Shown: one piece after another, positions 1 through 64,000 of the stretch | Layout of the letters: each line of letters opens with the position of its first letter | How positions within the stretch are numbered: the stretch's first letter is position 1 | Source: Anaerolineae bacterium | GTDB lineage: Bacteria > Chloroflexota > Anaerolineae > B4-G1 > SLSP01 | Direction of reading: 5' to 3' | Assembly: GCA_034433375.1 (NCBI GenBank) | Contig: DAOUAQ010000116.1 | Coordinates: 16,442 to 80,441, forward strand | DNA: 64,000 bases | Translations under genes and position numbers: made by a program | The notes under the pieces: generated by a model | Databases searched by the model: none | Seen by the model: the letters and a program-made list of their open reading frames with translations, nothing else | What the model was told of the DNA's origin: nothing

Positions 1-837
1 ATCGTTGATAGAAGCGCCCGAGTTGTCCGTGAAGATGATGCGGATAGCAGTCTGTTGGGCAAGTCGGAACTGCCTTATAGCCGCTCTGCTATCACTTTGC
101 CGCTTCGTTCGCGCGGACAGATTCTCGGCGTCATCGAAGCGCACAGCTATCAACTCGATACTTTTGATGCGGAGAGTGTCATTGTTTTACAGACAATTGC
201 CGACCAGGTATCGGTAGCCGTTGATGGTTTACGCCTGTACGCCGAACGCCAGGAAGCAATGGAGAGTCTACAGCGCACCTACGGCGAAGCCACCCGCGCC
301 GCGTGGACTGCGCTATTGTTGGGCCGCGCCGCCGGAGCAGAAGGGTATCAGGTGGAGACCAAAGGTATGACCGCGTTGCCGCCCGCGCCGCCGGCTGCGT
401 GGCGCGCCGATGCCAGGGCGGCCTGGTCACAAGGGCGCGCCGTCGTAGATATGGAGGAGACCGGTGCAGCAGTTTTGGCGTTGCCGATTCGCTTGCGCGC
501 GGAGGTCATCGGTGTGGTTGATGTGAGCAAGCGCAAAGATGCCGGTGATTGGACGCCGGATGAGGTTTCCCAGCTAGAAGAACTCGTCGAGCAGTTGGGG
601 TTGACCCTGGAGAGTTCCCGGTTCTACCAGGAATCGCAACACGCCGCCGCGCGCGAACAACTCTTGCGTGAAATCTCGGAGCGCATTCGGGTTGCTGTTG
701 ACGTGGATTCGGTGATGCGCATTGCCGCCAAGGAAGTCGGGGACGTGCTGCAACGTCCTGTCTTCGTCTATATCGCGGATGAATCCGAAGGTTCAATGCC
801 TCCGGATCAGGTGCTGGGACCGGAAGCATGGTTATGA
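1..837 (+). CDS. 5'-truncated C-terminal part of a multi-GAF sensor protein; frame is open to the window edge
   Basis: Frame 1 is open from nt 1. GAF motifs 'LPYSRSAITLPLRSRGQILGVIEAHS' and 'VLQTIADQVSVAVDGLRLY' are present. It ends with the family tail 'AAREQLLREISERIRVAVDVDSVMRIAAKEVGDVL'. Confidence 0.7.
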   Translation: MVDRSARVVREDDADSSLLGKSELPYSRSAITLPLRSRGQILGVIEAHSYQLDTFDAESVIVLQTIADQVSVAVDGLRLYAERQEAMESLQRTYGEATRAAWTALLLGRAAGAEGYQVETKGMTALPPAPPAAWRADARAAWSQGRAVVDMEETGAAVLALPIRLRAEVIGVVDVSKRKDAGDWTPDEVSQLEELVEQLGLTLESSRFYQESQHAAAREQLLREISERIRVAVDVDSVMRIAAKEVGDVLQRPVFVYIADESEGSMPPDQVLGPEAWL

Positions 838-3704
838 AGGAAGATACAACGATGAGCGAAAACAACGAAATGGCCCGCTTGCTTGGCGCCGGGCAGCAGA
901 AAACCCGTCCCACGCTTGGTTTGCTCACGTATGGGCTTGTTGATACGATCAGTGAAGCGATGTGGCGCGGAGCGGAAGAGGCTGCGCGCGCGCATGACGT
1001 CAACCTGGTCTGCTTCTCCGGCGGCACACTGCGCGATTTTACCGGCGCTACGGTCTCCGCCAATGTGCTGTATGACTTTGTCAGCGCCGAACGTGTGGAT
1101 GGGCTGGTCATCTGGGTGGGGCTGCTGCACCATGTTGATCCCGAAACGGCCAGGGCTTTCTATCAACGCTATGCGCCTATTCCGCTGGTGAGCGTCGGAC
1201 TGCAACTCGAAGGCATCCCCACCGTGACGGTGGACAATTACGCGGGGATGTACAGTGCTGTAGAGCATCTGGTGGGGGGACACGGTTACTCTCGGATTGC
1301 CTTTATTCGCGGCCCCGAAGGCCATGAAGAGGCCGAGGAGCGTTATCTCGCTTATCGGGATGTTCTGGCAGCGCATGGCATTGCCTTTGACCCTGAACTG
1401 GTCACGCCGGGAAACAATCAGCGGTCAGGCGGGGTGAATGCGGTCAATCTATTGTTTGATGAACGGCGTTTGCGTCCGCAAGATGATGTCGAAGCGATTG
1501 TGGCCGCCAACGACAACATGGCTTTCGGCGCGGTGGAGGCGTTGCAGGCGCGGCAGGTTGCCGTCCCGCGCGAGGTCGCCGTGGTCGGCTTCGACGATTT
1601 TGCCGAGGGCCAATACGCGCTCCCCACGCTGACGACGGTTCCGTGGCCGGGATATGCCCAGGGGCGTCAGGCTGTCGAACTGTTAGTGGCGCTCCTGAGC
1701 CACGCCGACGTCCCCGCGTTGACGCGCGTTCCCACAACCGTGGTCATCCGCGAGTCGTGTGGCTGCCTGATCCCGGAGATGGTGCGGGCAGCGGAAGCGC
1801 CTGAACTGCGGCTTGCCGAACCGCGCGCGGCTGAGACTTTCGTCTCGGAGCGCGGTGCGCTGCTGGCCGAGATGACGCAGACCCTGGCGGCGCTTAAGGT
1901 TGACGACGCGCAGTTGGCCGGGCTGGTAGACGCTTTTATGGGCGAGATGGCCGTTTCTCCATCCAGGGGCTTTTTGCCGGCGCTGGAAGCGTTGTTGTGG
2001 CAGACTGTGATCGCGGGCGGCAATGTCAATGCCTGGCACGGCGTCGTATCTACTATGCGCCGCCATATTCTTCCTTATGTGCTGGACAACGGCGCGCGGT
2101 CTCGCGCGGAGAATCTCTGGCAGCAGGCCCGGACTATGATCAGCCATGAAGCGCAACGGGCGCAAGCGCGTCTGGGGTGGCAGGCAGAGAACCAGGCGAT
2201 GGCGCTGCGCTATTTTGCGCAAACATTGATCTCTGCCTCTGAATTGGATGATTTCGCCACCATGGTGCCGCAACAGATTCCATCCCTGGGAATCCCTGGC
2301 TGTTCCATTGCGCTGTTTGAAGACCCCGCAAAACCTGTCAACGCGCATTTGTTGGTGACCCGCGATGGAACGCGACCCCAGGCAGCATCCATTTTCCCCA
2401 CACGGTTGTTACTGCCGGACTCTGTGTGGAATCAGGAAAGCCGTTTCAGCTGTGTGCTCGAGGCGTTGTATATTCGGGAGGCGCAACTGGGGTACGTCCT
2501 TTTTGAAGCAGGGCCGCAGAATGGCAGCATTTACGTCACCCTGCGTGACCAAATTAGCAACGCCTTGCGCGGATTGCTGCTGGTGGAAGAGACCCGCCGC
2601 ACACAACTGGCGCTCCAAAAATCCTATGCCGAAGTGGAGCAACAAGTGGCGACGCGCACGGCTGAATTGCAGCGTGAAATCACCAGCCGCGAGAGCTTGT
2701 ATGAGCGCCGCGCCCTCCAGGTACAGACGAGCACGTTGATCTCCCAGGAAATCGCCGCCGCGCCGGCGTTGGATGAGTTATATCGCCGGGTGGTAACATT
2801 GGTCAAAGAACGCTTTGATTACTATCACGCGCAAATCTTCCGCTACGACCCGCAGTGGCACACCGTCCGCCTGGTCACCGGCTATGGTGAAGTGGGGCAG
2901 AAGATGCTTGAAGCCGGACATTCCATTGATGTGGGCATAGGTGTGGTGGGAACGGCGGCGGAGACCGGAGCAGCCGTCCTGGCAACCGATGTGACGCAGG
3001 ATAAGGAGTGGCGTCCTAATCCCAACTTGCCGGAGACCAAAGGCGAATTGGCGGTGCCCATCAAGTTGCGCGATCAGGTGTTTGGTATCCTGGATGTGCA
3101 GAGCAACCGCGCCAGGGCGCTCACCCTGGATGACCAACTGTTGTTGGAACAACTGTGCGGTCAAATCGCCATCGCTATTGAAAGCACACGCTTGCGCGAG
3201 GAGATGGAAGATCGTCTACAAATGTTGAACATGCTGCAAGCAGCTATGGCCCGCGAGGGGTGGGAGGTGCTGCGAGCCCAGCACCGCGGTCTCAAGGGCT
3301 ATGCGTATGATCAGGGTGTGGTGCAACCTTTGACTCAGGTTCCCTCCGGGGGATATACCGTTCCGGTTGCCGTGCAGCAGGATCAGGTCATCGGGCGCTT
3401 GGGCGTTCAAGAAGACCCGGCGCGGCCCCTCTCGTCAGAAGAACGCGCGCTCCTGGCATCCATATCAGAGCAGGTCGCGTCGTCCCTGGACAGAGCGCGC
3501 TTGTTCGAGGACACCCGCCGGAGCGCCGCGCGCGACCAGCTCATCGGTGAACTGAGCGCGCAGATGCGGGCTTCACTCGATGTTGAGCAAGTGCTGCAAA
3601 CTGCCGTGCGCGAAATGGTCAGCGCGTTGAACTTTGCCAGGGTGGAGGTGCGCCTGGGAACCGTGGAGGCCGAGGCGACTGCGGCGGAGGAGGTCGGCGC
3701 ATGA
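828..3704 (+). CDS. Cytoplasmic LacI/GalR-type PBP type-1 ligand-binding core (no HTH) fused to GAF domains and the family C-terminal tail
   Basis: 958-aa ORF. The N-terminus 'RPTLGLLTYGLVDTISEAMWRGAEEAARAHDVNLVCFSGG...VDNYAGMYSAVEHLVGGHGYSRIAFIRGPEGHEEAEERYLAYRDVL...VVGFDD' matches a LacI-family sugar-binding core. There is no signal peptide, TM segment or HTH. A GAF domain follows ('LVKERFDYYHAQIFRYD...NPNLPETKGELAVPIKLRDQVFGILDVQS'). The stop overlaps the next start (ATGA). Confidence 0.65.
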   Translation: MVMKEDTTMSENNEMARLLGAGQQKTRPTLGLLTYGLVDTISEAMWRGAEEAARAHDVNLVCFSGGTLRDFTGATVSANVLYDFVSAERVDGLVIWVGLLHHVDPETARAFYQRYAPIPLVSVGLQLEGIPTVTVDNYAGMYSAVEHLVGGHGYSRIAFIRGPEGHEEAEERYLAYRDVLAAHGIAFDPELVTPGNNQRSGGVNAVNLLFDERRLRPQDDVEAIVAANDNMAFGAVEALQARQVAVPREVAVVGFDDFAEGQYALPTLTTVPWPGYAQGRQAVELLVALLSHADVPALTRVPTTVVIRESCGCLIPEMVRAAEAPELRLAEPRAAETFVSERGALLAEMTQTLAALKVDDAQLAGLVDAFMGEMAVSPSRGFLPALEALLWQTVIAGGNVNAWHGVVSTMRRHILPYVLDNGARSRAENLWQQARTMISHEAQRAQARLGWQAENQAMALRYFAQTLISASELDDFATMVPQQIPSLGIPGCSIALFEDPAKPVNAHLLVTRDGTRPQAASIFPTRLLLPDSVWNQESRFSCVLEALYIREAQLGYVLFEAGPQNGSIYVTLRDQISNALRGLLLVEETRRTQLALQKSYAEVEQQVATRTAELQREITSRESLYERRALQVQTSTLISQEIAAAPALDELYRRVVTLVKERFDYYHAQIFRYDPQWHTVRLVTGYGEVGQKMLEAGHSIDVGIGVVGTAAETGAAVLATDVTQDKEWRPNPNLPETKGELAVPIKLRDQVFGILDVQSNRARALTLDDQLLLEQLCGQIAIAIESTRLREEMEDRLQMLNMLQAAMAREGWEVLRAQHRGLKGYAYDQGVVQPLTQVPSGGYTVPVAVQQDQVIGRLGVQEDPARPLSSEERALLASISEQVASSLDRARLFEDTRRSAARDQLIGELSAQMRASLDVEQVLQTAVREMVSALNFARVEVRLGTVEAEATAAEEVGA

Positions 3705-6655
3705 ACGCTCTGTTGACGAACGAGACTCTGCAAGGGCTGGCGTGGTTTGCCGGGTTGCTGGAGCTGGTCTTGGCTTTATATGTGCTGCTGCTTAACACCC
3801 GACACACGGCCAACCGTCACGTCAGCTTCCTGCTGTTCATCTTTGCCGTCAACAGCCTGGCCCTGGGCGCGTTGTTTGGCGCTACGCGTGTGGCGCAAGC
3901 TGTCCTGTCAACCCTGTTCTTGGCGGCGACTTCCGACCCGGCTAAAGTTGGCCTGCTCTTGACGGCCGTGATTCTGCTCAGCCCGCAATGGGTGCAGGGG
4001 CGCTGGCGCTGGCTAGGATGGCTATTGTATGGACTCGTCTTTTTACCGGTGGTTTTGACGGCTATTGATGCCGTCGGGCACACTGGCTTGTGGTACAGTG
4101 GCTTTGATGCAGCGAGTTATACCGGCGGCTACATCGCCGGTGGTTCTTACGAAGCAGGGCGGGTGGCGCACATCGTGCGGCCATTCTACGTGTATTTTCT
4201 CTCGTTATTGCCGTTTATACCGCCGCTGTGGGTCATTGCGCATCGGCAGACGCACCGCACGCTGCGCCAGTTAGCCTGGATGCTGTTGATTACACAGGTG
4301 ATCACCGTTGCTGTGCAGTTTGGGCTGCGTTCTTTCATCGGTTCGGGGGCAACGACCATTGTCACTTCAACCGCTTTTGCCTTGGGTTACGCCTACACCG
4401 CATTCCAGCAAATGCTTTCCGAACGCCGCGCCCAGCGCGGGCGCTTGCGGCCCCGTTTGACTGCGCTGACGTTGGTGATCGCCATTCCCATCCTGATCGC
4501 GCTCGTCGCCTTTATGCTCCTTCGCTCCTCCACGGTCATTGAAACTCAGACGGTCGAGACGTTGAGCGCGACCAACCGTCTGCTGGCGACCAGTACGCGA
4601 CAGTGGCTTGATTTCAACGTCAAAGCGTTGCGTCAATTGGTGATGCAGCCAGATATTCAGGGGATGGACGCTGTTCTACAAAAGCCGATCCTGGCAGCGA
4701 TGGATGCGGTTCACGAAAACATCTATCTGGTCAGCACGACCGATCTCAACGGTATGAATGTGGCGCGCAGTGATGACGCCGCGCTGACCGATTATAGCGA
4801 CCGTGCGTGGTTTCAGCAAGTACGGGACGGCGCTTCACTTGCGTATCAGGTCACGATCGGGCGTACAAGTGGAAAACCGGCGTTGATTGTCTCGCTGCCG
4901 ATTCTTGATCCGGCGGGGAATCTCGTCGGCGTCGGTATGTTTGCCTCCAACCTGGATCAACTGTCCAGCGAGATCGCCGTCACCCGTTTTGGGCAAACGG
5001 GCGTGACGTATGTGGTGGACGCGAAAGATCGCATTATCGCCCATCCCGACCCCGCGTTCTCTGCTTCTATCGTTGATATTCACGATTCCCCTGTGGCGCA
5101 GAAGTTGCGTGAGGGAGAGGCAAAGCAGTTCCGCTACATGGATGCTGCGGGCCGGCAGTGGCAGGCTTATGTGGATGTGTTGGACAACGGGTGGGGTATC
5201 ATCGCGCAGCAGGAATATGCGGAGTTGCGCAATCCACTTGAGCGCCTTGCCCGCATCGGCGTGCTCGCGTCGGTTCTGGGGGGGCTGTTGCTTGGCGGAT
5301 TGACCTTCTTGACGATGCGCCAGGCGCTTGCGCCCATTGATACCCTGACCGCAACCGTGACCGCGATTACGGAGGGCGATTTAACCCGCACTGCCCCGGT
5401 GGTGAGCGAGGACGAGTTCGGCGTTCTGGCGCGCACCTTCAACAGTATGACTGCGCAACTGCGTGAGTCCATTGACACGTTGGAGCAGCGTGTGGCTTCC
5501 CGCACCCTCGATCTGCAACGCCGTTCCGCCTATCTGGCAGCTTCGGCGGAGGTCAGCCGCGCGGCGGTCTCGATCTTGGACCCCGACGTGTTGATCCGCC
5601 AGGTGGTGGATTTGATCCGCGAGCGTTTTGATCTTTACTACGTCGGCCTGTTCCTGGTGGATGAAACGACGACCTGGGCCGAGTTGCGTTCCGGCACAGG
5701 CACGGCGGGGCAGGCCATGTTGGCGCGCCAGCACCGCATCCGCATCGGTGAAGGCATGATCGGGTGGAGCATCGCCAACGCCGAAGCGCGCGTCGCGTCG
5801 CGCGCCGAGGTTGACGAAGTGCGCCTCGTCAACCCGGAACTGCCGGATACGCGCTCTGAGGCAGCTTTGCCGTTGCGCTCGCGCGGGCAAGTGCTCGGCG
5901 CATTGTCCGTGCAGAGCACGCACCCAGACGCCTTCGATCCGGAGAGTGTGAGCGTGTTGCAGACGATGGTGGATCAGGTGGCGGTGGCCATTGACAACGC
6001 GCGCTTGCTGGCGCAGGCGCAGACCGCGCTGGAAGCAGAACGCCGCGCCTATGGCCTCGCTTCGCGCCAGGACTGGAGCCGCCTGGCCCGCGTCCGCGCC
6101 GAGTCGGGTTACATCGGTGTGCGCCAGGCCGTGGCTACAACCTCGGACGCCACGGAAGTGGCGCTGCTCGTGGCGCAGGGCGAATGGAGTCCCGAGATGC
6201 GCGTCGCGCAACGAACCCGGCAGAGCGTCACGGGGCAGCACGAGGGGATGCCGACGCTCGCCGTTCCTATTCTTGTGCGCGAGCAAGTGGTGGGCGTGTT
6301 GAATTTCAGCAAAAGTGAGCAGGCCACCGGTCTTACGCCAGGCGCGACCTGGACGCAGGAAGAAGTCACCCTCCTTGAGGCGCTCGCCGGGCAATTGGGG
6401 CAGGCGTTGGACGCCGCCCGGCTGTACCGCCAGACGCAGCTTCGCGCAGCCAGGGAAGGCGCTATCCGCGAAATCACGGATCAGATGCAGCGCGCGACGG
6501 ACATAACGGCGCTGATGCGCATCACAGCGCAAGCCTTGAATCAGACGCTCGGCGGTTCGCGCGTCTATGTGCGCCTGGGCGCTGATACGGGCGCCGGCAC
6601 GCGGACTGTCGCCAGTGAGCAGACGGATGGAGGAAACCATGGCGATGCGGAGTAA
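3701..6655 (+). CDS. Multi-TM membrane sensor: Cache-like periplasmic domain, HAMP, GAF domains and the family tail
   Basis: 984 aa. The N-terminal ~280 aa are hydrophobic. A Cache-like segment follows ('DRAWFQQVRDG...LIVSLPILDPAGNLVGVGMF...TYVVDAKDRIIAHPDP'), then HAMP ('TEGDLTRTAPVVSEDEFGVLARTFNSMTAQLRES'), then GAF ('LIRERFDLYYVGLFLVD...NPELPDTRSEAALPLRSRGQVLGALSVQS'). Confidence 0.7.
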   Translation: MNALLTNETLQGLAWFAGLLELVLALYVLLLNTRHTANRHVSFLLFIFAVNSLALGALFGATRVAQAVLSTLFLAATSDPAKVGLLLTAVILLSPQWVQGRWRWLGWLLYGLVFLPVVLTAIDAVGHTGLWYSGFDAASYTGGYIAGGSYEAGRVAHIVRPFYVYFLSLLPFIPPLWVIAHRQTHRTLRQLAWMLLITQVITVAVQFGLRSFIGSGATTIVTSTAFALGYAYTAFQQMLSERRAQRGRLRPRLTALTLVIAIPILIALVAFMLLRSSTVIETQTVETLSATNRLLATSTRQWLDFNVKALRQLVMQPDIQGMDAVLQKPILAAMDAVHENIYLVSTTDLNGMNVARSDDAALTDYSDRAWFQQVRDGASLAYQVTIGRTSGKPALIVSLPILDPAGNLVGVGMFASNLDQLSSEIAVTRFGQTGVTYVVDAKDRIIAHPDPAFSASIVDIHDSPVAQKLREGEAKQFRYMDAAGRQWQAYVDVLDNGWGIIAQQEYAELRNPLERLARIGVLASVLGGLLLGGLTFLTMRQALAPIDTLTATVTAITEGDLTRTAPVVSEDEFGVLARTFNSMTAQLRESIDTLEQRVASRTLDLQRRSAYLAASAEVSRAAVSILDPDVLIRQVVDLIRERFDLYYVGLFLVDETTTWAELRSGTGTAGQAMLARQHRIRIGEGMIGWSIANAEARVASRAEVDEVRLVNPELPDTRSEAALPLRSRGQVLGALSVQSTHPDAFDPESVSVLQTMVDQVAVAIDNARLLAQAQTALEAERRAYGLASRQDWSRLARVRAESGYIGVRQAVATTSDATEVALLVAQGEWSPEMRVAQRTRQSVTGQHEGMPTLAVPILVREQVVGVLNFSKSEQATGLTPGATWTQEEVTLLEALAGQLGQALDAARLYRQTQLRAAREGAIREITDQMQRATDITALMRITAQALNQTLGGSRVYVRLGADTGAGTRTVASEQTDGGNHGDAE

Positions 6656-9600
6656 GCGCGTGAAGAAGGCGCCGGCCGATACGGGAACATCTCGCCAGCA
6701 ACGGCCCACACTCGGCCTTTTCATTGACAGTTTGACGATGGGCTACCAGATTGCGCTGTTCCAGGGGGTTGACGCCCTGGCGCGCGAACGGGATGCCAAC
6801 CTACTGGTCTTTGTAGGAGGGGCGCTACCTCCCGCTGGATCACCCGCCCTTCTTGACAATGTGCTCTATGATCTACTGGGCGAAGACATCGTGGATGGGG
6901 TAATCCTATCCTCCGGGTCTGTAGGAACGGGAATCAGCCTCGGAGAAATGCAGGCGTTTTGCGAGCGTTTCCGTCCCCTGCCGCAGGCCAGCATCGCGTT
7001 GCCCTTGGCCGGCATACCGAGCGTGTTGATGGATAACTACGCGGGTATGCGCGCGGTGGTACAGCATCTCGTCGAAGTCCACGGCTACCGGCGCATTGCT
7101 TTCCTCCACAAACAAGAAGGCCACCCCGAAAACGACGCGCGTTACAACGCCTACGTTGATGTGTTAGCCGAACACGGCATCGCGGTTGACCCTGATCTGG
7201 TCATCCCTGGCGTTCACTACAACACCCCTGAAACCGGCTTGCGCTTGTTGTTTGATGAACGCCGGCTGCGACCGCGCATTGATGTCGAGGCGCTGGTAGC
7301 GGTTGATGATCGCGTGGGACTCCAGATATTGGACATCCTGCAAGCGCGCGGCGTCCGTGTGCCCGACGACGTGGCGTTGGTGGGATTTGATGATGTTGAG
7401 GATAGCCGGTACGTGACACCTTCTCTGACCACGGCGCGGCAACCGTTGCAGGCTCAGGGCCGCGGTGCGGCGGAATTGGTACTGGCGCAAATTCAGGGCG
7501 AGGCGGTGGCGCCACAGACAAGATTACAGGCCGATTTGGTCGTTCGCCGCTCCTGTGGCTGTTTGGATACGATTGTCCGGCAGGCGCACGTGGAACCGGT
7601 AGTGCGCGCGTCCGCGGATCCGGCTCTGCCCCTCGACGGAGCGTTGACGGCGCGCCGGGAAGACATCCTTGCCGATATAGTGGGAACCGTCGCCACCCGC
7701 GATGTGACTGACCATGCGCGCGCGCGCATCACCGAGCAAGTCGGGTGGCTTGTGGATGCTTTTGTCACCACGTTGAAGGCCATAGAAGCAGCCGTACCCT
7801 CGGAAATTTTCTTGTGGACACTGGATGAAATTCTACGGCAGACCGTGCTTGAGCAGCGCGACGTGACAGCGTGGCAAGATGGCCTCTCAGTGTTGCGCCG
7901 ACACGCCCTATCCTGCGCCTGCGCCGTCACGGTGCTTACCCAGGTTGAAAACCTGTTCCAGCAGGCGCGCGTGATGATCGGTGGGGCAGCGCAACAAGCG
8001 CAGGCCTCCCAACGGCTACAGGCCGGGCGACGTGACCAAACACTGCGCGAAGTGGGTCAGACTTTGATCACCGCAGCCAAAGTCGAAGAGTTGGCGGATG
8101 TGATCATCTCTGAGCTATCCAGATTGGATATTCCTAGCAGCTACCTTTCTCTCTACGTTGATCAACGCGCGCCCGCGACCGGCTCGAAGCTGCTGTTGGC
8201 TTATGACCGCGTCCGGGGCTTTGAGCAAAAATCAGCGATACATTTTCCCTCGCGCCAGCTCGTGCCAGAAGGATTCTTCCCAACAGACCGACGTTACAGC
8301 ATGGTGGTCATCCCCCTGTACTTCCTGAACGCGCAACTTGGACGCGCGCTCTTTGAAATTGGCCCCCGCGAGGGTTCGATCTACGATGCGCTGCGCGGAC
8401 AGATCAGCAGCGCCTTGCAGAATGTGCTACTCACCGAGCGGATGGCTGCCCGCGCCCTCCAACTGCAGACCGCCGCTGAAGTTGCGCGCGCCGCGAGTGG
8501 TATGCTTGATCCCGCTGCATTGGTGCAACAAGTGGTGACCCTGGTGCGCGAGCGGTTTCACCTCTATTATGCCGGCCTGTTCCTGGTGGAAGTGGATGCC
8601 GACAACCCCGAGCTGCAGTGGGCTGTATTGCGTGCGGGCACAGGCGAGGCTGGCGCGCAAATGGTGGCGCAAGGCCACCGGCTGTTGGTCGGCGGGACTT
8701 CGATGATCGGCTGGTGTGTCGCGCACCGTGAAGCGCGGGTGGCGTTGGACGTGGGCCTGGAGAAAGTCCGTCAACCCCATCCACTGCTGCCGGACACGCG
8801 CTCGGAACTGGCGTTGCCTTTGATCAGCCGTGGGCAGGTCATCGGCGCTTTAACGATTCAGAGTACTGTGCAAGCTGCCTTTAGCCAGGAAGACATCATT
8901 GTGCTGCAAACCCTGGCCGATCAGCTTGCCAATGCCATCGGGAACGCGCGACTGTATGAGGCGTTGGAATTCGAGCAGTACTTGATGGACACGCTGATGG
9001 ACAACACCCCCGATCATATCTACTTCAAAGATCGGGAGAGCCGGTTTATTCGCGCCAGTCGTTCGCAAACCGCACGCTTTGGTTTAGCCACTCCTCAGGA
9101 GATCGTTGGTAAGTCCGACTTCGATTTCTTCTCGGAGGCCCACGCCCGTCCTGCGTATGACGATGAGCAGCGCATTATCCGCACAGGCGAAGCGATGCCA
9201 GAAATCATGGAGCGGGAGACATGGCCCGATCAACCTGACACATGGGTTACTACGGTTAAGATGCCCATGCGCGACCGCGATGGCGCCATCATCGGCACTT
9301 TCGGCATTTCGCGGGATATCACGGAACGCAGACGCGCGGAGATACAGTTGGCTGCGGAACGCAACCTGCTGCGCACCCTCATTGACAACCTGCCGGACTA
9401 CATCTACATCAAGGATCGCCAGAGCCGCTTCCTGATTAACAACAGCGCGCACCTGCACGTGTTGGGCGCGAAGACGCAGGAAGAGGTGGCCGGAAAAACC
9501 GATTTCGACATCTTCCCCCCCGAACTGGCGATCCAGTACTACACCGACGAGCAGAAACTGATGGAGGCCGGTGAAACGTTGATTGACCGTGAAGAGCCGG

Positions 9601-10886
9601 TAGTGGATCAAACCAGCGGCGAAAGCCAGTGGGCATCCAGCACGAAAGTGCCACTACGGGATGAGAATGGTCAAATCACCGGTTTTGTGGGGCTGACGCG
9701 CGATATTACCGAACGCAAACGCACGGAAGCTGTGCTGCGTCGGCGCAACATGCAACTGCAAACCGTAGCCGAAGTGGCGCGCACAGCCGGCGGCGTTATG
9801 GACCTGGAGACGTTGATGCAGCAGTCCGTAGATTTGCTGCGCGCGCAACTCGACCTGTATTACGTCGGCCTCTTCCTCGTGGATGTGACGGTGGCGCCGG
9901 CTGAATTTGCCAGCGCCCGCCGCCAGCAATGGGCTGTGTTGCGCGCCGGGACCGGCGCGGCTGGCGCGCAGATGGTCGCGCGCGGCCATCGTCTTGAGGT
10001 CGGCGGAACCTCGATGATTGGGCAATGTGTGGCGACGGGGCAAGCGCGTATCGCGTTGGACGTAGGGGCTGAGGCGGTGCGCTTCGAGAATCCGTTGTTG
10101 CCTGATACGCGCTCGGAGCTGGCGCTGCCGCTCATCAGCCGCGGTGGAACAATCGGCGCGCTGAGCATCCAAAGCACAGAAGCATCCGCCTTTAGCGCGG
10201 AAGATGTCACCGTGCTGCAAGCTCTGGCCGACCAGTTAGCCAACGCCATAACGAACATCCGCTTGTTCGAACAAACACAAAGCGCCTTGCGCGATCTGGA
10301 AATGATTCAACACCAGTATTTGCGCGAAGCCTGGCGCGGGTATCAGGCCGCCGGGTTGCCCACCGATTATGAAGTGACGCGCCCAGGTGTGACACCTTTG
10401 CGCGACATAGGCGGCGCGCAGGCCGTGTTGCCAGAAATCCAGGCGGCGCTGGCCCGGCAGGGCGCGGTCGTGCTGTCGGAGCGTGAGGCGCACATCAACG
10501 ACTATGCCGCCCTCGTCGCTCCGATCACACAGCGCGGCGAGAGCATCGGCGCCTTGGGTATTCACGACGAAGATAGCGGGCGCGAGTGGACCGAAGACGA
10601 AATCGCCCTGCTTGAGACAGTCGCCGAGCGCATGGGCATCGTCGCCGAAACGCTGCGGTTGCTCGAAGAGACGCAGCGCACCGCCGGGCGCGAATACCTG
10701 ACCCGCCAGATCACCGACCAGATTCGCGGAGCGGTCACGGTGAATGAGGCCATCCAGCGCGCAATCCGGCAGTTGGGCGATGCGTTGGGCGCCGAGATGA
10801 TCGCGCACATTGATGTCGGACAGGGTGTGGCTTCTGGTGCGCCCGAGAAGGGGGAAAATGATGCAAACTCAGTCGTCGCCAGTTGA
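6627..10886 (+). CDS. LacI-type PBP core (no HTH), GAF, tandem PAS, GAF(s) and the family tail; large cytoplasmic sensor
   Basis: The ORF runs 6567..10886. Likely starts are ATG 6627 or 6639, where 'GGAGGAAACC' lies upstream of 6639. The N-terminus 'RPTLGLFIDSLTMGYQIALFQGVDALARERDANLLVFVGG...MDNYAGMRAVVQHLVEVHGYRRIAFLHKQEGHPENDARYNAYVDVL...LVGFDD' is paralogous to 828..3704. Two PAS modules are present ('LMDTLMDNTPDHIYFKDRESRFIRAS...GISRDITERRRAE' and 'LLRTLIDNLPDYIYIKDRQSRFLINN...GLTRDITERKRTE'). Two ~70% identical GAF copies flank them. Confidence 0.7.
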   Translation: MEETMAMRSKRVKKAPADTGTSRQQRPTLGLFIDSLTMGYQIALFQGVDALARERDANLLVFVGGALPPAGSPALLDNVLYDLLGEDIVDGVILSSGSVGTGISLGEMQAFCERFRPLPQASIALPLAGIPSVLMDNYAGMRAVVQHLVEVHGYRRIAFLHKQEGHPENDARYNAYVDVLAEHGIAVDPDLVIPGVHYNTPETGLRLLFDERRLRPRIDVEALVAVDDRVGLQILDILQARGVRVPDDVALVGFDDVEDSRYVTPSLTTARQPLQAQGRGAAELVLAQIQGEAVAPQTRLQADLVVRRSCGCLDTIVRQAHVEPVVRASADPALPLDGALTARREDILADIVGTVATRDVTDHARARITEQVGWLVDAFVTTLKAIEAAVPSEIFLWTLDEILRQTVLEQRDVTAWQDGLSVLRRHALSCACAVTVLTQVENLFQQARVMIGGAAQQAQASQRLQAGRRDQTLREVGQTLITAAKVEELADVIISELSRLDIPSSYLSLYVDQRAPATGSKLLLAYDRVRGFEQKSAIHFPSRQLVPEGFFPTDRRYSMVVIPLYFLNAQLGRALFEIGPREGSIYDALRGQISSALQNVLLTERMAARALQLQTAAEVARAASGMLDPAALVQQVVTLVRERFHLYYAGLFLVEVDADNPELQWAVLRAGTGEAGAQMVAQGHRLLVGGTSMIGWCVAHREARVALDVGLEKVRQPHPLLPDTRSELALPLISRGQVIGALTIQSTVQAAFSQEDIIVLQTLADQLANAIGNARLYEALEFEQYLMDTLMDNTPDHIYFKDRESRFIRASRSQTARFGLATPQEIVGKSDFDFFSEAHARPAYDDEQRIIRTGEAMPEIMERETWPDQPDTWVTTVKMPMRDRDGAIIGTFGISRDITERRRAEIQLAAERNLLRTLIDNLPDYIYIKDRQSRFLINNSAHLHVLGAKTQEEVAGKTDFDIFPPELAIQYYTDEQKLMEAGETLIDREEPVVDQTSGESQWASSTKVPLRDENGQITGFVGLTRDITERKRTEAVLRRRNMQLQTVAEVARTAGGVMDLETLMQQSVDLLRAQLDLYYVGLFLVDVTVAPAEFASARRQQWAVLRAGTGAAGAQMVARGHRLEVGGTSMIGQCVATGQARIALDVGAEAVRFENPLLPDTRSELALPLISRGGTIGALSIQSTEASAFSAEDVTVLQALADQLANAITNIRLFEQTQSALRDLEMIQHQYLREAWRGYQAAGLPTDYEVTRPGVTPLRDIGGAQAVLPEIQAALARQGAVVLSEREAHINDYAALVAPITQRGESIGALGIHDEDSGREWTEDEIALLETVAERMGIVAETLRLLEETQRTAGREYLTRQITDQIRGAVTVNEAIQRAIRQLGDALGAEMIAHIDVGQGVASGAPEKGENDANSVVAS

Positions 10887-12243
10887 GATGGATCAGGAAC
10901 AAGCCCGGCGCGTCCAGATGACTCGGGCAGTCATACAAGTTTCGACGGCCGCTGCGGCTGTGATCCTGATCGTTTTTGCGAATTTGTGGATCGCCGGATC
11001 CCAATTTGCGGGTCGGTACGTCGCAGTGGTGGCTCTGGGATTCCTCATGCTCGGTGGTATTAGTTTATGGCTGATTCGCCGCCGCCACTTGAATCCAGCT
11101 ATTACAGTTTACATATTTGCATTGATTGCCGGTCTGACGATGGCTATCTATCTCCTGGGTGGTGTGACCGGACCGGTAACAGTTGGTTTTGTGATGGCGG
11201 CGGTAATTGTTGGATTGATTGGCGGCGCCCGATCGTTGAGTCATGCCGCCATCACCATGGGGGTCATTTATTTGACGATGGCGATTCTGGAGGCTACCCA
11301 CGTGCTGCATCCGCCCCGGATACCCGATACGTCCGTCTGGTTGATCGAGATTGTTTTCTTTTTAGCGATATTTGTGGTGACAGCGTTGGTGGCGAGAACA
11401 TTTGTCAACCAGAGTGGGCGCGCTATGGCTGAGGAGCAGCAGCGCAGCCTTGAACTGGCTCAGGCCAGTCGCCAGGCCGAGGAATTGGCGCTGACCGAGC
11501 GCGAACTGCGTGAACGAGAGGCGCACTCGTCGGCGCACCTCCGCGAGACTGTCGCCGGCTATGCTGACTATCTGTCGCGTGTGGCTGCCGGAGATTTTGC
11601 GGCGCGCGTGGATGTGGGCATGTTGGAAGAGGACGTCGAAGGCGACCGTGAACTGCACGCGCTGGGTGAATATCTTAACTCGACAGTGGATGCGCTGGTT
11701 GCTGCACTGACCCAGGCCCAGGAAGCGCAGCGGCGCTATACAGAACAGGCATGGAAAACTTTCATAGAGTCGGGGCGTGTGCAGCCAGGATTTGCCTACC
11801 GGAAAAATCAAATCACACCGGACGCCGAGTGGCTACCGCAGATGACCCGGGCTGTGGACAGCGGAGCGCCCGTAGTGCAGGATGCGGGTGCGGGCGTGCC
11901 GTTGGTCGTCAACCGGCAGATCGTGGGCGCTATCGGCGGCCAGCACCCCGATGGACGGCCCTGGACCACAGAAGAGTTGGCTTTGATCGAAGATGTGACC
12001 GGGCAGCTCGCGCAGACGATTGAAAGCCTGCGGTTGTTCGACGACGTGCAGCGTCGCGCCGCCCAAGAGCAGGTGATCGGTGACGTGACGGCGCGGATGC
12101 GCGAGTCACTGGATATGGAGACCGTGCTCAGAACCGCGGTGGATGAGATGCGCCAGGCGCTAGGCCTGGAAGGCGTCATCGTGCAACTGGCAAGGCCAGA
12201 AACTGTGCGTGACGAGCTGGACACGCAGCAACCGCCGGTATAG
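10858..12243 (+). CDS. Membrane protein (4-5 TM), HAMP-like/coiled-coil region, short GAF-like domain and the family tail (type B)
   Basis: The ORF runs 10810..12243. The probable start is ATG 10858 ('MMQTQSSPVEM') with 'GAAGGGGGAA' upstream. It overlaps the preceding gene by 29 nt. Internal motif 'LGEYLNSTVDALVAALTQAQEAQRRY' is present. The tail is 'QRRAAQEQVIGDVTARMRESLDMETVLRTAVDEMRQALGLEGVIVQL'. It is paralogous to 31880..33283. Confidence 0.65.
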   Translation: MMQTQSSPVEMDQEQARRVQMTRAVIQVSTAAAAVILIVFANLWIAGSQFAGRYVAVVALGFLMLGGISLWLIRRRHLNPAITVYIFALIAGLTMAIYLLGGVTGPVTVGFVMAAVIVGLIGGARSLSHAAITMGVIYLTMAILEATHVLHPPRIPDTSVWLIEIVFFLAIFVVTALVARTFVNQSGRAMAEEQQRSLELAQASRQAEELALTERELREREAHSSAHLRETVAGYADYLSRVAAGDFAARVDVGMLEEDVEGDRELHALGEYLNSTVDALVAALTQAQEAQRRYTEQAWKTFIESGRVQPGFAYRKNQITPDAEWLPQMTRAVDSGAPVVQDAGAGVPLVVNRQIVGAIGGQHPDGRPWTTEELALIEDVTGQLAQTIESLRLFDDVQRRAAQEQVIGDVTARMRESLDMETVLRTAVDEMRQALGLEGVIVQLARPETVRDELDTQQPPV

Positions 12244-12261
12244 GTGAGGAGGAACGTGAGT

Positions 12262-14025
12262 ATGTGGATGCGCATCAGACAATTCCTTGCGCCGCCGGTG
12301 TTTGAAGGCGATGAGGATAAGACTCAGACTGCTGGCCTCGTCAACACGATCTTGCTGGCCGTCATCGTGTTGATCAGTGTGGCCTCACTCGTCGTTGTGC
12401 TCGTGCTGCGTATTTACGCGCTGATGGGCACACTTTACCTGAGCATGATGCTGCCTATGCTGGTGGCGCTGTGGCTATTGCGGCGCGGTCACGTAAGTGG
12501 CGCTGCTGCCATCATCGTCGGCGCCTTGTGGCTGGTGCTGGTCGTGTCGGGGGCGTTTATTGGTGGGATCATCAACGCCGGTTATACGACGGTTACACTG
12601 GTGATTATCATTGCTGCGTTGCTGCTAGGTGGGCGCGGCGGCATCATTGTCACCGTCGTCAGCATTGTGGCGATCACTATCGTCTACATCACAGAGATGA
12701 CCGGTATCCTGCCTTCTCCGGCGCGTCCAGACGATCCGACGAGTTTCTTCGTCAACCATATCCTTAATTATGGGATGTCCGGGGCCTTGCTGTATCTGGC
12801 GATGCGCAATCTGCGAATGGCGCTTCAGCGCGCCCGACGGCTGGCTGGCGAGTCAGAACTACAACGAGAGCAGTTACAATTGCTGGTGCAACAGCGTACC
12901 CATGACTTTGAGCGTAACGCCAATTACCTGCGGGCAACAACGGCTGTCACGCAAGAGTCCGTGGCGGCCATGGGTGATCCCCAAGAATTATATACTCGTG
13001 TCGTCAACATCATTCAAAATCAATTTGGCTATTACCATGTTGGTCTCTATTTGCTCGACGACAATGCCGAATGGGTTGAATTGCGCGCTGCCTCTGGCAT
13101 CGGTGCGGAACTGGCTACGCAAGGTTTCCGTCTACAGGCTGGTATTGAGGGTATGATTGGCGATGTGGCGCGCCGTGGAACCTACCGTTTAGCCGAAGAC
13201 GTTGGCGAAGATGCGCTGTATCTGTCGCAAGAACTCCTGCGCGACACGCGTTCCGAGTTGGTCCTGCCCTTGCAAACCCGCAATCAAATCATCGGCGTGT
13301 TGGATATACAAAGCGCCGCCGCGCGCGCATTTACTGCGCAGGACGTGCAGACCTTTCAGGCTCTGGCGGATCAAGTGGCGATGGCAATCAGTAACGCACG
13401 TCTGGTGGAACAGGTTCGCCAGGCGGCTGAAGTGGAGCGCCGGATCTATAGCGCGCAAACCGGTGAGGCGTGGCAAAATCTGCTGCGCGCCAGCGAACGA
13501 CTGGGCTTTTACAGCACCGAACAGGCAACCGCCCCAGCCGCCAATCTCTGGCAACCGGAGATGAAGACGGCTTTGCAGACCGGTGGAACGGTGCAGGCTC
13601 CCCAAGATACCCGGCGGTTAGCTGTGCCGGTCAAAGTGCGCGATGAAGTGATCGGGGTCATTGATTTTGCCAAGCCGGATGCCGGCAGCACGTGGACGGC
13701 GGAGGAAATCACCCTGGCGGAATCGCTCACCGAGCAGCTAGGAATAGCCCTGGACAGCGCCCGCTTGTATCAGGACTCGCAACGTCGCGCCACACGTGAG
13801 CGGATGATTGCCTCCGTCGGCGCGCGGGTGCGGGAAACGCTGGAATTGGAGACGATGTTGCAGGTGGCGGTGCAGGAGATTCGTCAGGCGCTGAATCTCG
13901 ACGATATGGTAGTGCGCTTGGCAACACCGGACATGCTGGATGAGCCATCGTCTACCGATAAAGCACCTGACTTCACTGAAAAAACCACCAAGTCGCCAAG
14001 AACGCCAAGGTTTTTTAATGGTTAG
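12262..14025 (+). CDS. Membrane-anchored GAF sensor (type A): N-terminal 'MWxxIRxFLxPPVFEGDED' motif, ~6 TM, two GAF domains and the family tail
   Basis: The ORF runs 12244..14025. The start at ATG 12262 ('MWMRIRQFLAPPVFEGDEDKTQTAGL') is preceded by 'GAGGAGG' at 12246-12252. GAF motifs 'FGYYHVGLYLLDDNAEWVELRAASG' and 'LLRDTRSELVLPLQTRNQIIGVLDIQS' are present. The tail is 'QRRATRERMIASVGARVRETLELETMLQVAVQEIRQALNLDDMVVRL'. Confidence 0.7.
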   Translation: MWMRIRQFLAPPVFEGDEDKTQTAGLVNTILLAVIVLISVASLVVVLVLRIYALMGTLYLSMMLPMLVALWLLRRGHVSGAAAIIVGALWLVLVVSGAFIGGIINAGYTTVTLVIIIAALLLGGRGGIIVTVVSIVAITIVYITEMTGILPSPARPDDPTSFFVNHILNYGMSGALLYLAMRNLRMALQRARRLAGESELQREQLQLLVQQRTHDFERNANYLRATTAVTQESVAAMGDPQELYTRVVNIIQNQFGYYHVGLYLLDDNAEWVELRAASGIGAELATQGFRLQAGIEGMIGDVARRGTYRLAEDVGEDALYLSQELLRDTRSELVLPLQTRNQIIGVLDIQSAAARAFTAQDVQTFQALADQVAMAISNARLVEQVRQAAEVERRIYSAQTGEAWQNLLRASERLGFYSTEQATAPAANLWQPEMKTALQTGGTVQAPQDTRRLAVPVKVRDEVIGVIDFAKPDAGSTWTAEEITLAESLTEQLGIALDSARLYQDSQRRATRERMIASVGARVRETLELETMLQVAVQEIRQALNLDDMVVRLATPDMLDEPSSTDKAPDFTEKTTKSPRTPRFFNG

Positions 14026-14086
14026 ATGAAGATAATTTGTGAAAACGGGTGAATCTCTTGAAATTATTCATCAATTATTCGATTTT

Positions 14087-14110
14087 CTTGGCGAACTTGG
14101 CGTCTTGGCG
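14087..14110. repeat. Three tandem CTTGGCG heptamers (spacings 9 and 8 bp) in the largest intergenic gap of the GAF array
   Basis: CTTGGCG occurs at 14087-14093, 14096-14102 and 14104-14110. A direct repeat 'GAAAGTGAAACGACGCA' / 'GAAGTGAAACGGCGCA' follows at 14146-14178. Together they sit 25-120 nt upstream of ATG 14204. Confidence 0.5.
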
Positions 14111-14203
14111 GTCAAGAAGGACTTTTTGCAGTAGACTCAGCACCTGAAAGTGAAACGACGCAGAAGTGAAACGGCGCATAGCAGGGATCGTGGAGGCTTC
14201 GGA

Positions 14204-16462
14204 ATGAAGAAAACTGGCTTAACGACGCTCGGCGGATTTGTAAGCATCGGTATGTTATTACTAGGGATGCTGACGTCCGCGTGGAAGATGCCGGTGTCTG
14301 CCCAGTCGCCACAGCGGCGAGTTTTGTACATTAACTCCTATCACCGTGGCTACAAATTTTCGGACGACATCACGCGCGGTATCGAAGCGTTGCTCAAAGC
14401 GCCGGGCATGAACGTTGACCTTCAAGTAGAGTATATGGATACCAAACGCATCGCCACCGAGGCATATCTCGAGCAACTCTATCAACTTTACAAGGTCAAG
14501 TTCCATGATAAAAAGTTTGATCTCGTCATCTCATCCGACGACGCCGCATTGAACTTTCTCTTTAAGCATGGCGACGACCTGTTTCCGCACACACCGGTGG
14601 TCTTCTGCGGCGCGAACTTCTTTGATGTGACCCGGCTGGCCGGCCGCGAACTGTACACCGGCGTGAGCGAGTTGGCAGACATCAAAGGGACGTTGGGCCT
14701 GGCGCTCCAACTGCACCCGGCGACACAGCGCATCATCGTCATCAACGATACCTCGGTGACCGGCCAGCGGATCCATGACCGGCTGATGCAGATCATCCCG
14801 GACTATCCCAACGTCGAGTTCACCTTACTTGAAGATGTTTCGATGGCCGAAATACGCGAGAAGGTCAGCACCTTGCCGCCCGATAGTTTAGTCTATTTCA
14901 CCATCTTTTTCACCGATAGTGTTGGCGGATATTATGAGTACGACGTGGGGATGCAGCAAGTGGCCGGCGCCAGCGTCGTGCCGGTTTACGGGACGTGGGA
15001 TTTCAGCCTGGGCTTTGGCATCGTCGGCGGGAAACTCACCAGCGGCTATACCGAGGGCGAACGCGTCGCGCAACTCGCCGTGCGCATCCTCAACGGCGAG
15101 CGCCCCCAAGACATTCCGGTGGTACAAGAAATCGTCAGCCGTTATATGTTTGACTATGAGCAACTGCGGCGTTGGAATATCCCTGAAGCGGCGTTACCCG
15201 AAGATAGCTACATTCTCAACAAACCTTTCTCTTTTTACGAAACCTATCGTGAACTGGTGTGGAGTGTGGGCTTCAGCCTCGTCGTGCTCGGTGTCGCCGT
15301 AGGCATCCTGTCGGTTAGCGTTGTGCGACGGCGGCGAACGGAAACCGTCCTGCGGGACCGCAACCAGGAGCTGCAGGAGATTCGCACCTCACTGGAACAG
15401 CGCGTCGAAGAACGCACGGCAGCCTATGTCCAGCGGGCAACCCTGTTGCAGGCGGCGACGGAAGTATCGCAGACAACCACCGAGATCGCCGAACTCTCCA
15501 TCTTGCTACCGCGTGTGGTGGAACTGGTGCGTGAGCGGTTTAACCTGTATTACGCCGGGCTGTTCCTGGTGGACGAAGAAGGGCGTTGGGCCACATTGCG
15601 CGCCGGCACCGGGGCAGCCGGCCAGCAGATGTTAGCGCAGAACTGGCGTTTGGAAGTGGGCGGGCGCTCCATGATTGGGCGCTGCGTGGCGACGGGACGC
15701 GCCGATATCCAGTTGGATGTGGGTGAAGCGGCGGTGCGTTTTGACAACCCCTTCTTGCCGCAGACGCGCTCCGAGATGGCGCTGCCTTTGCGCGCGCGTG
15801 ACCAGGTCATCGGCGCGATGACCATCCAGAGTGATCGCCCGGCCGCTTTTAGCGATGACGATATCCGCACCATGCAGACTATGGCGGACCAAATTGCCAT
15901 CGCCATCAGCAACGCGCGGCTCTTTGAGCAAGTCCAAGAACGGTTCGCAGCTGAGCGGCGGATGTATGGCGAACGCACCGGCGCGGCGTGGCGCACACTG
16001 GCGCAGACAGAATCCGGTCTGGGATACCTGAGTGATCGCCGCCGGATTGTCCCGGCGGGTGATCTGTGGCGTCCGGAGATGCGCGCGGCTTTACGTTCTG
16101 GACAGATGAGCACTGGCGAGCAGGGCAACACCGTGGCGATGCCGTTGACCGTGCGCGATCAGGTGGTCGGCGTGATTGACGGAACCAAGCCGAATGGCGC
16201 GGTGTGGACCGAGGAAGAAATCAGTTTGTTCACGGCCATGATTGACCAATTGAACGTCGCTCTGGAAGGCGCGCAACTCTACCGCGAATCCCAACGCGCG
16301 GCAGTCCGTGAACAACTATTCAGCCAGGTCAGTGGGCGCATCCGGCAGGAACTTGATCTCGAAGCCGTACTCAAAACCACGGTTGATCAAATCCAAGAAG
16401 TTCTCGGACTTGATCGAGCCACGATTCGCCTGGTGCATGACGTGGATCAAGATAAGGGATAA
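14204..16462 (+). CDS. COG2984/ABC_sub_bind-type periplasmic binding domain, TM, GAF x2 and the family tail
   Basis: The ORF runs 14150..16462. The likely start is ATG 14204 ('MKKTGLTTLGGFVSIGMLLLG', signal-like) with 'GTGGAGG' upstream. Periplasmic domain 'RRVLYINSYHRGYKFSDDITRGIEALL...FDLVISSDDAALNFLFKHGDDLFPHTPVVFCGAN' resembles ABC-transporter substrate-binding-like sensor domains. A TM segment follows ('VWSVGFSLVVLGVAVGILSV'). GAF motifs are 'LVRERFNLYYAGLFLVDEEG' and 'NPFLPQTRSEMALPLRARDQVIGAMTIQS'. Confidence 0.65.
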   Translation: MKKTGLTTLGGFVSIGMLLLGMLTSAWKMPVSAQSPQRRVLYINSYHRGYKFSDDITRGIEALLKAPGMNVDLQVEYMDTKRIATEAYLEQLYQLYKVKFHDKKFDLVISSDDAALNFLFKHGDDLFPHTPVVFCGANFFDVTRLAGRELYTGVSELADIKGTLGLALQLHPATQRIIVINDTSVTGQRIHDRLMQIIPDYPNVEFTLLEDVSMAEIREKVSTLPPDSLVYFTIFFTDSVGGYYEYDVGMQQVAGASVVPVYGTWDFSLGFGIVGGKLTSGYTEGERVAQLAVRILNGERPQDIPVVQEIVSRYMFDYEQLRRWNIPEAALPEDSYILNKPFSFYETYRELVWSVGFSLVVLGVAVGILSVSVVRRRRTETVLRDRNQELQEIRTSLEQRVEERTAAYVQRATLLQAATEVSQTTTEIAELSILLPRVVELVRERFNLYYAGLFLVDEEGRWATLRAGTGAAGQQMLAQNWRLEVGGRSMIGRCVATGRADIQLDVGEAAVRFDNPFLPQTRSEMALPLRARDQVIGAMTIQSDRPAAFSDDDIRTMQTMADQIAIAISNARLFEQVQERFAAERRMYGERTGAAWRTLAQTESGLGYLSDRRRIVPAGDLWRPEMRAALRSGQMSTGEQGNTVAMPLTVRDQVVGVIDGTKPNGAVWTEEEISLFTAMIDQLNVALEGAQLYRESQRAAVREQLFSQVSGRIRQELDLEAVLKTTVDQIQEVLGLDRATIRLVHDVDQDKG

Positions 16463-16478
16463 CAGGTGGGAGAGCGTT

Positions 16479-18218
16479 ATGGCCGAATCAAGTAATAGAG
16501 ACAACACAAACATCGCTGAAAACCAGGACATTCATGCCTGGCAGCAGCAACTCATTCGTGGTGTGTTGCTGGCGCTGGTTATAGCTGGCCCTCTGGCAAT
16601 CTTGGCTGGCTCGTATTATGCGTATGTGACCAATACCCTGTGGTTCATCCCTGGTTATCTGATCGCCTATGGTCTCTTGGTGGCGGCTTCATTCTGGCGG
16701 CGCGGTCCTTACCTGGTGCGGGTCGGTATTTTTCTAACATTCATCTACATCATTGGAGTTCTTGACTTCTTTCAGGATGGACGTGGGGGCAGTGGGCGGA
16801 TTTTCTTGCTAGGTTTGGTCGGCATGGCGAGCTTGTTTCTGAACCGTCGTGGGCGGGTGCTGGTCTCGCTTCTTGTTTTAGCCACTATGATATTATTAAC
16901 GATTGCCTTTTCTTCGGGCTGGGTCAGTATCCTCCCGCAGAACGAGGTGAATTCGACCGATTGGGTTGGGTGGGTGACTAACACCGTGGTTTTGCTGTTG
17001 ATCATGGTTTTGTTACAGGCGGGAAGCGGTTACCTGGTTCCCAACATGATGGCCGCTTTGGAGCAGGGTCGGCGTTTGACGCGCGAGTTGGAGGCGCAGC
17101 GCGCCGCTTTGGAGCGCACGGTCGCCGAGCGGACTGAAGCCCTGACACGGCGCGCGCGTTACCTGGAAGCGACGGCGGATGTGGCGCGCGGTGTCTCGGC
17201 GGTGTTGGAGATTGGCGATTTACTGTCAACGTCAGTGCGTTTGATTAGCGCGCGGATGGGCTTTTATCACACCGGCCTCTTTTTCATTGACCCCGCCGGC
17301 GAGTGGGCGGAACTGCAGGCGGCTTCCAGTGTGGGGGGGCAGCGTATGCTGGCGCGTGGGCATCGTCTGCGCGTTGGCGAGCAAGGCATTGTCGGCGATG
17401 TGGCAGCGCGCGGCAAACCGCGTATTGCCCTCGACGTAGGGCAAGATGCCGTTTTCTTCAACAATCCCGACTTGCCGGAGACGCGCTCCGAGATAGCCCT
17501 GCCGCTTCGCGCGCGCGGACAAGTCTTTGGAGTGTTGGACGTGCAGAGTACGGAACGCGAGGCGTTCACTCAGGAGGATGCCAATGTGCTACAAACCCTG
17601 GCCGACCAGGTGGCGTTGGCGATTAGCAACGCGCGTTTGTTCTACGAAGCGCAAGAAAGCCTGGCAGCTCAACAACGTTTGTATGCTCAGATAAGCGGTG
17701 AGGCCTGGCATACACTGCTGAGCGAACAAGGTGCGTTAGGCTTCGTCAAGCAAAAAGGCGCTCTGCTGCCGGCCGCGGACGCATGGAGTCAAGAGGCTGT
17801 TCAGGCGTTGAAAACTGGGCAGGTAATGCAGGGCGATCGCACCGCGGGGACGCCGACGCCGACGCTGGCCGTACCCATCAAGAGCGGCGACAGGGTGATC
17901 GCGGTGCTTGATGCGCAACTGCCCACCGGGACTACCGCGTGGACACCGGATCAGATTGCGTTGCTGCAATCGTTGTCCGAGCAGGTGGCGCAAGCCATGG
18001 AACGCGCGCGGCTCTACCGGGACACGCAGCGCCGCGCCGCGCGCGAACGTCTGGTCGGCGAAGCAACCGGGCGCATCCGCGAGTCACTTGATATTGAAAC
18101 CGTACTCAAGACGACGGCGAGTGAGATCCGTCAGGCGCTCGATCTGGACACTCTGGTGATCCGCTTGGTAACGCCCGAGACGGACGCCGTCCCCCGGCCT
18201 GGCGCAGAAAGGACATAA
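16479..18218 (+). CDS. Membrane-anchored GAF sensor (type A) with the family tail
   Basis: The ORF runs 16308..18218. The likely start is ATG 16479 ('MAESSNRDNT') with 'GGTGGGAGAG' upstream. ~6 TM segments are present. GAF motif 'FYHTGLFFIDPAGEWAELQAASSVGGQRMLARGHRLRVGEQGIVGDVAARG...NPDLPETRSEIALPLRARGQVFGVLDVQS' is present. The tail is 'QRRAARERLVGEATGRIRESLDIETVLKTTASEIRQALDLDTLVIRL'. Confidence 0.7.
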   Translation: MAESSNRDNTNIAENQDIHAWQQQLIRGVLLALVIAGPLAILAGSYYAYVTNTLWFIPGYLIAYGLLVAASFWRRGPYLVRVGIFLTFIYIIGVLDFFQDGRGGSGRIFLLGLVGMASLFLNRRGRVLVSLLVLATMILLTIAFSSGWVSILPQNEVNSTDWVGWVTNTVVLLLIMVLLQAGSGYLVPNMMAALEQGRRLTRELEAQRAALERTVAERTEALTRRARYLEATADVARGVSAVLEIGDLLSTSVRLISARMGFYHTGLFFIDPAGEWAELQAASSVGGQRMLARGHRLRVGEQGIVGDVAARGKPRIALDVGQDAVFFNNPDLPETRSEIALPLRARGQVFGVLDVQSTEREAFTQEDANVLQTLADQVALAISNARLFYEAQESLAAQQRLYAQISGEAWHTLLSEQGALGFVKQKGALLPAADAWSQEAVQALKTGQVMQGDRTAGTPTPTLAVPIKSGDRVIAVLDAQLPTGTTAWTPDQIALLQSLSEQVAQAMERARLYRDTQRRAARERLVGEATGRIRESLDIETVLKTTASEIRQALDLDTLVIRLVTPETDAVPRPGAERT

Positions 18219-18220
18219 GT

Positions 18221-19939
18221 ATGTGGAATAACATCAAGCGATGGCTGTCCCCACCGGTCTTTGCCGGGGATGAAGAAAAAACGCGCGTAGCGGCTTTGCT
18301 CAATGCCATACTGTGGATTTTCGTTAGCATCTGCGTTGCTGCTGCGCTCTTCTTTCTCTTTCTACCCAATCCGGAACTGTCTTTGTCTCTCGTAGGTGGA
18401 TTCACTCTCGTCAACGCCGGCTTGCTGTGGCTGATGCGTCGAGGGCGCGTGTTTGCCGCCAGTTTGCTGTTTCTGGTCATATTTTGGCTTTTAATGACCA
18501 CCGTATGTCTCTTTTTAGGCGGCACATATTCGGCGACTTACTGGAGTTTCATTGTCATTGTTGTTGTCGCCGGCCAATTGCTGGGTGGACGCGGGGGAAT
18601 CATCTTTGCCGGGCTGAGTGTGCTGGCTACGCTAGGGATTACCCTGGCTCAGACTGCCGGCATATTGCCTGCTACACTCGGCGTCAGATCGCCTATGGAG
18701 CAATGGTGGCCACTGAGCCTGTTTGTGATGGTTACGGCGGGGCTGCTCAACCTGGCATCGCGTAGCTTGAGCGACGCTCTTCAGCGCGCGCGTCGCTACT
18801 CTGCTGAATTGGAGGAACAGCGCGCTGGATTGGAAGTGACTGTGCAAGAGCGCACCTACGATTTGGCGCGCCGCACCCGTTATCTGGAAGTCACGGCTGC
18901 CATCGCGCGTGAGGCCACTTCGGAACTGGAATTGAGTGCACTGATGACCAACGTTGTTAATTCGCTCAGCCAACAATTCGGTTTTTACCACACCGGTTTG
19001 TTCCTGATTGACAGCGCGGGTGAATGGGCCGAACTAAAAGCCGCATCCAGCGAGGGTGGGCAAAGGATGCTGGCGCATGCTCATCGGCTGCGTGTGGGCG
19101 AGCAGGGCATGGTCGGTTACGTGGCCCAACGCGGTGAGTCGCGTATCGCGCTGGACACGGGCAGCGATCGGGTCTTTTTCAATAACCCTGATTTGCCTGA
19201 GACGCGGTCAGAGGCGACGTTGCCATTGCGCGCGCGTGGACAGGTGATCGGTGTGCTGGACGTGCAGAGCACCGAGCCTGAAGCCTTTACACAGGAAGAC
19301 GTCACCGTATTACAGACGTTGGCGGACCAGGTCGCTACCGCCATCAACAACGCGCGCTTGTTCCAGAGGGTTGAGGAAAGCGTCGAGGCCGAACGGCGCG
19401 CTTTTGGTGAGTTGTCGGGACAGGCGTGGTCCACCATGCTCGGTGTACAGACCAATCTCGGTTTTGTAAGTAATCGTCAAACCGTCGCGCCGGTTGGCGG
19501 CACATGGACGCCACAAATGCAGACGGCGTTAGCGAAAGGTCAGGTTGCCGCCGACACCGATAGCGCAGCATTAGCCATTCCGATCAAAGTCCGTGATCGG
19601 GTTATTGGCGTGATTGACGGACACAAGCGAGCTGGCAGTGGCCGGTGGACGCCGGAAGAAGTCACATTGATGCAGACACTTGCCGAGCAGTCAGCGCTGG
19701 CGCTGGAAAGCGCGCGTCTGTACCAGGACACCCAACGCCGTGCGGCGCGTGAGCGCTTAGTGGGTGAAGTGACAGGGCATATTCGTGAGACATTGGACGT
19801 GGAGGCTGTGGTTAAAACGGCCGCCGACGAGATCCGTCGGGCACTGCAACTGGAACGTCTGGTCGTGCGCCTGGGCGCGCCGGATGAGGCTGCCGTTCAG
19901 CGTGGCGGGAAAGGACACAGCGATGTGGAAAAAGATTAA
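18221..19939 (+). CDS. Membrane-anchored GAF sensor (type A) with N-terminal 'MWNNIKRWLSPPVFAGDEEKTRVAALL' motif and the family tail
   Basis: 572 aa. It starts 2 nt after the previous stop. It is a close paralog of 16479..18218 and 19923..21626 ('FYHTGLFLIDSAGEWAELKAASSEGGQRMLAHAHRLRVGEQGMVGYVAQRG...NPDLPETRSEATLPLRARGQVIGVLDVQS'). Confidence 0.7.
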   Translation: MWNNIKRWLSPPVFAGDEEKTRVAALLNAILWIFVSICVAAALFFLFLPNPELSLSLVGGFTLVNAGLLWLMRRGRVFAASLLFLVIFWLLMTTVCLFLGGTYSATYWSFIVIVVVAGQLLGGRGGIIFAGLSVLATLGITLAQTAGILPATLGVRSPMEQWWPLSLFVMVTAGLLNLASRSLSDALQRARRYSAELEEQRAGLEVTVQERTYDLARRTRYLEVTAAIAREATSELELSALMTNVVNSLSQQFGFYHTGLFLIDSAGEWAELKAASSEGGQRMLAHAHRLRVGEQGMVGYVAQRGESRIALDTGSDRVFFNNPDLPETRSEATLPLRARGQVIGVLDVQSTEPEAFTQEDVTVLQTLADQVATAINNARLFQRVEESVEAERRAFGELSGQAWSTMLGVQTNLGFVSNRQTVAPVGGTWTPQMQTALAKGQVAADTDSAALAIPIKVRDRVIGVIDGHKRAGSGRWTPEEVTLMQTLAEQSALALESARLYQDTQRRAARERLVGEVTGHIRETLDVEAVVKTAADEIRRALQLERLVVRLGAPDEAAVQRGGKGHSDVEKD

Positions 19940-21626
19940 GCAGTTTCTCGCGGCGCCCGTCTTTGCCGCTGACGAAGAGAAGACGCGCGTTGCGTCACTG
20001 CTCACCCCCCTGATATGGAGCCTGTTCGTGGCGGATGCGCTTGGCGTGTTGGCGACCATCTTTGTCTTCGCCGAAAAATTAGGCAGTGGCGTTGCTGTCG
20101 CGCTCCTGTTCGTGATTGCGATTGCAGCTAAGCTACTAATGCAGCGTGGGTATGTGCGCGCAGCCGGTTTATTGCTCATTATCGGCACAGGGCTTCCCAT
20201 TATCGCTATCTTTTTACTTTCAGGTCAACGCAGTTTCGCCGGCATGACCTTGTTAAGTATTACCGTAATCGCCGGCCTGGTTTTGGGGCAGCGGGCTGCA
20301 CTCATTGTCGCTGCGCTCAGCAGTTTTGCGTCGTTGGCAGCACTCATCGCGGCCAACCTGGGGTACCCACTGCCGAACATTTTTCCTTCACCCCAGTCGG
20401 CCAACTGGGTCATGTTCACTATCGGTCTGGCGATGGCCGTTGCTCCGCTGAACCTGGCGCTGCGCAGTCTGCGCGATGCACTGGCGCGCGCGCGCGCGTA
20501 TGCGGCTGAGACGGAAGACCAACGCCGCCGGCTAGAGACACTGGCGCGTGAACGTACAACCGAACTGAACCGCCGCGCCGCCTATCTGGGGGCGACGACC
20601 GCTATCGCCAGTGAGTTGTCCTTTGTGCAGCACGACGTACAAGCGCTGTTCTCGCGGGTTGTGAACGTTGTTGCCGAGCAATTCGGTTTTTATCATGCCG
20701 CTCTCTTTTTGTTAGACGAACGTGAGGAATGGGCGGTGTTGCAAGCCGCTTCCAGCGCTGGCGGGCAGCGGATGTTGGAGCGAGGCCATCGCTTGCGGGT
20801 GGGCGCAGAAGGCATTGTGGGCAGCGTCGCGGGGCGGGGACTGTCTCGCGTGGCGCAGGATGTGGGCGCGGATGCGATCTTCTTCGGTAATCCTGACTTG
20901 CCTGAAACGCGCTCGGAAGCAGCGCTGCCCTTGCGCGTGCGTGGTGTGACCTTCGGGGTGCTCGACGTACAAAGCAATGCGGCAGATGCATTTAGCGCGG
21001 AAGATGTGACGGTGCTGCAAGCTCTGGCCGATCAAGTGGCGGTCGCCATTGATAGCGCGCGGCTTTTCCAACACGTGCAGGAACGCCTGACCGCTGAACG
21101 TCGCGCCTTTGGCGAATCAGCTCGCGCAGCGTGGCAGGAGTTGCTGCGTGCGCGCCCTGACCTGTCTTTTGCCAGCGATGCAGAAGGTATCGTCCCGTTT
21201 AAGGCTTGGGAGCCGCAAATGCAAGCCGCAGCGCAAACCGGCCAGGTCGTCGGCGGTACTGACGCGCCTAATGTGCTGGCAATCCCCCTCCGCGTGCGCG
21301 AACAAGTCATTGGCGTGATTGATGGACGCAAACCCGATGGTACAGCGTGGACGCAGGATGAGATTGATCTGTTGCAAACGTTGGCCGGACAATTGAGCGT
21401 GGCTCTGGAAGGCGCGCAACTTTACGCGGACACGCAACGCCGCGCCGCCCGCGAGCAATTGGCGCGCGAGATCACCGACAAGATGCGCGGCACGGTGAGC
21501 TGGGACGAATTGATGCGGACGGCCATCCAACAGATGGCAGACGCCGTGGGGGTCTCGCGTTCCTTCGTGCACTGGCTGCCGCCGGAGGTGCTGAAACCTG
21601 AAGAAGAAGGAGATCACCGTGCGTAA
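19923..21626 (+). CDS. Membrane-anchored GAF sensor (type A) with N-terminal 'MWKKIKQFLAAPVFAADEEKTRVASLL' motif and the family tail
   Basis: The ORF runs 19785..21626. The paralog-consistent start is ATG 19923, which overlaps the upstream stop by 17 nt. GAF motif 'FYHAALFLLDEREEWAVLQAASSAGGQRMLERGHRLRVGAEGIVGSVAGRG...NPDLPETRSEAALPLRVRGVTFGVLDVQS' is present. The tail is 'QRRAAREQLAREITDKMRGTVSWDELMRTAIQQMADAVGVSRSFVHW'. Confidence 0.7.
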   Translation: MWKKIKQFLAAPVFAADEEKTRVASLLTPLIWSLFVADALGVLATIFVFAEKLGSGVAVALLFVIAIAAKLLMQRGYVRAAGLLLIIGTGLPIIAIFLLSGQRSFAGMTLLSITVIAGLVLGQRAALIVAALSSFASLAALIAANLGYPLPNIFPSPQSANWVMFTIGLAMAVAPLNLALRSLRDALARARAYAAETEDQRRRLETLARERTTELNRRAAYLGATTAIASELSFVQHDVQALFSRVVNVVAEQFGFYHAALFLLDEREEWAVLQAASSAGGQRMLERGHRLRVGAEGIVGSVAGRGLSRVAQDVGADAIFFGNPDLPETRSEAALPLRVRGVTFGVLDVQSNAADAFSAEDVTVLQALADQVAVAIDSARLFQHVQERLTAERRAFGESARAAWQELLRARPDLSFASDAEGIVPFKAWEPQMQAAAQTGQVVGGTDAPNVLAIPLRVREQVIGVIDGRKPDGTAWTQDEIDLLQTLAGQLSVALEGAQLYADTQRRAAREQLAREITDKMRGTVSWDELMRTAIQQMADAVGVSRSFVHWLPPEVLKPEEEGDHRA

Positions 21627-21704
21627 CCAATACCACAGGCAGCTTCGCGCCGCATGTGAGCCGTCAGCGGGCGAGGTGGCTGTACTATGTAAGGTGGGGA
21701 AGGA

Positions 21705-24419
21705 ATGGCTGCGATGACGGAAAGCAAGAAAGAAAACTTGGCAATCCAGGGGGCTGGCAATCCTAAGCGCGACACGCGGGTAAAGTTTGAGCGCCGGATG
21801 TTATTGGCAGCTATTACAGCGGCAGTTGTGGGTATTGTCTATCTGGCTATGGCCTGGTACGAACGCAACTGGCAAATTTGGGCCATCACCATCGTGACGT
21901 GGCTCATTGCCGGAGCAAGCGGCGTCGCTTATCTTATCGCCCGGCGCGGCAAGACTGCGCTGGCTGCCAATGTCATGATTGTGGCGCTGATTATCCTGTT
22001 GCCGGCCTATGGTCTGTTTATGGAAGGCGCTTTCTGGCAACTCGCGCTGGCGGTCATCACCTTCCCTCTCTATATCGCCGATCTGCTATGGCCGGCAGTA
22101 TCTCGCGGCAGGATCTGGAGACTGAGCGCATTGGGACTCGCGCTCACACTGATTTTTGAACTGCTCAAACCTTTTCCCCGCTACAGCGAGATCCAGTCGT
22201 GGATCTTGCAGGTACTTTTGTTTGCTATGCTGGCGCTCGGCGTGTTCATGCTGGTTATGGCGCTCGTGCGTGCCTATCGTCGCGTCACCGCCATTCGTAC
22301 CCGCTTGACATTTATGGCCGTGATGATCGTGCTGGTGCTTGCCGGGGCCTTCAGCGTCAGTTCGCTGCTGATGAGCGTCTCGAATGCGCAAAGCCAGGTG
22401 TCCGACCAGTTGCGCTCAGTAGCGGCGTTGAAAAAGACCACTATCAGGATTTGGGTTAACAGTCTGCAATCCAGCCTGGATACGTTGCTTGCTGAAGGAT
22501 ACGAGTTGAATCACGCGCGTGTATTGATGATGCCTATGGCGGGCGAGACGCAGCTCGTCGAAGCGCGCAGTGCGCTGAACGCGCTCTTCCAAACGTTTAT
22601 TGCGGGAACGCCGCAATTTGTCGAGATATTCTTATTGAATCCAGAAGGACGGGTACTGCTTTCTTCGGATACTAACCAGACCGGTAAATGGTATCGAGCA
22701 GCAGATTTTTTGCAGTGTGGAGTGCAAGCGTTTTGCCTGAGCGCTCCGTATGTGTCTAGATTAGGTCACATATCCATTTTTGCCGCGCGTCCGGTGATTG
22801 GTCAATCCGACCAGGTTATCGGCGTGTTGGCAGGTCGCATCAACATAGGACAATTGAGCCTTATTGTATCGGAAACTCCGTTGGATGATACGAGCGAGAC
22901 TTACCTGGTCGCGGCGAACCATGCCACCATCGGCCGGCGGCAATTCAGTGACGGCAATTATGCCTACAGTGAAGGCGTTGACCTCGCTTTGGGCTTACAG
23001 CAAACCAGTCTGCGTACCGGAACATACAAAAACTATAGCGCGACTCCTGTTTTGGGGGTCTACACCTGGGTGCCGGAACTCCAGATGGCCCTGCTATCCG
23101 AGGTGGAACAATCCGAAGTCTTCCGCGGAGCGTGGAATACGGCCCTCATCAACGGTGGCGTTGCGCTTGTCGCGTTGATATTAGCTGCTGTGGTGGCCTA
23201 CTACTTTTCGCGCAATATCTCTGCGGACATCACCGAACTGGCCGATACTGCGACGCGGATTGCGGGCGGTGAGCGTGACCTGGTGGCGCGGGTGGCGCGT
23301 AACGATGAAATCGGCGTGCTGGCGCAAGCCTTCAACAGCATGACCGAGCAACTGCGCGTATTCATCGGCAGCCTGGAACGTCGCGTTGAAGAGCGCACTC
23401 GGGGGTTGGAGGCCGTCGCAGAAGTCTCGCGCGCCACGACCTCGGTGCTTGATCCAGACCGGTTGCTGCCGCGAGTTGTGAATTTGGTCCAGGAGCGCTT
23501 TAGCTTCTACTACGTCGGACTGTTTCTCGTTGATGAGGCGCGCCGCTATGCCGTGCTGCGCGCCGGTACGGGCGAGGCCGGTCGCGCCATGCTCGCGCAG
23601 GGCTGGCAACTGGCTGTGGGGATGGGCTCTATGATCGGTCAGTGTGTCGCCAGCGGCAAGCCCATGATCCGCCAGAGAACCGGCGATACCGTCGCGCGTT
23701 TCGAGAATCCCTTCTTGCCCGATACGCGCTCTGAGATGGCTTTACCTTTACGTTATGGCGGTCGCGTCATTGGCGCGATGACCGTGCAGAGTGTGGAAGA
23801 AGCCGCTTTTGACGAGGCATCCATTGCTATCTTGCAGAACATGGCCGATCAAGTGGCTGTTGCCGTAGAAAACGCCCGGCTCTTCACCGAAACGCACGTG
23901 GCGCTCGAACGCGCCCAAGAAGTGCAGCGCCGTTATCAAGGCCAGGCGTGGCGTGATTATCTGAAGTCTCGCCCGGCGCGTGGTTACGAATGGCGCGGCG
24001 GCGCCCTGCTGACGCTGGGCAACGAACTACCTCCCGGCGCGCAGCAAGTCCTCCAGCAACGCGCGGCAGCGATAGATGAGAAGACACTCCTGCTTCCAAT
24101 TGTCCAGGGTGATCAGGTGATTGGCCTCCTGGGATTTGAGAGTGAAGATGGACGGAAAACGTGGAGCGCCGATGAAGTCGCCTTGATCGAATCGCTCTCT
24201 GAACAACTGATGTTAGCGGCAGAGACCCAACGCCTCCTCGACGAAACGCAACGTCGCGCCGCGCGTGAGCAATTGAGCCGCGAAGTCACGGCAGAAATGC
24301 GCCGTTCGTTGGATGTCACCACCGTATTGCGGACGGCGATTCGCCAACTTCAAGAATCGCTGAATCTTACCGAAGCCGAGGTATGGATCGAGACCGCTAC
24401 CTCCGGCGGTGAAGGGTAG
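21705..24419 (+). CDS. Multi-TM membrane sensor: Cache-like periplasmic domain, HAMP, GAF x2 and the family tail
   Basis: 904 aa. ~6 N-terminal TM segments are present. A Cache-like segment follows ('FLLNPEGRVLLSSDTNQTGKWYRAADF...AARPVIGQSDQVIGVLAGRINIGQLS'). A second TM precedes HAMP ('RNISADITELADTATRIAGGERDLVARVARNDEIGVLAQAFNSMTEQLR'). GAF motif 'FSFYYVGLFLVDEARRYAVLRAGTGEAG...NPFLPDTRSEMALPLRYGGRVIGAMTVQS' is present. The tail is 'QRRAAREQLSREVTAEMRRSLDVTTVLRTAIRQLQESLNLTEAEVWI'. Confidence 0.7.
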   Translation: MAAMTESKKENLAIQGAGNPKRDTRVKFERRMLLAAITAAVVGIVYLAMAWYERNWQIWAITIVTWLIAGASGVAYLIARRGKTALAANVMIVALIILLPAYGLFMEGAFWQLALAVITFPLYIADLLWPAVSRGRIWRLSALGLALTLIFELLKPFPRYSEIQSWILQVLLFAMLALGVFMLVMALVRAYRRVTAIRTRLTFMAVMIVLVLAGAFSVSSLLMSVSNAQSQVSDQLRSVAALKKTTIRIWVNSLQSSLDTLLAEGYELNHARVLMMPMAGETQLVEARSALNALFQTFIAGTPQFVEIFLLNPEGRVLLSSDTNQTGKWYRAADFLQCGVQAFCLSAPYVSRLGHISIFAARPVIGQSDQVIGVLAGRINIGQLSLIVSETPLDDTSETYLVAANHATIGRRQFSDGNYAYSEGVDLALGLQQTSLRTGTYKNYSATPVLGVYTWVPELQMALLSEVEQSEVFRGAWNTALINGGVALVALILAAVVAYYFSRNISADITELADTATRIAGGERDLVARVARNDEIGVLAQAFNSMTEQLRVFIGSLERRVEERTRGLEAVAEVSRATTSVLDPDRLLPRVVNLVQERFSFYYVGLFLVDEARRYAVLRAGTGEAGRAMLAQGWQLAVGMGSMIGQCVASGKPMIRQRTGDTVARFENPFLPDTRSEMALPLRYGGRVIGAMTVQSVEEAAFDEASIAILQNMADQVAVAVENARLFTETHVALERAQEVQRRYQGQAWRDYLKSRPARGYEWRGGALLTLGNELPPGAQQVLQQRAAAIDEKTLLLPIVQGDQVIGLLGFESEDGRKTWSADEVALIESLSEQLMLAAETQRLLDETQRRAAREQLSREVTAEMRRSLDVTTVLRTAIRQLQESLNLTEAEVWIETATSGGEG

Positions 24420-24428
24420 AGGGCCAAT

Positions 24429-26234
24429 ATGTGGACGCGGATTAAACGCTACTTTACATTGCCGGTTTTTGAGGATGAAGAGAAGTCCCGGGTTGCGCGC
24501 CTGCTTATCACGATCCTCATCACGTTATCCATCATAGTCGTGGTCGTGGATGTGCTTATGATCGCGCTTTATGGTCTCCCAAAGCGCTTGGCAGATACCA
24601 GTCCGTTTATCGGTCTTATCGTGATCGTCGGTTCGACGATAGGGGCTTTTGCGCTCATCCGCAGAGGGCGCACCAGCGGATTGGCGATCATGATCGTGTC
24701 GCTCATGTGGTTGCTGATTACTTATTGGATCTGGACTGTGGAGGGCTTAGGCGGCGGACACACCAGTTATGTCTACGCCCTCATTATTGTCCTTGCCGGT
24801 CTGCTGTTAGGCGCGCGCAGCGCCATCGTATTTACCGGCTTGGGGTTTCTGGCGGTGGTTGTCGCGTACTTTATCGAGCACGGAGGAGGGCTTCCAGTAG
24901 GCGTGCCGGTCTCATTTTTGGATTTGATCATCATCCTCGTTGTTTTTGCATTGATCGGCGTCTTCTTAAGATATGCGATAAAAAGTATGCAAGGTGCTAT
25001 TGATCGCGCCCGACATTTTGCCCAGGCGCAGGCTGCGGCGAACCGCGAATTGGATGCGATCCGCGTCTCGTTGGAGCAGCGGGTGGCGGAGCGCACTGAA
25101 GATTTGGAGCGTCGCTCGATCCAACTACAGGCTGCGGCTGAAGTGGGCCGCGCCGCGGCGGCGCTGCGCGACCTCGAGGTGTTGTTGGTCGAGGTTGCCA
25201 AAATGATCGGAGAAAGCCTGAATTTCTATCACGTGGGCATTTTTCTGCTGGAAGAGAATAGCCGCTACGCCGTTTTGCGCGCCGCGAGTAGCCCGGAAGG
25301 GAGGCAAATGCTGGCGCATGGCTATTCTGTGGCCGTTGGGACGCCCGACATCATCGGCGTGGCGACGGCGAATCGTGAACTACGCATCGCTTCAGACACC
25401 GGCGAGAACGCCGTTTCCTTCGCCGGTTCCTTGCTCTCGCGTACACGCGCGGAATTGGCATTGCCGTTGGCTGCTGGCGACCGTTTGATCGGCGTATTGG
25501 ACTTGCACAGCCTGGATCCCGCGGCTTTCACCGAGCAAACCATCTCCGTGATGCAGTTGCTGGCCGATCAAGTTGCCATCGCCATTGAGAACGCGCAGTT
25601 GTTTGCGCAACGTGAAGAATCGCTGGAAGCCGAACGCCGGGCCTATGGTCAGATCAGCCGCGCAGCCTGGCAGCAAATCTCACGTGTGGAAGGCGCGCTG
25701 CGTTTCGTCGTGGATACGCCGGGGTCAGTGCGTCCCGCTGCCGGCGAAACGCCGCCGGCCATGCTCCAGGCGCGACAGACTGGCCAGTTGATCACCGAAG
25801 AAGCGTCCACATTGGCCGTGCCGATTCAACTGCGCGAGGGAGTGAGTATCGGCGCGCTGCGCCTGCGTAAACCGGAGTGGGCGGCAGACGAGGTTACGTT
25901 GGTAGAAACGCTGACCGAACAGCTCGGCGCGGCTCTGGAAAGCGCGCGGCTCTATCAGGAAACCCAACGCCGCGAGGCGCGCGAGCGTATCACCCGTGAG
26001 ATCACCGAAGACATACGCCGTTCCGTGGATATCGAAATGATTCTGCAATCCGCCGTAACCAGCCTGGGGGAAGCCCTGGGTGTGCCGCGCACCTATGTAC
26101 GCTTGATGTTGGAAGAAGCGGATTTACCATCCGCCGAACGCGCCGCCCTGGAATCAACTCCGGCGCTGGATCTCGCCGCGGATGTCAACGGCGCCGCCAG
26201 TGTGGGGCAAGGAGAAGAACACCATGAGTCGTGA
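24429..26234 (+). CDS. Membrane-anchored GAF sensor (type A) with N-terminal 'MWTRIKRYFTLPVFEDEEKSRVARLL' motif and the family tail
   Basis: 601 aa. ~6 TM segments are present. GAF motif 'LNFYHVGIFLLEENSRYAVLRAASSPEGRQMLAHGYSVAVGTPDIIGVATAN...LSRTRAELALPLAAGDRLIGVLDLHS' is present. The tail is 'QRREARERITREITEDIRRSVDIEMILQSAVTSLGEALGVPRTYVRL'. Confidence 0.7.
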   Translation: MWTRIKRYFTLPVFEDEEKSRVARLLITILITLSIIVVVVDVLMIALYGLPKRLADTSPFIGLIVIVGSTIGAFALIRRGRTSGLAIMIVSLMWLLITYWIWTVEGLGGGHTSYVYALIIVLAGLLLGARSAIVFTGLGFLAVVVAYFIEHGGGLPVGVPVSFLDLIIILVVFALIGVFLRYAIKSMQGAIDRARHFAQAQAAANRELDAIRVSLEQRVAERTEDLERRSIQLQAAAEVGRAAAALRDLEVLLVEVAKMIGESLNFYHVGIFLLEENSRYAVLRAASSPEGRQMLAHGYSVAVGTPDIIGVATANRELRIASDTGENAVSFAGSLLSRTRAELALPLAAGDRLIGVLDLHSLDPAAFTEQTISVMQLLADQVAIAIENAQLFAQREESLEAERRAYGQISRAAWQQISRVEGALRFVVDTPGSVRPAAGETPPAMLQARQTGQLITEEASTLAVPIQLREGVSIGALRLRKPEWAADEVTLVETLTEQLGAALESARLYQETQRREARERITREITEDIRRSVDIEMILQSAVTSLGEALGVPRTYVRLMLEEADLPSAERAALESTPALDLAADVNGAASVGQGEEHHES

Positions 26235-28743
26235 CAAATCAACGCAAGCCGGCGCGCCGCCAGACTCCATGCGCGAGGAAGCGGCTGCCCCGCTTCAACC
26301 GCAGGACCTTGAGGCGCGTTGCGCTTTCTTGCAACACTTGTTGGACCTCAACCCTAACTTCTTCTTCGTGCGCGACCGCGAAGGCCGCTTTGTCTTCGTC
26401 AACAAGGCGCTGGCCGACGCCTATGGCACCACCGTGGAGGCCATGATCGGGAAAACTGACGCCGATTTCAACGTGAATCCGAAGGAAGTGGACGCGATCC
26501 GGCGGGGCGATCTTGAGGTGATGGAGTCTTTACAGAACAGATTTATCCCTGAAAGTCCCATCTTGCGTCACGGGCGTTGGGTTCAGACGACCAAATTGCC
26601 GATTGTGGATGCGAATGGAGTGGCGCAGCAGGTGCTTGGCATCTCCAGCGACATCACCGAACGCATCCAGATGGAGGAGGCCATTCAGGCGTCGCTGGAA
26701 CGGCGCGGGCGTCAGGTGCAGACCTCCGCTGAAGTGGCCCAGGAAATCGCCGCAGCCACGGCGCTGGATGAACTGCTCCGGCGCGTCGTCACCCTGGTCA
26801 AAGAGCGTTTTGGCTACTATCACGCGCAAATCTTCCGCTATGATGCTGCCGCGCGGGTGATGCGCCTGGTGATCGGTTACGGCCTCGTCGGGCAGCGTAT
26901 GTTGGCGGCCGGCCATCACGTCGCCATGGGCCGGGGCGTAGTCGGCGCCGCCGCCGCGACCGGACAGCCTGTGCTGGCGACCGACGTCACCCGCGACCCC
27001 GACTGGGTTCCCAACACCTTCTTGCCGGGCACGCGCGGTGAATTGGCCGTCCCGATCAAACTGCGCGACCAGATTCTCGGTATTCTCGACGTGCAGAGCA
27101 ACATCACCAACGCCCTGACGACCGAAGACCAACTGCTGCTCGAAGGCTTGTGCGGGCAAATTGCCATCGCCATGCAAAGCACTCAACTGCTCGAATCGGC
27201 CAACACCTTCCGCCAGGTCATCGAATCCTCTGGACAGGGCATCTGTATGGCGACGTGGGGCGGGGCGCTGACCTATGCCAATCCGGCATACTGCGCCTTG
27301 CTCGGCGAGACCGATCTGGAGGCGCTGCTAGGCCAATCCTTCTTCGCCCATTATCCTGAAACTGTGCAGGCGCGACTGCGTGAAGAGATCATGCCCGTGG
27401 TGTTGGAGAAAGGGCAATGGCAGGGTGAACTGGCCTTACTCTCGGTCACGGGCAACGTGATCCCTACGCTTGAGATTCTGACCCTCGTATGTAACGAACA
27501 GGATGAGCCGCGTTATCTGACGCGCCAGGTCACCGATATTACCGCGCGCAAGGCGATGGAAGACGCCCTGACGATGGAACGCCAGTTACTCCACGCGCTG
27601 CTCGACAGCGTGCCGGATCACATCTACTTCAAGGATATGGAAAGCCGTTTCATTCGCATCAGCAGCGCCAACGCCGGCTGGCTCAGTCTCGCTGACCCGT
27701 CTCAGGCGGTAGGCAAGACAGACTTCGACTATTTTGGCGCCGAACATGCCGAGAAAGCCTACGCTGACGAACGGCTTATCCTTGTCTCCGGCCAACCTAT
27801 GCTCGACATGGAAGAAAAGGAGGTTTGGCCGGACGGCCACGAGACGTGGGTTTCTACCTCCAAGATGCCGCTGCGCGACGCCGAAGGGCGCATCATCGGC
27901 ACGTTCGGCATCTCGACCGACATCACGGCGCGCAAACTCGCCGAAATGGAGCGTGATCGGGCCTTGCGCGATATGGAGGTGCAGGCGCAGCAATTGACCG
28001 GCGTCGTGAACGACATGACACTCATCCAGAAGACAATGGCGGCTCTGACCGCGGCGCTTACGTTTGAGGAAGCCGTCCAGATCCTGTTGTCCTCCGTCGT
28101 CGCGGCAGTGGAGGCCGATCGGGTCAGCATGTTCCTGATTGACAACGAGCAGATGATTCGCGTCGGTTTGTATCCCTTCGATGAAACCCAACGCGCGCAG
28201 ATCGGCGAAGTGACGCCGCTGTCGAATTTCCCTTTGACCCGGCAGGTGGTTGAGACGCGCCGCCCCCTCGTCGTTGCCGGCGACGCGCCGCAACTTCAGG
28301 AGCACGCCCGGCGGGCTTTTGCCGCTTTTGGGATTGTCGCCCACGCGACTATCCCCTTGATCGGGCGCGCGGGCGTCTTGGGGACTTTGTCGGTCAATCT
28401 CATCACCTCTAAAAGCGCCTTCACCGATCACGATGTGCGGATGCTGCAAATGTTGGCCGATCAAACCGCCCTTGCCATCGAGAATATCCGGTTGTTGGAA
28501 CAGACGCGCGTGCGCGCTGAACGCGAGCGGCTGGTGCGCACAATCACCGACCGGATTCGGCGCGGCACCGACCGTGATGTGATTGTGCGCGCGACGCTGC
28601 AAGAACTGGTGCAGATGCTCGACGCTTCCAAGGCGGTGCTGCGTCTGGGCAACCGCGAGCGGCTGATGTCTGTGTTGGAAATGGACGCGTCGCCAGATGA
28701 ACATCTGATGCAGGGTGTGACGCCTGCGCTGGATGAAAACTGA
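26224..28743 (+). CDS. Soluble PAS, GAF, PAS, PAS, GAF sensor with a family-tail variant
   Basis: The ORF runs 26182..28743. The likely start is ATG 26224 ('MSRDKSTQ') with 'AAGGAGAAG' upstream. It overlaps the previous gene by 11 nt. PAS segments are 'LLDLNPNFFFVRDREGRFVFVNKALADAYG...GISSDITERIQMEEA' and 'LLHALLDSVPDHIYFKDMESRFIRISS...GISTDITARKLAE'. GAF motif 'LVKERFGYYHAQIFRYDAAARVMRLVIGYG...NTFLPGTRGELAVPIKLRDQILGILDVQS' is present. The tail is 'RAERERLVRTITDRIRRGTDRDVIVRATLQELVQMLDASKAVLRL'. Confidence 0.7.
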   Translation: MSRDKSTQAGAPPDSMREEAAAPLQPQDLEARCAFLQHLLDLNPNFFFVRDREGRFVFVNKALADAYGTTVEAMIGKTDADFNVNPKEVDAIRRGDLEVMESLQNRFIPESPILRHGRWVQTTKLPIVDANGVAQQVLGISSDITERIQMEEAIQASLERRGRQVQTSAEVAQEIAAATALDELLRRVVTLVKERFGYYHAQIFRYDAAARVMRLVIGYGLVGQRMLAAGHHVAMGRGVVGAAAATGQPVLATDVTRDPDWVPNTFLPGTRGELAVPIKLRDQILGILDVQSNITNALTTEDQLLLEGLCGQIAIAMQSTQLLESANTFRQVIESSGQGICMATWGGALTYANPAYCALLGETDLEALLGQSFFAHYPETVQARLREEIMPVVLEKGQWQGELALLSVTGNVIPTLEILTLVCNEQDEPRYLTRQVTDITARKAMEDALTMERQLLHALLDSVPDHIYFKDMESRFIRISSANAGWLSLADPSQAVGKTDFDYFGAEHAEKAYADERLILVSGQPMLDMEEKEVWPDGHETWVSTSKMPLRDAEGRIIGTFGISTDITARKLAEMERDRALRDMEVQAQQLTGVVNDMTLIQKTMAALTAALTFEEAVQILLSSVVAAVEADRVSMFLIDNEQMIRVGLYPFDETQRAQIGEVTPLSNFPLTRQVVETRRPLVVAGDAPQLQEHARRAFAAFGIVAHATIPLIGRAGVLGTLSVNLITSKSAFTDHDVRMLQMLADQTALAIENIRLLEQTRVRAERERLVRTITDRIRRGTDRDVIVRATLQELVQMLDASKAVLRLGNRERLMSVLEMDASPDEHLMQGVTPALDEN

Positions 28744-28779
28744 TGAGAAGTTTGTGGAGATACAGCAAGGAGACCTCCG

Positions 28780-29139
28780 ATGCCCTATCAAATGCAGATG
28801 CGTGAAGACGGTATTTTGCAGATCAGGTTTATTGGTGTGTTGGAAAGCGCCGATTTACCACAATTCATCAGCGAATTCAATCGCTACCTGGAAGCTGCCA
28901 CCCCAGAAAAACCACTGCGTACCTTGTCCAAGGCAGATCAGCCCGGCATGAAGTACTCTCCGGCGGTGCGCAAAGCCTTTGCCGACATGAATTCTGATCC
29001 GCGTTTGGGAAAGTCCGCGACTATTGGCGTGGATCGGTATACGCGCGTGCTGGCAGGATTTGTGTTGAAAGCGACCGGACGCGAAAACATCCGTTTTTTT
29101 GACGCTGAAGAACTGGCGGTGGCTTGGTTGTTATCCTAG
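28780..29139 (+). CDS. Small SpoIIAA-like/STAS-like (DUF3478-type) protein, first of a tandem pair
   Basis: 119 aa. RBS 'AAGGAGA' lies upstream. The sequence is 'GILQIRFIGVLESADLPQFISEF...ATIGVDRYTRVLAGFVLKATGRENIRFFDAEELAVAWL'. The C-terminal '...RFF-aEE-A--WL' ending is typical of SpoIIAA-like family members as I recall them. This is a family-level guess. Confidence 0.5.
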   Translation: MPYQMQMREDGILQIRFIGVLESADLPQFISEFNRYLEAATPEKPLRTLSKADQPGMKYSPAVRKAFADMNSDPRLGKSATIGVDRYTRVLAGFVLKATGRENIRFFDAEELAVAWLLS

Positions 29140-29147
29140 GGGGGACT

Positions 29148-29504
29148 ATGGCGCACCAATTGGGAATGGGTAGTGATGGCATTCTGCGGCTGATGTTCAT
29201 CGGCGATACGGACAAACTGGGCGCTGAAGCCTTGATCGCGGATTTTGGGCCATATCTGGCGCACGCGACGGCGGAGAACCCTCTGTGCATCTTGTGGGAC
29301 GATACCCGTGGCGGCAAAGCCTCTTCAGAAGTGCGTAAATTCTATGCCGACCTCAACCGTGATCCCCGTATAGGAAAAGTCGCCATTTTTGGCGCGAAAA
29401 ACTATGGCCGGGTCTTGGGTGAGTTTATCCTGAAATTCACCGGGCGCGACAATATCCGCTTCTTTAACGCGCAGGAACAGGCGCTTAGTTGGCTAAAAGA
29501 ATGA
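29148..29504 (+). CDS. Small SpoIIAA-like/STAS-like protein, second of the tandem pair (paralog of 28780..29139)
   Basis: The ORF runs 29124..29504. The paralog-consistent start is ATG 29148 ('MAHQLGMGSDGILRLMFIGDTD'). The sequence continues '...VAIFGAKNYGRVLGEFILKFTGRDNIRFFNAQEQALSWL'. It is ~40% identical to the upstream gene. Confidence 0.5.
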   Translation: MAHQLGMGSDGILRLMFIGDTDKLGAEALIADFGPYLAHATAENPLCILWDDTRGGKASSEVRKFYADLNRDPRIGKVAIFGAKNYGRVLGEFILKFTGRDNIRFFNAQEQALSWLKE

Positions 29505-29544
29505 CGGGCGTGCTTTTTGCGGGTGCAGAAAAAAAGGACTCTCT

Positions 29545-31890
29545 ATGACAGAGATCACATTGGAAGAATATAAGCAACTGGTCGAAACACAGGGGCATCA
29601 ACTCCTCACCGGCGTGCGTTCTGCGGCGATGGGCGACATGGATGTGGCGTGGGAAGTCCCTGAAGGCGTGCCCATACTCACTGCCCTGGCCGTCGGGATC
29701 GGGATGCTCATTGACGACATCCGCGACATGCGCGCCGTGCAGGAGCAGGCGCGTATGGTGGAGAACCAGAGTCGCGCATTGTTAGCCGTCGTGCAATCCG
29801 CAGCCCTGGGCGACTTTGATGTGGTTGTCGAAGTGCCCGAAGGCGTTGAGGAATTGTCGGAATTGGCCGTGGGCATTGATATGATGCTCGACGACATCCG
29901 TGACATGCTCGAAGCGCAGGAGCGTGCGCGCGCCGAGATCGAAATCTCCAAACAGCAACTCGAGGCGGCATTGGAAGAGATGCGCGCTACCCAACGCCGC
30001 TATATCCAACAAGAGTGGGCAGGTTACGCGGCGGCGGAGTCGGGTTACGCTTACGTCAGAGGCGTAGAGGAATTGCAGCCGGTCACAGATGATGCTCAGG
30101 CGCTGCGGTCAACGGCGCTTACGGACGCAGTGGCCCAGCGCGCCACGGTCGTCACGGAAGATGTCGCCGAAGGGCAGACACTCGCGTTGCCCATCGCATG
30201 GGCCGGTGAAACCATCGGCGTGCTCGGCCTCACCCGTCCGGCCGCCCACCCGTGGGGTGCCGACGAAATTGCGGCGGTCGAAGAAATCGTCGAGCAAGCC
30301 GGCTGGGCCTTGGAAAACCAACGACTCTTCGATGAAACGCAGCGCGCCCGCGCCCTTCTGAGCAAACAAATCCGCGAATTGGACTGTCTCAACGACATTG
30401 GCCGCCGGATCGCCGAATTTCCGGCGATCCCTGACCTGTTGCAATGGACGGCAGAACGGCTTCCCGCAGCTATGCAATACGCGGATGTGTGCGTCACGGC
30501 CATTGAATATGCCGGACGGTTTTATGGCACCATTGAAGCCATTGACCAGGCGCGCCAGATGGTCAGCGGCCTCCGCCTCGGTGATGAGCAAGTCGGTCGT
30601 ATTGTCGTAGCATACACTGAGGAGCACACATTTCTCGACGGGGAGAGCGCCCTGTTGGGTGATGTGAGCCGGCGTCTTACCGGCTACATCGAGAACCGCC
30701 AACTCCTTGAGCAGGCCGAGACGCGCGCTGTGCAGGAGCAAGCGTTGCTTGAAATCGCCGGCAAAATCGGGACGAGTGAAGACATGGAGGGCTTATTAAC
30801 CGTTCTTCCTGAAATTATCCCGCCGCTGCGTCATCTGGCTCCGGTGGATTTGATGTCGGTAGCGACGTATACCCCCGGCGAATCATCGTTAACGGTCTTT
30901 GCCGTGGCGGTGGAAACCGATGTCGCGCACTTCAGCCCGGCGGGAACGCGCCTGCCATTGGAAGGTTCCGCGCCCGGCTGGGTTATCACGCACAAACGAC
31001 CCTGGCTAGAAGCAGACATGCGGCGTAGGGTAACCTTCCCTGAGGATGCAGACTTGATAGCGGAAGGGGTCGTCTCGCGGCTTATTGTGCCCCTGCAATT
31101 CGGCGATCAACTGGTTGGTACGCTGAATATGGCGAGCCGGCAGCCGCGCGCATTCACTCAGGAGCGCATGGCGCTGTTAGGACAGGTCGCCAACCAATTG
31201 GCCCAAGCTATGGAACGCGCCCGTTTGCTGCAAAACACCCGCGCGGCGCTGGCGGCCGAAGCTGAAACGCGCCGCAGTTACGAGCGTCGGGAGTGGCAAA
31301 CATACCTGCAAGAGAACCGCAGACTTCGTCGGAATGCTTTCGTCTATGATGCCGCGACGAAATCAGGGGGGGGCCAGGGCCGGGTGGTTGTCCAGCCTGA
31401 TTTCTGGCGCCCGGAGATGCTGAAATCTTTACGCGAGTCCACCTTGGCGACGACTCACGATGTGGCAGACGATGCCGCGCCGACACACGGACAGCAGGCG
31501 GCCGCCACACCTCCAGCTGGAAAACGGATCGGAATGGCCGTTCCCATCGAGATGCGTGGTCAGGTGATCGGGGTGCTGGGCGTCGAAGACCCCGAAGGCA
31601 TGTGGCGCAGTTCTGCGGATCAGTTGGCCTTGATCCAATCTGTTGCGCAGCAGTTAGGCCAGGCGTTGGAAAGCGCGCGCTTGCTCGAGGCCACCCAACG
31701 CCGCGCCGCCCGCGAACAGCGCGCGCGCGAAATCACCGACACCATTCGCGCCGCGTCCACCATCGAGGATGCCGTGAAACGCGCCGTGCAGGAAATCGCG
31801 CGCGTTTTGAACGCCTCCGAAATGGTCGCCCGTCTGGGACCGGAAAACCTGTTGACGCCGCGTGAGGAGGGAGAGGCTAATGAACAATAG
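29545..31890 (+). CDS. Soluble tandem HAMP repeats, GAF domains and the family tail
   Basis: 781 aa. The N-terminus carries two ~50-aa repeats: 'AAMGDMDVAWEVPEGVPILTALAVGIGMLIDDIRDMRAVQEQAR' and 'AALGDFDVVVEVPEGVEELSELAVGIDMMLDDIRDMLEAQERAR'. GAF-like segments follow ('TLALPIAWAGETIGVLGLTRPAAHPWGADEIAAVEEIVEQAGWALENQRLFDETQRA'). The tail is 'QRRAAREQRAREITDTIRAASTIEDAVKRAVQEIARVLNASEMVARL'. Confidence 0.65.
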   Translation: MTEITLEEYKQLVETQGHQLLTGVRSAAMGDMDVAWEVPEGVPILTALAVGIGMLIDDIRDMRAVQEQARMVENQSRALLAVVQSAALGDFDVVVEVPEGVEELSELAVGIDMMLDDIRDMLEAQERARAEIEISKQQLEAALEEMRATQRRYIQQEWAGYAAAESGYAYVRGVEELQPVTDDAQALRSTALTDAVAQRATVVTEDVAEGQTLALPIAWAGETIGVLGLTRPAAHPWGADEIAAVEEIVEQAGWALENQRLFDETQRARALLSKQIRELDCLNDIGRRIAEFPAIPDLLQWTAERLPAAMQYADVCVTAIEYAGRFYGTIEAIDQARQMVSGLRLGDEQVGRIVVAYTEEHTFLDGESALLGDVSRRLTGYIENRQLLEQAETRAVQEQALLEIAGKIGTSEDMEGLLTVLPEIIPPLRHLAPVDLMSVATYTPGESSLTVFAVAVETDVAHFSPAGTRLPLEGSAPGWVITHKRPWLEADMRRRVTFPEDADLIAEGVVSRLIVPLQFGDQLVGTLNMASRQPRAFTQERMALLGQVANQLAQAMERARLLQNTRAALAAEAETRRSYERREWQTYLQENRRLRRNAFVYDAATKSGGGQGRVVVQPDFWRPEMLKSLRESTLATTHDVADDAAPTHGQQAAATPPAGKRIGMAVPIEMRGQVIGVLGVEDPEGMWRSSADQLALIQSVAQQLGQALESARLLEATQRRAAREQRAREITDTIRAASTIEDAVKRAVQEIARVLNASEMVARLGPENLLTPREEGEANEQ

Positions 31891-33283
31891 GGTACGAGAA
31901 TCAACCACCAATGTGCTCACGGGTAGCGTGTTGCTTGAAGATCAGTCGCGGCGCACTCGTCTTTTGCGCACTGTGGCATGGGTTGTTTTGCTGGCGTGTT
32001 CTGTGGCGCTGCTTGGTTATCTCATTGCTTTGTTTTCCATTCCCCACCTGCCCATTTCCGCGCTTGTTGCTGATGTGCTGGCGATACTGTCTATGCTCGC
32101 CGTGCTTGCCTTGCTCGCGCGCGGACACTTCGAGCGGGCGCTGCCACTCGCCATCGTGAGTTTGACCGTGCTTCTGTTTGTCGCCATGTATTTTCTCAAC
32201 GGGACGCGGGGCCCGGCGCTTTTACTGTCGCCGCTGATTATGCTCATTGCCGGTATCGTTGGTGAGCGACGCTATGCTCAACCTACCACCATCGTTCACG
32301 TCCTCGTGTATGTGATCTTTGTAATCCTGGAGGCTCTCGGCGTACTCACGCCTTATCAGATGTCGCCACAGAGTTCACGATTAGTCTGGATTGGGGTTTT
32401 CATTCTGACCGCTGCCATAATGGTCATGATTAACCGGCAATTTATCGCTTATCTGGCATTGGCCCTCTCTGCATCGCTGAAGCGCGAGGAATCATTGGCG
32501 GAAATGAGCCGGCGCGCGCAAGCGTTGGCTGACGCCGAGCGTGTAGCGCAAACGCAAGCGCAAGAAAACGCGCGGCAGCTTCAAGAAGTGGCGCAAGAAT
32601 ACGCCGCTTTCCTGGAGCGCATCGCCACCGGTGACTATAGTGCGTCGCTGAACCTGGGTTCGTTAGCCGAACGGCCCAACTTGCCGCAAGCGTTAATTAG
32701 TTTGGGAGAATACATCAATACGACGGTTGCCAGTCTGGTATCGGCGTTGGATGAAGCGCGGAGTGCCCAGCAGACCTACATGCGCCAATCCTGGCAGAGT
32801 TTGATGGAAACCGGGCGCGCACCCGGCGGGTATCGTTATCACGTGGATGAGGAGACTGAAACGTCGCGCCTGGAGATCGCCGAAAACGCCTGGCTGCCGC
32901 CGATGACCCAGGCGGTGCAATCCAAGCAGATCGCAGTCGGCAAGGAGGAGTTGGCGCTCCCCATCGCTTCAGGCACGCGGGCGCAACTCATCGGTGCGTT
33001 AGGGGTGCGCCGTACCCGGCAGGAAGAATGGAGCGAGGACGAACTGGCGCTGGTGACAACGGTGACTGACCAACTGGCGCAAACTCTGGAGAACCTGCGC
33101 CTGCTCGACGAGACAACGCGCCGCGCGGCGCGTGAACAGATGGCCGGTGAAATTACCGGCCACATCCGCGAAGCGGTGGAGATCGAAGAAGTTTTGGAGC
33201 GCGCGTTGAGCGAACTTGGACGCGCTCTGGCTGTCGAGCGCGGCGCGGTATATCTGACGCTGCAAGAACAGGGAAAAGTCTGA
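31880..33283 (+). CDS. Membrane protein (type B): TM segments, HAMP-like/coiled-coil region, short GAF-like domain and the family tail; paralog of 10858..12243
   Basis: The ORF runs 31862..33283. The likely start is ATG 31880 ('MNNRVRES') with 'GAGGAGGGAGAGG' upstream. It overlaps the previous gene by 11 nt. Shared motif 'LGEYINTTVASLVSALDEARSAQQTY' is present. The tail is 'TRRAAREQMAGEITGHIREAVEIEEVLERALSELGRALAVERGAVYL'. Confidence 0.65.
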   Translation: MNNRVRESTTNVLTGSVLLEDQSRRTRLLRTVAWVVLLACSVALLGYLIALFSIPHLPISALVADVLAILSMLAVLALLARGHFERALPLAIVSLTVLLFVAMYFLNGTRGPALLLSPLIMLIAGIVGERRYAQPTTIVHVLVYVIFVILEALGVLTPYQMSPQSSRLVWIGVFILTAAIMVMINRQFIAYLALALSASLKREESLAEMSRRAQALADAERVAQTQAQENARQLQEVAQEYAAFLERIATGDYSASLNLGSLAERPNLPQALISLGEYINTTVASLVSALDEARSAQQTYMRQSWQSLMETGRAPGGYRYHVDEETETSRLEIAENAWLPPMTQAVQSKQIAVGKEELALPIASGTRAQLIGALGVRRTRQEEWSEDELALVTTVTDQLAQTLENLRLLDETTRRAAREQMAGEITGHIREAVEIEEVLERALSELGRALAVERGAVYLTLQEQGKV

Positions 33284-33338
33284 GCTAAGCGACAATTTCG
33301 ATCTTGGCGCTAATAATGAGTGTGATAAGGATGCAACT

Positions 33339-35123
33339 ATGGTGAAATCGAAGACTGAACGACAGGCGGCTATAGCGGCAGCGTGGGAACGCTTTTTGAC
33401 CGTCAACGTCCCTGATGAAGAAGAGGCGCGACTGGGACGGCTGTTCTGCGTCATGATGGTACTGACGTTCGCGCTGTCGCTGTCACTCGTGTTGATCTTG
33501 GTGATTGCCACCTTGCGCGATCTGTTTCCTAGCCGGTTGATGGGCTGGTCGGCAACAGCCTTCCCGATGGTCTTCATCCCCCTGTCCATCTTTAGTTTTG
33601 CCCGCGCCAAACAAGGCTACGTCTCTTCCGTGGCCCAGTCATTTGTGTGGATCAACTTCATCGGCATAGCCCTGGCTGCGTTGATCTTTGATGGGATGAA
33701 CTCCCCAGGGTGGTTGCTCTTCTTCTGGCCGGTAACGTTAGCCGGGATGTTTTTAAGGCCGGTGAGTGGGCTACGCATGGCGTTCGGCGTGTTGATCTTT
33801 TACGGCGTGCTCGCGTTCCTGTGGACTACCGTCTTCAAGATCACGGTGCCCAGCTTTTCCTTTGATCTTTTTTACTTTCTGACCCGCGCCTTTGCCTTGT
33901 TGATGCTGGTAGCGACGGGCGGCTTTGTCAACTACCTGAACCTTCATAGTTCCTACCAAACCTTGAACCGTTCACGGCTTGTCAGCCAGGATTTACGCGG
34001 GACACAGCGCATGTTGGAGCGCCGGGTTGCCGAGCGCACCGACGAACTGGCGAAACGCGCCGGACAGTTTCGGACGATTGCTGAACTTAACCACGCCATC
34101 GCGTCCATTTCGGACATGCAATTACTGCTCGATACTGCCGTGAGTTTGATTGCCCAACGCTTGGGGTACGATCATGTGGGAATTTTCTTCGTTGATCCGC
34201 ACGGCGAGTGGGCTGTGCTGCGCGCCGCCTCCTCGGTGGGCGGACAGCGTATGCTGGCGCGCGGTCATCGGTTGCGCGTAGGCCGCCAGGGTATTGTGGG
34301 CTACGTCGCCGAGACGGGCCTGCCCCGGCTGGCCTTTAGCGTGGGCGAGGACGCCGTCTGGTTCAACAACCCCGATCTGCCGGATACCCAGTCAGAGGTG
34401 AGCTTGCCGTTGATTGCCCGTGGGCAGACGGTCCTCGGCGTGCTGGATATCCAGACGCACGTCAAAGCTGCCTTCACAGAGGAAGACGTGACCGTGCTGC
34501 GCATCCTGGCCGATGGGATCGCCGTTGCCGTGGCGAACTCGCTCTCTCTGGAAGAGACGACCCATGCGCTGGCGCGTCTGGAGCGTTATCAAGAACAGGA
34601 TGCCCTGCGCGCATGGCGTCAGGCATTGGCCCGGCGGCAGATGCGCGTAGGGTATGGCCTCGAATCTGGCTTTGTTTATCCGGCGGATGTGGAAGCCGCG
34701 TCGGAGATTGAGGCTGGTGAGTTGAGCGAAGTGACGACCCGCCTGACCGATGATGGGCGGCATCTCTTGCTGGCGCCAATTCGCGTCCAGAACCGCAATG
34801 TAGGCGTACTTTCCTTTGAGAAAACAGCGCCGTGGGCCGAGGACCAGCTTCAACTGGCGCAGTTCGTGGTTGAGCAATTGGACCTGGCGCTCGATAACGC
34901 GCGTCTGCTGGAAGAGACGCGGCTGCGCGCGAATCAAGAGCGCGCCCGGAGCGACATCGTGGGCCGCATCCGCGCGATGACCAGCACCGATGCGATTTTG
35001 CGGAACGCCGCGCGTGAGTTGGGTCTGGCGCTGCAAGTCGAACGCAGCCGCATCCAACTGCTGCCGCCGGGCGAGGGACGCCTGGGAAGTCCAGAGACGC
35101 CGCTGGCGCAGGGAGAGGCATAG
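33339..35123 (+). CDS. Membrane-anchored GAF sensor (type A) with the family tail
   Basis: 594 aa. ~6 TM segments are present. GAF motif 'LGYDHVGIFFVDPHGEWAVLRAASSVGGQRMLARGHRLRVGRQGIVGYVAETG...NPDLPDTQSEVSLPLIARGQTVLGVLDIQT' is present. The tail is 'RLRANQERARSDIVGRIRAMTSTDAILRNAARELGLALQVERSRIQL'. Confidence 0.7.
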   Translation: MVKSKTERQAAIAAAWERFLTVNVPDEEEARLGRLFCVMMVLTFALSLSLVLILVIATLRDLFPSRLMGWSATAFPMVFIPLSIFSFARAKQGYVSSVAQSFVWINFIGIALAALIFDGMNSPGWLLFFWPVTLAGMFLRPVSGLRMAFGVLIFYGVLAFLWTTVFKITVPSFSFDLFYFLTRAFALLMLVATGGFVNYLNLHSSYQTLNRSRLVSQDLRGTQRMLERRVAERTDELAKRAGQFRTIAELNHAIASISDMQLLLDTAVSLIAQRLGYDHVGIFFVDPHGEWAVLRAASSVGGQRMLARGHRLRVGRQGIVGYVAETGLPRLAFSVGEDAVWFNNPDLPDTQSEVSLPLIARGQTVLGVLDIQTHVKAAFTEEDVTVLRILADGIAVAVANSLSLEETTHALARLERYQEQDALRAWRQALARRQMRVGYGLESGFVYPADVEAASEIEAGELSEVTTRLTDDGRHLLLAPIRVQNRNVGVLSFEKTAPWAEDQLQLAQFVVEQLDLALDNARLLEETRLRANQERARSDIVGRIRAMTSTDAILRNAARELGLALQVERSRIQLLPPGEGRLGSPETPLAQGEA

Positions 35124-35128
35124 ACGAA

Positions 35129-36217
35129 TTGCGTATGATGAAACGTTGGCGTTTGTGGGGATTGATTGTCCTGTTGTCCTGCGTGGCGGCCTGCCAGCCG
35201 GCGCAGAATGTCGCCTGGCCTACGCCAGCGCCGATCGCGCCCGCGCGCGCTAAGCTGCGGGTGTTCTGGGTCAACAGCTACACCGAGGACGACTTCTGGT
35301 CGCAGCAGGTGCGCATCGGGGTCCTGGAGACGTTAGCGCGTCGGGGATATACGAGTGTTGACGGTACACTGGAAATGGAAACCTTCCACATGGGGATGCG
35401 GCAGGTCGCAGTGATTGAGGACGTAAGGCCGGCAGCGCTCCTGGCCGTTGAGCGGCTCGCAGATTTTCAGCCGGACATCGTCATTGTTTCTGGCGACGAA
35501 GCGACACGCACCATCATTCCGTTGTATTTTGATCCCACCTTGCCTTTCGTTTTCTGTGGTGTGAACAGTGACCTGCGCCAGTACGGGTTGGATCTACTGA
35601 ACGTCACCGGTGTTTTGGAAGCCCTGCATCCCGTACAAACTGTAGCGATGGCCTATGCTTTTGTCGAAGACGCGCAGCAGTATATGGTCCTCGGCGACGG
35701 CTCCGTGTCGGGCAAGGCCCGCGCCCTGGCGGCTTATGCCGCTCTGCAAAACAGTGCGTACGGCACGCCGGCGCCGCTGTTCCGCTTGGCGGGAACCTGG
35801 TCTCGTTGGCAAACGACGGTGCTGGAAGATGCGCGCGCGGCGGATTTCATCTTGCTGGCGAGCCATCAGGGTATCGTTGATGACAGTGGAAATCCCATTG
35901 ATGAGCAAGAGGTTATCGCGTGGATGCTGGAAAACTCTCCCGTGCCGGTTTTTGCTCTATCTAACGTTGCGATCATCAACGGCGCAGTGGGTGGCCTGGT
36001 CTCGTATGGGTATGAAGAAGGCGTTTCGGTCGGAGAAATCGTGGTGCGGCTGGCTGCCGGCGAGTCGCCGGCCGATATCGAAATTCGCGGCCCGGCGCGC
36101 AATCTGCTCGCGGTCAATCTGGCGGCCTCACGCCGCTGGAATTTGCGCATACCCGTTATGTTCCCGATCGCGGCACGCATCTACGGAACCTTGCCCGTTG
36201 CAGAAGGAGGTCATTAA
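35129..36217 (+). CDS. Stand-alone COG2984/ABC_sub_bind-type periplasmic binding lipoprotein (paralog of the N-terminal domain of 14204..16462)
   Basis: 362 aa. A lipoprotein-like signal is present ('MRMMKRWRLWGLIVLLSCVAAC'). The body is 'LRVFWVNSYTEDDFWSQQVRIGVLETL...PDIVIVSGDEATRTIIPLYFDPTLPFVFCGVN'. Its stop overlaps the ATG of the next gene (TAATG). Confidence 0.6.
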   Translation: MRMMKRWRLWGLIVLLSCVAACQPAQNVAWPTPAPIAPARAKLRVFWVNSYTEDDFWSQQVRIGVLETLARRGYTSVDGTLEMETFHMGMRQVAVIEDVRPAALLAVERLADFQPDIVIVSGDEATRTIIPLYFDPTLPFVFCGVNSDLRQYGLDLLNVTGVLEALHPVQTVAMAYAFVEDAQQYMVLGDGSVSGKARALAAYAALQNSAYGTPAPLFRLAGTWSRWQTTVLEDARAADFILLASHQGIVDDSGNPIDEQEVIAWMLENSPVPVFALSNVAIINGAVGGLVSYGYEEGVSVGEIVVRLAAGESPADIEIRGPARNLLAVNLAASRRWNLRIPVMFPIAARIYGTLPVAEGGH

Positions 36218-39200
36218 TGTCACAGAAGGGCATGAGCCTGCGCTGGCGCATGATTCTGATCATTGCCGGAATCCCCATGTTACTGCTGGTCCCGGTCTTC
36301 ATCTACTTGAGCAACCAGTACCGGAACGCCTATCGGCAGGCCTACTGGGGCAAAGCCGAGTTAATCACCATCCAACTGCAACAAACGCTCGAAACCGTCG
36401 CGCCCTACGTCGAGACGTTCCAGGATGCGCCAGGGCTGGCGACGCTTTTGCAAAAAGTGGTGGAGGGCAGCACAGAGTTCGACTTCGTCGCTTTGGTTGA
36501 CAGCGCGGGTAAAGCCATTGAACACTCTACCCCCGGACTCAAAAATGTGACGGTCGCGGAGTTGGCCGGCCTGGACAGCGCCAAACCGATTGAGCTGCGT
36601 GAATTATCGTACTTTGGTTCGGTCTATCTCATCTCGCGCGCGGTCCCTATGCCCGGCGACGCGAAACAACGCCTGTATATCGTCGTAGGAGAGCGGGCGG
36701 AGGTCGTTGATCCTCCGATGATGGCATTGCTGATCGTTGGTATACTCAGCGGGGTGGGGTTGATCGCGTTGCTGTACTTTTCCACGCAGGGGCTTGTGCT
36801 GCGACCGCTCACCCGTCTGGCAGAAGGGGCGCGAATTATCGGCGGCGGCGACCTGGCGCACACGATCCCGGTTGACAGGGAAGACGAAATCGGCGTGGTT
36901 GCGCAGTCGTTCAATGGGATGGCAGCTCGTCTGCGCGAAATGGTTTCGGGGCTGGAACAACGCATTACCGAGCGCACGGCGGCGCTGGAGCGCAAATCAC
37001 TGCAACTGGAAACCATCAGCCTGGTGAGTAAAGAAGCGGCCCAGGTGCGTAATGTCATTTTGCTCCTGGAAACAACCGTCCAGGCCGTATCGGATAAATT
37101 CGGTTTCTACCATGTGGGGATTTTCATCCTGGATGACGCCAGGGTGTGGGCGATACTGCGCGCGGCCTCTTCGGAGGGCGGTCAGCGGATGTTGGCGCGC
37201 GGGCACCGTCTGCGGGTTGGACAGACGGGCATCGTGGGTCTCGTGGCGAGCACCGGTAAACCGCGCATCGTTTTCAACGTCGGCGAGGATGCGGCCTGGT
37301 TCAATAACCCCGATCTGCCCGACACGCGCTCGGAAATGGCGTTGCCGCTGCTGGTGGAAAGTGGGGTAATCGGCATCCTGGACGTGCAAAGCGACGTGCC
37401 CAAAGCCTTCACCGACGAGGATATCAGCACCCTGCAATTGTTGGCCGACCAGTTAGCGGTGGCGCTCAACAACGCGCGCGCGCTTGAGCAGATGGAAAGC
37501 GCACTGGCTGAAGTTCACAATCTTCAGGTCGAGTACAGCCGTCAGGGGTGGGCGCGTATCGCGGCGCAGACGCGCCCTCTGGCCTATGAATATGACCGTG
37601 TGGACGTGAACCCTGTCCCGCCGCTTCCCGTGCCCCCGGATCTGCGCGAAGGGCGGGTGCAGCGCGCTCAATTGATGGATGGCGGCGTGCCGGTCGTCAT
37701 GGAAACCTTGCGGGCCGGCGACCGCGTGTTGGGCTACCTGGGTCTCGCCGATTCGCAGCGCACCTGGTCCCCAGAAGAACTGTCACTGGTCGAAAGCGTC
37801 AGCGAACAGGTTGCCCTCGCCCTGGAAAACGCCCGGCTCTTCGAGGAGTCGCAGCAGAGCCAACGCCAACAGACCCTTATCAGTAACGTCTTGCAGGTAT
37901 CCTCCAACCCCGACCTGAGCTTTGAGGACGTATTGGCTGAAATCGCCCGAATTCTAGCGCAGGCGTTGGGGATGGCCGTGGGGATTTACACTTTCCCGAC
38001 GCCCGACTTCCCGCGCGTACAGCCCCATGCTGTTCTCGATCCCTTCGGGGAGCGTCTACCATTCCCCACCGAACCAATCGCGTTGAGCGATGAACATCTC
38101 ACCTTCTTCCGGGGGCTGCGCCGTGCAGAATTAGGCCCGCTGCTGCCGCTGCTCGGTGGCGTCGAACTGGCGCCGGAGAACCGCGACCGGCTGGCGGCTT
38201 ACGAACTCAGGCGCGTATTCTACGTTCCCCTGGGCAGCAGCGGTTCGCAGCATGGGTTTATCGTCATGCTCCAATCTCGAGACAACGCGCTGCCCCTCGA
38301 CCCCGAAACGCGGGACCTCATTCAACGCCTGGCGAACCAGATTGAAGTGGTTTTGGATAACCTGACGTTGACGGAGGAGACCCAGCAGCGTTCCGAAGAA
38401 CTGCGTTCACTTTACAGCATCTCGTTGGTCTTGAGCGAACTGCTCGAACCGGCGGATGTGTTGGCTGCCATCGTGTCCCAAGGGGAAACACTGCTCAATG
38501 CAGATAGCAGCGGATTCTTTGAGTATGATGTTGAAACCGACGGGTTGATTTTAGCGTTGGGGCCTCCGGATGGTTCACTGGGACAGGTCGGACTGCGTCT
38601 ACGACGGGGTGAGGGATTGGCGGGCGAAGCCCTGGTCAAACAACAAACGCTCTTTGTCGAGGATTACGAGGTGTGGGACAGAAGTGTGCCCGCACTCCGT
38701 AGCTCGCGCTTTCATGCGATCATGGCTGTGCCTATGATCGGGCGGTTTGGTCCGCAGGGTGTGTTGGTGCTGCGCGCAGAGGAGATCGCTGCCTTTGGTG
38801 ATCGAGAAGTACGCCTGGCTAACCTCTTCGCCCAGCAAGCTGCTGCCGCGCTCGATAACGCGCGGTTGAACAAAGACGCGCAACGCCGCGCCGAGGAATT
38901 CTCGCTGCTCTCCCAGGCCGGCATTGACTTGCTGCCGATCCGGGATATGCAGCAGCTTCTCGCCCGCGCTGCCGATTGGACGCGGCGCATCTTCGACGTT
39001 CCGCGCGCCGTCATCTTCTTGCGCGACGCCGACGCCGGCATCTTCTTGTCGGGTCACAGTGTGGATGCGGCAGCGCACTTCTTGACGGAGCGCGATGACG
39101 ATCAGCCTAGCCCCGGTGGTTTGACAGCGTCCATTATGGAAACGCGCAAGGGTATCCTCATCCTGGATACCCGCAAAGATGACCGCGCAAGCAGCCAACG

Positions 39201-40698
39201 TCTGGCCGAGATCGGCTTGCTATCACGGATGGGCGTGCCATTGCGTGTCGGCGACGAAGTGTTGGGCGCGGTGCTCATCTCCGGGATTGAAGCCAGCCAG
39301 TTCAACGAACGTGAACTGAACCTGTTGGAATTCCTGGCGACGCAGGTCTCCTCGGCGATCCAGAATGCGCTGCAATTTGGTCGCACCGAAGCCGCGTTGG
39401 GTGTGGTGCGGCGGCAAGCGCGCTATCAGGCCAATGTCTCGCAGGCGGCGGCTTTGCTCACCGAGCGGGGCACCGAGGCGGTATCCGATGTGCTGCGTTT
39501 GCTCGGTGAGGCGTCCAACGCTCACGGCGTGCTCTATCTGGAGTACCACGCGGCCGAAGACGCTGCCGTTACGGATGACGGGACGGAGGACGTTGTGGGC
39601 GACTCGCATTGGCAGTCGCGCGCTCTGTGGATGGCGGCAGAGCTTCCCGCCGGCCAGTTCGATGCTGCGCTGTTGCAGCACATCGCGCTGGAACGGATGC
39701 AACCCTGGGCCGATCAGCTTATCGGCAGACCGTACCTGGCATTCCAACCCGATACCCTTCCCGCTGGGGAACGCGAATTGATGCGGGCGCTCGGTTTTAA
39801 CACGCTGTTACTGTTGACCGTGCGGGGCGAAGCCCTCTATCCCAACATCATCCTGCTAGGCCGCGCCGACGCCGAAAATGCCTGGTTGGAGGAGGAAATT
39901 GTGGCTATGCAGACTGCGGCTGCCACCCTTTCCAACACCATCGCGCGCGAGCGGGTCTTCCAGGAAGTGCAGGCGTCGCGTACCGAGACCGAGGCGCTGT
40001 ATCGCGGAAGCGCCGAGTTGAATCTCGCGCAGACCTACGATGGCATCCTGAACGTGCTGCGCACTCATACCATCCTGGGGCAGGGCGCGCATCACATGAC
40101 GCTACAACTCTTCGACCGCCCCTGGACGGACGAGAACGAGCCGCAATATGCCGAAGTTGTAGCGCACTGGACGACGACAAACACGAACGCGCTGCGCCAG
40201 CGTTACTGGGTCGCCGACTTCCCCACATCGCCGGAACTGATCCGCAACACCGGGGTGATTCTGCTCGATGACCTTGAACACAACCCGCTGCTGTCGCGTC
40301 GGAACCGCGCCTTGTTCTCCCGTGTCTACGGCGCGAAGACGGTCGTCTTGGTGCCGCTGATTGCCAGCGGTCAGCGGATCGGCTTCTTGCACGCGATGTA
40401 CCCCCAGGCCGTGACGTTCTCCGAGCAGGAGCGCCGCCGTTTGGAGAGCTTGACGCAGCAGGCCGCCATCGCCGCGCAGAACCGCCTGCAACTGCTGACC
40501 ATTGAAGCGCGCGTCAATCGGGAACGGATGATCCGTGAAATCACCGAGCGCATCCAGGCCGCGCCGGACGTGCAAGGGGTGCTGCAAGCCGCCGTGCGCG
40601 AATTGGGGCGGGCTTTCGGAACCTCGCGTAACAGAATACAATTCCGACCGCCCGGTGAATCTACAGATATCAAGACCAACGGAGAAAAAGAGCCTTAA
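36217..40698 (+). CDS. Membrane sensor: 2 TM with a periplasmic loop, HAMP, ~7 GAF domains and the family tail
   Basis: 1493 aa. The first TM is 'LIIAGIPMLLLVPVFIY'. A periplasmic region of ~150 aa follows, then a second TM. HAMP is 'LTRLAEGARIIGGGDLAHTIPVDREDEIGVVAQSFNGMAARLRE'. Multiple GAFs follow ('FGFYHVGIFILDDARVWAILRAASSEGGQRMLARGHRLRVGQTGIVGLVASTG...NPDLPDTRSEMALPLLVESGVIGILDVQS' and others). The tail is 'RVNRERMIREITERIQAAPDVQGVLQAAVRELGRAFGTSRNRIQF'. Confidence 0.7.
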   Translation: MSQKGMSLRWRMILIIAGIPMLLLVPVFIYLSNQYRNAYRQAYWGKAELITIQLQQTLETVAPYVETFQDAPGLATLLQKVVEGSTEFDFVALVDSAGKAIEHSTPGLKNVTVAELAGLDSAKPIELRELSYFGSVYLISRAVPMPGDAKQRLYIVVGERAEVVDPPMMALLIVGILSGVGLIALLYFSTQGLVLRPLTRLAEGARIIGGGDLAHTIPVDREDEIGVVAQSFNGMAARLREMVSGLEQRITERTAALERKSLQLETISLVSKEAAQVRNVILLLETTVQAVSDKFGFYHVGIFILDDARVWAILRAASSEGGQRMLARGHRLRVGQTGIVGLVASTGKPRIVFNVGEDAAWFNNPDLPDTRSEMALPLLVESGVIGILDVQSDVPKAFTDEDISTLQLLADQLAVALNNARALEQMESALAEVHNLQVEYSRQGWARIAAQTRPLAYEYDRVDVNPVPPLPVPPDLREGRVQRAQLMDGGVPVVMETLRAGDRVLGYLGLADSQRTWSPEELSLVESVSEQVALALENARLFEESQQSQRQQTLISNVLQVSSNPDLSFEDVLAEIARILAQALGMAVGIYTFPTPDFPRVQPHAVLDPFGERLPFPTEPIALSDEHLTFFRGLRRAELGPLLPLLGGVELAPENRDRLAAYELRRVFYVPLGSSGSQHGFIVMLQSRDNALPLDPETRDLIQRLANQIEVVLDNLTLTEETQQRSEELRSLYSISLVLSELLEPADVLAAIVSQGETLLNADSSGFFEYDVETDGLILALGPPDGSLGQVGLRLRRGEGLAGEALVKQQTLFVEDYEVWDRSVPALRSSRFHAIMAVPMIGRFGPQGVLVLRAEEIAAFGDREVRLANLFAQQAAAALDNARLNKDAQRRAEEFSLLSQAGIDLLPIRDMQQLLARAADWTRRIFDVPRAVIFLRDADAGIFLSGHSVDAAAHFLTERDDDQPSPGGLTASIMETRKGILILDTRKDDRASSQRLAEIGLLSRMGVPLRVGDEVLGAVLISGIEASQFNERELNLLEFLATQVSSAIQNALQFGRTEAALGVVRRQARYQANVSQAAALLTERGTEAVSDVLRLLGEASNAHGVLYLEYHAAEDAAVTDDGTEDVVGDSHWQSRALWMAAELPAGQFDAALLQHIALERMQPWADQLIGRPYLAFQPDTLPAGERELMRALGFNTLLLLTVRGEALYPNIILLGRADAENAWLEEEIVAMQTAAATLSNTIARERVFQEVQASRTETEALYRGSAELNLAQTYDGILNVLRTHTILGQGAHHMTLQLFDRPWTDENEPQYAEVVAHWTTTNTNALRQRYWVADFPTSPELIRNTGVILLDDLEHNPLLSRRNRALFSRVYGAKTVVLVPLIASGQRIGFLHAMYPQAVTFSEQERRRLESLTQQAAIAAQNRLQLLTIEARVNRERMIREITERIQAAPDVQGVLQAAVRELGRAFGTSRNRIQFRPPGESTDIKTNGEKEP

Positions 40699-40796
40699 GG
40701 TGGAGGACCGGAAACCGGCTGGACAGCGCGTCGCAGTGGTTCTCTGGCAGGATTTGAGTGTATTCGATCCGCTGGTTATGGGAAAGGTTATGTAAC

Positions 40797-43700
40797 ATGA
40801 CGATGATGGACACAGAAAAAAGTAAGGACCACGGGACTCAGGGGGTGGGGGCCTTGCGCCAACAGATGACCGCGCTATCACGCAAGGATGGGGGGATTTT
40901 CCTCCAATCTATGTTGGACGCCATCCCTAACCCGATTTTCTACAAGGATATGGCGGGCGTTTATCGCGCCTGCAATCGCGCCTTTGCCGAGGACGTTCTC
41001 GGCGTGCCGGGTGAACGTATCATCGGGCGGACTGTCTATGACCTGGCGGAATCTATGCCTCAAGCCCTGGTGGAAACCGATCATCCCAAAGACCTGTTGC
41101 TGCTGCGCGCGGCTGGCTCTGACGTTTACGAGACGGCGTTATGTTACGCGGACGGCATTTTCCACGACGTCGTCATCCACAAAACCACCCTGGCCGCGTC
41201 AGATGGTCGCATTGACGGTGTGGTGAGTGTGCTGCTCGATGTCACCGACTTCAACAAGTCGGAAGAAAAGAGCACGATGCTGCTTGAGTTGACCCAGGCC
41301 GCCATCGCCGAAACCGAGGTGCTCTATCACCTGAGCAGTTCCCTCATCGCTTTTGACGATCTGACGGGCCTTTTGCGGGCCGTGGTGGATGGCGTAGCGG
41401 ATATGCTGCTGGCGAACCAGGTGATATTGACGACGGTGGACCTTGAGCAGCGCAAAGTCATCCACTTCGTCAAGGGAGGCGTCGGCGTTGCCGGCGTTGC
41501 GCCGGAGATGTCCTTCGATGAACTGTGGAATGGTTTGAGCGGCGCGGCGTTGCGCAGCCTGAAGCCGATCCTCTCTACCAAGAGCACCCCCGACCCGCGC
41601 GAAAGCCCTGAAATCCAACGGCAGCTTGGCGAAGCGAGCATCGGCTCCGTGGTGGTCGTTCCCTTGCGGTACCAGGAGCGGACGTTGGGCACGTTAGCGG
41701 CTGTCAATCGTCTGGAAGACCCGGATTTCACGAAGAAGGATGTGAGCTTGATGGTGGCGATGGCGAACCAGGTCGCGGCTGCCGTCGAAAGCGGACATCT
41801 CTTCGCCAAATTGCAGCATACGGCGACAACTATGAGCACCGCTGCGGAAATCTCACAGGCGTCCTCGTCAATTTTGGATCTGGACGAATTGCTGCCGCAA
41901 GCCGTGGATCTCATCCGCCAACGCTTTAACCTGTACTACGCGGGCATTTTCCTGGTGGATGACAGCGGCGAGTGGGCCGTCCTTAGCGCGGGAACCGGCG
42001 CGGCGGGACGCGCCATGTTGGCTGAAGAGTACCGTGTGAAGGTAGGCGGCGAGTCGTTGATCGGCGCTTGTGTGGCGACCGCCTCGCCCTGCATGGCTCA
42101 GGATACGACATCAGCGCAGCGACGCATGGCGCTTGTGTATTTGCCGCACACACAGTCGGAGTTGGCGCTGCCGATGATTAGCCGTGACGCGACGATCGGC
42201 GCGATGACCGTGCAATCGGTGCTGGCAGGCGCTTTCACCGCCGAGGACGTCACGGCGCTGCAAATCATGGCGAACCAATTGGCGAACGCCATCCAGAACA
42301 TCCGGCTGCTGGAGAAAGTACGCACTTCCCTGGCGGAGACCGAGGCGCTCTATCAAACAGCGCGCGCGATCAGCGGCGCGCGCTCCTTCGAGGACATCCT
42401 TGAGGGGCTTTTTGACACAATCACGTTTATGCCTCTGAGCGAGGCGGTCTTGCACGTCATTGTCGCGCGCGATCCCCTCAAGGTGAACTCGTACACGACG
42501 ACCCGCGTCGGCGGTGAGCGACAGACGCACGTGACTTACACGACGTCCGTTGACGATGTCGCGCCACTGCTGGATGATCCGCAGCAGTTCGTCTTCTATG
42601 GCGACCCAAAAGATGAAGACGCCGCCATACCTGAACCGGCGCGCGCGCGCATGGCGCAGATGGGCTATCGTTCGACGCTGACCACCGGCTTGACGGCGCA
42701 CGGCGAACTGGTGGGGTTCCTCACGTTTAGCAGCGCCGCGTCGCAGCACATCATCGCGGCGCGCGCGGTGCAGGGCGCAGTGCGCGCTTTGGCCGATCAG
42801 ATCGGGGTTGTGCTGGATAACTTCCTGCTTGGCGAGCAGACACGCCTGCGCGCTGAACAACTCGAAACATTAAGCGTGATCGAATCCGCGCTTTCGGAGA
42901 CCAACACCGAGGCCGAGATACTGGACGTGTTTGTCCTGGCTGTGCGCGCTACTGCCACCCTCACGGCCTGGCTGGTGTACACCGACTCCGCCGCCGACGG
43001 CGTGGTGACGACGCAGATTGTGGCTTCCTGGCATAATGGGGCCATTCAGCCCGCTGACCCGCTGCTCAACCGCTCGCTTTCCCCGAACACTTTCCCTATG
43101 TCGCGTCTGTGGATGGGCGATCTGGATCAAATTTCTTACACCTATGATCTACACCAGGACAGCCCGATTGACGCCAGGGCGCGTGAATGGGCCATTGAGC
43201 ATGGCTTTGTGTCGGTGATGGTGCTGCCGATGTTGAGCGGCGGACACTTGCAAGGGGTCATCGTGCTCAACTGGGCTGAACCCTACGTTTTGTCTAGCAC
43301 CGAACAATTCCTCTTGCGGCGTCTGGTGCGCCCGACTGTGGCGTTGCTCTCGCGGCGACGCGCTTACCTTGCCGAGGAGGCTGCGCGCGCCGAAAATGAG
43401 CGCCGCGCGATGCAGTTCCAGACCGCGGCAGAAGTGGCCCACGCCGCCTCCTCCATCATTGACCTGGATGAATTGTTGCCTCATGCCGTGAATTTGCTCC
43501 GTGAGCGTTTCGACCTCTACTACGTTGGTGTTTTTCTGGTTGATGAAACCAGAGAATGGGTCGCGTTGCGCGCTGGTACGGGCGAGGCTGGCCGCATTAT
43601 GTTGGAACGCCAGCATGGTTTTACCGTCGGCGGCGGTTCGATGATCGGGCGGTGTGTGGCTGAGGCCACGCCGCAGATCCCCGAAAGCGTAGATACTGCG

Positions 43701-46700
43701 GTGCGTTACGTCAACCCGCTCTTGCCCAACACGACGGCGGAAATCGCTTTGCCGCTGGTCAGCCGCAACCAGATGATCGGGGCCATGTCAATCCAGTCCA
43801 GCAAAGTGCGCGCCTTCTCCGAGACCGACATCACCATCTTGCAGACAGTGGCTGACCAGTTAGCCAACGCGATTCAGAACGCCCGGCTGTTCGATCAACT
43901 GAATACCTCGCTGACCGAAAGCGAAATGCAGACAGAAGTGAGTCTGGCGATCAACGAAGCGCAATCGGTTGAAGAGATCGTGCGCGCGGCGGCGCAGGTA
44001 GGTGAGTTTATCGGCATGGCCGGCGTCTCCTTGCGCCATTTCACGCGCTGGGATGAGGCCGGGCGGCCTGTGAGCCAGGATGTTTACAGTTTGTTGACCC
44101 GTGAAGCCGGCGAAGAATTCCGCGTTATGGAGAACATCGTGATTAACCAGGAGCTTTTAGTCTGGATCCTCGCCGACACACGCCGGATGCATGTCAGCAG
44201 AGATTTGGTCACCGACATGGCCTTGCCTGAGGCTATTCGCGCCAGCTTGCTTGCGCAGGGCTATAACAGTATGATCTGCACGCCGCTCGGCACGCGGAAC
44301 CGTTTGTTGGGATTCCTGGTCCTGTTTGATACACGTCCGGTGGAGGAGTTCCCAGCCCGCTATATCCAGGTTTTTGTGCGGACGCTCATTGATCAGGTTT
44401 CGACGGGATTGGATCGCTACACGCTGCTCCGCGAAAGCGAACGGCGCGCCGCGCGAATGGAGACGGCTTCTGGAATCGCCCGCCATGCCGCGTCAATTCT
44501 GGATCAAGAGACTTTGCTCTCCGAAGTTGCCGGACTGATTCGTGAGCGTTTCAACTTATATCACGTGGGCATGTACATGGTGGACGATTCCGGACAGTGG
44601 GCGGTCTTGCACGCTGCTTCCGGCGACATTGGCCGCGCGCTGCTGGCGCAAGGCCAGCGCTTGCAGGTAGGCGCGGGTTCACTGGTGGGCGCGTGTGTGT
44701 CCGCCGCTGCCCCATACAGCGTCTTGAATCTGGACGAGGCATCACGCCGTCTCTATGCCGACGCCGTCACCGCTACCGGCTCGGCCATCGTGTTGCCGCT
44801 GATCAGCCAGAACGTCGTCATCGGTGCGGTGGCTATGCATTCGCAGGAAGCGGCCGCTTATTCTAAAGAGGACATCACCATCTTCCAGACGATGGCCGAC
44901 CAACTGGCGACGGCTATCGGCAACGCGCGCCTCTTTGCGCAGTCACAGACCAGCCTTGAAGAGTTGCAGCGGGTGCAGCAACGCTATGCCGTGGAAATGT
45001 GGGATGGCTACGTCGAGCAGCGGGACGTTTTCGGCTATACCTACGATCTGAACGAAGTCGCTCCATTGCCTGTTGAGCAATCCAGTGCCCCGGCTGATCT
45101 TTGGGGCGGCAAGCTCTTCATGCGCAGCGGTGAAGAGGATGGCGATGGCGCGCTGTTGGTCGCGCCTTTCGATGTCAGGAGCGAGCCGGTGGGCTTCCTG
45201 AGTTTTGAGGAACCCGGCGCGTCGCGGACGTGGACCGAAGACAATGTCGCCGTCATCGAGGCCGTCCGCGAGCAGCTTGCCCTGGCCCTGGAGAACCGTT
45301 TGTTGATTGACCAATCCCAAAATGCACTGCGTGAAGCCCGGCAGCGTGAGCGCGAAGTTCGCTTCCTCCAGGGGGTCGCCGCCTTCCTCAATGCGACGGA
45401 GAGCATCGTGGCCTCTCAAAACGAATTGCGGGAGCACCTGCAGGCATTCATCCCGGTGGACTCGCTTTCTATCACCGGGTATGACGCCAATCGTATGTTG
45501 CACTTTTTGGGGGAGCAGACCGGCAACGTGCTCAACCTGGAGAATTGGGCGGGGGTCGAATTGGGAAAAGGAACGGGATACACACTGGCGGCTGAGACGG
45601 GCGAACCTTTGCTGCACGATGACATCCGCCAGACCCCGCGTTTCTGGGAAGATGAGCACTTGATTGTGGCGGGAATGGTCGCGCGCGCTGTCATGCCCTT
45701 GCGGTTAGGCGCGCGCATCCTGGGGACGTTGAACCTGGAGAGCCGCCAACCTGGCACATTCTCACGGCCTGAGCTGATGCCCATCCTCTCGCAGGTGACG
45801 GCGCAAGTCGCCTCGGCGATGGAGCGCGCCAACCTGCTGCAACGCGCCCAAGAGAGCGCCGGCGAGTCGCGCACCCTCTACGAAGCCACCAGCGCGCTGG
45901 CCGAAGCTACCAGCTACGAGACCGTGCTGCGCGCCATCGTCGGACACACCATTCTGTCGGAGTATGCCTGGGCCGAGATTGCGATGTTCATTGTTGATCC
46001 CGAAACCGGCGCAGAACAGAGTTTGTTGGAAGTCGTCAGTTCGTGGAGCAGTCAGTCCTCTCTTGCGCCCCTGGAAGTCGGGCGGCGGATGTCGGTCGCG
46101 GAGTTCCCGGCGCTGCAACGCCTCGCGCCGGGGCAACAACTGTACATCTGCGAGGACATCAATATGGCGCTGGACATGGATCCGTCGGTCCGCAACTTCT
46201 ATCTTGAGCAGGGCGTGCAGGCATTTGTGATGGCGCGCCTTTCTGCAGTCGGCGTCACCAGCGGCGGCGGAATCGGCGTGCTCCAGATTCGATTCTCGGA
46301 GCCATACCACCCATCGGAACAGGACGTGCGTCTCTACAACAACATCGCCGATCAGGCCGCTGTCGTGCTCTCTAACCAGAAGCTGCTGCGGCTGTCTGAG
46401 GCGCGCACCGAGCAGTTGACCGCCGCCGTGGACTTCGCGAACCTCGCCACGGCCCTCTCGGAGCGCGAAGATTTGCTCAAGCGATCGGTAGATTTCTTTA
46501 AGACGCGCTTTGGTTTCTACTATGTGGGCATTTCGATGCTGGACGAGCAAGGGGAGTGGGCCGTCTTGCAGGCCGGCACCGGCGATGTCGCGGAGACGCT
46601 GCTGCGTATGGGGACGCGTGTGCGTGTTAATGCCAGCTCGATGGTCGGTTGGAGCATCGTCAACGACCGACCACGCATCGCCCAGGATGTAACGCGCGAC

Positions 46701-49454
46701 CCGCTATACTTTGGAAACCCCTTGCTGCCGGGCGTGCAATCGTCCATTGCGTTGCCCCTCAAGAGCCGTGGGCAGGTCAACGGCGTCCTCACCATCGAGA
46801 GCGACCGGCGCTTCGCGTTTACCGGCGAAATCGTCTCGACACTCGAACTTATGGCGACGCAACTGGCGAATATGATCGAAAGCGCCGACCTGTACGACCG
46901 TTCGCAAAGCTCGCTGGCCGAGACGCGGATGCTCTATCGCATCGCGCAGCAGATTACCGACGCGCTCACGGTCGAGAACGTCTTCAAGGCTGCGGTCGAA
47001 GGTATCTCGCAGCGTCCTGAACCGGATTGGATCGTCGCCGCGCAACTCGAACCGCGTCAGTCGCCGACGCACCTGCGCATCGTGTGGTCGTGGAGCCGCG
47101 ACGGCGCGCCCATCCCCTTTGAGGCGTATCCACTCGCTCAGTTCCCTCGGCTGGCGGCCGTGTTGCGAGATGACGAGAGTTATGTCACCCCCGATGTGAC
47201 CCAAGACCCTCAGGTGGACGAATTCTTCCGCACCGTCTTCGGACAACTGGGGCTGCGGGCGATGGCGGCTTTCCAGTTGCGCATCTATGGCGTGCAATAT
47301 GGCGCGGTGATGATTCACAGCCGCAAAGCGCGGGAGTTTTCCAACACGGAATTGCGCTTCTACGAAAACGTATCTCGCCAGGCTTTCGTGGCCTTGCAGA
47401 ACATCAACCTCGTCGAAGAGACGCGCGAGCAGGCGGAACGGCGTGACATCCTCAATGAGGTGCTGCGGACTGCCTCAAGTTCGCTGGACAGGCTCTCGTT
47501 GATGCGCGACGTCGGCAGAGTGATCGCCACCCGTCTTGATCGCCCTCTTATGATGTGGAACTGGGATAATCAACTGCTCACCTCTGTATCGGTGCATGAA
47601 GCAGGGGGAAAGCTGGTCGGAGGCGGCGATATGACGCCACCCTTGACCCGCGTTGACGCTCCTTTGCTCTACCAGGTGATTGATAAGATGGCCCCGGTTT
47701 CCCTTGACTTTGCAGACGACCGTGGCCTGATGCTGAAGCGCACGTTGACTTACTTCAGCCAACCCCTTGTGGAAGGCTACGCAGTGCCGTTGCGGGTGCG
47801 CGGGACGATTTTTGGCATTATGGTTCTGGGACGCCAGGAAGAACATGCTTCCTTCAACGAAGAGATCAAGGACTTCATGCGCACCGCCGGCGTCAACGTC
47901 AGTGTGGCATTGCAGACGGCGGTTCTTTACCAGGAGGCGCAAGACACAGCCATCAAACTCCAGGAAGTTGATAAGCTCAAAAACCAGTTCATGGCGAACA
48001 TGTCCCATGAACTGCGTACCCCGCTCAACTCCATCATCGGGTTCTCACGGGTGATTTTGAAGGGCATTGATGGCCCGTTGACCGAAATGCAAAAGACGGA
48101 TCTGACGGCGATCTACGACAGCGGACGTAACCTGCTGGAATTGATCAACGACATTCTGGACATTTCCAAAATTGACGCCGGTAAGATGGAAATGGTTTTC
48201 GAGCCGACCGATTTGCAGGAAATCGTGCGCGGCGTCGTCACCACGATAGCCGGGCAATTGAAGGGCAGCCCTGTAGAGCTTTTGACGGATCTGCCCGATC
48301 AGTTGCCGGTGGTTCTGGCCGATGGTCGCCGCATTCGCCAGGTGTTGACCAACATGGTGGGCAACGCGGTGAAGTTCACCGAACACGGCTACATCAAGAT
48401 CGCGGCTTCGTATGACAGCTATCAGGTTGTGATGAGCGTCGAAGACACCGGCATCGGCATCCCCTACGATCGTCGTCACGCCGTTTTTGAAAAATTCGAG
48501 CAGGTGGACTCTTCTTCGACGCGGCGTTATGGCGGCACCGGCCTGGGTTTGCCTCTCAGCCGTGAGTTTGTCAGACTCCACGGCGGGGATATGGATTTTG
48601 AGAGCGTCGTTGGCGAAGGCTCGCGGTTCTACTTTTGGATTCCCATCGGCGGGCCGTCCTCCAAACGCGAAGAGGAAGACAAGACTGTACAATCACCTGA
48701 CACCCATACCATTCTCACCGTTGATGATGATGAAGGCGTCATCACCCTCTTCCAGCGTTACCTGGAAAAGCAGGGCTATAAGGTCGCCGGTATGACGACC
48801 GGCGAGGGCGTTGTCGAAACGGCCAAGCGCCTGAAGCCCTATGCCATCACGCTGGATGTGATTATGCCCGGCAAGGACGGCTGGCAGATCATCCAGGAAT
48901 TGCGCGCCGATCCAGAAACCCGCGACATTCCCATAATCGTGTGTTCCATCATGAGTGATGCGGACAAGGGACTGAGCATGGGCGTTGCCGATTACCTGGT
49001 AAAACCGGTCACAGAGCAGGATTTGCTCGACGCGCTCGTGCATCTGGAGCATCCAGGTGCCGCAGGTCATGTGTTGATCGTGGATGATAACGCGGATGAC
49101 CGTAAACTGCTGCGGCGCATCCTTGAAGATGCCGGCTACAAGGTCGAGGAAGTGACGGGCGGCGCGGAAGCCATCAACGCCATCCATACAAATCCACCCA
49201 ACCTGATCATCTTGGACTTGATGATGCCGGACGTAGATGGCTTTGCGGTCTTGGAGAATCTCAAGATGACGCCGTTGACCCGCGATATTCCCGTGGTCGT
49301 GGTGACGGCTAAAGAATTGGGTAAATCTGAACGTGAGCGCCTGCAACAGCGCGTCGAGGCGTTGCTGCAGAAGGGCCTGTTTGACCAGAACCAATTGCTC
49401 AACGATGTGCTCTCTGCCCTCGAACGTTTGAAGGAGACCAAACACGCGCGCTAA
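40797..49454 (+). CDS. Giant hybrid sensor histidine kinase: PAS, ~11 GAF domains, HisKA, HATPase_c and two receiver (REC) domains
   Basis: The ORF runs 40758..49454, 2898 aa. The likely start is ATG 40797 ('MTMMDTEKSK'). The N-terminal PAS is 'LQSMLDAIPNPIFYKDMAGVYRACNRAFAE'. Many GAF units are present ('LIRQRFNLYYAGIFLVDDSGEWAVLSAGTG', 'LLRERFDLYYVGVFLVDETREWVALRAGTG' and others). The H-box is 'MSHELRTPLNSIIGFS'. The ATPase region is 'VGNAVKFTEHGYIKI...EDTGIGIP...GGTGLGLPLSREFVRLHGG'. REC1 is 'ILTVDDDEGVITLF...AITLDVIMPGKDGW'. REC2 is 'VLIVDDNADDRKLL...LIILDLMMPDVDGF'. Confidence 0.8.
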   Translation: MTMMDTEKSKDHGTQGVGALRQQMTALSRKDGGIFLQSMLDAIPNPIFYKDMAGVYRACNRAFAEDVLGVPGERIIGRTVYDLAESMPQALVETDHPKDLLLLRAAGSDVYETALCYADGIFHDVVIHKTTLAASDGRIDGVVSVLLDVTDFNKSEEKSTMLLELTQAAIAETEVLYHLSSSLIAFDDLTGLLRAVVDGVADMLLANQVILTTVDLEQRKVIHFVKGGVGVAGVAPEMSFDELWNGLSGAALRSLKPILSTKSTPDPRESPEIQRQLGEASIGSVVVVPLRYQERTLGTLAAVNRLEDPDFTKKDVSLMVAMANQVAAAVESGHLFAKLQHTATTMSTAAEISQASSSILDLDELLPQAVDLIRQRFNLYYAGIFLVDDSGEWAVLSAGTGAAGRAMLAEEYRVKVGGESLIGACVATASPCMAQDTTSAQRRMALVYLPHTQSELALPMISRDATIGAMTVQSVLAGAFTAEDVTALQIMANQLANAIQNIRLLEKVRTSLAETEALYQTARAISGARSFEDILEGLFDTITFMPLSEAVLHVIVARDPLKVNSYTTTRVGGERQTHVTYTTSVDDVAPLLDDPQQFVFYGDPKDEDAAIPEPARARMAQMGYRSTLTTGLTAHGELVGFLTFSSAASQHIIAARAVQGAVRALADQIGVVLDNFLLGEQTRLRAEQLETLSVIESALSETNTEAEILDVFVLAVRATATLTAWLVYTDSAADGVVTTQIVASWHNGAIQPADPLLNRSLSPNTFPMSRLWMGDLDQISYTYDLHQDSPIDARAREWAIEHGFVSVMVLPMLSGGHLQGVIVLNWAEPYVLSSTEQFLLRRLVRPTVALLSRRRAYLAEEAARAENERRAMQFQTAAEVAHAASSIIDLDELLPHAVNLLRERFDLYYVGVFLVDETREWVALRAGTGEAGRIMLERQHGFTVGGGSMIGRCVAEATPQIPESVDTAVRYVNPLLPNTTAEIALPLVSRNQMIGAMSIQSSKVRAFSETDITILQTVADQLANAIQNARLFDQLNTSLTESEMQTEVSLAINEAQSVEEIVRAAAQVGEFIGMAGVSLRHFTRWDEAGRPVSQDVYSLLTREAGEEFRVMENIVINQELLVWILADTRRMHVSRDLVTDMALPEAIRASLLAQGYNSMICTPLGTRNRLLGFLVLFDTRPVEEFPARYIQVFVRTLIDQVSTGLDRYTLLRESERRAARMETASGIARHAASILDQETLLSEVAGLIRERFNLYHVGMYMVDDSGQWAVLHAASGDIGRALLAQGQRLQVGAGSLVGACVSAAAPYSVLNLDEASRRLYADAVTATGSAIVLPLISQNVVIGAVAMHSQEAAAYSKEDITIFQTMADQLATAIGNARLFAQSQTSLEELQRVQQRYAVEMWDGYVEQRDVFGYTYDLNEVAPLPVEQSSAPADLWGGKLFMRSGEEDGDGALLVAPFDVRSEPVGFLSFEEPGASRTWTEDNVAVIEAVREQLALALENRLLIDQSQNALREARQREREVRFLQGVAAFLNATESIVASQNELREHLQAFIPVDSLSITGYDANRMLHFLGEQTGNVLNLENWAGVELGKGTGYTLAAETGEPLLHDDIRQTPRFWEDEHLIVAGMVARAVMPLRLGARILGTLNLESRQPGTFSRPELMPILSQVTAQVASAMERANLLQRAQESAGESRTLYEATSALAEATSYETVLRAIVGHTILSEYAWAEIAMFIVDPETGAEQSLLEVVSSWSSQSSLAPLEVGRRMSVAEFPALQRLAPGQQLYICEDINMALDMDPSVRNFYLEQGVQAFVMARLSAVGVTSGGGIGVLQIRFSEPYHPSEQDVRLYNNIADQAAVVLSNQKLLRLSEARTEQLTAAVDFANLATALSEREDLLKRSVDFFKTRFGFYYVGISMLDEQGEWAVLQAGTGDVAETLLRMGTRVRVNASSMVGWSIVNDRPRIAQDVTRDPLYFGNPLLPGVQSSIALPLKSRGQVNGVLTIESDRRFAFTGEIVSTLELMATQLANMIESADLYDRSQSSLAETRMLYRIAQQITDALTVENVFKAAVEGISQRPEPDWIVAAQLEPRQSPTHLRIVWSWSRDGAPIPFEAYPLAQFPRLAAVLRDDESYVTPDVTQDPQVDEFFRTVFGQLGLRAMAAFQLRIYGVQYGAVMIHSRKAREFSNTELRFYENVSRQAFVALQNINLVEETREQAERRDILNEVLRTASSSLDRLSLMRDVGRVIATRLDRPLMMWNWDNQLLTSVSVHEAGGKLVGGGDMTPPLTRVDAPLLYQVIDKMAPVSLDFADDRGLMLKRTLTYFSQPLVEGYAVPLRVRGTIFGIMVLGRQEEHASFNEEIKDFMRTAGVNVSVALQTAVLYQEAQDTAIKLQEVDKLKNQFMANMSHELRTPLNSIIGFSRVILKGIDGPLTEMQKTDLTAIYDSGRNLLELINDILDISKIDAGKMEMVFEPTDLQEIVRGVVTTIAGQLKGSPVELLTDLPDQLPVVLADGRRIRQVLTNMVGNAVKFTEHGYIKIAASYDSYQVVMSVEDTGIGIPYDRRHAVFEKFEQVDSSSTRRYGGTGLGLPLSREFVRLHGGDMDFESVVGEGSRFYFWIPIGGPSSKREEEDKTVQSPDTHTILTVDDDEGVITLFQRYLEKQGYKVAGMTTGEGVVETAKRLKPYAITLDVIMPGKDGWQIIQELRADPETRDIPIIVCSIMSDADKGLSMGVADYLVKPVTEQDLLDALVHLEHPGAAGHVLIVDDNADDRKLLRRILEDAGYKVEEVTGGAEAINAIHTNPPNLIILDLMMPDVDGFAVLENLKMTPLTRDIPVVVVTAKELGKSERERLQQRVEALLQKGLFDQNQLLNDVLSALERLKETKHAR

Positions 49455-49468
49455 ACTGGATGAATTGC

Positions 49469-49496
49469 TTGACAGTTTATCTCTCAGGTGTACAAT
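49469..49496 (+). promoter_or_regulatory. Candidate sigma70-like promoter for the ferredoxin gene (TTGACA-N16-TACAAT)
   Basis: TTGACA lies at 49469-49474 and TACAAT at 49491-49496. RBS AGGAGG at 49544-49549 precedes ATG 49559. Confidence 0.45.
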
Positions 49497-49558
49497 AAAA
49501 TCCGTTAATCAAGAGTATTTCCTATTCTATACCACTTTTTTGAACAGGAGGTTGTGCT

Positions 49559-49819
49559 ATGGCTTACGTAATTACCGACATTTGTGAGCGCGCTGGCGTT
49601 TGTGTTGATGTATGTCCCACGGACTCGATTCATGCTGTAGAAGGCGACGTCAAGTGGCCTACATACTACATCAACCCTGATTCTTGCATTAACTGTGGCG
49701 CGTGCGCTGCGGAATGCCCCAACGAGGCCATCTTCGACGAGGCTGACGCTGAGGCCGCCGATTTCGTGCAGAAGAACGCCGATTTCTTCACCAAAGGCCC
49801 CGGCAAAGATCTGATATAA
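49559..49819 (+). CDS. Small 4Fe-4S ferredoxin
   Basis: 86 aa. Cys motifs are 'CERAGVCVDVCP' and 'CINCGACAAECP'. A strong RBS is present. Confidence 0.8.
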   Translation: MAYVITDICERAGVCVDVCPTDSIHAVEGDVKWPTYYINPDSCINCGACAAECPNEAIFDEADAEAADFVQKNADFFTKGPGKDLI

Positions 49820-49856
49820 GCAATTCTACCTGAGTTGCCGATACTCTGGAACGTGA

Positions 49857-49889
49857 AACGTGAAACGTAAAAACTACGTTTCACGTTTT
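49857..49889 (+). terminator. Rho-independent terminator-like hairpin after the ferredoxin gene (12-bp perfect stem plus TTTT)
   Basis: 'aacgtgaaacgt' (49857-49868) pairs with 'acgtttcacgtt' (49876-49887). The loop is 'aaaaact'. The stem is followed by T's to 49889. Confidence 0.6.
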
Positions 49890-49891
49890 GC

Positions 49892-50989
49892 TTATATGAT
49901 GTAGATAGGGCTTGAAAAGATCCACCCTACTTTTCGCCCTTGAAACTGGCGATACACCTCGACGCGATGAATGCCCGGCTCTGCCGACGTGTGCCGCAAT
50001 TGCGTTCCCTGCACTTGCAGAATACGTTTCCCATCCCGTAACAAGTGGATTTCCCCTTCCGCCGGCAGATCAATCTCGATGTTGCTGGCCCCCAACCGGC
50101 GCAACTCTTCGCCCATCGTGGCCTGCGCCGCGCCGCTCCGGGCGACGAAGCGAAATCCGCGCGTGGGGTGGGGGAGATCGTAGCCGACCCAGGTGCGCCC
50201 CGCTCGCAGCGCTTCGTAGATCAGGGCTTTGTCAGCCGTCACCTCACCCGACAAGGCGTTTCGAGTCAAAATGTGTGTGTTGACGCAACGGAAAAGGTAC
50301 TCGTAAGGCAGCCCCGCATGGCCGAACAACCGCCATTTCTGGGACGGGCCATGCGCATTGGCGCCCCCTAGCGCCGCGAGTCGCTGCCCGTTGCGGAGCA
50401 GTTCATCCCACAAGCGCAGTGTGGCCTTGTGCGGCCCCAGTATCCCCCATGCGGGACGCCGGGCGTAAATTGCGGCGACCCATCTTGCCCACAGCAAGCC
50501 TTTGAACTCTGACATATAATCCCACAATTCTATGCCGGTGATCCCCTGCATAGGCCAGTCAACCCAGGGCATTGCTCGCCAATCCGGTTTCAGCCGGCTG
50601 CGCCGATCCATGGGATGTGCGATGTAGCAAAATCCGCCTCGCGCCTGGATGGTTTGGATGAGCGTCTGCGTACTGCCGAAGGAGTACGGCGCGACCTCCT
50701 GTTCCGTCCCGTAGACGAGGAGATGGCTAACCGGGGGATGGCGGCAGACGTTGTGGACTTCTTCTCCCACCAACAGCAGCGTCCGCCCATAATAGCCCTC
50801 CAGACCATTGGCATGGAGATTGTGATCCGTAACGATGACGAAATTGAGGCTCGTGGCGGCGGCTGCCTCGGCAATCTCCTTGTGCGCGGCTGCTCCATCG
50901 GAGTACACCGAATGAACGTGTGGGTTGCCGATATATTCACGGTAGGTTTCCATAGCTTGAAATGTTATCGGGAACGTTGGATTTGTCAA
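49892..50989 (-). CDS. Stand-alone PHP-domain metal-dependent phosphoesterase
   Basis: 365-aa ORF. The alternative start 'METYREY' is 12 codons downstream of the first Met. PHP motifs are 'NPHVHSVYSDG' and 'FVIVTDHN'. Confidence 0.6.
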   Translation of the reverse strand: MTNPTFPITFQAMETYREYIGNPHVHSVYSDGAAAHKEIAEAAAATSLNFVIVTDHNLHANGLEGYYGRTLLLVGEEVHNVCRHPPVSHLLVYGTEQEVAPYSFGSTQTLIQTIQARGGFCYIAHPMDRRSRLKPDWRAMPWVDWPMQGITGIELWDYMSEFKGLLWARWVAAIYARRPAWGILGPHKATLRLWDELLRNGQRLAALGGANAHGPSQKWRLFGHAGLPYEYLFRCVNTHILTRNALSGEVTADKALIYEALRAGRTWVGYDLPHPTRGFRFVARSGAAQATMGEELRRLGASNIEIDLPAEGEIHLLRDGKRILQVQGTQLRHTSAEPGIHRVEVYRQFQGRKVGWIFSSPIYII

Positions 50990-51056
50990 ACCAACAGGTG
51001 TTCTGCTAAATCAAAAACAAATTTTAAGGTTGATGGAGAAATTTGTTGCGGAAAAT

Positions 51057-51085
51057 TTGCACCTTCTGTCGAACGTGTTTATAAT
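51057..51085 (+). promoter_or_regulatory. Candidate promoter for the PolX gene (TTGCAC-N17-TATAAT)
   Basis: TTGCAC lies at 51057-51062 and TATAAT at 51080-51085, in an AT-rich intergenic region ~50 nt upstream of ATG 51138. Confidence 0.35.
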
Positions 51086-51137
51086 AAAAGTGCGACACTC
51101 TAGTATGCGCTGTGACTGACACGAAAGGCAGGCGACC

Positions 51138-52913
51138 ATGAGCGAGCAGAGCAGAGAATTAGCCGCGATTTTCGAAGCGATTGCCAACGGGCTGGATATC
51201 CAGGGTGAGAACTATCATCGTATTCTGGCTTACCGGCGCGCCGCAGACAATCTGCGCGCTTTGGGTGAACCGTTGGAACAGGTCTGGCAGGAGGGGCGGC
51301 TGGACTCTATCCCCGGCATCGGTGAGATTCTGGCGGCCAAGATTGACGAATATCTGCGCACCGGGGAGGTGAAGGCATTCACGAAGCTCCAGGATCAAAT
51401 CCCGCTAGGACTGCTGACCATCCTGAAAATTCCAGGGATGGGACCCCGGCGCACCCGGCTGTTGTGGCAGGAACTCGGTATCACCTCCGTTGAGGACCTG
51501 GAAGGGGCTGCCAGCGCCGGACAATTGCACCACGTCAAGGGCATTGGTCCGGCGACGGAGCAGAAGATTCTGGAGGGCATCCGCGCCTGGCAACGCCAGA
51601 GCGGCGAGCGCATCCCGCTGGGCGTCGCCTGGCCCCTGGTGACAGAAATCCTCAACGCGCTGCGCGAGGTTCCCGGCGTCCACGCGGCTGAACCGGTGGG
51701 CAGCCTGCGCCGTATGCGCGAAACCCTCGGCGACCTGGACTTGCTGGCTGCCGCGGATGCCCCGGAGCCGGTGATGACCTGCTTCCGCACACTACCGATG
51801 GTTGAGGAAGTGCTGTCAGCCGGAACGACCCGCTCTGCCATCCGCACCATTGACGGGATACAGGTTGATCTGCGCGTCGTGCCACCGGAGCGTTGGGGAT
51901 CGGCGTTGTATTATTTCACTGGCAGCCAGGCGCATACCTTGCACATACGCGCACTGGCGCGCGAACGCGGACTGGCGCCCAACGAATACGGCTTCCGCCG
52001 TCTTGCCGACGAAACTGCCTCCGGCGAAATCTGTGTGCCGGGCGCGCCGGAAATCGTCTGCGCCGACGAGGCGTGTGTCTACGCGACCGTGGGCCTGCCG
52101 TGGATACCGCCGGAATTGCGCGAGGATCGCGGCGAGATTGCGGCGGCGCAGGAAGGCAGCCTGCCGCACCTCATAACGCGCCGCGACCTTTTGGGTGATT
52201 TCCAATGCCACACGACATTCTCGGATGGCGACTGTAGCCTGGCAGAGATGGCGCAGGCGGCTCACGCAGCCGGGCTGCGCTACATCGTGGTGAGCGACCA
52301 GGCCGGGCGCGATGGTGTGCAGCGTGACGCGATCCCTCAAGTTCTGGCCGAAATCGCGCGGGTCAACCGGTTGTTCGACGGGAATTTTCGTGTGATTGCG
52401 GGCGTCGAGGTCGGCATCCAGCCCGACGGTGCGCTGGATTGGCCGGATGAAGCGTTGGCGCAGATGGAATTCGTCATCGCGTCTTTCCATACCGACTTTG
52501 GACTTCCTCAGGCCCAGATGACCGGGCGGCTGCTCGCGGCAATGCGCAACCCTTACGTGGATATGATCGGCCATCCTAGAGGTCGCTGGCTCGGAAAACG
52601 AGAGAGTGTTGATCTGGATATGGAAGCCGTCTTCAAAGCGGCATTGGACTACAACGTGACGCTTGAGGTGAACGCCTGGCCCCAACGTCTTGACCTGAAC
52701 GACACTGATGTGCGGCGGGCGGTGACATTGGGCGTTCCGTTGGCGATCAGCTCCTCAGCCCATGACCAAGACGGATTTGCTGTATTGGAGTACGGTGTGG
52801 CGATGGCGCGCCGAGGTTGGGCTGAACCGCATCATCTGCTGAACACACTCTCAGCAGATGACATCCTTGACCGGCGTAAACGACGCTTGCGCCAGCGCAG
52901 TATGGAGGTGTAG
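51138..52913 (+). CDS. polX: Family X DNA polymerase (PolX) with C-terminal PHP domain
   Basis: 591 aa. HhH motifs are 'IPGIGEILAAKI' and 'IPGMGPRRTRLLWQELGITSVEDL'. The pol-beta nucleotidyltransferase motif is 'VGSLRRMRETLGDLDLL'. The C-terminal PHP region is 'FQCHTTFSDGDCSL...HTDFGLP'. Confidence 0.75.
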   Translation: MSEQSRELAAIFEAIANGLDIQGENYHRILAYRRAADNLRALGEPLEQVWQEGRLDSIPGIGEILAAKIDEYLRTGEVKAFTKLQDQIPLGLLTILKIPGMGPRRTRLLWQELGITSVEDLEGAASAGQLHHVKGIGPATEQKILEGIRAWQRQSGERIPLGVAWPLVTEILNALREVPGVHAAEPVGSLRRMRETLGDLDLLAAADAPEPVMTCFRTLPMVEEVLSAGTTRSAIRTIDGIQVDLRVVPPERWGSALYYFTGSQAHTLHIRALARERGLAPNEYGFRRLADETASGEICVPGAPEIVCADEACVYATVGLPWIPPELREDRGEIAAAQEGSLPHLITRRDLLGDFQCHTTFSDGDCSLAEMAQAAHAAGLRYIVVSDQAGRDGVQRDAIPQVLAEIARVNRLFDGNFRVIAGVEVGIQPDGALDWPDEALAQMEFVIASFHTDFGLPQAQMTGRLLAAMRNPYVDMIGHPRGRWLGKRESVDLDMEAVFKAALDYNVTLEVNAWPQRLDLNDTDVRRAVTLGVPLAISSSAHDQDGFAVLEYGVAMARRGWAEPHHLLNTLSADDILDRRKRRLRQRSMEV

Positions 52914-52916
52914 AAG

Positions 52917-53873
52917 ATGCCCTTGCGTTTTATCGCTGTCGTCTTGAACAGGACTGACCTTCAGGCAACCCGCTATACGATTGACGGCGTGCAGGAAGCG
53001 CGGGTGTCGCTGCGCAATGACGCTTATGATGGCCCGGAGGCCGGGCTGCGCCGGATACGCTCCGCCATTCGCCAGGTATGGCCGCTGCAAGATCAGATTA
53101 CGGCGGTCGGCCTGTCGGCGCCAGGATTGGTGGATTACAGGCGCGGCGTGTTGCGTTCGCTTCCGGGATTTCCCGCATGGGTGGATGTCCCTCTGCGTGA
53201 GACTCTGGTTGAAGCGTTGGGCGTGCCTGTGTTCGTCGGGAAAGCTGCGGACACCGCCGCATTGGGCGAGCATCGTTTTGGCGCGGGCCGCGACGTTGAC
53301 GATCTGGTTTACCTGGCCGTGAACGAGAGCCTGGAATACGGGACGATTTATCACAACCAGCTTTTCACCGGCGGCAATGGCCTGGGCGGCGAGTTGGGCT
53401 TCGTCGCGGTCGAAATGCCAGGGGCGCAGTCGGCAAATCCCGATATGACCTACCTGGAGACATTGATCTCCGGCGAGGCGGTGCTGCGGCGCGCTCGTGA
53501 GCGAATGGTGGGCGGGGCAGCCTCATCGCTGGCAGAAGAATTCGGTTTTGATCCTGTCGTCTTGACCGCCGAAGCGGTATGCGTGGCGGCGCGGCAGGGC
53601 GATGCCCTGGCTCAGGCGACCTTGCAGGAGACCGGCGTCTATCTGGGATTGATGATGGTCAGTCTGATGCGCATAGTGAACCCTTCATTGTTCGTGCTCG
53701 ATGGACTGGTGCGCCTGGCGGGCGACGCGCTGCTCGATCCGCTGCGCAAAGTGATCGCTGCTCGCGCCCCGACTATCTATCGCGAACATACCCGCATCGC
53801 TCTGGCGCAATTGGGAAACGATGTTAGACTGTGGGGCGCATTGGCGTTGTGTCTGACTGAACTGGGTCTATAA
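52917..53873 (+). CDS. ROK-family-like sugar kinase/regulator homolog; the zinc-binding Cys motif appears absent
   Basis: 318 aa. It starts 4 nt after the polX stop. The motif 'YLAVNESLEYGTIYHNQLFTGGNGLGGELGFVAV' resembles the ROK signature. No CxCGxxGC-type motif is seen. Confidence 0.45.
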   Translation: MPLRFIAVVLNRTDLQATRYTIDGVQEARVSLRNDAYDGPEAGLRRIRSAIRQVWPLQDQITAVGLSAPGLVDYRRGVLRSLPGFPAWVDVPLRETLVEALGVPVFVGKAADTAALGEHRFGAGRDVDDLVYLAVNESLEYGTIYHNQLFTGGNGLGGELGFVAVEMPGAQSANPDMTYLETLISGEAVLRRARERMVGGAASSLAEEFGFDPVVLTAEAVCVAARQGDALAQATLQETGVYLGLMMVSLMRIVNPSLFVLDGLVRLAGDALLDPLRKVIAARAPTIYREHTRIALAQLGNDVRLWGALALCLTELGL

Positions 53874-53880
53874 GCATAAA

Positions 53881-53929
53881 ACGTAAAGCATAAAACGCGA
53901 GGTGTACCCTTACGTTTTACGCTTTACGT
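53881..53929. repeat. Imperfect 17-bp-arm inverted repeat with 15-nt loop, built from AAAACGTAAAG units
   Basis: 'acgtaaagcataaaacg' (53881-53897) pairs with 'cgttttacgctttacgt' (53913-53929), with 1 mismatch. It lies in the ROK-VanW intergenic region. Confidence 0.5.
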
Positions 53930-53943
53930 CATAGGAAACGATA

Positions 53944-55749
53944 ATGTCACGTTTATTGATTATCTTGACAGTAGCTTTACTGGCGGCGGTCATGGTAGTG
54001 GGGTGGGTTCTGGGGCCGGGGATGGATCAGCGGTTGGTGCCCGGTGTGTGGATTTGGAACGCCCCACTCGGCGGTATGGCGCTCTCCGACGCGGCGACGC
54101 ACCTTCAGGCCTCACTGCCGTTGCACCAGCCGAACGTGGTGATTGTGGGGCCAGAGGGGCAGCGGTGGGCGCTTTCTCCGGCGGATTTGGGTATGATGGT
54201 GGATGCGCAAGCGACGTTAGCCCGCGCCTACGCTGTAGGGCACGAAACAAAGGGTAGCCGGATGTTCTCCGAGCGTCTGGAGATCATGCTGGACGGCGTT
54301 ATGCTGCCGCCTGTGTTGGCCTGGAATGAACAGCAAACCTTGCAAGTCTTGCAGGCCATCGCCGCCGAATTAGAGCGCTCGCCTCAGGATGCGCGGGTAC
54401 GCCTCGAAGGCACAGACCTGCGCCTGGAGCCGGGCATTGAGGGACGGCAGATGGACATTTCGACGACCCTACAAGTGCTGCTGCCCCATCTTTACGCGCT
54501 GGAGTCGGTGGAAATTGTACCGCCGCTCATCAAAGTGACCCCGCAGATCACCGACGACAAAGCCGAGCAAGCATTGGGCATCGCCCGCAACGTCCTGGCA
54601 GAGCCGCTCACCCTCGTTGTCGCTAACCCGCGCGCAGGCGATCCCGGCCCGTGGACGATGACGCCGGACGTTATGGCGACAATGTTATCCCTCCACATCG
54701 GTGCGGAGGGCGTCGCCGTCGGTTTGGACGAAGCCGCGTTGGCGCAGTTCCTTGGCCCGCTGGCGCTGGCGCTGGCGCGCGAACCGGTCAACGCGACTTT
54801 TAGCTTTGACGCTGCCGCCATCACCTTGACGCCCGAAACACCGAGTGTGATGGGCCGCGAGATGGACGTGACCGCGTCGCTCAAATACATCAACACGATG
54901 CTGCAAGAAGGCCAGCACTTTGTGCCCCTCGTGTTGATCGAAACGCCTCCCGATTATCCCGATACGGTGACAGCCGCCGATTTGGGTATCCGCGAGGTTG
55001 TGGCGGTGGGTGAATCCTACTTTACCGGCTCCTCCTCTGCCCGCGACAAGAACATTCGTCTGGGCGCGTCCAAATTTGACGGGATCATCATTGTGCCTGG
55101 GCAGACATTCTCTTTCAACCAATACCTGGGTGACGTGACATCTGAGGCCGGGTACGACCAATCCTACGTGATCATCGGCAATCGCACGGTGCTTGGGGTG
55201 GGGGGCGGCATCTGCCAGGTGGCAACGACGGCCTTCCGCGCGGCCTATTTCGGCGGCTATTCCATCGTCGAACGGTGGCCGCACGCCTATCGTGTGGGTT
55301 ACTATGAGCTGGGCGGCTTTGGGCCGGGCTTCGACGCGACGGTTTATTCCCCGTTGGTTGATCTGCGGTTCACCAACGACACGCCGTATCACATCTTAGT
55401 CAAGACCGAGATGGATGCTGCGCGGGCGCGGTTGCGATTTATCTTCTACAGCACCAATACCGGGCGCGTGGTCGAACAGGTCGGGCCGACGTGGGGCGCT
55501 CCCATCCCGTCAACAAAATCTGTCTATGAATACGATCCCAAACTGCCGGCCGGCACCGCCGTCCAGGATGAACGTCCTCACGACGGATTGAAAGCCACCC
55601 TGGGGCGTATTGTGCGCGATGCCGACGGTAAAGTGCTTTACGAGGACACCTTCTTTAGCAATTTCATCCCCTGGCCGGCGCGGTATCGCTATGGACCGGG
55701 CTACACGCCGCCGGAGGGGGCGGAAGTTGTTTCCACGCCTACGCCCTAA
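53944..55749 (+). CDS. VanW-like domain protein with N-terminal TM anchor
   Basis: 601 aa. The N-terminal TM is 'LIILTVALLAAVMVVGWVLG'. The VanW-like core is 'GGGICQVATTAFRAAYFGGYSIVERWPHAYRVGYY'. Confidence 0.55.
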   Translation: MSRLLIILTVALLAAVMVVGWVLGPGMDQRLVPGVWIWNAPLGGMALSDAATHLQASLPLHQPNVVIVGPEGQRWALSPADLGMMVDAQATLARAYAVGHETKGSRMFSERLEIMLDGVMLPPVLAWNEQQTLQVLQAIAAELERSPQDARVRLEGTDLRLEPGIEGRQMDISTTLQVLLPHLYALESVEIVPPLIKVTPQITDDKAEQALGIARNVLAEPLTLVVANPRAGDPGPWTMTPDVMATMLSLHIGAEGVAVGLDEAALAQFLGPLALALAREPVNATFSFDAAAITLTPETPSVMGREMDVTASLKYINTMLQEGQHFVPLVLIETPPDYPDTVTAADLGIREVVAVGESYFTGSSSARDKNIRLGASKFDGIIIVPGQTFSFNQYLGDVTSEAGYDQSYVIIGNRTVLGVGGGICQVATTAFRAAYFGGYSIVERWPHAYRVGYYELGGFGPGFDATVYSPLVDLRFTNDTPYHILVKTEMDAARARLRFIFYSTNTGRVVEQVGPTWGAPIPSTKSVYEYDPKLPAGTAVQDERPHDGLKATLGRIVRDADGKVLYEDTFFSNFIPWPARYRYGPGYTPPEGAEVVSTPTP

Positions 55750-55791
55750 CCGGGCTGTTAGTGAATGGTAAATTTGTGAAATGTGATGCGG

Positions 55792-55855
55792 AAAACGTAA
55801 AAAACCGCTTACGTTTTATGACAAAAACACCCTCGCCTGTGTAAGGCGAGGGTGT
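55792..55855. terminator. Two adjacent hairpins between convergent genes; the distal one is a terminator for the minus-strand gene (stem plus TTTTTG on the minus strand)
   Basis: Hairpin 1 pairs 'aaaacgtaa' (55792-55800) with 'ttacgtttt' (55809-55817). Hairpin 2 pairs 'acaccctcgcc' (55827-55837) with 'ggcgagggtgt' (55845-55855) around loop 'tgtgtaa'. On the minus strand hairpin 2 is followed by 'ttttgtcat'. Confidence 0.55.
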
Positions 55856-55880
55856 TAATTGATGAAGTTGTGTTCTGGGA

Positions 55881-56987
55881 TTATTCGAGCTGCTTTACCC
55901 ACGCGCGCAACTCAAATGTGACCTTCTGGAAGAAGCTGTTGGGCGGGAAATTCCCCTGCGCGTATTCCAACTCTGTGATGCGCGCTTTGACGCGCAGCGC
56001 CGTTGTGTCCAGCGTGACCTCCATACCGGGGCGAATCTCCTGCAGGTCGTCCCCCTCGCGTTTGGGCTGAATCTTTTCGATCAACCCGGGATCCTCGAAG
56101 GCGTATTCGCTGGCAAGTACCGTGGTGACGGTGCGGATGTCGCTCTTGTCGAAGAGCCAGGTTTCAAAGGCGGTAACCTTCTTGGGATCGCCTGCGCCAA
56201 GCGTCTCTGAAATGCCGATGCCGCACTCGCCAAAGAAATCAGCGCCGATTTCGATGCTGAATGAGGGATCGAAGTAATCATCGCCCAGGACGTAGGTGTA
56301 CATCTTCACCGAGGAGGGTTCGGCCTCTCCCGCACCGACAACAACGCCGACGGGCGCTGCCATTCCCGGCGCAGTTACGGCAGCCGTCGGCGCGGGCTGC
56401 GCCGCCTGTTTCTTGCGTCCGACGAAGAGGAACCATAGCGCCGCCGCAACTAGAACGATCAGGAGAAGCCCTGCCAACAGGCGGATGAGCGTATTGAACA
56501 GCCCTCCCGCTGCCGATTCTGCTGCCGCCTCTTCGGCCTTCCAGGCGTTCAGCATCCCCGGTAGGTCCTGTTGCAGACGCTTGAGGGAGACAAGTTTATC
56601 TCCGAGGTTAAATCGCCCGGCCTCCGCGTATTTAACGGCGGTATCGAGGTCGCTCTTCAAAACATTGGGATCTTTGCGCCAGGGGATGGTGCGAACCGGC
56701 GGCAAATCCATGCCCATGCCTAGCTTTTCGCGCACCGCGCGGATGTCGTTAGTCCGTGCATAATCTTCGGCGACACCGGCAAGGTAAACCGAGCGGAAAT
56801 CCGCCCGCAGTTTGCCCGGATTGGCATCTTCCCATTGCACCGGGAACACGCCCCAACCGAGGACCAGGCCGATGGCGACACCGAGGGCAAGCGAAATCAA
56901 GAGCTTATACTTATCCCAGATGGGTTGAATTTTGACCATAACCTGCGCAAAAATCGTAAAAGCTTTAGCAAGCAATGTATCGAACAT
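55881..56987 (-). CDS. Hypothetical N-terminally membrane-anchored protein of unknown function
   Basis: 368 aa. One TM is present ('ISLALGVAIGLVLGWGVF'), and a second hydrophobic segment ('LLAGLLLIVLVAAALWFLFV'). I recognise no family. It lies downstream of, and co-directional with, the GH94 gene. Confidence 0.5.
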   Translation of the reverse strand: MFDTLLAKAFTIFAQVMVKIQPIWDKYKLLISLALGVAIGLVLGWGVFPVQWEDANPGKLRADFRSVYLAGVAEDYARTNDIRAVREKLGMGMDLPPVRTIPWRKDPNVLKSDLDTAVKYAEAGRFNLGDKLVSLKRLQQDLPGMLNAWKAEEAAAESAAGGLFNTLIRLLAGLLLIVLVAAALWFLFVGRKKQAAQPAPTAAVTAPGMAAPVGVVVGAGEAEPSSVKMYTYVLGDDYFDPSFSIEIGADFFGECGIGISETLGAGDPKKVTAFETWLFDKSDIRTVTTVLASEYAFEDPGLIEKIQPKREGDDLQEIRPGMEVTLDTTALRVKARITELEYAQGNFPPNSFFQKVTFELRAWVKQLE

Positions 56988-57030
56988 AGGTCACTCCCTT
57001 CAGGTTAAGATGAGGTCATCTCCAATCAAG

Positions 57031-57051
57031 ATTATCATAAATAATGATAAT
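57031..57051. promoter_or_regulatory. Perfect 8-bp-arm palindrome ATTATCAT-aaata-ATGATAAT upstream of the hypothetical gene; candidate operator
   Basis: It lies in an AT-rich 190-nt intergenic region between the GH94 gene and the 55881..56987 gene, ~45 nt upstream of that gene's start codon. Confidence 0.4.
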
Positions 57052-57177
57052 CACAATCCTACAAAGTGCAACCCACGCAACATCAAAATCATAATATCAC
57101 GAAACAAAAATAAACACAACTGAAGCGCATTGCAGATGTGTTTTTCTCTATTTCGTTCGCGTTTTATTGAGTGGTGT

Positions 57178-59574
57178 CTACCCTAAGATCACCACGACGC
57201 GGTTTTCCGTACTCAGCCGATCCGCCGGGACGAGGTTGCCGGGCAGGACTTCGCCGTTCAGCGTGAGCGCGTGGACGCCGCGACAGACGCCGTGGGGATT
57301 CTTGACCTCGATATGCACAGTGCGGCCCCGGAAGCGGCGCGTGGCGGTGAAGCCGGGCCACGTCGAAGGGATGCACGGGGCAATACGCAGGCCGTCCAGC
57401 TCCGGGCGGATGCCCAGGATGTACTGTGTGGCGCTGAAGTAAGCCCACGCCGCCGCCCCGGTGAGCCACGAGGTGCGTGTGTTGCCCGCGCGTGGCGAGA
57501 AGGTGGAGTAGGTTGTCTGCGCCTGGACGTAAGGCTCGCACTGGCGGATTTCGGCGCGGTTGTTGTAGGCTGCCGGCATGAAGTCCCGGTAGTATTGGTG
57601 CGCCTGGTCGCCGTGGCCGAGTAGACATTCCGCCATCACGCCCCAGCCCTGGGTGTGGTTGAAGATGCCGGCATTCTCCTTGATGCCGGGATTGAAGACC
57701 AACGCGCGCATCACATCCACCGGCATATTGACGAAGGCCGGCGCGCAGAGCATCAGGCCGTAGGGGGTCGCCAGGTGCTCCTTGACGGTTTGCATACAGC
57801 GTTCCGCCTGTTCCGGCGTCGCGCTCCCACTGATGACCGACCAGACCTGGGTGTTCAGATAGACTTTGCCTTCCGGGGATTCCTTGGTGCCGTACACCGT
57901 GCCGTCATCCCCGATGGCCCAGATGAACCAGTCGCCGTCCCAGGCGCACTTCTGGATGTTGGCCTCCAATGTCTCGTGTTGCGCCCGCGCCCAGGCCGCT
58001 TCTTCCGGTCTACCGAGCCTCTCGGCGATTTCGGCGTAAATCGTCAGGCCAAGCTGCACCTGGAAGGCGACGAACAGGCTTTCGCCGTAGTAGCCGAGTT
58101 TGAGGCAATCGTTCCAGTCGGCGTGCAGGCCGCAGGGCAGACCGTGCGCGCCGGTGCGCTCCAGGTTGAACTCCAACGCGCGGCGCAAATGGCCGAACAC
58201 CGTCGCCTCGCCCTTATCGGCGTAGGGCAGCACTTTGTCGTAGAAGCTCAGATCGCCGGTTTCGCCCACCATCAGCGGGACGACGTTGAAGAACCACAGG
58301 CAGTCGTCGGAGCGATAATACTCGTCGGGGGGCGGGCTTTCGTGGCCGGGGCGATGGTCGAACGGCTGGATTACGGGGATCGCGCCGCCGCTGGACACCT
58401 GCCCGGTTAGCATCAATTCGAGGCGCGCCTGAGCCTCTTCTGGAATGGCAGCCGCTACGCCCAGAATGTCCTGCACCGAGTCGCGGAATCCCAGGCCATC
58501 GCGCTCGCCGTTGTAGACCAGGCTGGCGGCCCGCGACCAGGCGAAGGTGATGAGGCAGTTGTAGAGGCCCCACACGTTGACCGTGTGATTGAAGTCTTCG
58601 TCCGGCGTCTCGGCCATCAGACTGCCCAGGCGGGCGTGCCAAGCATCTTGCAGCTTTTGCAGCTCGACGGCTGCGCGTTCCACCGAGCCGTACTCCGCCA
58701 CGGTGCGCTTGCCCACCACACGCGCGTCACCGATGCCGAGCATCACCAGCACCGCGCGGCTTTCGCCGGGTTGAAGGGTCAACGTGGTGTGCAGCGTCCC
58801 GCAAGCGTTGTCGCCGTAGGCGTGGCTGTTGCTGCACTGCCCCTTTTCCACTGCCAACGGGTTGTGGTAGTTGCGGTACGGGCCGAGGAACGCCTCGCGG
58901 CTGGTGTCGTACCCGGTGAGCGGCGCGCCGACCAGCGTCATCCACGTCTGGTTGATTTTGTGGTGCAGCAGCGTCTCCTCATCGCGGGGCGTCAGGTTGT
59001 CCTCAATCGCAATCCGCAGCAGATTGTCGTCGGTGAGCGTGCCGCGCACGATGAAGAGCGAGTATTGCAGGTTCACCTGATCCTGGAACGTCATCCACTG
59101 GTTGGTGAATTCGCAGTACGTGAACAGCGAGATTTCGCGCGGGTGGTCGCTCTCGTTGGTGACTTTGAGCTGCCAGTACTCGAAGGTCTGTCCCAGGGGG
59201 ACGAAGTACGTGGCTTCGGTCGCAATGCCGGCGTAGCGCGACTCGAAAACGGAGTAGGCTGTGCCGTGGCGACACGTTGACTGATACTGGTCAAGCGGCT
59301 TGCCCACCGGCTGCCACGACGCCGACCAATAATCGCCGTTGGCGTTGTCGCGCAGGTAGAAGTAACGTCCCGGCTGATCCATCGGGATGCTGTTGAAGAA
59401 CAGGCGCATAAAGCGTCCCCGCGCGCCGGATTTGTAGAAGCCGTAACCGCCGGCGTTGTTGGTGATGATCGCGCCGTATTCGGTCGAACCCAGATAATTG
59501 CTCCACGATTGTGGCGTGTCGGGTCGTGTAATCACATATTCTTTTGCGTTATCATCAAAGTAACCGTATTGCAT
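57178..59574 (-). CDS. Glycoside hydrolase family 94 cellobiose/cellodextrin phosphorylase-like enzyme
   Basis: 798 aa. The N-terminus 'MQYGYFDDNAKEYVITRPDTPQSWSNYLGSTEYGAIITNNAGGYGFYKSGARGRFMRLFFNSIPMDQPGRYFYLRDN' closely resembles cellobiose phosphorylase N-termini that I know ('MKFGFFDD..KEYVIT..TP.PWINYLG...SNTAGGYSFY'). The length matches GH94. Confidence 0.75.
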   Translation of the reverse strand: MQYGYFDDNAKEYVITRPDTPQSWSNYLGSTEYGAIITNNAGGYGFYKSGARGRFMRLFFNSIPMDQPGRYFYLRDNANGDYWSASWQPVGKPLDQYQSTCRHGTAYSVFESRYAGIATEATYFVPLGQTFEYWQLKVTNESDHPREISLFTYCEFTNQWMTFQDQVNLQYSLFIVRGTLTDDNLLRIAIEDNLTPRDEETLLHHKINQTWMTLVGAPLTGYDTSREAFLGPYRNYHNPLAVEKGQCSNSHAYGDNACGTLHTTLTLQPGESRAVLVMLGIGDARVVGKRTVAEYGSVERAAVELQKLQDAWHARLGSLMAETPDEDFNHTVNVWGLYNCLITFAWSRAASLVYNGERDGLGFRDSVQDILGVAAAIPEEAQARLELMLTGQVSSGGAIPVIQPFDHRPGHESPPPDEYYRSDDCLWFFNVVPLMVGETGDLSFYDKVLPYADKGEATVFGHLRRALEFNLERTGAHGLPCGLHADWNDCLKLGYYGESLFVAFQVQLGLTIYAEIAERLGRPEEAAWARAQHETLEANIQKCAWDGDWFIWAIGDDGTVYGTKESPEGKVYLNTQVWSVISGSATPEQAERCMQTVKEHLATPYGLMLCAPAFVNMPVDVMRALVFNPGIKENAGIFNHTQGWGVMAECLLGHGDQAHQYYRDFMPAAYNNRAEIRQCEPYVQAQTTYSTFSPRAGNTRTSWLTGAAAWAYFSATQYILGIRPELDGLRIAPCIPSTWPGFTATRRFRGRTVHIEVKNPHGVCRGVHALTLNGEVLPGNLVPADRLSTENRVVVILG

Positions 59575-59672
59575 AATAAATCCCCTTTCGGAAAATAATA
59601 GTGTGGCGCGGAGGTCTCGCCTGCGCTACTTGTTGATTGTGCTGCGATAAGTATACGCGAAACACGCGCGCG

Positions 59673-60122
59673 TCAACCCGATCGGCGTTCACTGGCGACC
59701 GCAAACGGATTTTGCACGCGCACGCCCTCATACGTTTGCCCGTGGTTGAGGTCTTCTGACCAGAGGACGGCGCAGCCAAGTCGGGCCGCGCTCCAGACGA
59801 TCATCGCGTCCCAGAAGGAGAGCTGGTAGCGTTGCTGTACGCGGATCGCGTTCACTACATCGTGAGGTACGGGCGCATGTACCGTCCAATCAGACAAGTC
59901 ACGGATGATTTGCGTTGCGGTCGCTATGTCCACAGGCGTCACAATCTTCTGCGTGATATTCACATAGAACTCTTGCAAGACTTGAAGGCTGAGACACCCG
60001 GTTTGTGTGCGCCACAAGTCATTCATCAACGCTCGCGCAGTGTGGTGTTTTGCGCCGGCATGAATATCGTAAGCGTAGATGACGATGTTCGTATCGGCAA
60101 ATTGACCCGGCTCAACGTTCAT
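59673..60122 (-). CDS. vapC: PIN-domain toxin (VapC-like) of a type II toxin-antitoxin pair
   Basis: 149 aa. It begins 'ADTNIVIYAYD' with an acidic Asp near the N-terminus. A later 'SFWDAMIVWSAARLGCAVLWSEDLNHGQ' region fits the PIN fold. It overlaps the upstream small gene by ~11 nt. Confidence 0.6.
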   Translation of the reverse strand: MNVEPGQFADTNIVIYAYDIHAGAKHHTARALMNDLWRTQTGCLSLQVLQEFYVNITQKIVTPVDIATATQIIRDLSDWTVHAPVPHDVVNAIRVQQRYQLSFWDAMIVWSAARLGCAVLWSEDLNHGQTYEGVRVQNPFAVASERRSG

Positions 60123-60366
60123 GGAGAGAATCTCGGGTCCAGGTGATTTGACCGCCGGTACCCAGATCCAAGCCGGCTTCCATCAGGGCGATCTGGCGTT
60201 GTTGCGCCAGTTGGTAGCGCGAACGACGTTCGATCAACTCTCGCAACATCTGTGTCATTAATCCGGACATTGATTGTCCTTCTTCGACTGCGATCAGTTT
60301 GATCTCCCTTAGCACGTCTTTGGGAAGCGACAGTGTTACATTTTGGGTTTCCATAGCGGTAGTCAT
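60112..60366 (-). CDS. vapB: Ribbon-helix-helix-type antitoxin (VapB/CopG-like)
   Basis: The ORF runs 60112..60396. The likely start is Met 60366 ('MTTAMETQNVTLSLPKDVLREIKLIAVEEGQSMSGLMTQMLRELIERR'), with RBS 'GGAGGTGGAG' 5 nt upstream on the minus strand. Confidence 0.55.
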   Translation of the reverse strand: MTTAMETQNVTLSLPKDVLREIKLIAVEEGQSMSGLMTQMLRELIERRSRYQLAQQRQIALMEAGLDLGTGGQITWTRDSLHER

Positions 60367-60376
60367 ACTCCACCTC

Positions 60377-60407
60377 CACGTATTTAAGTGTATCACGTAA
60401 ATACGTG
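60377..60407. promoter_or_regulatory. 10-bp-arm inverted repeat CACGTATTTA-N11-TAAATACGTG upstream of the antitoxin gene; candidate TA autoregulatory operator
   Basis: Arms lie at 60377-60386 and 60398-60407. The site sits just upstream of the RBS of the minus-strand antitoxin gene. Confidence 0.45.
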
Positions 60408-60428
60408 AAGGTCAACTTCAATTGAGTC

Positions 60429-60456
60429 TTGACGCGCGTTTGCGGGCGGGTATAAT
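60429..60456 (+). promoter_or_regulatory. Candidate promoter TTGACG-N16-TATAAT for the O-antigen-ligase-like gene
   Basis: TTGACG lies at 60429-60434 and TATAAT at 60451-60456. ATG 60474 follows with an AGAGG RBS-like sequence. Confidence 0.4.
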
Positions 60457-60473
60457 GACCCGCCAGAGGCACA

Positions 60474-61964
60474 ATGACAAACTGGCGCACAACCATTCAG
60501 GATTTGCTCGAAAACAGCGCGCTGCGGCCGCTGATCTTTAACCGCCACCGCTGGCTGTTGGTCGTCATCGCGGTGCTGCTGACGATTGGCGTGAGCGTGG
60601 GCGGTGGCTGGCTCATCGTCGAAGTGGGCGCGCTGGCGGTGATCGCCTTGTTAGTCGGCCTGGGCTTGTTCGCCTGGATCGTACGCGACATCGAGATCGC
60701 TTACGCTGGCGTGATCGGCATTATCACGCTCTTGCCCTTTGCCTCGCTGCCCTTCAGCATTGGCTTCAAGCCGACTTTTTTGGATCTGGCGTTGGGTGGG
60801 CTGTTCTTTGTCTGGCTGGTACCCTATCTGTTGGGTGAGGAGCAACGTTTTGACGCCACACCTCTGGGTGCGCCGGTGTTGGTATTCGCGTTTCTCGCCA
60901 TCGGTACGTTCGTCGCCGGTTTGGGCCACGCGGCATTGACCGTGACCTTGATCCGCCGTTTCGCGGAGACACTGTTGAGCCTCGCCCTCTTCTACCTCGT
61001 CGTCAACACGGTGCGCGACGTCGGGCGTCTGGGGCGGCTGATGCGTTGGTTGATTTTGGGGGCGACGGGGGCGGCGGCGCTTGGGATTGTCTTATACTTT
61101 CTGCCCGACAACCTGACGATTCGGGCGCTTTCTGCGCTAGGCCGTCTGGGTTATCCCGCCGGGGTAGGGGTGTTGCGGTACATTCGCGACGATCCTAGCC
61201 TGATGCAGCGCGCTACGTCCACATCTATTGATCCCAACGTCCTCGGCAGTCTGCTGAATCTTGCGCTGGCGATGACCCTTCCGCAGCTTTTCGCCCAACG
61301 CCCGCTGCTGCCCCGCTGGCTCATCGTGGCGTGTATCGGCGTGATGGGGGTATGTTTGGGGCTGACCATTTCACGCGGGTCTATGGTTGCTGTGGCGCTG
61401 GCGATTTTGGTCGTGAGTGTGCTGCGCTACCGTAAGCTGCTGCCCTGGTTTGCGGTGGCTTTCGTTTTGATACTGATTTTGCCCTGGACGCAGGCATACA
61501 TTGGGCACTTCGTCGAAGGCGTGCAGCTTCAGGATTTGTCAATGAAGATGCGTCTGGGCGAATATAAAGATGCCTTTATTCTCATCGGGCGTTATCCTTT
61601 GCTGGGCGTTGGATTTGCCGGCGCACCGGACATTGATATTTACACCGCCGTCGCCAGCGTCTATCTGACCATCGCTGGGCGGATGGGGTTGATTGGCCTG
61701 GCGGTCTTTCTGGTGATTGCCGCGGTGCTGCTCGCGCGCTTTTGGCGCTGGCGCAAGGCGGCGGAGGCATCGCCAGAGCTGGAACCGCTGTGGTATGGCA
61801 TCCACGCGGCCATTATCGGCGGATTAATCGCCGGTTTGTCGGATCGTTACTTCTTCAGCCTGGATTTTCACCATTCGGTGACGCTGTTTTGGCTGATGGT
61901 CGGCCTGGCCACCGCTGCCGTCCAAATCGCCAGCGCGTCAACCAGAATGAAGCGCAAAACGTAA
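60474..61964 (+). CDS. O-antigen ligase/polymerase (Wzy_C)-like polytopic membrane protein
   Basis: 496 aa with ~11 TM segments. The central loop 'LTISRGSMVAVALAILV' is Wzy_C-like. Confidence 0.5.
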   Translation: MTNWRTTIQDLLENSALRPLIFNRHRWLLVVIAVLLTIGVSVGGGWLIVEVGALAVIALLVGLGLFAWIVRDIEIAYAGVIGIITLLPFASLPFSIGFKPTFLDLALGGLFFVWLVPYLLGEEQRFDATPLGAPVLVFAFLAIGTFVAGLGHAALTVTLIRRFAETLLSLALFYLVVNTVRDVGRLGRLMRWLILGATGAAALGIVLYFLPDNLTIRALSALGRLGYPAGVGVLRYIRDDPSLMQRATSTSIDPNVLGSLLNLALAMTLPQLFAQRPLLPRWLIVACIGVMGVCLGLTISRGSMVAVALAILVVSVLRYRKLLPWFAVAFVLILILPWTQAYIGHFVEGVQLQDLSMKMRLGEYKDAFILIGRYPLLGVGFAGAPDIDIYTAVASVYLTIAGRMGLIGLAVFLVIAAVLLARFWRWRKAAEASPELEPLWYGIHAAIIGGLIAGLSDRYFFSLDFHHSVTLFWLMVGLATAAVQIASASTRMKRKT

Positions 61965-61974
61965 AAGGCGGTTC

Positions 61975-62002
61975 TTGCCGTTTCAAGAGCTTCGAGTATA
62001 CT
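61975..62002 (+). promoter_or_regulatory. Candidate dnaN promoter TTGCCG-N16-TATACT
   Basis: TTGCCG lies at 61975-61980 and TATACT at 61997-62002. RBS AGGAGG lies at 62033-62038. Confidence 0.35.
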
Positions 62003-62044
62003 GGATGTAATGAAACCAAAACACAACGTCTCAGGAGGTCCTCA

Positions 62045-63163
62045 ATGAAACTTTCTTGCTTGCAGGAAAATCTGTCAAAGGGATTGAGTATTGTTGGGCG
62101 GGCGGTTCCATCCCGCACGACGATGCCAATTTTGGGGAACATTTTATTGGCGACAGATCATGGGCAGCTCAAACTGGCGGCTACCAATCTGGAGCTGAGT
62201 GTGGTGCATTGGGTTGGAGCGCGCGTCGAAACCGACGGCGCGCTGACCGTTCCTGCGCGCAATTTCATTGATCTGGTAAACTCATTGCCGCCGGATCAGG
62301 TGGACCTGGCGATGGACGACCAAACGCTTTCCCTGGCGTTGAACTGCGGCACGGTGAAGGCCAGCTTCCGCGGCATCTCCGCCGAGGAGTTCCCGGTGGT
62401 GCCGGAGCCGGAGCAAGGGGATGGTTTCGCCGTCGAAGCTGCCGACCTGCGCGCGGGCCTGGTGCAGGTCACGTTCGCGGCCTCCACCGACGAGAGCCAT
62501 CCGGTACTCACCGGCGTCCTGGCAGAATTTGAGGGCAGCACGCTCACGTTAGCCGCCGCCGATGGCTTCCGCCTGTCCATGCGCCAGATTCCGCTGATCC
62601 ATCCGGTTCCTACGCCGTTCAGCGTCATCATCCCGGCGCGGGCGCTCTCTGAGCTGATGCGCATCATCGGCAGCCAGGAAGAGCCGGTGAACATCTCGAC
62701 GACGCACCCGCACAACCAGATCCTCTTCAAGCTGACGGACACGGTGCTCAATTCGCAACTGATTGATGGCAACTTCCCCGACGTGCGGCGCATCATCCCC
62801 GCTTCGTCCAGGACGCGGGTTGTGTTGGGCCGCGAGGAAATCCTGCAAGCCTGCAAGCGCGCGGCCATCTTCGCCCGCGACGTTGCCAACATCGTCACGC
62901 TCTCCATCGAAGCGGGTGAAATCGTGGTGTCGGCGGATTCCGCCGAATCGGGACAAGGCTCCACGCGCTTGATGGCGAATGTGGAAGGTGACGGCCTGGA
63001 AATAGCGTTCAACGTGCGCTTCCTGATTGATGTTTTCTCGGCATTGGATACGCCGCAGGTTGCGCTCGAACTTAACGCGCCCACTAATCCCGGCGTTATC
63101 AAGGCGGTCGGGGACGACGCTTTCGTTCACGTCGTGATGCCGATGCATCTGGGGCGGCGCTAG
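62045..63163 (+). CDS. dnaN: DNA polymerase III beta subunit (sliding clamp)
   Basis: 372 aa from ATG 62045 with an AGGAGG RBS. The sequence 'MKLSCLQENLSKGLSIVGRAVPSRTTMPILGNILLATDHGQLKLAATNLELS...VEGDGLEIAFNVRFLIDVFSAL' has typical DnaN N- and C-terminal motifs. The longer upstream-extended ORF 61742.. overlaps the previous gene and is rejected. Confidence 0.85.
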   Translation: MKLSCLQENLSKGLSIVGRAVPSRTTMPILGNILLATDHGQLKLAATNLELSVVHWVGARVETDGALTVPARNFIDLVNSLPPDQVDLAMDDQTLSLALNCGTVKASFRGISAEEFPVVPEPEQGDGFAVEAADLRAGLVQVTFAASTDESHPVLTGVLAEFEGSTLTLAAADGFRLSMRQIPLIHPVPTPFSVIIPARALSELMRIIGSQEEPVNISTTHPHNQILFKLTDTVLNSQLIDGNFPDVRRIIPASSRTRVVLGREEILQACKRAAIFARDVANIVTLSIEAGEIVVSADSAESGQGSTRLMANVEGDGLEIAFNVRFLIDVFSALDTPQVALELNAPTNPGVIKAVGDDAFVHVVMPMHLGRR

Positions 63164-63262
63164 ACAAGCCTTCAGTTATCAGCAATCGGCTATCAGCACA
63201 TAGAACCAAAGGCCGAAAGCTGACCGCTGATCGCTCGTGGTTAATCGCGGGACCAAGAATGG

Positions 63263-63283
63263 GGTCGTGGCGACCTTGTTTTT
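63263..63283 (+). terminator. Terminator-like hairpin after dnaN (ggtcg-tgg-cgacc plus TTGTTTTT)
   Basis: Stem 63263-63267 pairs with 63271-63275 and is followed by 'ttgttttt'. It is embedded in a larger imperfect palindrome 'ggaccaa...ttggtcc'. Confidence 0.4.
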
Positions 63284-63324
63284 GGTCCTGTTTTACGTAA
63301 TGATATGGGTTGGTGATACAAGCT

Positions 63325-64000
63325 ATGGAGAAAATAGAACGACATGCGCGGGAACTTCCCTCGGCGGCGCTCTATCGCGCCTGTGATCCGGGGAGGTTTC
63401 CATTCACGGCAACCGACGCGTTGCCTTATGTCCCGATGATTATTGGACAGGATCGGGCTGTGGAAGCCATCCACTTTGGATTGGACATCCAGAGTCCCGG
63501 TTTTAACGTTTTCGTGATGGGGCCGGTTGGAACAGGCCGACGCTCAATTTTGGGACGCATCGTGCGCGAGCAGGCGGCGCGGGCTGAAACACCGAGCGAT
63601 TGGGTATACGTCAACCACTTCGCCGATCCGGGAACGCCCAGAGCCATCAGTCTGCCGCCGGGCCGGGGCAGCGAGCTGCGCGCCGACATGGAACGCTTCA
63701 ACAGTGGCTTGATGGATCGTCTGCTTCAGGCCTTCGAGACCGACCAGTATGCCGAGGCGCGCGAGAAATTAGAGCAGCAGTTCCGCGAAATGCAGCAAGG
63801 GGAACTTTCCTCGGTGGATATGGCCTGCCGGGAGCGGGGCTTCGCGCTGGTGCGGTCGCCTTCCGGGCTGTACATCTCCCCGGTGCGCGACGGTGAATTG
63901 CTGACCCCGGAAGCGTTCAGCCAACTGCAAGCCGATGACCGCGCCTATGTGGAGCAGAACCTGAATCTGCTGGAAGATATGCTCGGCAGCGCGATGCGCC
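63325..64000 (+). CDS. 3'-truncated AAA+ ATPase of the Lon-like (LonB-type) protease family
   Basis: ATG 63325. The sequence is 'MEKIERHARELP...ALPYVPMIIGQDRAVEAIHFGLDIQSPGFNVFVMGPVGTGRRSILGRIV'. It has a Walker-A-like GPVGTGR. The frame is open to the window end. Confidence 0.55.
   Translation, partial: MEKIERHARELPSAALYRACDPGRFPFTATDALPYVPMIIGQDRAVEAIHFGLDIQSPGFNVFVMGPVGTGRRSILGRIVREQAARAETPSDWVYVNHFADPGTPRAISLPPGRGSELRADMERFNSGLMDRLLQAFETDQYAEAREKLEQQFREMQQGELSSVDMACRERGFALVRSPSGLYISPVRDGELLTPEAFSQLQADDRAYVEQNLNLLEDMLGSAMR

Follow-up and report, generated by a model that had tools for sequence, protein, structure and literature searches.

SpoIIAA-like paralogs in a Chloroflexota GAF-array kinase operon directly precede a HAMP-like/GAF protein and may be its accessory subunits

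Two small proteins of the SpoIIAA-like superfamily (PF11964/DUF3478, DUF7793 type), each a single non-enzymatic domain and hereafter named A and B, are encoded within a long array of GAF-domain genes that ends in a hybrid histidine kinase. In about 35 distinct Chloroflexota loci, with protein identities down to ~23%, the STAS-like gene or genes of this family lie directly upstream of a gene whose product carries HAMP-like units. On the basis of these sequence comparisons we tentatively regard A and B as non-phosphorylated accessory or input subunits of the HAMP-like/GAF protein encoded downstream, binding to which would be the means of control. The family itself is known, as an uncharacterised Pfam entry; what appears to be new is its obligate coupling to the HAMP-like/GAF protein. 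The searchable literature yielded no description of such a coupling in GAF-array kinase operons, and contained only a 2010 structural-genomics paper on the STAS-like family and nothing on these GAF arrays. PF11964/DUF7793, a sizeable family without known function, gains in this way a concrete candidate partner, and the coupling offers an entry to the wiring of an array in which about 20 output-less sensor-GAF proteins feed one hybrid kinase. For specialists, the conserved pairing of STAS-like and HAMP-like proteins is a useful and testable lead rather than a major surprise.

Genes A and B within the GAF array

The window, that is, the whole 64-kb stretch of DNA analysed here, contains the following features of interest:

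26182 to 28743, + strand: upstream neighbour, a PAS-GAF-PAS-PAS-GAF protein of 853 aa (Pfam)
28780 to 29139, + strand: STAS-like paralog A, ATG start, 119 aa, SpoIIAA-like, PF11964 type
29148 to 29504, + strand: STAS-like paralog B, ATG start at 29148, 118 aa, SpoIIAA-like
29545 to 31890, + strand: downstream protein of 781 aa, the putative partner of A and B, with two HAMP-like units, GAF domains (Pfam) and a C-terminal tail module
29590 to 29754, + strand: HAMP-like unit 1, residues 16 to 70 of the 781-aa protein (custom unit HMM; no Pfam match on its own)
29767 to 29931, + strand: HAMP-like unit 2, residues 75 to 129 of the 781-aa protein, strongly acidic (custom unit HMM)
35129 to 36217, same strand as the array: ABC_sub_bind-like protein of 362 aa without GAF domain (Pfam)
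40758 to 49454, + strand: terminal hybrid histidine kinase of 2898 aa, end of the array (Pfam)

Both small ORFs are present as described in the earlier note, and all the N- and C-terminal strings that it quoted were found. Its placing of two small paralogs after a PAS-GAF protein and before a poly-HAMP protein agrees with the gene order and with the identity of A and B, which reaches 49% over 117 aa (E 2e-37), so that the two are true paralogs and a chance match can be excluded. The longest ORF covering B runs from 29124 to 29504 and would give a protein of 126 aa from a TTG start; the start was instead taken as the ATG at 29148, which follows a G-rich Shine-Dalgarno-like run, because all homologs begin with MAHQ or MVHQ and M1 is invariant in an alignment of relatives (alignment A1). 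The intergenic gaps around and between A, B and their flanking genes measure 36, 8 and 40 nt, and all three contain a Shine-Dalgarno-like motif. A simple scan of positions 28400-29900 revealed neither a promoter-like site nor a terminator-like site on the + strand. Given the short gaps and the lack of promoter or terminator signals between the genes, A and B look co-transcribed with their neighbours.

A Pfam scan of all large ORFs showed that the same-strand array extends over ~49 kb, from the start of the window to position 49454, and includes about 20 genes. Nearly all of them encode GAF domains behind differing sensor modules (Peripla_BP, dCache+HAMP, PAS, MASE11 and ABC_sub_bind), and almost all of the proteins share one C-terminal tail of ~55 aa. 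Four genes separate B from the terminal kinase, which is composed of PAS, about eight GAF, HisKA, HATPase_c and two REC domains. The array has no obvious output domain, the terminal kinase ending in two REC domains and related loci encoding a stand-alone REC. A and B had been taken for the sole non-GAF components of the operon, which is wrong, as the 362-aa ABC_sub_bind-like protein also lacks a GAF domain. The genes found past the array (PolX, ROK, VanW, GH94, Wzy and dnaN) are unrelated to it. Judged by eye, the only ORFs of note in the intergenic gaps were one ferredoxin-like ORF and one PIN/RHH-like pair.

Fold, family and distribution

A STAS/SpoIIAA-like fold had been proposed for A and B from the sequence, and this part of the earlier reading was borne out by both Pfam and structure prediction. 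B matched the PF11964 (SpoIIAA-like) profile with 27.0 bits (E 7.5e-6) and A with 23.2 bits, that is, just above and just below, respectively, the gathering cut-off of 25 bits. PF25056 (DUF7793), a family that overlaps PF11964, gave 24.4 bits for B (cut-off 26) and no match for A. Neither protein matched PF01740 (STAS) or PF13466 (STAS_2) at E≤10, and a search of A and B against NCBIfam gave no meaningful match. The same profile preference was seen in the family at large, as 90 of 95 members matched PF11964 and 80 of 95 matched DUF7793 (E≤0.01), the STAS, STAS_2 and CRAL_TRIO profiles being matched by one member each. An AF2 model of B, built from a 38-sequence alignment, reached a pLDDT of 91 and a pTM of 0.83, with the layout β-β-α-β-β-α-β-α-β-α. 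When the PDB was searched with this model using Foldseek, the top match was the DUF3478 protein 2q3l (E 2e-6, TM 0.74), and further matches included SpoIIAA, the STAS domain of SLC26A11, RsfB, RsbS and other anti-sigma antagonists. By sequence, the uncharacterised protein 3bl4 was the sole match in the PDB (E 1e-3), and hhalign against SpoIIAA aligned only 33 columns at a probability of 2%. The closest homolog of B is named 'STAS/SEC14 domain-containing protein [Anaerolineae bacterium]' at NCBI. The modelling thus confirmed the predicted STAS/SpoIIAA-like fold, in the form of a single domain of ~120 aa, and the precise family of A and B is the orphan PF11964/DUF7793 group.

Relatives of B (31) and of A (35), with identities of 37-100%, were recovered from Anaerolineae-type MAGs and metagenomes, including a protein identical to A (P0032) in NCBI/Logan. 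A genome scan, run with alignment A1 as the 95-sequence alignment (A2) was too diverse, detected 13 species, all of them Chloroflexota (Anaerolineae and Thermoflexus/Thermoflexia), and a metagenome scan contributed 26 further loci. An exhaustive profile search with a limit of E≤1e-3 returned 1222 cluster representatives. Almost all were single-domain proteins of ~120 aa, and a few were tandem fusions of two STAS-like domains (P0140, P0149 and P0174). One distant relative of DUF7793 type adjoins an ECF sigma factor gene outside any GAF array. In phylogenetic trees the single-copy STAS-like genes were closer to A, B being the derived copy, and A evolves faster than B (mean p-distance of 0.33 versus 0.26). 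Absence of the pair from homologous GAF arrays of other genomes, which the earlier note had named as an argument against its reading, is not what was found: membership in such arrays is kept down to a STAS-like identity of ~23%, and A and B are a core, vertically inherited part of a Chloroflexota GAF-array two-component system (Anaerolineae and Thermoflexia).

Gene order and the HAMP-like units

All of the array loci examined have a fixed order, in which a PAS/GAF protein gene is followed by the STAS-like gene or genes and then by the gene of a HAMP-like/GAF protein. It is kept as well in loci whose STAS-like protein shares no more than 23-31% identity with B. The protein encoded after the STAS-like gene(s) is ~750-1400 aa long, and its N-terminus corresponds by homology to residues 1-170 of the 781-aa protein, a region that contains the two units. 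Simpler relatives have a compact cassette consisting of the PAS/GAF protein, one STAS-like gene, the HAMP-like/GAF protein, a GAF histidine kinase and a stand-alone REC. Small arrays with three to four GAF proteins contain exactly one STAS-like gene, again adjoining that of the HAMP-like protein, and in one locus (L025) the unit-bearing downstream protein is the histidine kinase itself (unit, two GAF, HisKA-HATPase). Since every related locus also has a PAS/GAF protein encoded upstream of the STAS-like gene, adjacency alone leaves that protein as another candidate partner.

The units share an acidic pattern of ~55 aa (LL..V.S.A.GD.DV..EVPEG..EL.ELA.GI.MM.DDIR.M.). A HMM built from them matched, in each locus, only the protein encoded directly after the STAS-like gene(s), and did not match the canonical HAMP domains of the other array proteins. 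Compared to the Pfam HAMP profile (PF00672), unit 2 scored 20.8 bits (E 5e-4), under the cut-off of 25, and unit 1 gave no match; unit 2 also showed weak matches to HAMP chains of HtrII and of chemoreceptors. A single-sequence AF2 model of the unit region (pLDDT 70, pTM 0.31) consists of long helices with two 14-residue connectors, unit 1 being predicted at this low confidence as helix, 14-residue connector and helix. The model predicts the layout of a poly-HAMP array, a putative assignment given the low-confidence model and the sub-threshold HAMP score. The 781-aa protein, unlike most array members, has neither an N-terminal sensor nor a transmembrane segment.

Copy number and co-evolution

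The numbers of STAS-like genes and of HAMP-like units were compared across loci, as follows:

Two STAS-like genes and two HAMP-like units: about 17 distinct loci that form a single clade
One STAS-like gene and one HAMP-like unit: 16 loci, counting one (L011) whose unit has an in-frame TGA stop
One STAS-like gene and two units: L049, with no gaps in the sequence
One STAS-like gene and two units, apparent: L024, where the junction contains a stretch of N
At least four tandem STAS-like genes: L051, a contig of 1.4 kb that stops short of the gene downstream

With its one gene and two units, L049 rules out a strict 1:1 correspondence of genes and units. As all the loci with two genes and two units belong to one clade, the match in copy number amounts to essentially one evolutionary event, and the tree of the units suggests that their duplication predates that of the genes or is independent of it. 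The covariation is therefore suggestive, a support that falls short of proof. For specific pairings (A with unit 1, B with unit 2 and so on), mirror-tree and partial Mantel comparisons of A and B with units 1 and 2 gave at best a partial r of 0.32 (p 0.016, uncorrected), which is not significant when the six tests made are allowed for.

Conserved residues and the position of the SpoIIAA phospho-site

Mapped from the secondary structure of the AF2 model of B, in which helix α2 begins at residue 60, the equivalent of SpoIIAA Ser58 would be S59 in B (S60 in A). Both A and B have Ser in this column; across the 95 relatives, however, it is filled by S (56), T (8), D (8), P (6), N (4), G (3) and A (3), and in close orthologs with the same operon context it can be A, G, P, V, D, N or T. 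A conserved Ser/Thr at the usual phospho-site, the presence of which the earlier note had proposed to check, is thus not a feature of the family. This mix of residues suggests a helix N-cap rather than an obligatory phospho-acceptor.

What is conserved in A and B is a basic motif, G56-K57-x-S-x-x-A-R63-K64 (GKxSxxARK), together with R74, K77, R88, K96, R100 and N102. R63 is kept in 93 of the 95 sequences, K57, K64 and the six residues outside the motif are mostly conserved in the STAS-like family, and A79 is nearly invariant in A2. Towards the C-terminus, A1 shows no variation at F106, A112, W115 and L116, which are kept in 87-94 of the 95 sequences of A2. In the DUF3478 founders, Phe114, Ala120, Trp123 and Leu124 pack helix α4 on the sheet (PMC2954212). 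The pI of whole STAS-like proteins spans 4.8 to 9.2, the basic character being confined to the conserved residues, and an overall charge complementarity with the acidic units was rejected for this reason.

A possible accessory subunit of the HAMP-like module

The position of the STAS-like genes, always directly before the gene of the protein with HAMP-like units, makes an accessory subunit of that protein likelier than a phosphorylated partner-switch component or an output of the operon. The same role is favoured by the lack of a sensor or membrane anchor of its own in the downstream protein, by the specificity of the unit HMM for the gene that follows the STAS-like gene(s), by the mostly matching copy numbers (2+2 and 1+1), and by the charges on the two sides, the conserved STAS-like residues being mostly basic and the units very acidic. 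Counting against it are the sub-threshold HAMP assignment (20.8 versus 25 bits, with an AF2 pTM of 0.31) and the distant DUF7793-type relative that lies beside an ECF sigma factor gene and not in a GAF array.

From these patterns we infer that the acidic, soluble HAMP-like units of the 781-aa protein would be docking sites for A and B, which would probably bind as a pair. Action as a pair would fit both the two-domain fusions of other lineages and the dimers in the crystals of the family founders (PMC2954212). The docking face would be the conserved basic surface (G56-K57-x-S-x-x-A-R63-K64, R74, K77, R88, K96, R100 and N102), and docking would set the conformation of the HAMP-like units, which may then act on the GAF domains of the partner and, through them, on the terminal histidine kinase. 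Docking could in turn be tuned by the binding of a small ligand, anionic or hydrophobic, where helix α2 begins. Control would be exerted by binding, without the Ser phosphorylation cycle of SpoIIAA/RsbV. Such a mechanism, if true, would add a phosphorylation-independent control of HAMP relays to the roles of the STAS fold, beside partner switching of sigma factors and regulation of transporters; should it fail, A and B would stay ordinary members of an uncharacterised family.

A bolder version, which we regard as speculative and rather doubtful, is that the STAS-like proteins could be detachable sensor caps, possibly ligand-loaded, that replace the usual membrane or sensor domain of a soluble HAMP module, genes and units having multiplied in step (1, 2, perhaps 4). 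Such caps would represent an undescribed signal route into HAMP/GAF relays, and a first function for PF11964/DUF7793.

Alternative roles

A and B might instead be mainly carriers or sensors of a ligand, either a small molecule of nonpolar or amphiphilic kind or an anion such as a nucleotide, a role that we consider unlikely as a full account. It would agree with the nearest solved fold, that of the DUF3478 protein 2q3l, for which open and closed states and nonpolar ligands were proposed by analogy with CRAL-TRIO (PMC2954212), with the STAS/SEC14 name given to the family at NCBI, and with the G-K-x-S...R-K arrangement at the helix N-terminus, which together with the conserved R and K residues may resemble an anion site. 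However, identity to the DUF3478 founders is only ~20%, the CRAL_TRIO profile touches only one of the 95 members, and a pure carrier role would leave the invariant operon position unexplained. Ligand sensing can, on the other hand, be combined with the accessory-subunit model, with A and B then serving as a cap through which the HAMP-like protein would sense the ligand.

Another proposal was that A and B provide the missing output link of the array, as adaptors that would pass the signal to an effector after binding to REC domains, to HATPase or to the C-terminal tails found on the kinase or on array proteins. The lack of an obvious output domain in the array speaks for such adaptors, and STAS proteins do bind GHKL domains, as in the SpoIIAA-SpoIIAB complexes that were among the Foldseek matches. 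The position of the STAS-like genes nonetheless tracks the HAMP-like protein and not the kinase or REC genes, and no effector-type gene co-occurs with them, so that we hold this role to be distinctly improbable. The genomic link of A and B is to the HAMP-like module at the N-terminus of the next gene product and not to the kinase/receiver end, which points to an input or regulatory role.

A scaffold resembling the stressosome, with A and B forming an oligomeric core on which ~18 GAF-array proteins would dock by their common C-terminal tail, appears very improbable. RsbS and stressosome STAS chains are structural neighbours, and the ~55-aa tail on almost all array proteins could serve as a docking element. 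But STAS domains are missing from the array proteins, in contrast to RsbR, an RsbT-like kinase is absent (the sole HATPase domain being that of the histidine kinase), and arrays of three to four GAF proteins keep their one STAS-like gene by the HAMP-like protein.

Partner switching was suggested by the earlier note. In its classical form A and B would be anti-anti-sigma-type proteins, with a SpoIIAB/RsbW-like kinase to phosphorylate them on Ser and a PP2C enzyme to reverse this, freeing a sigma factor or other effector encoded elsewhere. It is the least probable role of all in view of the variable phospho-site and the absence of kinase, phosphatase and sigma factor from the loci covered. SpoIIAA, RsfB, RsbS and RsbV are significant structural neighbours, the site is Ser in A and B and S or T in 64 of the 95 family members, and one distant relative adjoins an ECF sigma factor gene. 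But close orthologs with the same operon context have A, G, P, V, D or N at the site, PF01740 and PF13466 were not matched by A or B and hhalign to SpoIIAA gave only 2%, the family founders likewise lack a conserved Ser (PMC2954212), and neither the 64-kb window, with no small kinase, phosphatase or sigma factor in its intergenic gaps, nor any of the related GAF-array loci encodes a GHKL Ser kinase, a PP2C phosphatase or a sigma factor.

Comparison with known systems

The founders of PF11964 (formerly DUF3478) are Sfri_0576 and Shew_3102 from Shewanella (2ook, 2q3l) and 3bl4 from Arthrobacter. Like A and B, they have a single domain of ~120 aa with a C-terminal F...A..WL motif (F106, A112, W115 and L116 in alignment A1) and no conserved phospho-Ser. 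They differ in being proteobacterial, orphan or UspA-linked, and ~20% identical, whereas A and B sit in a GAF-array kinase operon and have a conserved basic motif of their own.

SpoIIAA, RsbV and RsfB resemble A and B in fold and size (Foldseek matches 1h4z, 1thn, 8ih8, 4qtp and 6m36), and in being small stand-alone regulators that act via protein-protein binding. A and B are unlike SpoIIAA and RsbV in that they do not match PF01740 or PF13466, have a variable phospho-acceptor position and lack a kinase, phosphatase or sigma factor nearby. The locus also differs from that of the RsbR/RsbS/RsbT stressosome, as its array proteins carry only GAF, PAS and HAMP domains and no C-terminal STAS domain. 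SiaC, from the SiaABCD system of Pseudomonas aeruginosa, is a small STAS-like protein that controls a signalling enzyme and not a sigma factor, and is switched by Thr phosphorylation through the kinase SiaB and the PP2C phosphatase SiaA. SiaC (6k4f) was a weak structural neighbour of B (E 1.3e-2, TM 0.49), and enzymes of SiaB or SiaA type are absent from the A/B locus.

The closest analogy to the mechanism proposed for A and B is offered by MlaB and by the STAS domains of SLC26/SulP transporters, SLC26 STAS being among the Foldseek matches. MlaB, the STAS subunit of the MlaFEDB transporter, is reported to regulate its partner through stable binding, without a phosphorylation cycle (PMC7367683), and the SLC26/SulP STAS domains likewise act on a partner in this way. 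Here the partner would be a soluble protein with HAMP-like units and GAF domains, not a transporter, and no sequence relationship to MlaB or SLC26 was detected.

On the side of the partner, the units of the 781-aa protein resemble, in the low-confidence model, the soluble poly-HAMP arrays of Aer2 type, with a cytoplasmic helix-connector-helix arrangement, connectors of ~14 residues and AS2 running straight into the next AS1. They differ from Aer2-type HAMP domains in being divergent and very acidic, and in forming a subfamily of their own that, in the loci compared, occurs only after STAS-like genes.

A shared C-terminal module in the array proteins

A single ~55-aa module is located after the last GAF domain at the C-terminus of nearly every GAF-array protein in the window and conforms to the pattern 'tQRRAAREQl..EIT..iR.s.D.e.VL.tA..E....L.l....V.L'. 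In the array proteins the module is followed by a short acidic tail. Examples within array genes are:

28560-28700, C-terminal module
31700-31850, C-terminal module
24230-24380, C-terminal module
18040-18180, C-terminal module

Within the window array, the module was absent from the two STAS-like paralogs (A and B), from a 362-aa ABC_sub_bind-like protein and from the terminal kinase. Its resemblance is to the first helix and strand of a truncated GAF domain, and it may serve to wire the array together through docking or strand complementation. Two ~475-aa array proteins showed a GAF-profile match confined to the C-terminal third (positions ~88-133):

10810-12243, ~475-aa protein with partial GAF match
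31862-33283, ~475-aa protein with partial GAF match

The GAF domains of these two proteins are possibly degenerate at their N-terminal side, in which case the truncated-GAF tails elsewhere in the array could supply what they lack, or they what the tails lack.

Non-GAF components of the arrays

The earlier note had taken A and B to be the only non-GAF components of the array. That is incorrect, as there is a second one inside it:

35129-36217, 362-aa protein lacking a GAF domain and weakly matching ABC_sub_bind

The N-terminus of this protein is signal-peptide-like, and related loci have conserved it at the equivalent place in the array. Further non-GAF inserts in related arrays (L009, 2781-3899; L011, 2282-3400; L014, 2510-3310) are proteins of FIST/FIST_C or Methyltransf_19 type and, past the kinase, a stand-alone receiver; next in these arrays comes a divergently transcribed THUMP-like methyltransferase.

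Copy number and setting of the STAS-like genes

The highest STAS-like copy number among the loci seen was that of L051 (26-1426), a 1.4-kb metagenome contig (Ga0316576_10220432) carrying four tandem STAS-like genes, the fourth of which is interrupted by the contig end; the downstream gene falls outside the contig. A strict 1:1 rule, i.e. equal counts per locus of STAS-like genes and of the acidic HAMP-like units that start the downstream protein, was rejected, being broken by the lineage of L049 (1524-2350) and L024 (2049-2900), which has one STAS-like gene but two units, with a run of N in L024 precisely between the STAS-like gene and the downstream gene. In the representative library, three proteins (P0140, P0149 and P0174; 252-288 aa) each consist of two tandem STAS-like domains, which fits with such domains working in pairs.

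Two loci were irregular. In L005/L020 (9443-10001; GCA_019873645.1, JAIOAX010000008.1), the A-like and B-like genes are separated by a 558-bp spacer, whereas the spacing in other genomes is 8-14 nt; the spacer contains an internal tandem repeat and is probably a repetitive insertion. In L011 (8390-8560; GCA_050303915.1), the HAMP-like unit of the downstream gene contains an in-frame TGA where the 'GD.D' motif has its conserved Gly, which could reflect a sequencing error, pseudogenisation or recoding.

P0203, a distant DUF7793-type relative (L012, 3922-6294), is not part of a GAF array; its gene immediately follows those for an ECF sigma factor and a 463-aa protein without a Pfam match. This setting hints that other family branches may operate in sigma/anti-sigma circuits.

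Start sites and small ORFs

Several longest-ORF starts in the window (6567/6655, 16308/16462, 19785/19939, 26182/26234 and 31862/31890) reach 30-150 nt into the gene before them. Translation probably begins further downstream, and the listed protein lengths are therefore upper bounds. Sequences judged by eye gave:

49559-49819, + strand, small 2x[4Fe-4S] ferredoxin-like ORF just past the kinase gene
59673-60122 and 60112-60396, - strand, PIN-like toxin and RHH-like antitoxin pair

Follow-up and report, generated by a model that had tools for sequence, protein, structure and literature searches.

Some receptors with sCache-like domains are known to be stimulated by binding proteins, AioX/AioS and TlpB among them (PMC8050422). 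In LuxP/LuxQ, TorT/TorS, HptA/HptS, and AioX/AioS, the gene of a free extracytoplasmic two-lobe binding protein adjoins that of a receptor with two transmembrane segments (TM) and no transporter gene (PMC8050422), as does the gene described here. Only about ten pairs of binding protein and sensor kinase have been characterised (PMC9602780). The PF04392 family, whose solved members bind aromatic amino acids (PMC10443332), is not mentioned by accession or name in the text of the review on 13 binding-protein families (PMC8050422).

We analysed a window of 64,000 nucleotides (the whole stretch of DNA under study), in which a PF04392-type lipoprotein gene overlaps the gene of a membrane protein built of HAMP and GAF domains. 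The lipoprotein is most likely the ligand-capturing partner of this adjacent Cache-HAMP-GAF sensor, because the translational coupling of the two genes holds in every related Chloroflexota genome checked. By analogy, the arrangement corresponds to that of the known binding-protein-dependent receptors, with a binding-protein family that would be new in this role. The features are the following:

55..49454, + strand: array on one strand, comprising 17 GAF proteins without output domains and the gene of the free binding protein (by Pfam; about 49 kb).
14204..16462, + strand: fused paralogue, 752 aa (by Pfam, BLASTP, and hydropathy).
35135..36217, + strand: solute-binding lipoprotein (360 aa), free and extracytoplasmic, PF04392/COG2984 type, with a signal peptide and lipobox Cys20.
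36199..36219, + strand: translational-coupling junction, with the Shine-Dalgarno sequence GAAGGAGGT in the last binding-protein codons (E-G-G), then TAATG.
36217..40698, + strand: presumed receptor, 1493 aa (by Pfam, hydropathy, and synteny).
36319..36711, + strand: extracytoplasmic loop of the receptor and proposed docking surface, a small Cache/PDC-like domain assigned via orthologues.
40758..49454, + strand: hybrid kinase closing the array, 2898 aa, with PAS, eight GAF stretches, HisKA, HATPase_c, and two REC domains.

The open reading frame of the lipoprotein (35129..36217) begins at a TTG, and the ATG at 35135 (MMKRWRLW...) agrees with the starts of the orthologues; the ATG rather than the TTG is probably the true start. 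Ten orthologues, the most distant at 38% identity, all retain the cysteine of the lipobox (VAAC). The earlier note had spoken of a periplasmic sensor domain, for which extracytoplasmic is the better term. An exact-sequence look-up of the protein returned no record. Against Pfam PF04392 (ABC_sub_bind), it scored 23.8 bits, with the curated cut-off at 25.9, and a precomputed match to this family is present in most of its orthologues.

At the structural level, the AF2 model of the free protein (pLDDT 89.3, pTM 0.82) retrieved PF04392 structures as the five best Foldseek matches (3LFT, 3LKV, and 6HNI/6HNJ). The fold match to 3LFT, 3LKV, and CD0873 reached TM-scores of 0.76-0.81 (target-normalised) with E ~1e-13, and sequence identity to the solved PF04392 structures was 15-19%. 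The predicted fold is thus the class I two-lobe fold of binding proteins, nearest to the solved PF04392 members. By sequence, the free protein matched 3LKV with an E-value of 0.016, which places it far from the transport-type members.

The earlier note described 36217..40698 as a TM-HAMP-multiGAF protein, and the domain analysis bore this out. TM1 (residues 6-34) is followed by a loop of about 130 residues (~35-165), TM2 (162-195), and HAMP (193-241), with five GAF stretches and a terminal GAF-like module completing the cytoplasmic side in Pfam. No output domain (kinase, MCP, cyclase, GGDEF, or Ser/Thr kinase) was detected by Pfam in this protein, only HAMP and GAF.

The loop of the window's receptor had no significant Pfam match. 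Among 18 orthologous loops, four matched PF17203 sCache_3_2 (best 4e-13) and three matched dCache_1, and the window loop is colinear in the alignment with the sCache_3_2-positive loops. We suggest that it is a small Cache-like domain, an assignment made transitively through the orthologues. A profile of the loop gave only marginal matches against PDB sequences (3LEQ, E 0.028; dCache chemoreceptors, E ~1.7), and a homologue search with receptor residues 1-250 retrieved none, although orthologues exist in related loci.

At the junction, the stop codon of the lipoprotein gene overlaps the start of the receptor gene as TAATG at 36215-36219, just as the earlier note had read it, and the Shine-Dalgarno sequence lies 6 bases upstream of the receptor ATG. 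The C-terminal (E/Q)GG of the binding protein is conserved among orthologues, and a GGAGG followed by TAATG or TGATG recurs in nearly all the Chloroflexota loci. Scans for promoters and terminators around the gene pair stayed at background level.

Related loci were found with an alignment of 10 closer sequences and seen over 10 kb per side. Both genes are complete in 20 Chloroflexota loci, and in all of these the orthologue of the binding-protein gene lies directly upstream of the orthologous TM-loop-TM-HAMP-GAF gene; in most of them the two overlap by 1 or 4 bases. This pairing is retained in small clusters at 34% identity, where the receptor is sCache_3_2-HAMP-GAF (L007), and at 25% identity, where it is sCache_3_2-HAMP-GAF-GAF-kinase with HisKA/HATPase (L008). 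In a distant alphaproteobacterial relative, the overlap is with a CHASE-PAS-kinase gene. The proposal of the earlier note that the free binding protein partners the adjacent membrane GAF sensor is well supported by this coupled synteny. We discarded a set of proteobacterial matches (L032-L041) as evidence on partners: by sequence inspection their neighbours are unrelated, resembling M14-peptidase, Rep helicase, and histidinol-phosphate-aminotransferase genes by eye, and they are uninformative in this respect.

The same neighbourhoods bear on whether the lipoprotein primarily serves an ABC importer whose genes lie elsewhere, with a regulatory or incidental reason for its place in the sensor array, or combines transport with signalling, as ChvE, BctC, and MBP do. 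PF04392 is named after ABC substrate-binding proteins, and the nearest structures are the solved members 3LFT, 3LKV, and CD0873. However, no ABC permease or ATPase gene was found in the 64-kb window or in the 10 kb on each side of the gene in more than 20 related loci, while the gene stays coupled to a sensor gene even in relatives at 25-34% identity, and both the score below the Pfam cut-off and the weak sequence match to 3LKV speak against a transport-type protein. A transporter partner was also the case that the earlier note set against its own proposal, and no locus has adjacent transporter genes. We consider this explanation unlikely.

The genes of the 49-kb array all lie close together, and adjacency alone is therefore not specific. 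The coupling could then reflect co-expression only, with the lipoprotein as an accessory or scaffold without a small ligand, or with an independent role such as that of an adhesin, an adhesive role being reported for CD0873 (PDB title). Against this, a binding-protein gene followed by a Cache-HAMP receptor gene also occurs away from the large array, in the two small clusters at 34 and 25% identity. Moreover, NSY, D.A, CG.N, TG..E, and D188 are conserved in both the free and the fused subfamilies, and we take these residues to sit in strand-end loops lining the class I cleft. An accessory or independent role seems highly improbable to us.

The binding protein and the receptor loop diverge at an equal pace: mean identity among orthologues was 52% for the binding protein and 54% for the loop (r 0.96), and 72% for the first GAF. 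This correlated divergence is only compatible with contact, and it would also be expected from shared phylogeny. In relatives at 32-34% identity, the binding domain and dCache domains occur in a single secreted chain. For one such protein (P0243), comparison with the loop profile was not significant (hhalign E 0.13), so that it backs an association of binding protein and Cache domains only at the superfamily level.

The fused paralogue places a binding domain of the same family in one chain with a GAF domain. Its layout is a signal/TM segment (5-27), PF04392 (~35-345; 35.9 bits, cut-off 25.9), a second TM (350-377), a signalling helix, GAF (432-568), and the terminal GAF-like module. The earlier note had regarded the lipoprotein as paralogous to its N-terminal domain, and the alignment that it called for agreed: BLASTP of 35129..36214 against 14204..16459 gave 66.2 bits, E 6e-16, and 25% identity over 325 aligned residues spanning the whole domain, and phmmer gave E 3.5e-18 between the free and fused binding domains. 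The alignment also shows the motif that it quoted (NSY ... D.A ... P.VFCG.N). A family profile run against six-frame ORFs of the window found exactly two such domains, the free and the fused one, and nothing else.

The two domains fall into separate subfamilies, of which the first is always free and the second is fused to signalling modules. They score only 48-52 bits against each other, and for each there are hundreds of relatives that are much closer. Median scores in the free clade are 534 bits against the free protein and 48 bits against the fused one; in the fused clade they are 301 bits against the fused protein and 34 bits against the free one. At least 150 cluster representatives score at least ~88 bits against the free protein, compared with 52 for the fused paralogue. 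The fused binding domain, for its part, is 40-55% identical to sensor domains joined to HisKA/HisKA_2/HisKA_3, PAS, GGDEF, STAS, or GAF in many phyla.

The earlier note had gone further and read the two as a fission/fusion pair. In the evolutionary sense, this would mean that a fused PBP-TM-GAF protein resembling 14204..16462 broke up into the free lipoprotein and its sensor, or that these two joined into the fused form. At the family level the reading holds, since each of the two split proteins has a homologous part in the fused one: beside the binding domains, the segment of signalling helix and first GAF is 44% identical (E 2e-58) between the fused protein and the split receptor. The fused-type subfamily also has a split state (P0094, with a PAS-PAS-SpoIIE gene 10 bases on) and an anchored state (P0055, binding domain and TM only). 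As an evolutionary event it does not fit the low score between the domains, the many representatives closer to the free protein than the fused one is, or the score distributions, which point to a free clade far from the fused clade. Looking for fused versus split states in orthologous loci, which the earlier note had suggested, gave the split state in 20/20 complete loci and a free protein in 47/47 matches of the homologue search (275-393 aa, orthologues included), with no fused orthologue.

The architectures are not colinear either, because TM1, the Cache-like loop, and HAMP belong to the split receptor and are missing from the fused protein. Merely breaking the fused form in two would not yield these segments, and a strict cis-equivalence of the fused version is not supported. 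Fission by a simple frameshift in situ was rejected as well, with two genes in all orthologues and a receptor with its own TM1 and loop. True fission or fusion is therefore very improbable in our view, and the two proteins are better seen, on their sequence relationships, as functional analogues and distant paralogues, not as halves of one event.

Regarding the mechanism, we think it likely that the lipoprotein is membrane-tethered, dedicated to signalling rather than transport, and made together with the receptor on which we propose it docks. The overlapping stop and start codons and the internal Shine-Dalgarno sequence would allow this joint production. The ligand-loaded lipoprotein would then dock on the small Cache-like extracytoplasmic domain, and a conformational change would travel through TM2 and HAMP to the signalling helix and the GAF chain. 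In the fused protein, a PF04392 domain from a different and widespread sensor subfamily would feed directly into a signalling helix and first GAF of a like kind. The output could be the terminal hybrid kinase of the array.

The array itself combines different input domains (Peripla_BP_3, dCache_1, MASE11, PAS, multi-TM, and PF04392). All 17 array proteins (17/17) share a C-terminal GAF-like module, after which come the first helices of a further GAF, and related MAGs show the same array order. We found no literature on this GAF array. One tentative idea, which we hold to be less probable than not, is that the 17 sensors associate through this common module, among themselves or with the 2898-aa kinase, so that many cues from outside and inside the cell converge on one phosphorelay. 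If true, the pair of binding protein and receptor would be one input channel of an undescribed multi-input signalling assembly.

The locus adds a candidate pair from a little-studied phylum, with a binding protein of a family (PF04392) that has not been listed in this role. The comparative evidence is unusually clean, with translational coupling conserved in more than 20 genomes, and it provides a concrete candidate partner for the class of output-less receptors with HAMP and multiple GAFs. It also illustrates that an inference from fused versus split states can give the right partner while the implied evolutionary event is wrong.

Compared with the solved PF04392 proteins 3LFT (with L-Trp), 3LKV, and C. 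difficile CD0873, the window protein has the same predicted fold and the same lipoprotein or secreted location, but it is distant in sequence (15-19% identity), lies below the Pfam cut-off, and has no adjacent permease or ATPase. Regarding the fused PF04392 sensors, 14204..16462 is a plain member (40-55% identity and the same signal/TM-PBP-TM topology), although it carries a cytoplasmic GAF and a GAF-like terminal module and no enzymatic output, in contrast to the fused kinases and GGDEF proteins; the free protein falls outside that subfamily (median 34 bits). LuxP is among the Foldseek matches of the window's binding protein, at rank 45. Unlike the LuxQ/AioS type, the window's receptor has HAMP and five GAF stretches without a kinase, MCP, GGDEF, or other output, and the putative pair is embedded in a 17-protein array. 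An alpha/beta (Cache/PAS-like) extracytoplasmic domain would be common to LuxQ-type receptors and the window's receptor, and the latter would have a single Cache-like domain, as AioS and TlpB do.

We found a tethered class I binding protein whose gene has a conserved translational coupling to the gene of a two-TM Cache-HAMP-GAF receptor. A relative of this binding protein is fused to its own sensor elsewhere in the window:

14204..16462, +, fused protein (PF04392 domain, TM and GAF in one chain)
35129..36217, +, free lipoprotein (PF04392/COG2984-type binding protein)
36217..40698, +, receptor (1493 residues)

For the lipoprotein, the open reading frame has 362 residues, and ATG 35135 (MMKRWRLWGLIVLLSCVAAC...) is its likely start, because the orthologues begin at this position. 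The N-terminus is a signal peptide closing in a VAAC lipobox, and the lipobox cysteine was invariant in 10/10 orthologues, at identities down to 38%. Against Pfam PF04392 (ABC_sub_bind), it scored 23.8 bits, slightly below the cut-off of 25.9, and the fused protein 35.9 bits. The AlphaFold2 model (38 sequences) was confident (pLDDT 89.3, pTM 0.82). Its best structural matches were the solved PF04392 proteins 3LFT (L-Trp complex), 3LKV, and C. difficile CD0873, with target-normalised TM-scores of 0.76-0.81, followed by sugar-binding and LacI-type class I folds (LuxP at rank 45). The free and fused domains have NSY, D.A, CG.N, TG..E, and D188 in common, which we take to be strand-end loops lining the inter-lobe cleft, as in class I binding proteins generally. 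The three solved ligand-bound family members bind L-Trp, L-Tyr, and L-Phe (PMC10443332).

The lipoprotein stop overlaps the ATG of the receptor gene (TAATG), just as the earlier note had read it, with GAAGGAGGT 6 bases upstream. Most orthologous junctions in Chloroflexota loci were TAATG or TGATG, with GGAGG within the last lipoprotein-gene codons, and the junction type of window 36199..36219 was also present in loci L001, L003, L005, L010-L019, L023, L027, L029, and L030. The conserved lipoprotein C-terminus, (E/Q)GG(R/H/Q), is coded by this Shine-Dalgarno GGAGG of the downstream gene. The (E/Q)GG tripeptide is conserved because GGAGG sits in these codons, so that it looks like a nucleotide-level constraint showing as protein conservation.

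The description of 36217..40698 as a TM-HAMP-multiGAF protein was also correct: it has TM 6-34, a loop of ~130 residues, TM 162-195, HAMP 193-241, and five GAF stretches, and the domain scan of the product found no output domain. The loop had no significant Pfam match. Since it aligns colinearly with the loops of loci L007 and L008, and 4 of 18 orthologous loops matched sCache_3_2 (best 4e-13) and 3 of 18 dCache_1, we read it by transitivity as a putative small, divergent Cache/PDC-like domain. Over 20 orthologous pairs, identity to the window averaged 52% for the mature lipoprotein and 54% for the loop (r 0.96), and the first cytoplasmic GAF kept 72%. This matched divergence would fit two extracytoplasmic parts that touch and co-evolve, and would be equally expected from shared phylogeny together with a generally faster drift of external domains.

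The pairing itself was consistent. An orthologous TM-loop-TM-HAMP-GAF gene came directly next in all 20 Chloroflexota loci having both genes complete (closest locus L010, 89% lipoprotein identity), and the first 250 residues of these receptors were colinear with the window receptor (E 1e-55 to 1e-148). At L007, a binding-protein gene of 34% identity is followed by a gene for a 483-residue sCache_3_2-HAMP-GAF protein, and at L008, one of 25% identity by an sCache_3_2-HAMP-GAF-GAF-histidine kinase gene; the pairing outlives the large array in which it lies. Neither the window nor the neighbourhood of any orthologue (10 kb either side per locus) showed an ABC permease or ATPase gene. Thus, the coupled synteny in 20/20 loci, kept at 34% and 25% identity, supports the proposal that the free binding protein signals to the adjacent membrane GAF sensor.

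Similar arrangements were observed elsewhere. In an alphaproteobacterial (Rhodospirillaceae) MAG (L036 2780..6056), a free PF04392 protein of 26% identity has a 14-base overlap with a CHASE-PAS-HisKA-HATPase gene, and sensor pairing of free PF04392 proteins may extend past Chloroflexota and past Cache receptors. Besides, in a related array of this kind, L006 4847..8238 is a second pairing of a binding protein with a Cache receptor: the gene of a different free binding protein (401 residues, ANF_receptor/Peripla_BP_6) precedes a dCache_1-HAMP-GAF gene by 14 bases.

The array is uninterrupted (55..49454, +), with 17 output-less GAF proteins and the free binding-protein gene, and related Anaerolineae MAGs keep the gene order. 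The receptor and the 16 further proteins (55..40698) all lack an output domain. The array inputs and the unrelated housekeeping genes downstream (49892..63163) are:

828 and 6567, +, Peripla_BP_3 inputs (array)
3701 and 21705, +, dCache_1-HAMP inputs (array)
16308, +, MASE11 input (array)
26182, +, PAS input (array)
several, +, multi-TM inputs (array)
within 49892..63163, -, PHP-domain protein
51138, PolX-type polymerase
52917, ROK kinase
53944, VanW/PG_binding_4 protein
57178, -, GH94 phosphorylase
60474, Wzy_C ligase-like protein
61742..63163, dnaN

At 828..3704 and 6567..10886, LacI-type Peripla_BP_3/Peripla_BP_1 domains are fused to GAF (PAS-GAF at 6567). The presence of dnaN hints that a replication origin may be nearby. 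The closing gene of the array encodes a hybrid kinase of 2898 residues, in which PAS and eight GAF stretches accompany HisKA, HATPase_c, and two receiver domains, and we hypothesise that the array converges on it. A C-terminal module is common to 17/17 array proteins, as the last ~190 codons of each gene (e.g., 15890..16459 and 40126..40695). In it, a long helix leads into a small beta-sheet domain, after which come a helix of 46 residues (NARLxEETQRRAARE), a short one, and a tail. Its AF2 model was locally confident (pLDDT 87.6) with a pTM of only 0.60, and the best structural match, the PDE5A GAF, was marginal (E 7e-4, query-normalised TM 0.48). The chain ends with ~45 residues that resemble the opening helices and strand of a further GAF; possibly, the module is a GAF, permuted or truncated, that serves in docking. 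We found no paper on this array.

Regarding the fused paralogue, the homology claimed earlier was confirmed: BLASTP aligned 325 residues at 25% identity (66 bits, E 6e-16), covering the entire extracytoplasmic domain of the 14204..16462 product, and phmmer gave E 3.5e-18. A family profile search found exactly these two PF04392 domains in the window. Between the fused and split proteins, the signalling helix and first GAF share 44% identity (E 2e-58); therefore, the two binding domains signal into cytoplasmic modules of one kind, and the two systems hold as functional analogues.

The earlier note went further and called them a fission/fusion pair, which is true at the family level only. As an event it is not supported, given separate score groups, no fused orthologue, and architectures that are not colinear. 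Bit scores part the groups cleanly: free-protein matches had a median of 534 bits to the free protein vs. 48 to the fused domain, and fused-type matches 301 to the fused domain vs. 34 to the free protein. When 1.84 billion representatives were scanned in full by HMMER with the free protein, 3024 proteins matched; the best 150 of these all scored at least 88.6 bits, and the fused paralogue 52. No fused orthologue was found among the 47 protein matches and the related genome loci. The note had suggested looking for fused and split states at orthologous loci: 47/47 matches were free proteins (275-393 residues; the named ones from Anaerolineae/Chloroflexota metagenome-assembled genomes), and every complete locus was split. 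Colinearity was ruled out, with the split receptor's own TM1, Cache-like loop, and HAMP absent from the fused protein. The latter is an ordinary member of a large, widespread sensor-domain subfamily, whose members, at 40-55% identity to its domain, occur in many phyla with HisKA, HisKA_2, and HisKA_3 kinases, PAS, GGDEF, STAS, and GAF modules as fusion partners.

In the wider family, both fused and split states are common. P0094 has a fused-type binding domain with a PAS-PAS-SpoIIE gene 10 bases on, P0055 has a binding domain and a C-terminal TM only, and tandem-domain proteins and tandem-domain GGDEF proteins are present. The metagenomic tandem PF04392 proteins P0195, P0198 (~650 residues), and P0249-P0302 (~850-920 residues) are secreted chains or fused to TM and GGDEF; in the GGDEF ones, one PF04392 domain reached 198-269 bits with the fused domain of the window, compared with at best 47-66 bits for the free protein. 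In P0234 and P0243 (32-34% identity to the free protein), the binding domain shares a chain with a signal peptide and dCache domains, and no TM helix separates it from the Cache domains. They tie this binding-protein lineage to Cache domains at the superfamily level only, and their Cache domains had no detectable homology to the window loop (E 0.13).

Finally, binding-protein-dependent receptors are an established class, with LuxP/LuxQ, TorT/TorS, HptA/HptS, and AioX/AioS, the last with an sCache-like domain (PMC8050422). Around ten sensor-kinase examples are characterised, and binding-protein Pfam domains often double as fused sensor domains (PMC9602780). We propose that the window pair works like these four systems: by analogy, the ligand-loaded lipoprotein would probably dock on the Cache-like loop of the receptor and drive its TM2/HAMP. 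The review that counts 13 binding-protein families as receptor-stimulating does not mention PF04392 by accession or family name (PMC8050422). Thus, the class is already known, and what is new here is the PF04392 family in this proposed role, together with an unusual output-less receptor.

Follow-up and report, generated by a model that had tools for sequence, protein, structure and literature searches.

The window, that is, the whole stretch of 64,000 nucleotides analysed here, comes from an uncultured Anaerolineae (Chloroflexota) bacterium and carries an array of sensor genes that ends in the gene for a giant hybrid histidine kinase (Table 1). Positions 1..40698 hold a same-strand run of 18 sensor genes without a transmitter, whose inputs are Peripla_BP, dCache, HAMP, MASE11 or PAS domains, or multiple transmembrane (multi-TM) segments. 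Because the sensor starts were taken as the first in-frame start codons, the apparent overlaps between these genes are upper bounds. The array extends past the left window edge; two small SpoIIAA-like ORFs, with PF11964 matches near or at the cut-off (E=1.2e-4 and 7.5e-6), sit within it, and the stop codon of g17 overlaps the start of g18. No promoter-like or terminator-like site was found between g18 and the kinase gene, and a strong promoter-like one lies just past the kinase stop. The 3' boundary of the array is at 49469..49819, right after the kinase gene. Scans of the window for Rfam families and tRNAs found nothing.

Table 1. Positions of genes, predicted domains and other features in the window
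Feature	Position	Strand	Description and basis
g01	1-837	+	cut at window edge; dCache-HAMP-GAF protein in locus L087
g02	828-3704	+	Peripla_BP
g03	3701-6655	+	dCache-HAMP
g04	6567-10886	+	Peripla_BP-GAF-PAS-PAS-GAF
g05	10810-12243	+	multi-TM
g06	12244-14025	+	multi-TM
g07	14150-16462	+	ABC_sub_bind
g08	16308-18218	+	MASE11
g09	18221-19939	+	multi-TM
g10	19785-21626	+	multi-TM
g11	21705-24419	+	dCache-HAMP
g12	24429-26234	+	multi-TM
g13	26182-28743	+	PAS x3 + GAF x2
Two tandem small SpoIIAA-like (STAS fold) ORFs	28780-29139, ~29148-29504	+	Pfam PF11964
g14	29545-31890	+	GAFs + tail
g15	31862-33283	+	multi-TM + tail
g16	33339-35123	+	multi-TM + tail
g17	35129-36217	+	ABC_sub_bind-like binding protein, without GAF or tail
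g18	36217-40698	+	TM-HAMP, 5-6 GAFs, tail
Tails of g01-g06	616-777, 3495-3656, 6416-6577, 10653-10814, 12028-12189, 13759-13920	+	
Tails of g07-g12	16271-16432, 18006-18167, 19712-19873, 21414-21575, 24228-24389, 25944-26105	+	
Tails of g13-g16 and g18	28486-28647, 31675-31836, 33095-33256, 34899-35060, 40483-40644	+	
Hybrid histidine kinase ORF	40758..49454	+	2898 codons from GTG, no internal stop
PAS domain, aa 53-165	40914..41252	+	Pfam PAS_4, E=8.6e-11
GAF 1, aa 193-350	41334..41807	+	divergent, full length; jackhmmer 97.7 bits, profile positions 6-153
GAF 2, aa 366-520	41853..42317	+	A-type, sub-subtype A1, motif 'IGACVA'; Pfam, jackhmmer
GAF 3 (aa ~535-693) + GAF 4 (aa ~710-870)	42360..43367	+	kinase-specific B-type; fragment Pfam, AlphaFold
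GAF 5, aa 894-1047	43437..43898	+	A-type A1; Pfam, jackhmmer
GAF 6, aa 1065-1225	43950..44432	+	B-type, paralogue of GAF 3; fragment Pfam, AlphaFold
GAF 7, aa 1241-1394	44478..44939	+	A-type; jackhmmer, AlphaFold
GAF 8, aa 1398-1519	44949..45314	+	short 'SHORT' module; jackhmmer, AlphaFold
GAF 9 (aa 1556-1696) + GAF 10 (aa 1712-1878)	45423..46391	+	jackhmmer, AlphaFold
GAF 11, aa 1895-2048	46440..46901	+	A-type, between sub-subtypes A1 and A2; jackhmmer, comparison
GAF 12 (aa 2063-2221) + GAF 13 (aa ~2235-2393)	46944..47936	+	B-type; jackhmmer, fragment Pfam
HisKA (DHp), aa 2408-2475	47979..48182	+	His2417 (codon at 48006); Pfam
HATPase_c, aa 2522-2630	48321..48647	+	Pfam E=1.4e-26
Receiver 1	48708..49052	+	D2656/D2657, phospho-acceptor D2700, S2730, K2749; Pfam Response_reg
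Receiver 2	49071..49403	+	D2776/D2777, phospho-acceptor D2820, T2850, K2872; Pfam Response_reg
Promoter-like site TTGACA-16 nt-TACAAT	49469-49496	+	11/12 matches; 3' array boundary
86-aa 2x[4Fe-4S] ferredoxin gene	49559-49819	+	own AGGAGG ribosome-binding site

The kinase gene is real and uninterrupted, not an assembly artefact. An NCBI protein (P0001; 2885 aa) is 100% identical and starts at the ATG at 40797; residue numbers given here count from the GTG at 40758 unless ATG numbering is stated. The initial annotation had combined a length of 2898 aa with a start at 40797, and the two differ by 13 codons because that length belongs to the GTG. The possibility it raised that the ORF is broken by a frameshift or a sequencing error does not hold, since there is one open frame with independent full-length orthologues, and neither frameshifts nor internal stops were found. 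Exact look-up found no exact copy of the window kinase or of P0001 on any contig searched in this way. The content of the array is highly repetitive, and the tails in which its sensors end resemble truncation points within a GAF domain, as would suit mis-assembled GAF repeats or truncated pseudogenes of one ancestral giant kinase. Such an artefact or decay is largely refuted and, in our view, extremely improbable: a 92% identical orthologue of 2888 aa is present on four contigs (sources: ncbi, jgi, ena, gem), other full-length orthologues were assembled independently at 51-68% identity and reach down to 30%, a Logan contig matches 6 kb of the array at 100% identity, and more than 4600 full-length homologues of g09 are intact, keeping the N-terminus, the GAFs and the tail. 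The A-type GAFs inside the kinase are only 31-53% identical to one another, and therefore too diverged for assembly collapse.

By its predicted domains and residues, the protein is a class I (HisKA family) hybrid histidine kinase. Across 25 orthologues, its HisKA domain (E=1.3e-19; 70.5 bits against a cut-off of 26.9; H-box MSHELRTPL) keeps 77-99% identity, even in those with about 30% identity over the full length. HATPase_c has its N box (N2536), G1 box (DTGIGI, 2563), F box (FEKFEQ, 2577) and G2 box (GGTGLGL, 2592), and the protein carries two Response_reg domains (E=1.5e-42). In ATG numbering, H2404, N2523, D2550, D2687, K2736, D2807, T2837 and K2859 are invariant in 26 sequences, namely the kinase and the 25 orthologues. 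The strings quoted in the initial annotation (MSHELRTPLNSIIGFS, ILTVDDDEGV...LDVIMPGKDGW and VLIVDDNADDRK...LDLMMPDVDGF) are present in the ORF, and Pfam bears out the domain order that it gave, PAS-GAFs-HisKA-HATPase_c-REC-REC, apart from the GAF count. It was also right that the window holds no cognate DNA-binding response regulator: Pfam scans of the 64 kb found no response regulator of any kind, DNA-binding included, and no Hpt (PF01627), either in the kinase or elsewhere. Its proposal that the REC domains are phosphorelay entry points found no backing; their location after the kinase core and their canonical invariant residues suit phospho-acceptors for the protein's own histidine.

Among known proteins, the C-terminal part resembles hybrid kinases of the BarA/ArcB/TorS/LuxQ/HrmK type, with the H, N, G1, F and G2 boxes and a canonical receiver after the kinase core, and residues ~2378-2750 match NCBIfam models at E=1e-70 to 1e-97. 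However, the scores are far below every equivalog cut-off (for BarA, 326 against 890 bits), and a PAS plus 13-GAF input of ~2350 residues stands in place of a transmembrane or periplasmic sensor. Unlike the unorthodox kinases BarA, ArcB, TorS and EvgS, it has a second receiver where these have a C-terminal Hpt. No transmembrane segment is predicted in the kinase, whereas most of the upstream sensors have several, and the kinase is predicted to be a soluble, cytoplasmic protein.

Its input region consists of the PAS domain and 13 GAF-like domains, 12 full and one short, as counted from jackhmmer, Pfam on fragments and AlphaFold; the initial annotation had counted about 11. Whole-protein Pfam gives GAF, GAF_2 and GAF_3 matches, with GAF_2 (E=7e-108) in eight stretches. 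A locus-trained profile and Pfam searches of fragments added four more GAFs, which score at or close to the cut-off; GAF 13, at 24.4 bits against a cut-off of 27, is supported by sequence only. In an AlphaFold model of residues 515-1700 (pLDDT 77), all seven units are discrete GAF-like folds. The final helix of GAF 13 continues into the DHp. GAF 5 is the best-conserved sensor domain (42-94% identity in 24 of the 25 orthologues, the remaining one being without most of it), and the block of GAFs 2-3-4 is found in the closest orthologues only. A cysteine lies in the 'IGxCVA' motif of the A1-type GAFs.

The GAF domains of the kinase had been assigned to the same subtype as those of the upstream proteins, which applies to part of them. 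The four A-type GAFs are 49-56% identical to those of g03, g04, g07 and g11, and are as near to these as to each other; the short GAF has counterparts after the A-type GAF in the upstream sensors; and the nearest relative of GAF 9 is at residues 422-565 of g14. The others find weak matches at best.

The sensors themselves share a C-terminus: 17 of the 18 in the window end in one module made of an A-type GAF, a short GAF (SHORT) and a 54-aa tail. Throughout g01-g13 (1..28743) the tail comes last (13/13), preceded in most by the A-type GAF and SHORT, and in all 17 GAF sensors it lies 7-42 aa before the stop, while the kinase has none. The tail corresponds to a GAF truncated after its first strand (helix-helix-strand). 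Judging from its conservation, it is under selection; in the g09 tail, R506, R507, A508, E511, R522, A534 and E537 are at least 90% conserved in an alignment of 33 sequences of 32-80% identity. Among 1.84 billion cluster representatives, a profile of the tail finds 11,251 matches; in multi-GAF kinases from other lineages it recognises 8-11 internal copies. Since what it matches is an ordinary junction plus the start of a common GAF subtype, the tail could be an evolutionary remnant, and AlphaFold shows in g09 a long helix that is simply extended and then disorder, with no docking element.

Several ideas about the tail were rejected or, in the last case, found no support as a general rule: (i) that it is a unique new domain, since the whole-library search shows the ordinary junction of a common GAF subtype; (ii) that it is a degenerate H-box or pseudo-DHp ('EITxxIRxSLD' resembling 'NMSHELRTPLN'), as hhalign covers only the first 14 columns at a probability of 7.8%, these columns being the end of the preceding helix, while over 43-48 columns it can be aligned in register with the beginnings of GAF 5 and GAF 9; (iii) that it completes an N-truncated GAF of the next protein, as minimal sensors have 5-6 transmembrane helices in their first ~190 residues and no partial GAF there; and (iv) that it completes an incomplete kinase GAF, as the six full-size GAFs within 515-1700 have their own first helix and strand. 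The start of SHORT is poorly modelled there. A circular permutation, in which the SHORT body and the tail make one GAF, would fit their profile positions (38-154 for SHORT, 4-40 for the tail) and the repeated units of tail and then body in P0413 and P0410; against it, the tail is not folded back in the AlphaFold model and a complete GAF comes after SHORT in the kinase. SHORT is present in 280 of 337 tail ORFs and in just 14 of 34 terminal hybrid kinases, and so cannot be a universal docking site.

The layout of the sensor array is found again in metagenomes of Anaerolineae. The 79 metagenome loci contain 279 tail ORFs, all on one strand (three tail matches being internal), and none of the 279 includes a kinase core. 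Of the 46 kinase ORFs in these loci, 41 are on the tail strand; 27 come directly after a tail ORF and six directly before one. Every one of the 16 loci of at least 20 kb has both tails and a kinase on the same strand. The order of the genes persists down to a kinase identity of 30%: in L001-L004, four or five same-strand tail sensors stand directly 5' of the giant kinase (92, 54, 51 and 30% identity), with the last sensor gene touching or overlapping the kinase gene in L003 and L004. The same-strand terminal hybrid kinases examined all carry at least one A-type GAF. Domain fusions are found as well: in homologues of g02, the module of Peripla_BP and A-type GAF is joined to HisKA-HATPase_c(-REC) or else to STAS, and the last GAF helix of P0310 leads straight into the DHp. 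A contig scan with a generic H-box as the search pattern yielded, for the most part, hybrid kinases of many phyla that are unrelated. That more than 20 sensor genes stand in a conserved run and lack output domains suggests a sharing of few kinases by many sensors, with many inputs to one.

The initial annotation had called the giant kinase the sole canonical output of the locus, which is true inside the window. It is not the array's only output, since related arrays open with a REC-REC-kinase trio. In three related contigs, whose identity to the query sensor protein is 66-80%, the array starts ~15.5 kb upstream of window position 1 and opens with two single-domain receivers and an 805-aa kinase of HAMP-GAF-HisKA-HATPase_c architecture. 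The trio opens the array in eight loci (L088, L089, L090, L092, L097, L118, L127 and L140), and the core of the giant kinase is 46% identical to that of the 5' kinase, with closely similar H-box regions. This second kinase could be the real partner of the sensors, which would then act on the 5' module (two single-domain receivers and the ~800-aa HAMP-GAF kinase), leaving the giant kinase a secondary role, for example as a phosphatase, as a phosphate sink via its receivers or in cross-regulating the first kinase; a sink function is possible for hybrid kinases that have two receivers but lack an Hpt. We regard this arrangement as quite improbable. In L094, L121 and L150, there is a terminal kinase (with receiver domains in L121 and L150, without them in L094) but no kinase adjoining the 5' receivers; a kinase ORF is far more often found directly after a tail ORF than directly before one; and the 5' module is seen in the three related contigs, not in the window's own genome. 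Arrays that are more distantly related have, at their end, a threonine-synthase-like enzyme with a fused receiver.

The best explanation, which as a whole has in our judgement an even chance of being right, is that the giant protein is a functional soluble hybrid kinase, the last gene product of the array, shared by more than 20 sensors. The array encodes these as proteins of diverse inputs, from sugar-binding-protein-like, dCache and ABC-type binding domains to MASE11, other multi-TM domains and PAS, most of them membrane-bound and none with a transmitter, which may associate with the array kinases through the common A-type GAF-SHORT-tail module. As GAF domains dimerise, the four A-type ones in the kinase, which share their sub-subtype with several sensors, would serve this association, so that many inputs might converge on the autophosphorylation of one kinase whose 13 GAF-like domains are probably strung along long connecting helices. 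The phosphoryl group would pass from His2417 to the protein's own receiver or receivers (Asp2700, Asp2820), and from these, or directly from His2417, to partners encoded elsewhere; candidates are the 5' single-domain receivers of the related contigs and the threonine-synthase-like enzyme-receiver fusion of the more distant arrays. Hetero-association with the upstream proteins had been considered plausible before, and synteny, the shared A-type GAF sub-subtype, the conserved sensor C-terminus with the mutual exclusion of tail and kinase core, and the domain fusions all argue for it; the physical association, the direction of signal flow and the phosphotransfer partners are inferences. Against sharing, there are only four A-type kinase GAFs for more than 20 sensors, and in this lineage neither an Hpt nor an output regulator is linked to the kinase.

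Nine of the 13 kinase GAFs are not of the sensors' A-type, which fits autonomous ligand sensing. The kinase might thus be a cytoplasmic integrator of many ligands, each GAF or PAS domain binding its own small molecule and the sum setting the activity, with the sensors as co-located paralogues that have another route or partner. Six of the 13 GAFs are of the kinase-specific B-type, multi-GAF kinases of 2000-4400 aa are widespread, and the modelled GAFs are complete, with nothing visibly awaiting complementation. We nevertheless consider this reading somewhat unlikely, as it leaves unexplained why 279 output-less sensor ORFs keep a conserved C-terminal module, why every locus of at least 20 kb has them directly upstream of such kinases and on the strand of these, and why kinase and sensors have the A-type GAF in common.

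Sharing of the kinase by the sensors would have partial parallels. Chemoreceptor arrays (MCP-CheW-CheA) and the stressosome (RsbR paralogues-RsbS-RsbT) also combine many receptors, which have varied inputs, a common C-terminal module and no transmitter, with a shared soluble kinase; the likeness is by analogy only, the locus belonging to neither group, and neither an MCP signalling domain nor CheW was found in the window or in the Pfam-scanned related loci. The sensors here end in GAF modules, not in STAS as in the stressosome, although SpoIIAA-like ORFs inside the array and STAS fusions of some homologous sensors are points of contact. The RetS-GacS-LadS multikinase networks are similar in idea, in that a kinase is modulated by heteromerisation and not by phosphotransfer, but the contact there is DHp-DHp between kinases, whereas the sensors here have no DHp. 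We may speculate further, in a form that we consider fairly unlikely, that the locus is a 'plug-in' receptor array in which dozens of transmitter-less sensors, encoded over 50-75 kb, dock on one or two kinases via GAF-A-SHORT-tail, the tail being a docking or strand-swap element. It would be a previously undescribed, GAF-based counterpart of chemoreceptor arrays or the stressosome, and in some lineages would control a PLP enzyme directly, namely the threonine-synthase-like protein with its fused receiver, and not transcription. Literature searches turned up nothing on the sensor array, on Anaerolineae multi-GAF kinases or on fusions of PALP with a receiver.

The usual reading of a two-component system is one sensor kinase plus one regulator. 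In this single array, more than 20 separate sensors appear to be matched to no more than two kinases, which suggests a many-to-one integration built from GAF domains, in a large family annotated merely as 'GAF domain-containing protein' in Anaerolineae. These bacteria are reported to be abundant in anaerobic digesters and sediments and are hard to culture. If the sharing is real, it would provide a new output module for sensors that look like dead ends, explain the function of 'output-less' proteins and offer a concrete system in which to study GAF signal transfer between proteins. Otherwise, the kinase remains an extreme example of GAF domains integrating signals in series, and merits structural study. 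In a Foldseek comparison, the AlphaFold model comes closest (E ~1e-11) to the tandem GAFs of PDE2/5/6, cyanobacterial CyaB2 and phytochromes (GAF-PHY), whose GAF folds are likewise joined by long helices; in the solved proteins these helices form parallel dimers, PDE6 being a natural heterodimer through its GAF region. The similarity to phytochrome GAF-PHY is generic, and Pfam gave no match to a PHY or phytochrome domain in the kinase. Those proteins have two or three GAF-type domains with a cyclase, phosphodiesterase or phytochrome output, whereas here there are 13 per chain, with no predictable ligand. Among solved structures, sequence comparison matched only YebR, and weakly (E=0.006).

The giant hybrid histidine kinase is encoded on the + strand at 40758..49454, in an uninterrupted frame of 2898 codons counted from a GTG, and the identical NCBI protein (P0001, 100% identity) has 2885 aa, which sets its start at the ATG at 40797. 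Purine-rich stretches lie 5' of both candidate starts, and the orthologue alignment favours the ATG region. The initial annotation had given 2898 aa for 40797-49454; its coordinate is that of the ATG start, whereas its length fits the GTG, a mismatch of 13 codons. That the ORF is intact is borne out by the open frame, the identical NCBI protein, and orthologues in separate contigs. The ORF is not an artefact, and an artefactual origin is a reading to which we give hardly any credence, since the same 2888-aa orthologue (92% identical) is found on four contigs from four sources and full-length orthologues (2150-2935 aa) extend down to ~30% identity. In every case where the source names a lineage, the orthologues come from Anaerolineae or Anaerolineales MAGs.

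Pfam places PAS_4 at residues 53-165 (counted from the GTG), HisKA at 2408-2475, HATPase_c at 2522-2630, and two Response_reg domains in this protein, together with GAF, GAF_2, and GAF_3 matches (GAF_2 E=7e-108, 8 stretches). These agree with the domains first proposed, except that the ~11 GAFs become 13 GAF-like units, as counted with a profile trained on the locus's own GAFs, Pfam on fragments of the weak units, and an AlphaFold model of residues 515-1700. In this model (pLDDT 77), helices of 40-50 residues connect seven discrete alpha/beta GAF-like units, and the best solved structural neighbours are the tandem-GAF dimers of PDE5/6/2, CyaB2, and phytochromes. The layout can be written as PAS-G1-[A-B-B]-[A-B]-[A-SHORT-G-B]-[A-B-B]-kinase; no convincing transmembrane segment and no Hpt were found in the protein. 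The catalytic set is complete (His2417, N2536, the G1, F, and G2 boxes, D2700 in REC1, and D2820 in REC2) and invariant across a 26-sequence alignment. The DHp is the most conserved part, 77-99% identical among orthologues even at ~30% whole-protein identity, followed by the receivers and the A-type GAFs. The GAF 2-3-4 block (window 41853-43367, residues 366-870) is restricted to the closest orthologues (all three GAFs in P0002 and P0005, GAF 3-4 without GAF 2 in P0003 and P0004) and is absent from the other 21; therefore, the number of domains varies as [A-B-B] blocks are inserted. In NCBIfam, the transmitter groups with the BarA/ArcB/TorS/LuxQ-like hybrid kinases, with a score far below every equivalog cut-off, and the giant kinase adds a new and extreme example to the hybrid histidine kinases.

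Coordinates of kinase GAF units (residues), window ORFs (nucleotides), and receiver and kinase genes of related metagenome loci (L-numbers)
Feature	Location	Strand	Remarks
GAF 1	193-350		
GAF 2	366-520		A-type
GAF 3	~535-693		
GAF 4	~710-870		
GAF 5	894-1047		A-type
GAF 6	1065-1225		
GAF 7	1241-1394		A-type
GAF 8	1398-1519		short form, named SHORT
GAF 9	1556-1696		
GAF 10	1712-1878		
GAF 11	1895-2048		A-type
GAF 12	2063-2221		
GAF 13	~2235-2393		
Two tandem paralogous SpoIIAA-like (STAS-fold) ORFs	28780-29139, 29148-29504	+	119 aa, ~118 aa; PF11964, 23-27 bits, cut-off 25
Ferredoxin	49469-49819	+	86 aa, 2x[4Fe-4S]; promoter-like site, AGGAGG, hairpin after stop
Two single-domain receivers and ~800-aa HAMP-GAF-HisKA-HATPase_c kinase	L088:2731-5974; also L089, L090, L092, L097, L118, L127, L140		array start
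PALP-receiver protein	L097:16958-18667, L121:15085-16764, L125:17878-19524, L129:20419-22137; also L134, L146		

What is unusual about the giant kinase is its context: a conserved array of at least 50 kb, made up of sensors that lack a transmitter and share a GAF-based C-terminus, and bracketed by kinases and receivers. Our search of the literature for this system found no description of such an array context. In the window, positions 1..40698 hold a tightly packed run of 18 genes on the same strand (g01-g18), 17 of which encode sensors; g17 is binding-protein-like, and its stop overlaps the start of g18. The sensor inputs comprise Peripla_BP (LacI-type sugar-binding fold), dCache+HAMP, ABC_sub_bind, MASE11, other multi-TM, and PAS domains, and no kinase, cyclase, DNA-binding, or other output domain was found in any of the 17. 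The interval from g18 to the kinase gene has neither a promoter-like nor a terminator-like site; the region's best promoter-like site (11/12 matches; TTGACA, 16 nt, TACAAT) lies just 3' of the kinase stop, before the ferredoxin gene. It should be mentioned that g01 (window 1-837) is cut by the window edge, and is listed as 55..837 because the ORF listing takes the first start codon of the open frame; in contig L087 (100% identical), it is a 783-aa dCache-HAMP-GAF protein.

All 17 sensors end with a 54-aa tail, 'LYxDTQRRAAREQLxxEITxxIRxSLDxExVLxTAVxEIRxALxLxRxxVRL', which in most of them is preceded by an A-type GAF and a SHORT module, and is trailed by 7-42 mostly acidic residues. By profile comparison, the tail corresponds to the start of a GAF (junction helix, first helix, and first strand), so that the sensor proteins break off once the first GAF strand is complete. 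In the AlphaFold model of g09, 5-6 TM helices lead through a long coiled helix to the A-type GAF and SHORT, and the tail then continues as a helix into disorder. The tail is under selection: when 33 sequences of the g09 family (32-80% identity) are aligned, conservation reaches 90% or more at seven tail residues. This family has >4600 homologues. The tail profile, which has no match in the giant kinase of the window, gives 11,251 matches library-wide, headed by multi-GAF kinases that have 8-11 internal copies and come from other lineages, apparently of low GC. It is thus not a unique domain; the peculiarity here is truncation and exclusively C-terminal use. P0361, P0364, and P0370, multi-GAF kinases with lengths of 2500-2900 aa, come from other lineages that seem to be AT-rich, and each of their 9-12 near-identical GAF repeats opens with the tail-forming motif 'AEREALLRKIIETIRSTLDIDETL...'. 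The tail can also occur without the GAF-A module, since a ~680-aa Peripla_BP array protein (L088:12208-14229, L085:2273-4330) carries it with no detectable A-type GAF.

The arrangement is conserved. Directly upstream of kinase orthologues at 92, 54, 51, and 30% identity (four loci) lie 4-5 same-strand tail sensors, the last of which abuts or overlaps the kinase gene in two of the four. Searching with one sensor as the query gave 79 metagenome loci, in which (i) the C-terminal tail is found on 279 ORFs, all on the query strand, and none of these contains a kinase core; (ii) internal tail matches number only three; (iii) of 46 kinase ORFs, 41 share this strand, and 27 directly follow a tail ORF; and (iv) each of the 16 loci that span 20 kb or more has tails together with a kinase on the same strand. 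SHORT precedes or accompanies the tail in 280 of 337 tail ORFs, whereas only 14 of 34 terminal hybrid kinases contain it, and every same-strand terminal kinase examined has at least one A-type GAF. An autonomous multi-ligand kinase seems to us unlikely beside this recurrent company of sensors.

The kinase and the sensors are also related through their GAFs. GAFs 2, 5, and 7 of the kinase belong to sub-subtype A1 (hallmark 'LYYxGxFLVD...IGxCVA...QLANAI'). Their identity to the A-type GAFs of g03, g04 (two copies), g07, and g11 is 49-56%, which matches the level among themselves. The Cys in 'IGxCVA' is conserved in the kinase and in g04, g07, and g11, the inputs of which are soluble ligand-binding domains; in g03, the A1 framework lacks the Cys, and a sister sub-subtype, A2 ('FYHxGxF...GGQRMLARGHRLRVG'), occurs in multi-TM sensors. 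SHORT and GAF 9 likewise have counterparts among the sensors. The shared GAF subtype that the initial annotation had proposed thus holds for the A-type GAFs, SHORT, and GAF 9, but not for six B-type GAFs specific to the kinase. In homologues of g02, the Peripla_BP and A-type GAF module occurs in three forms, one ended by the tail and the other two being fusions with HisKA-HATPase_c(-REC) and with STAS; in the homologous protein P0310, the last GAF helix continues straight into the DHp. SHORT-tail therefore takes the place held elsewhere by a kinase or STAS output. This position in the fusions is the main argument that SHORT-tail may be a protein-interaction output. Many-to-one signalling through physical association of sensors and kinase is the most likely mechanism, at about even chances. 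The STAS-fused homologues (STAS in place of GAF and tail) and the SpoIIAA-like ORF pair, which fills the sole sizeable gap of the sensor array (28780-29504), hint at a link to partner switching.

The array extends beyond the window. One Logan contig matches window 1-6000 at 100% identity and reaches 2.6 kb further upstream, and related collinear contigs (82% nucleotide identity) have at least four further sensor genes before g02. The array of three related contigs, which match the query sensor protein at 66-80% identity, starts with two overlapping genes that encode single-domain receivers of 131 and 149 aa with canonical residues, together with the gene for a kinase of 805 aa (HAMP-GAF-HisKA-HATPase_c), the core of which is 46% identical to that of the giant kinase; collinearity places this start ~15.5 kb upstream of window position 1. 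The giant kinase had been called the sole canonical output, with no cognate DNA-binding response regulator present. Within the 64-kb window, no response regulator and no Hpt were indeed found, but related arrays start with receivers and a second kinase, so that the "sole output" is a consequence of the window boundary. A pathway centred on this 5' module is improbable in our estimate, more so than an autonomous giant kinase.

The gene 3' of the terminal hybrid kinase in the more distant arrays codes for a threonine-synthase-like (PALP) protein of ~560 aa with a C-terminal receiver, by its sequence a predicted enzyme-type response regulator, a PLP enzyme, for which our literature search found no paper. 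It is absent from the window, where, as in its lineage, a ferredoxin gene takes that place. The ferredoxin gene is also 3' of the kinase in L001-L003, and the whole downstream region is syntenic there, so that no specific ferredoxin-kinase link is implied. PolX, ROK, VanW, GH94, and dnaN (61742-63163, near the right window end) lie 3' of the array. Only two of the thirty-two 2-kb bins lack a positive GC skew; from this and dnaN, the array may be located near the replication origin and be encoded on the leading strand. On the minus strand, small ORFs of 149 and 94 aa that overlap each other (window 59673-60396) resemble, by eye, a toxin-antitoxin pair.
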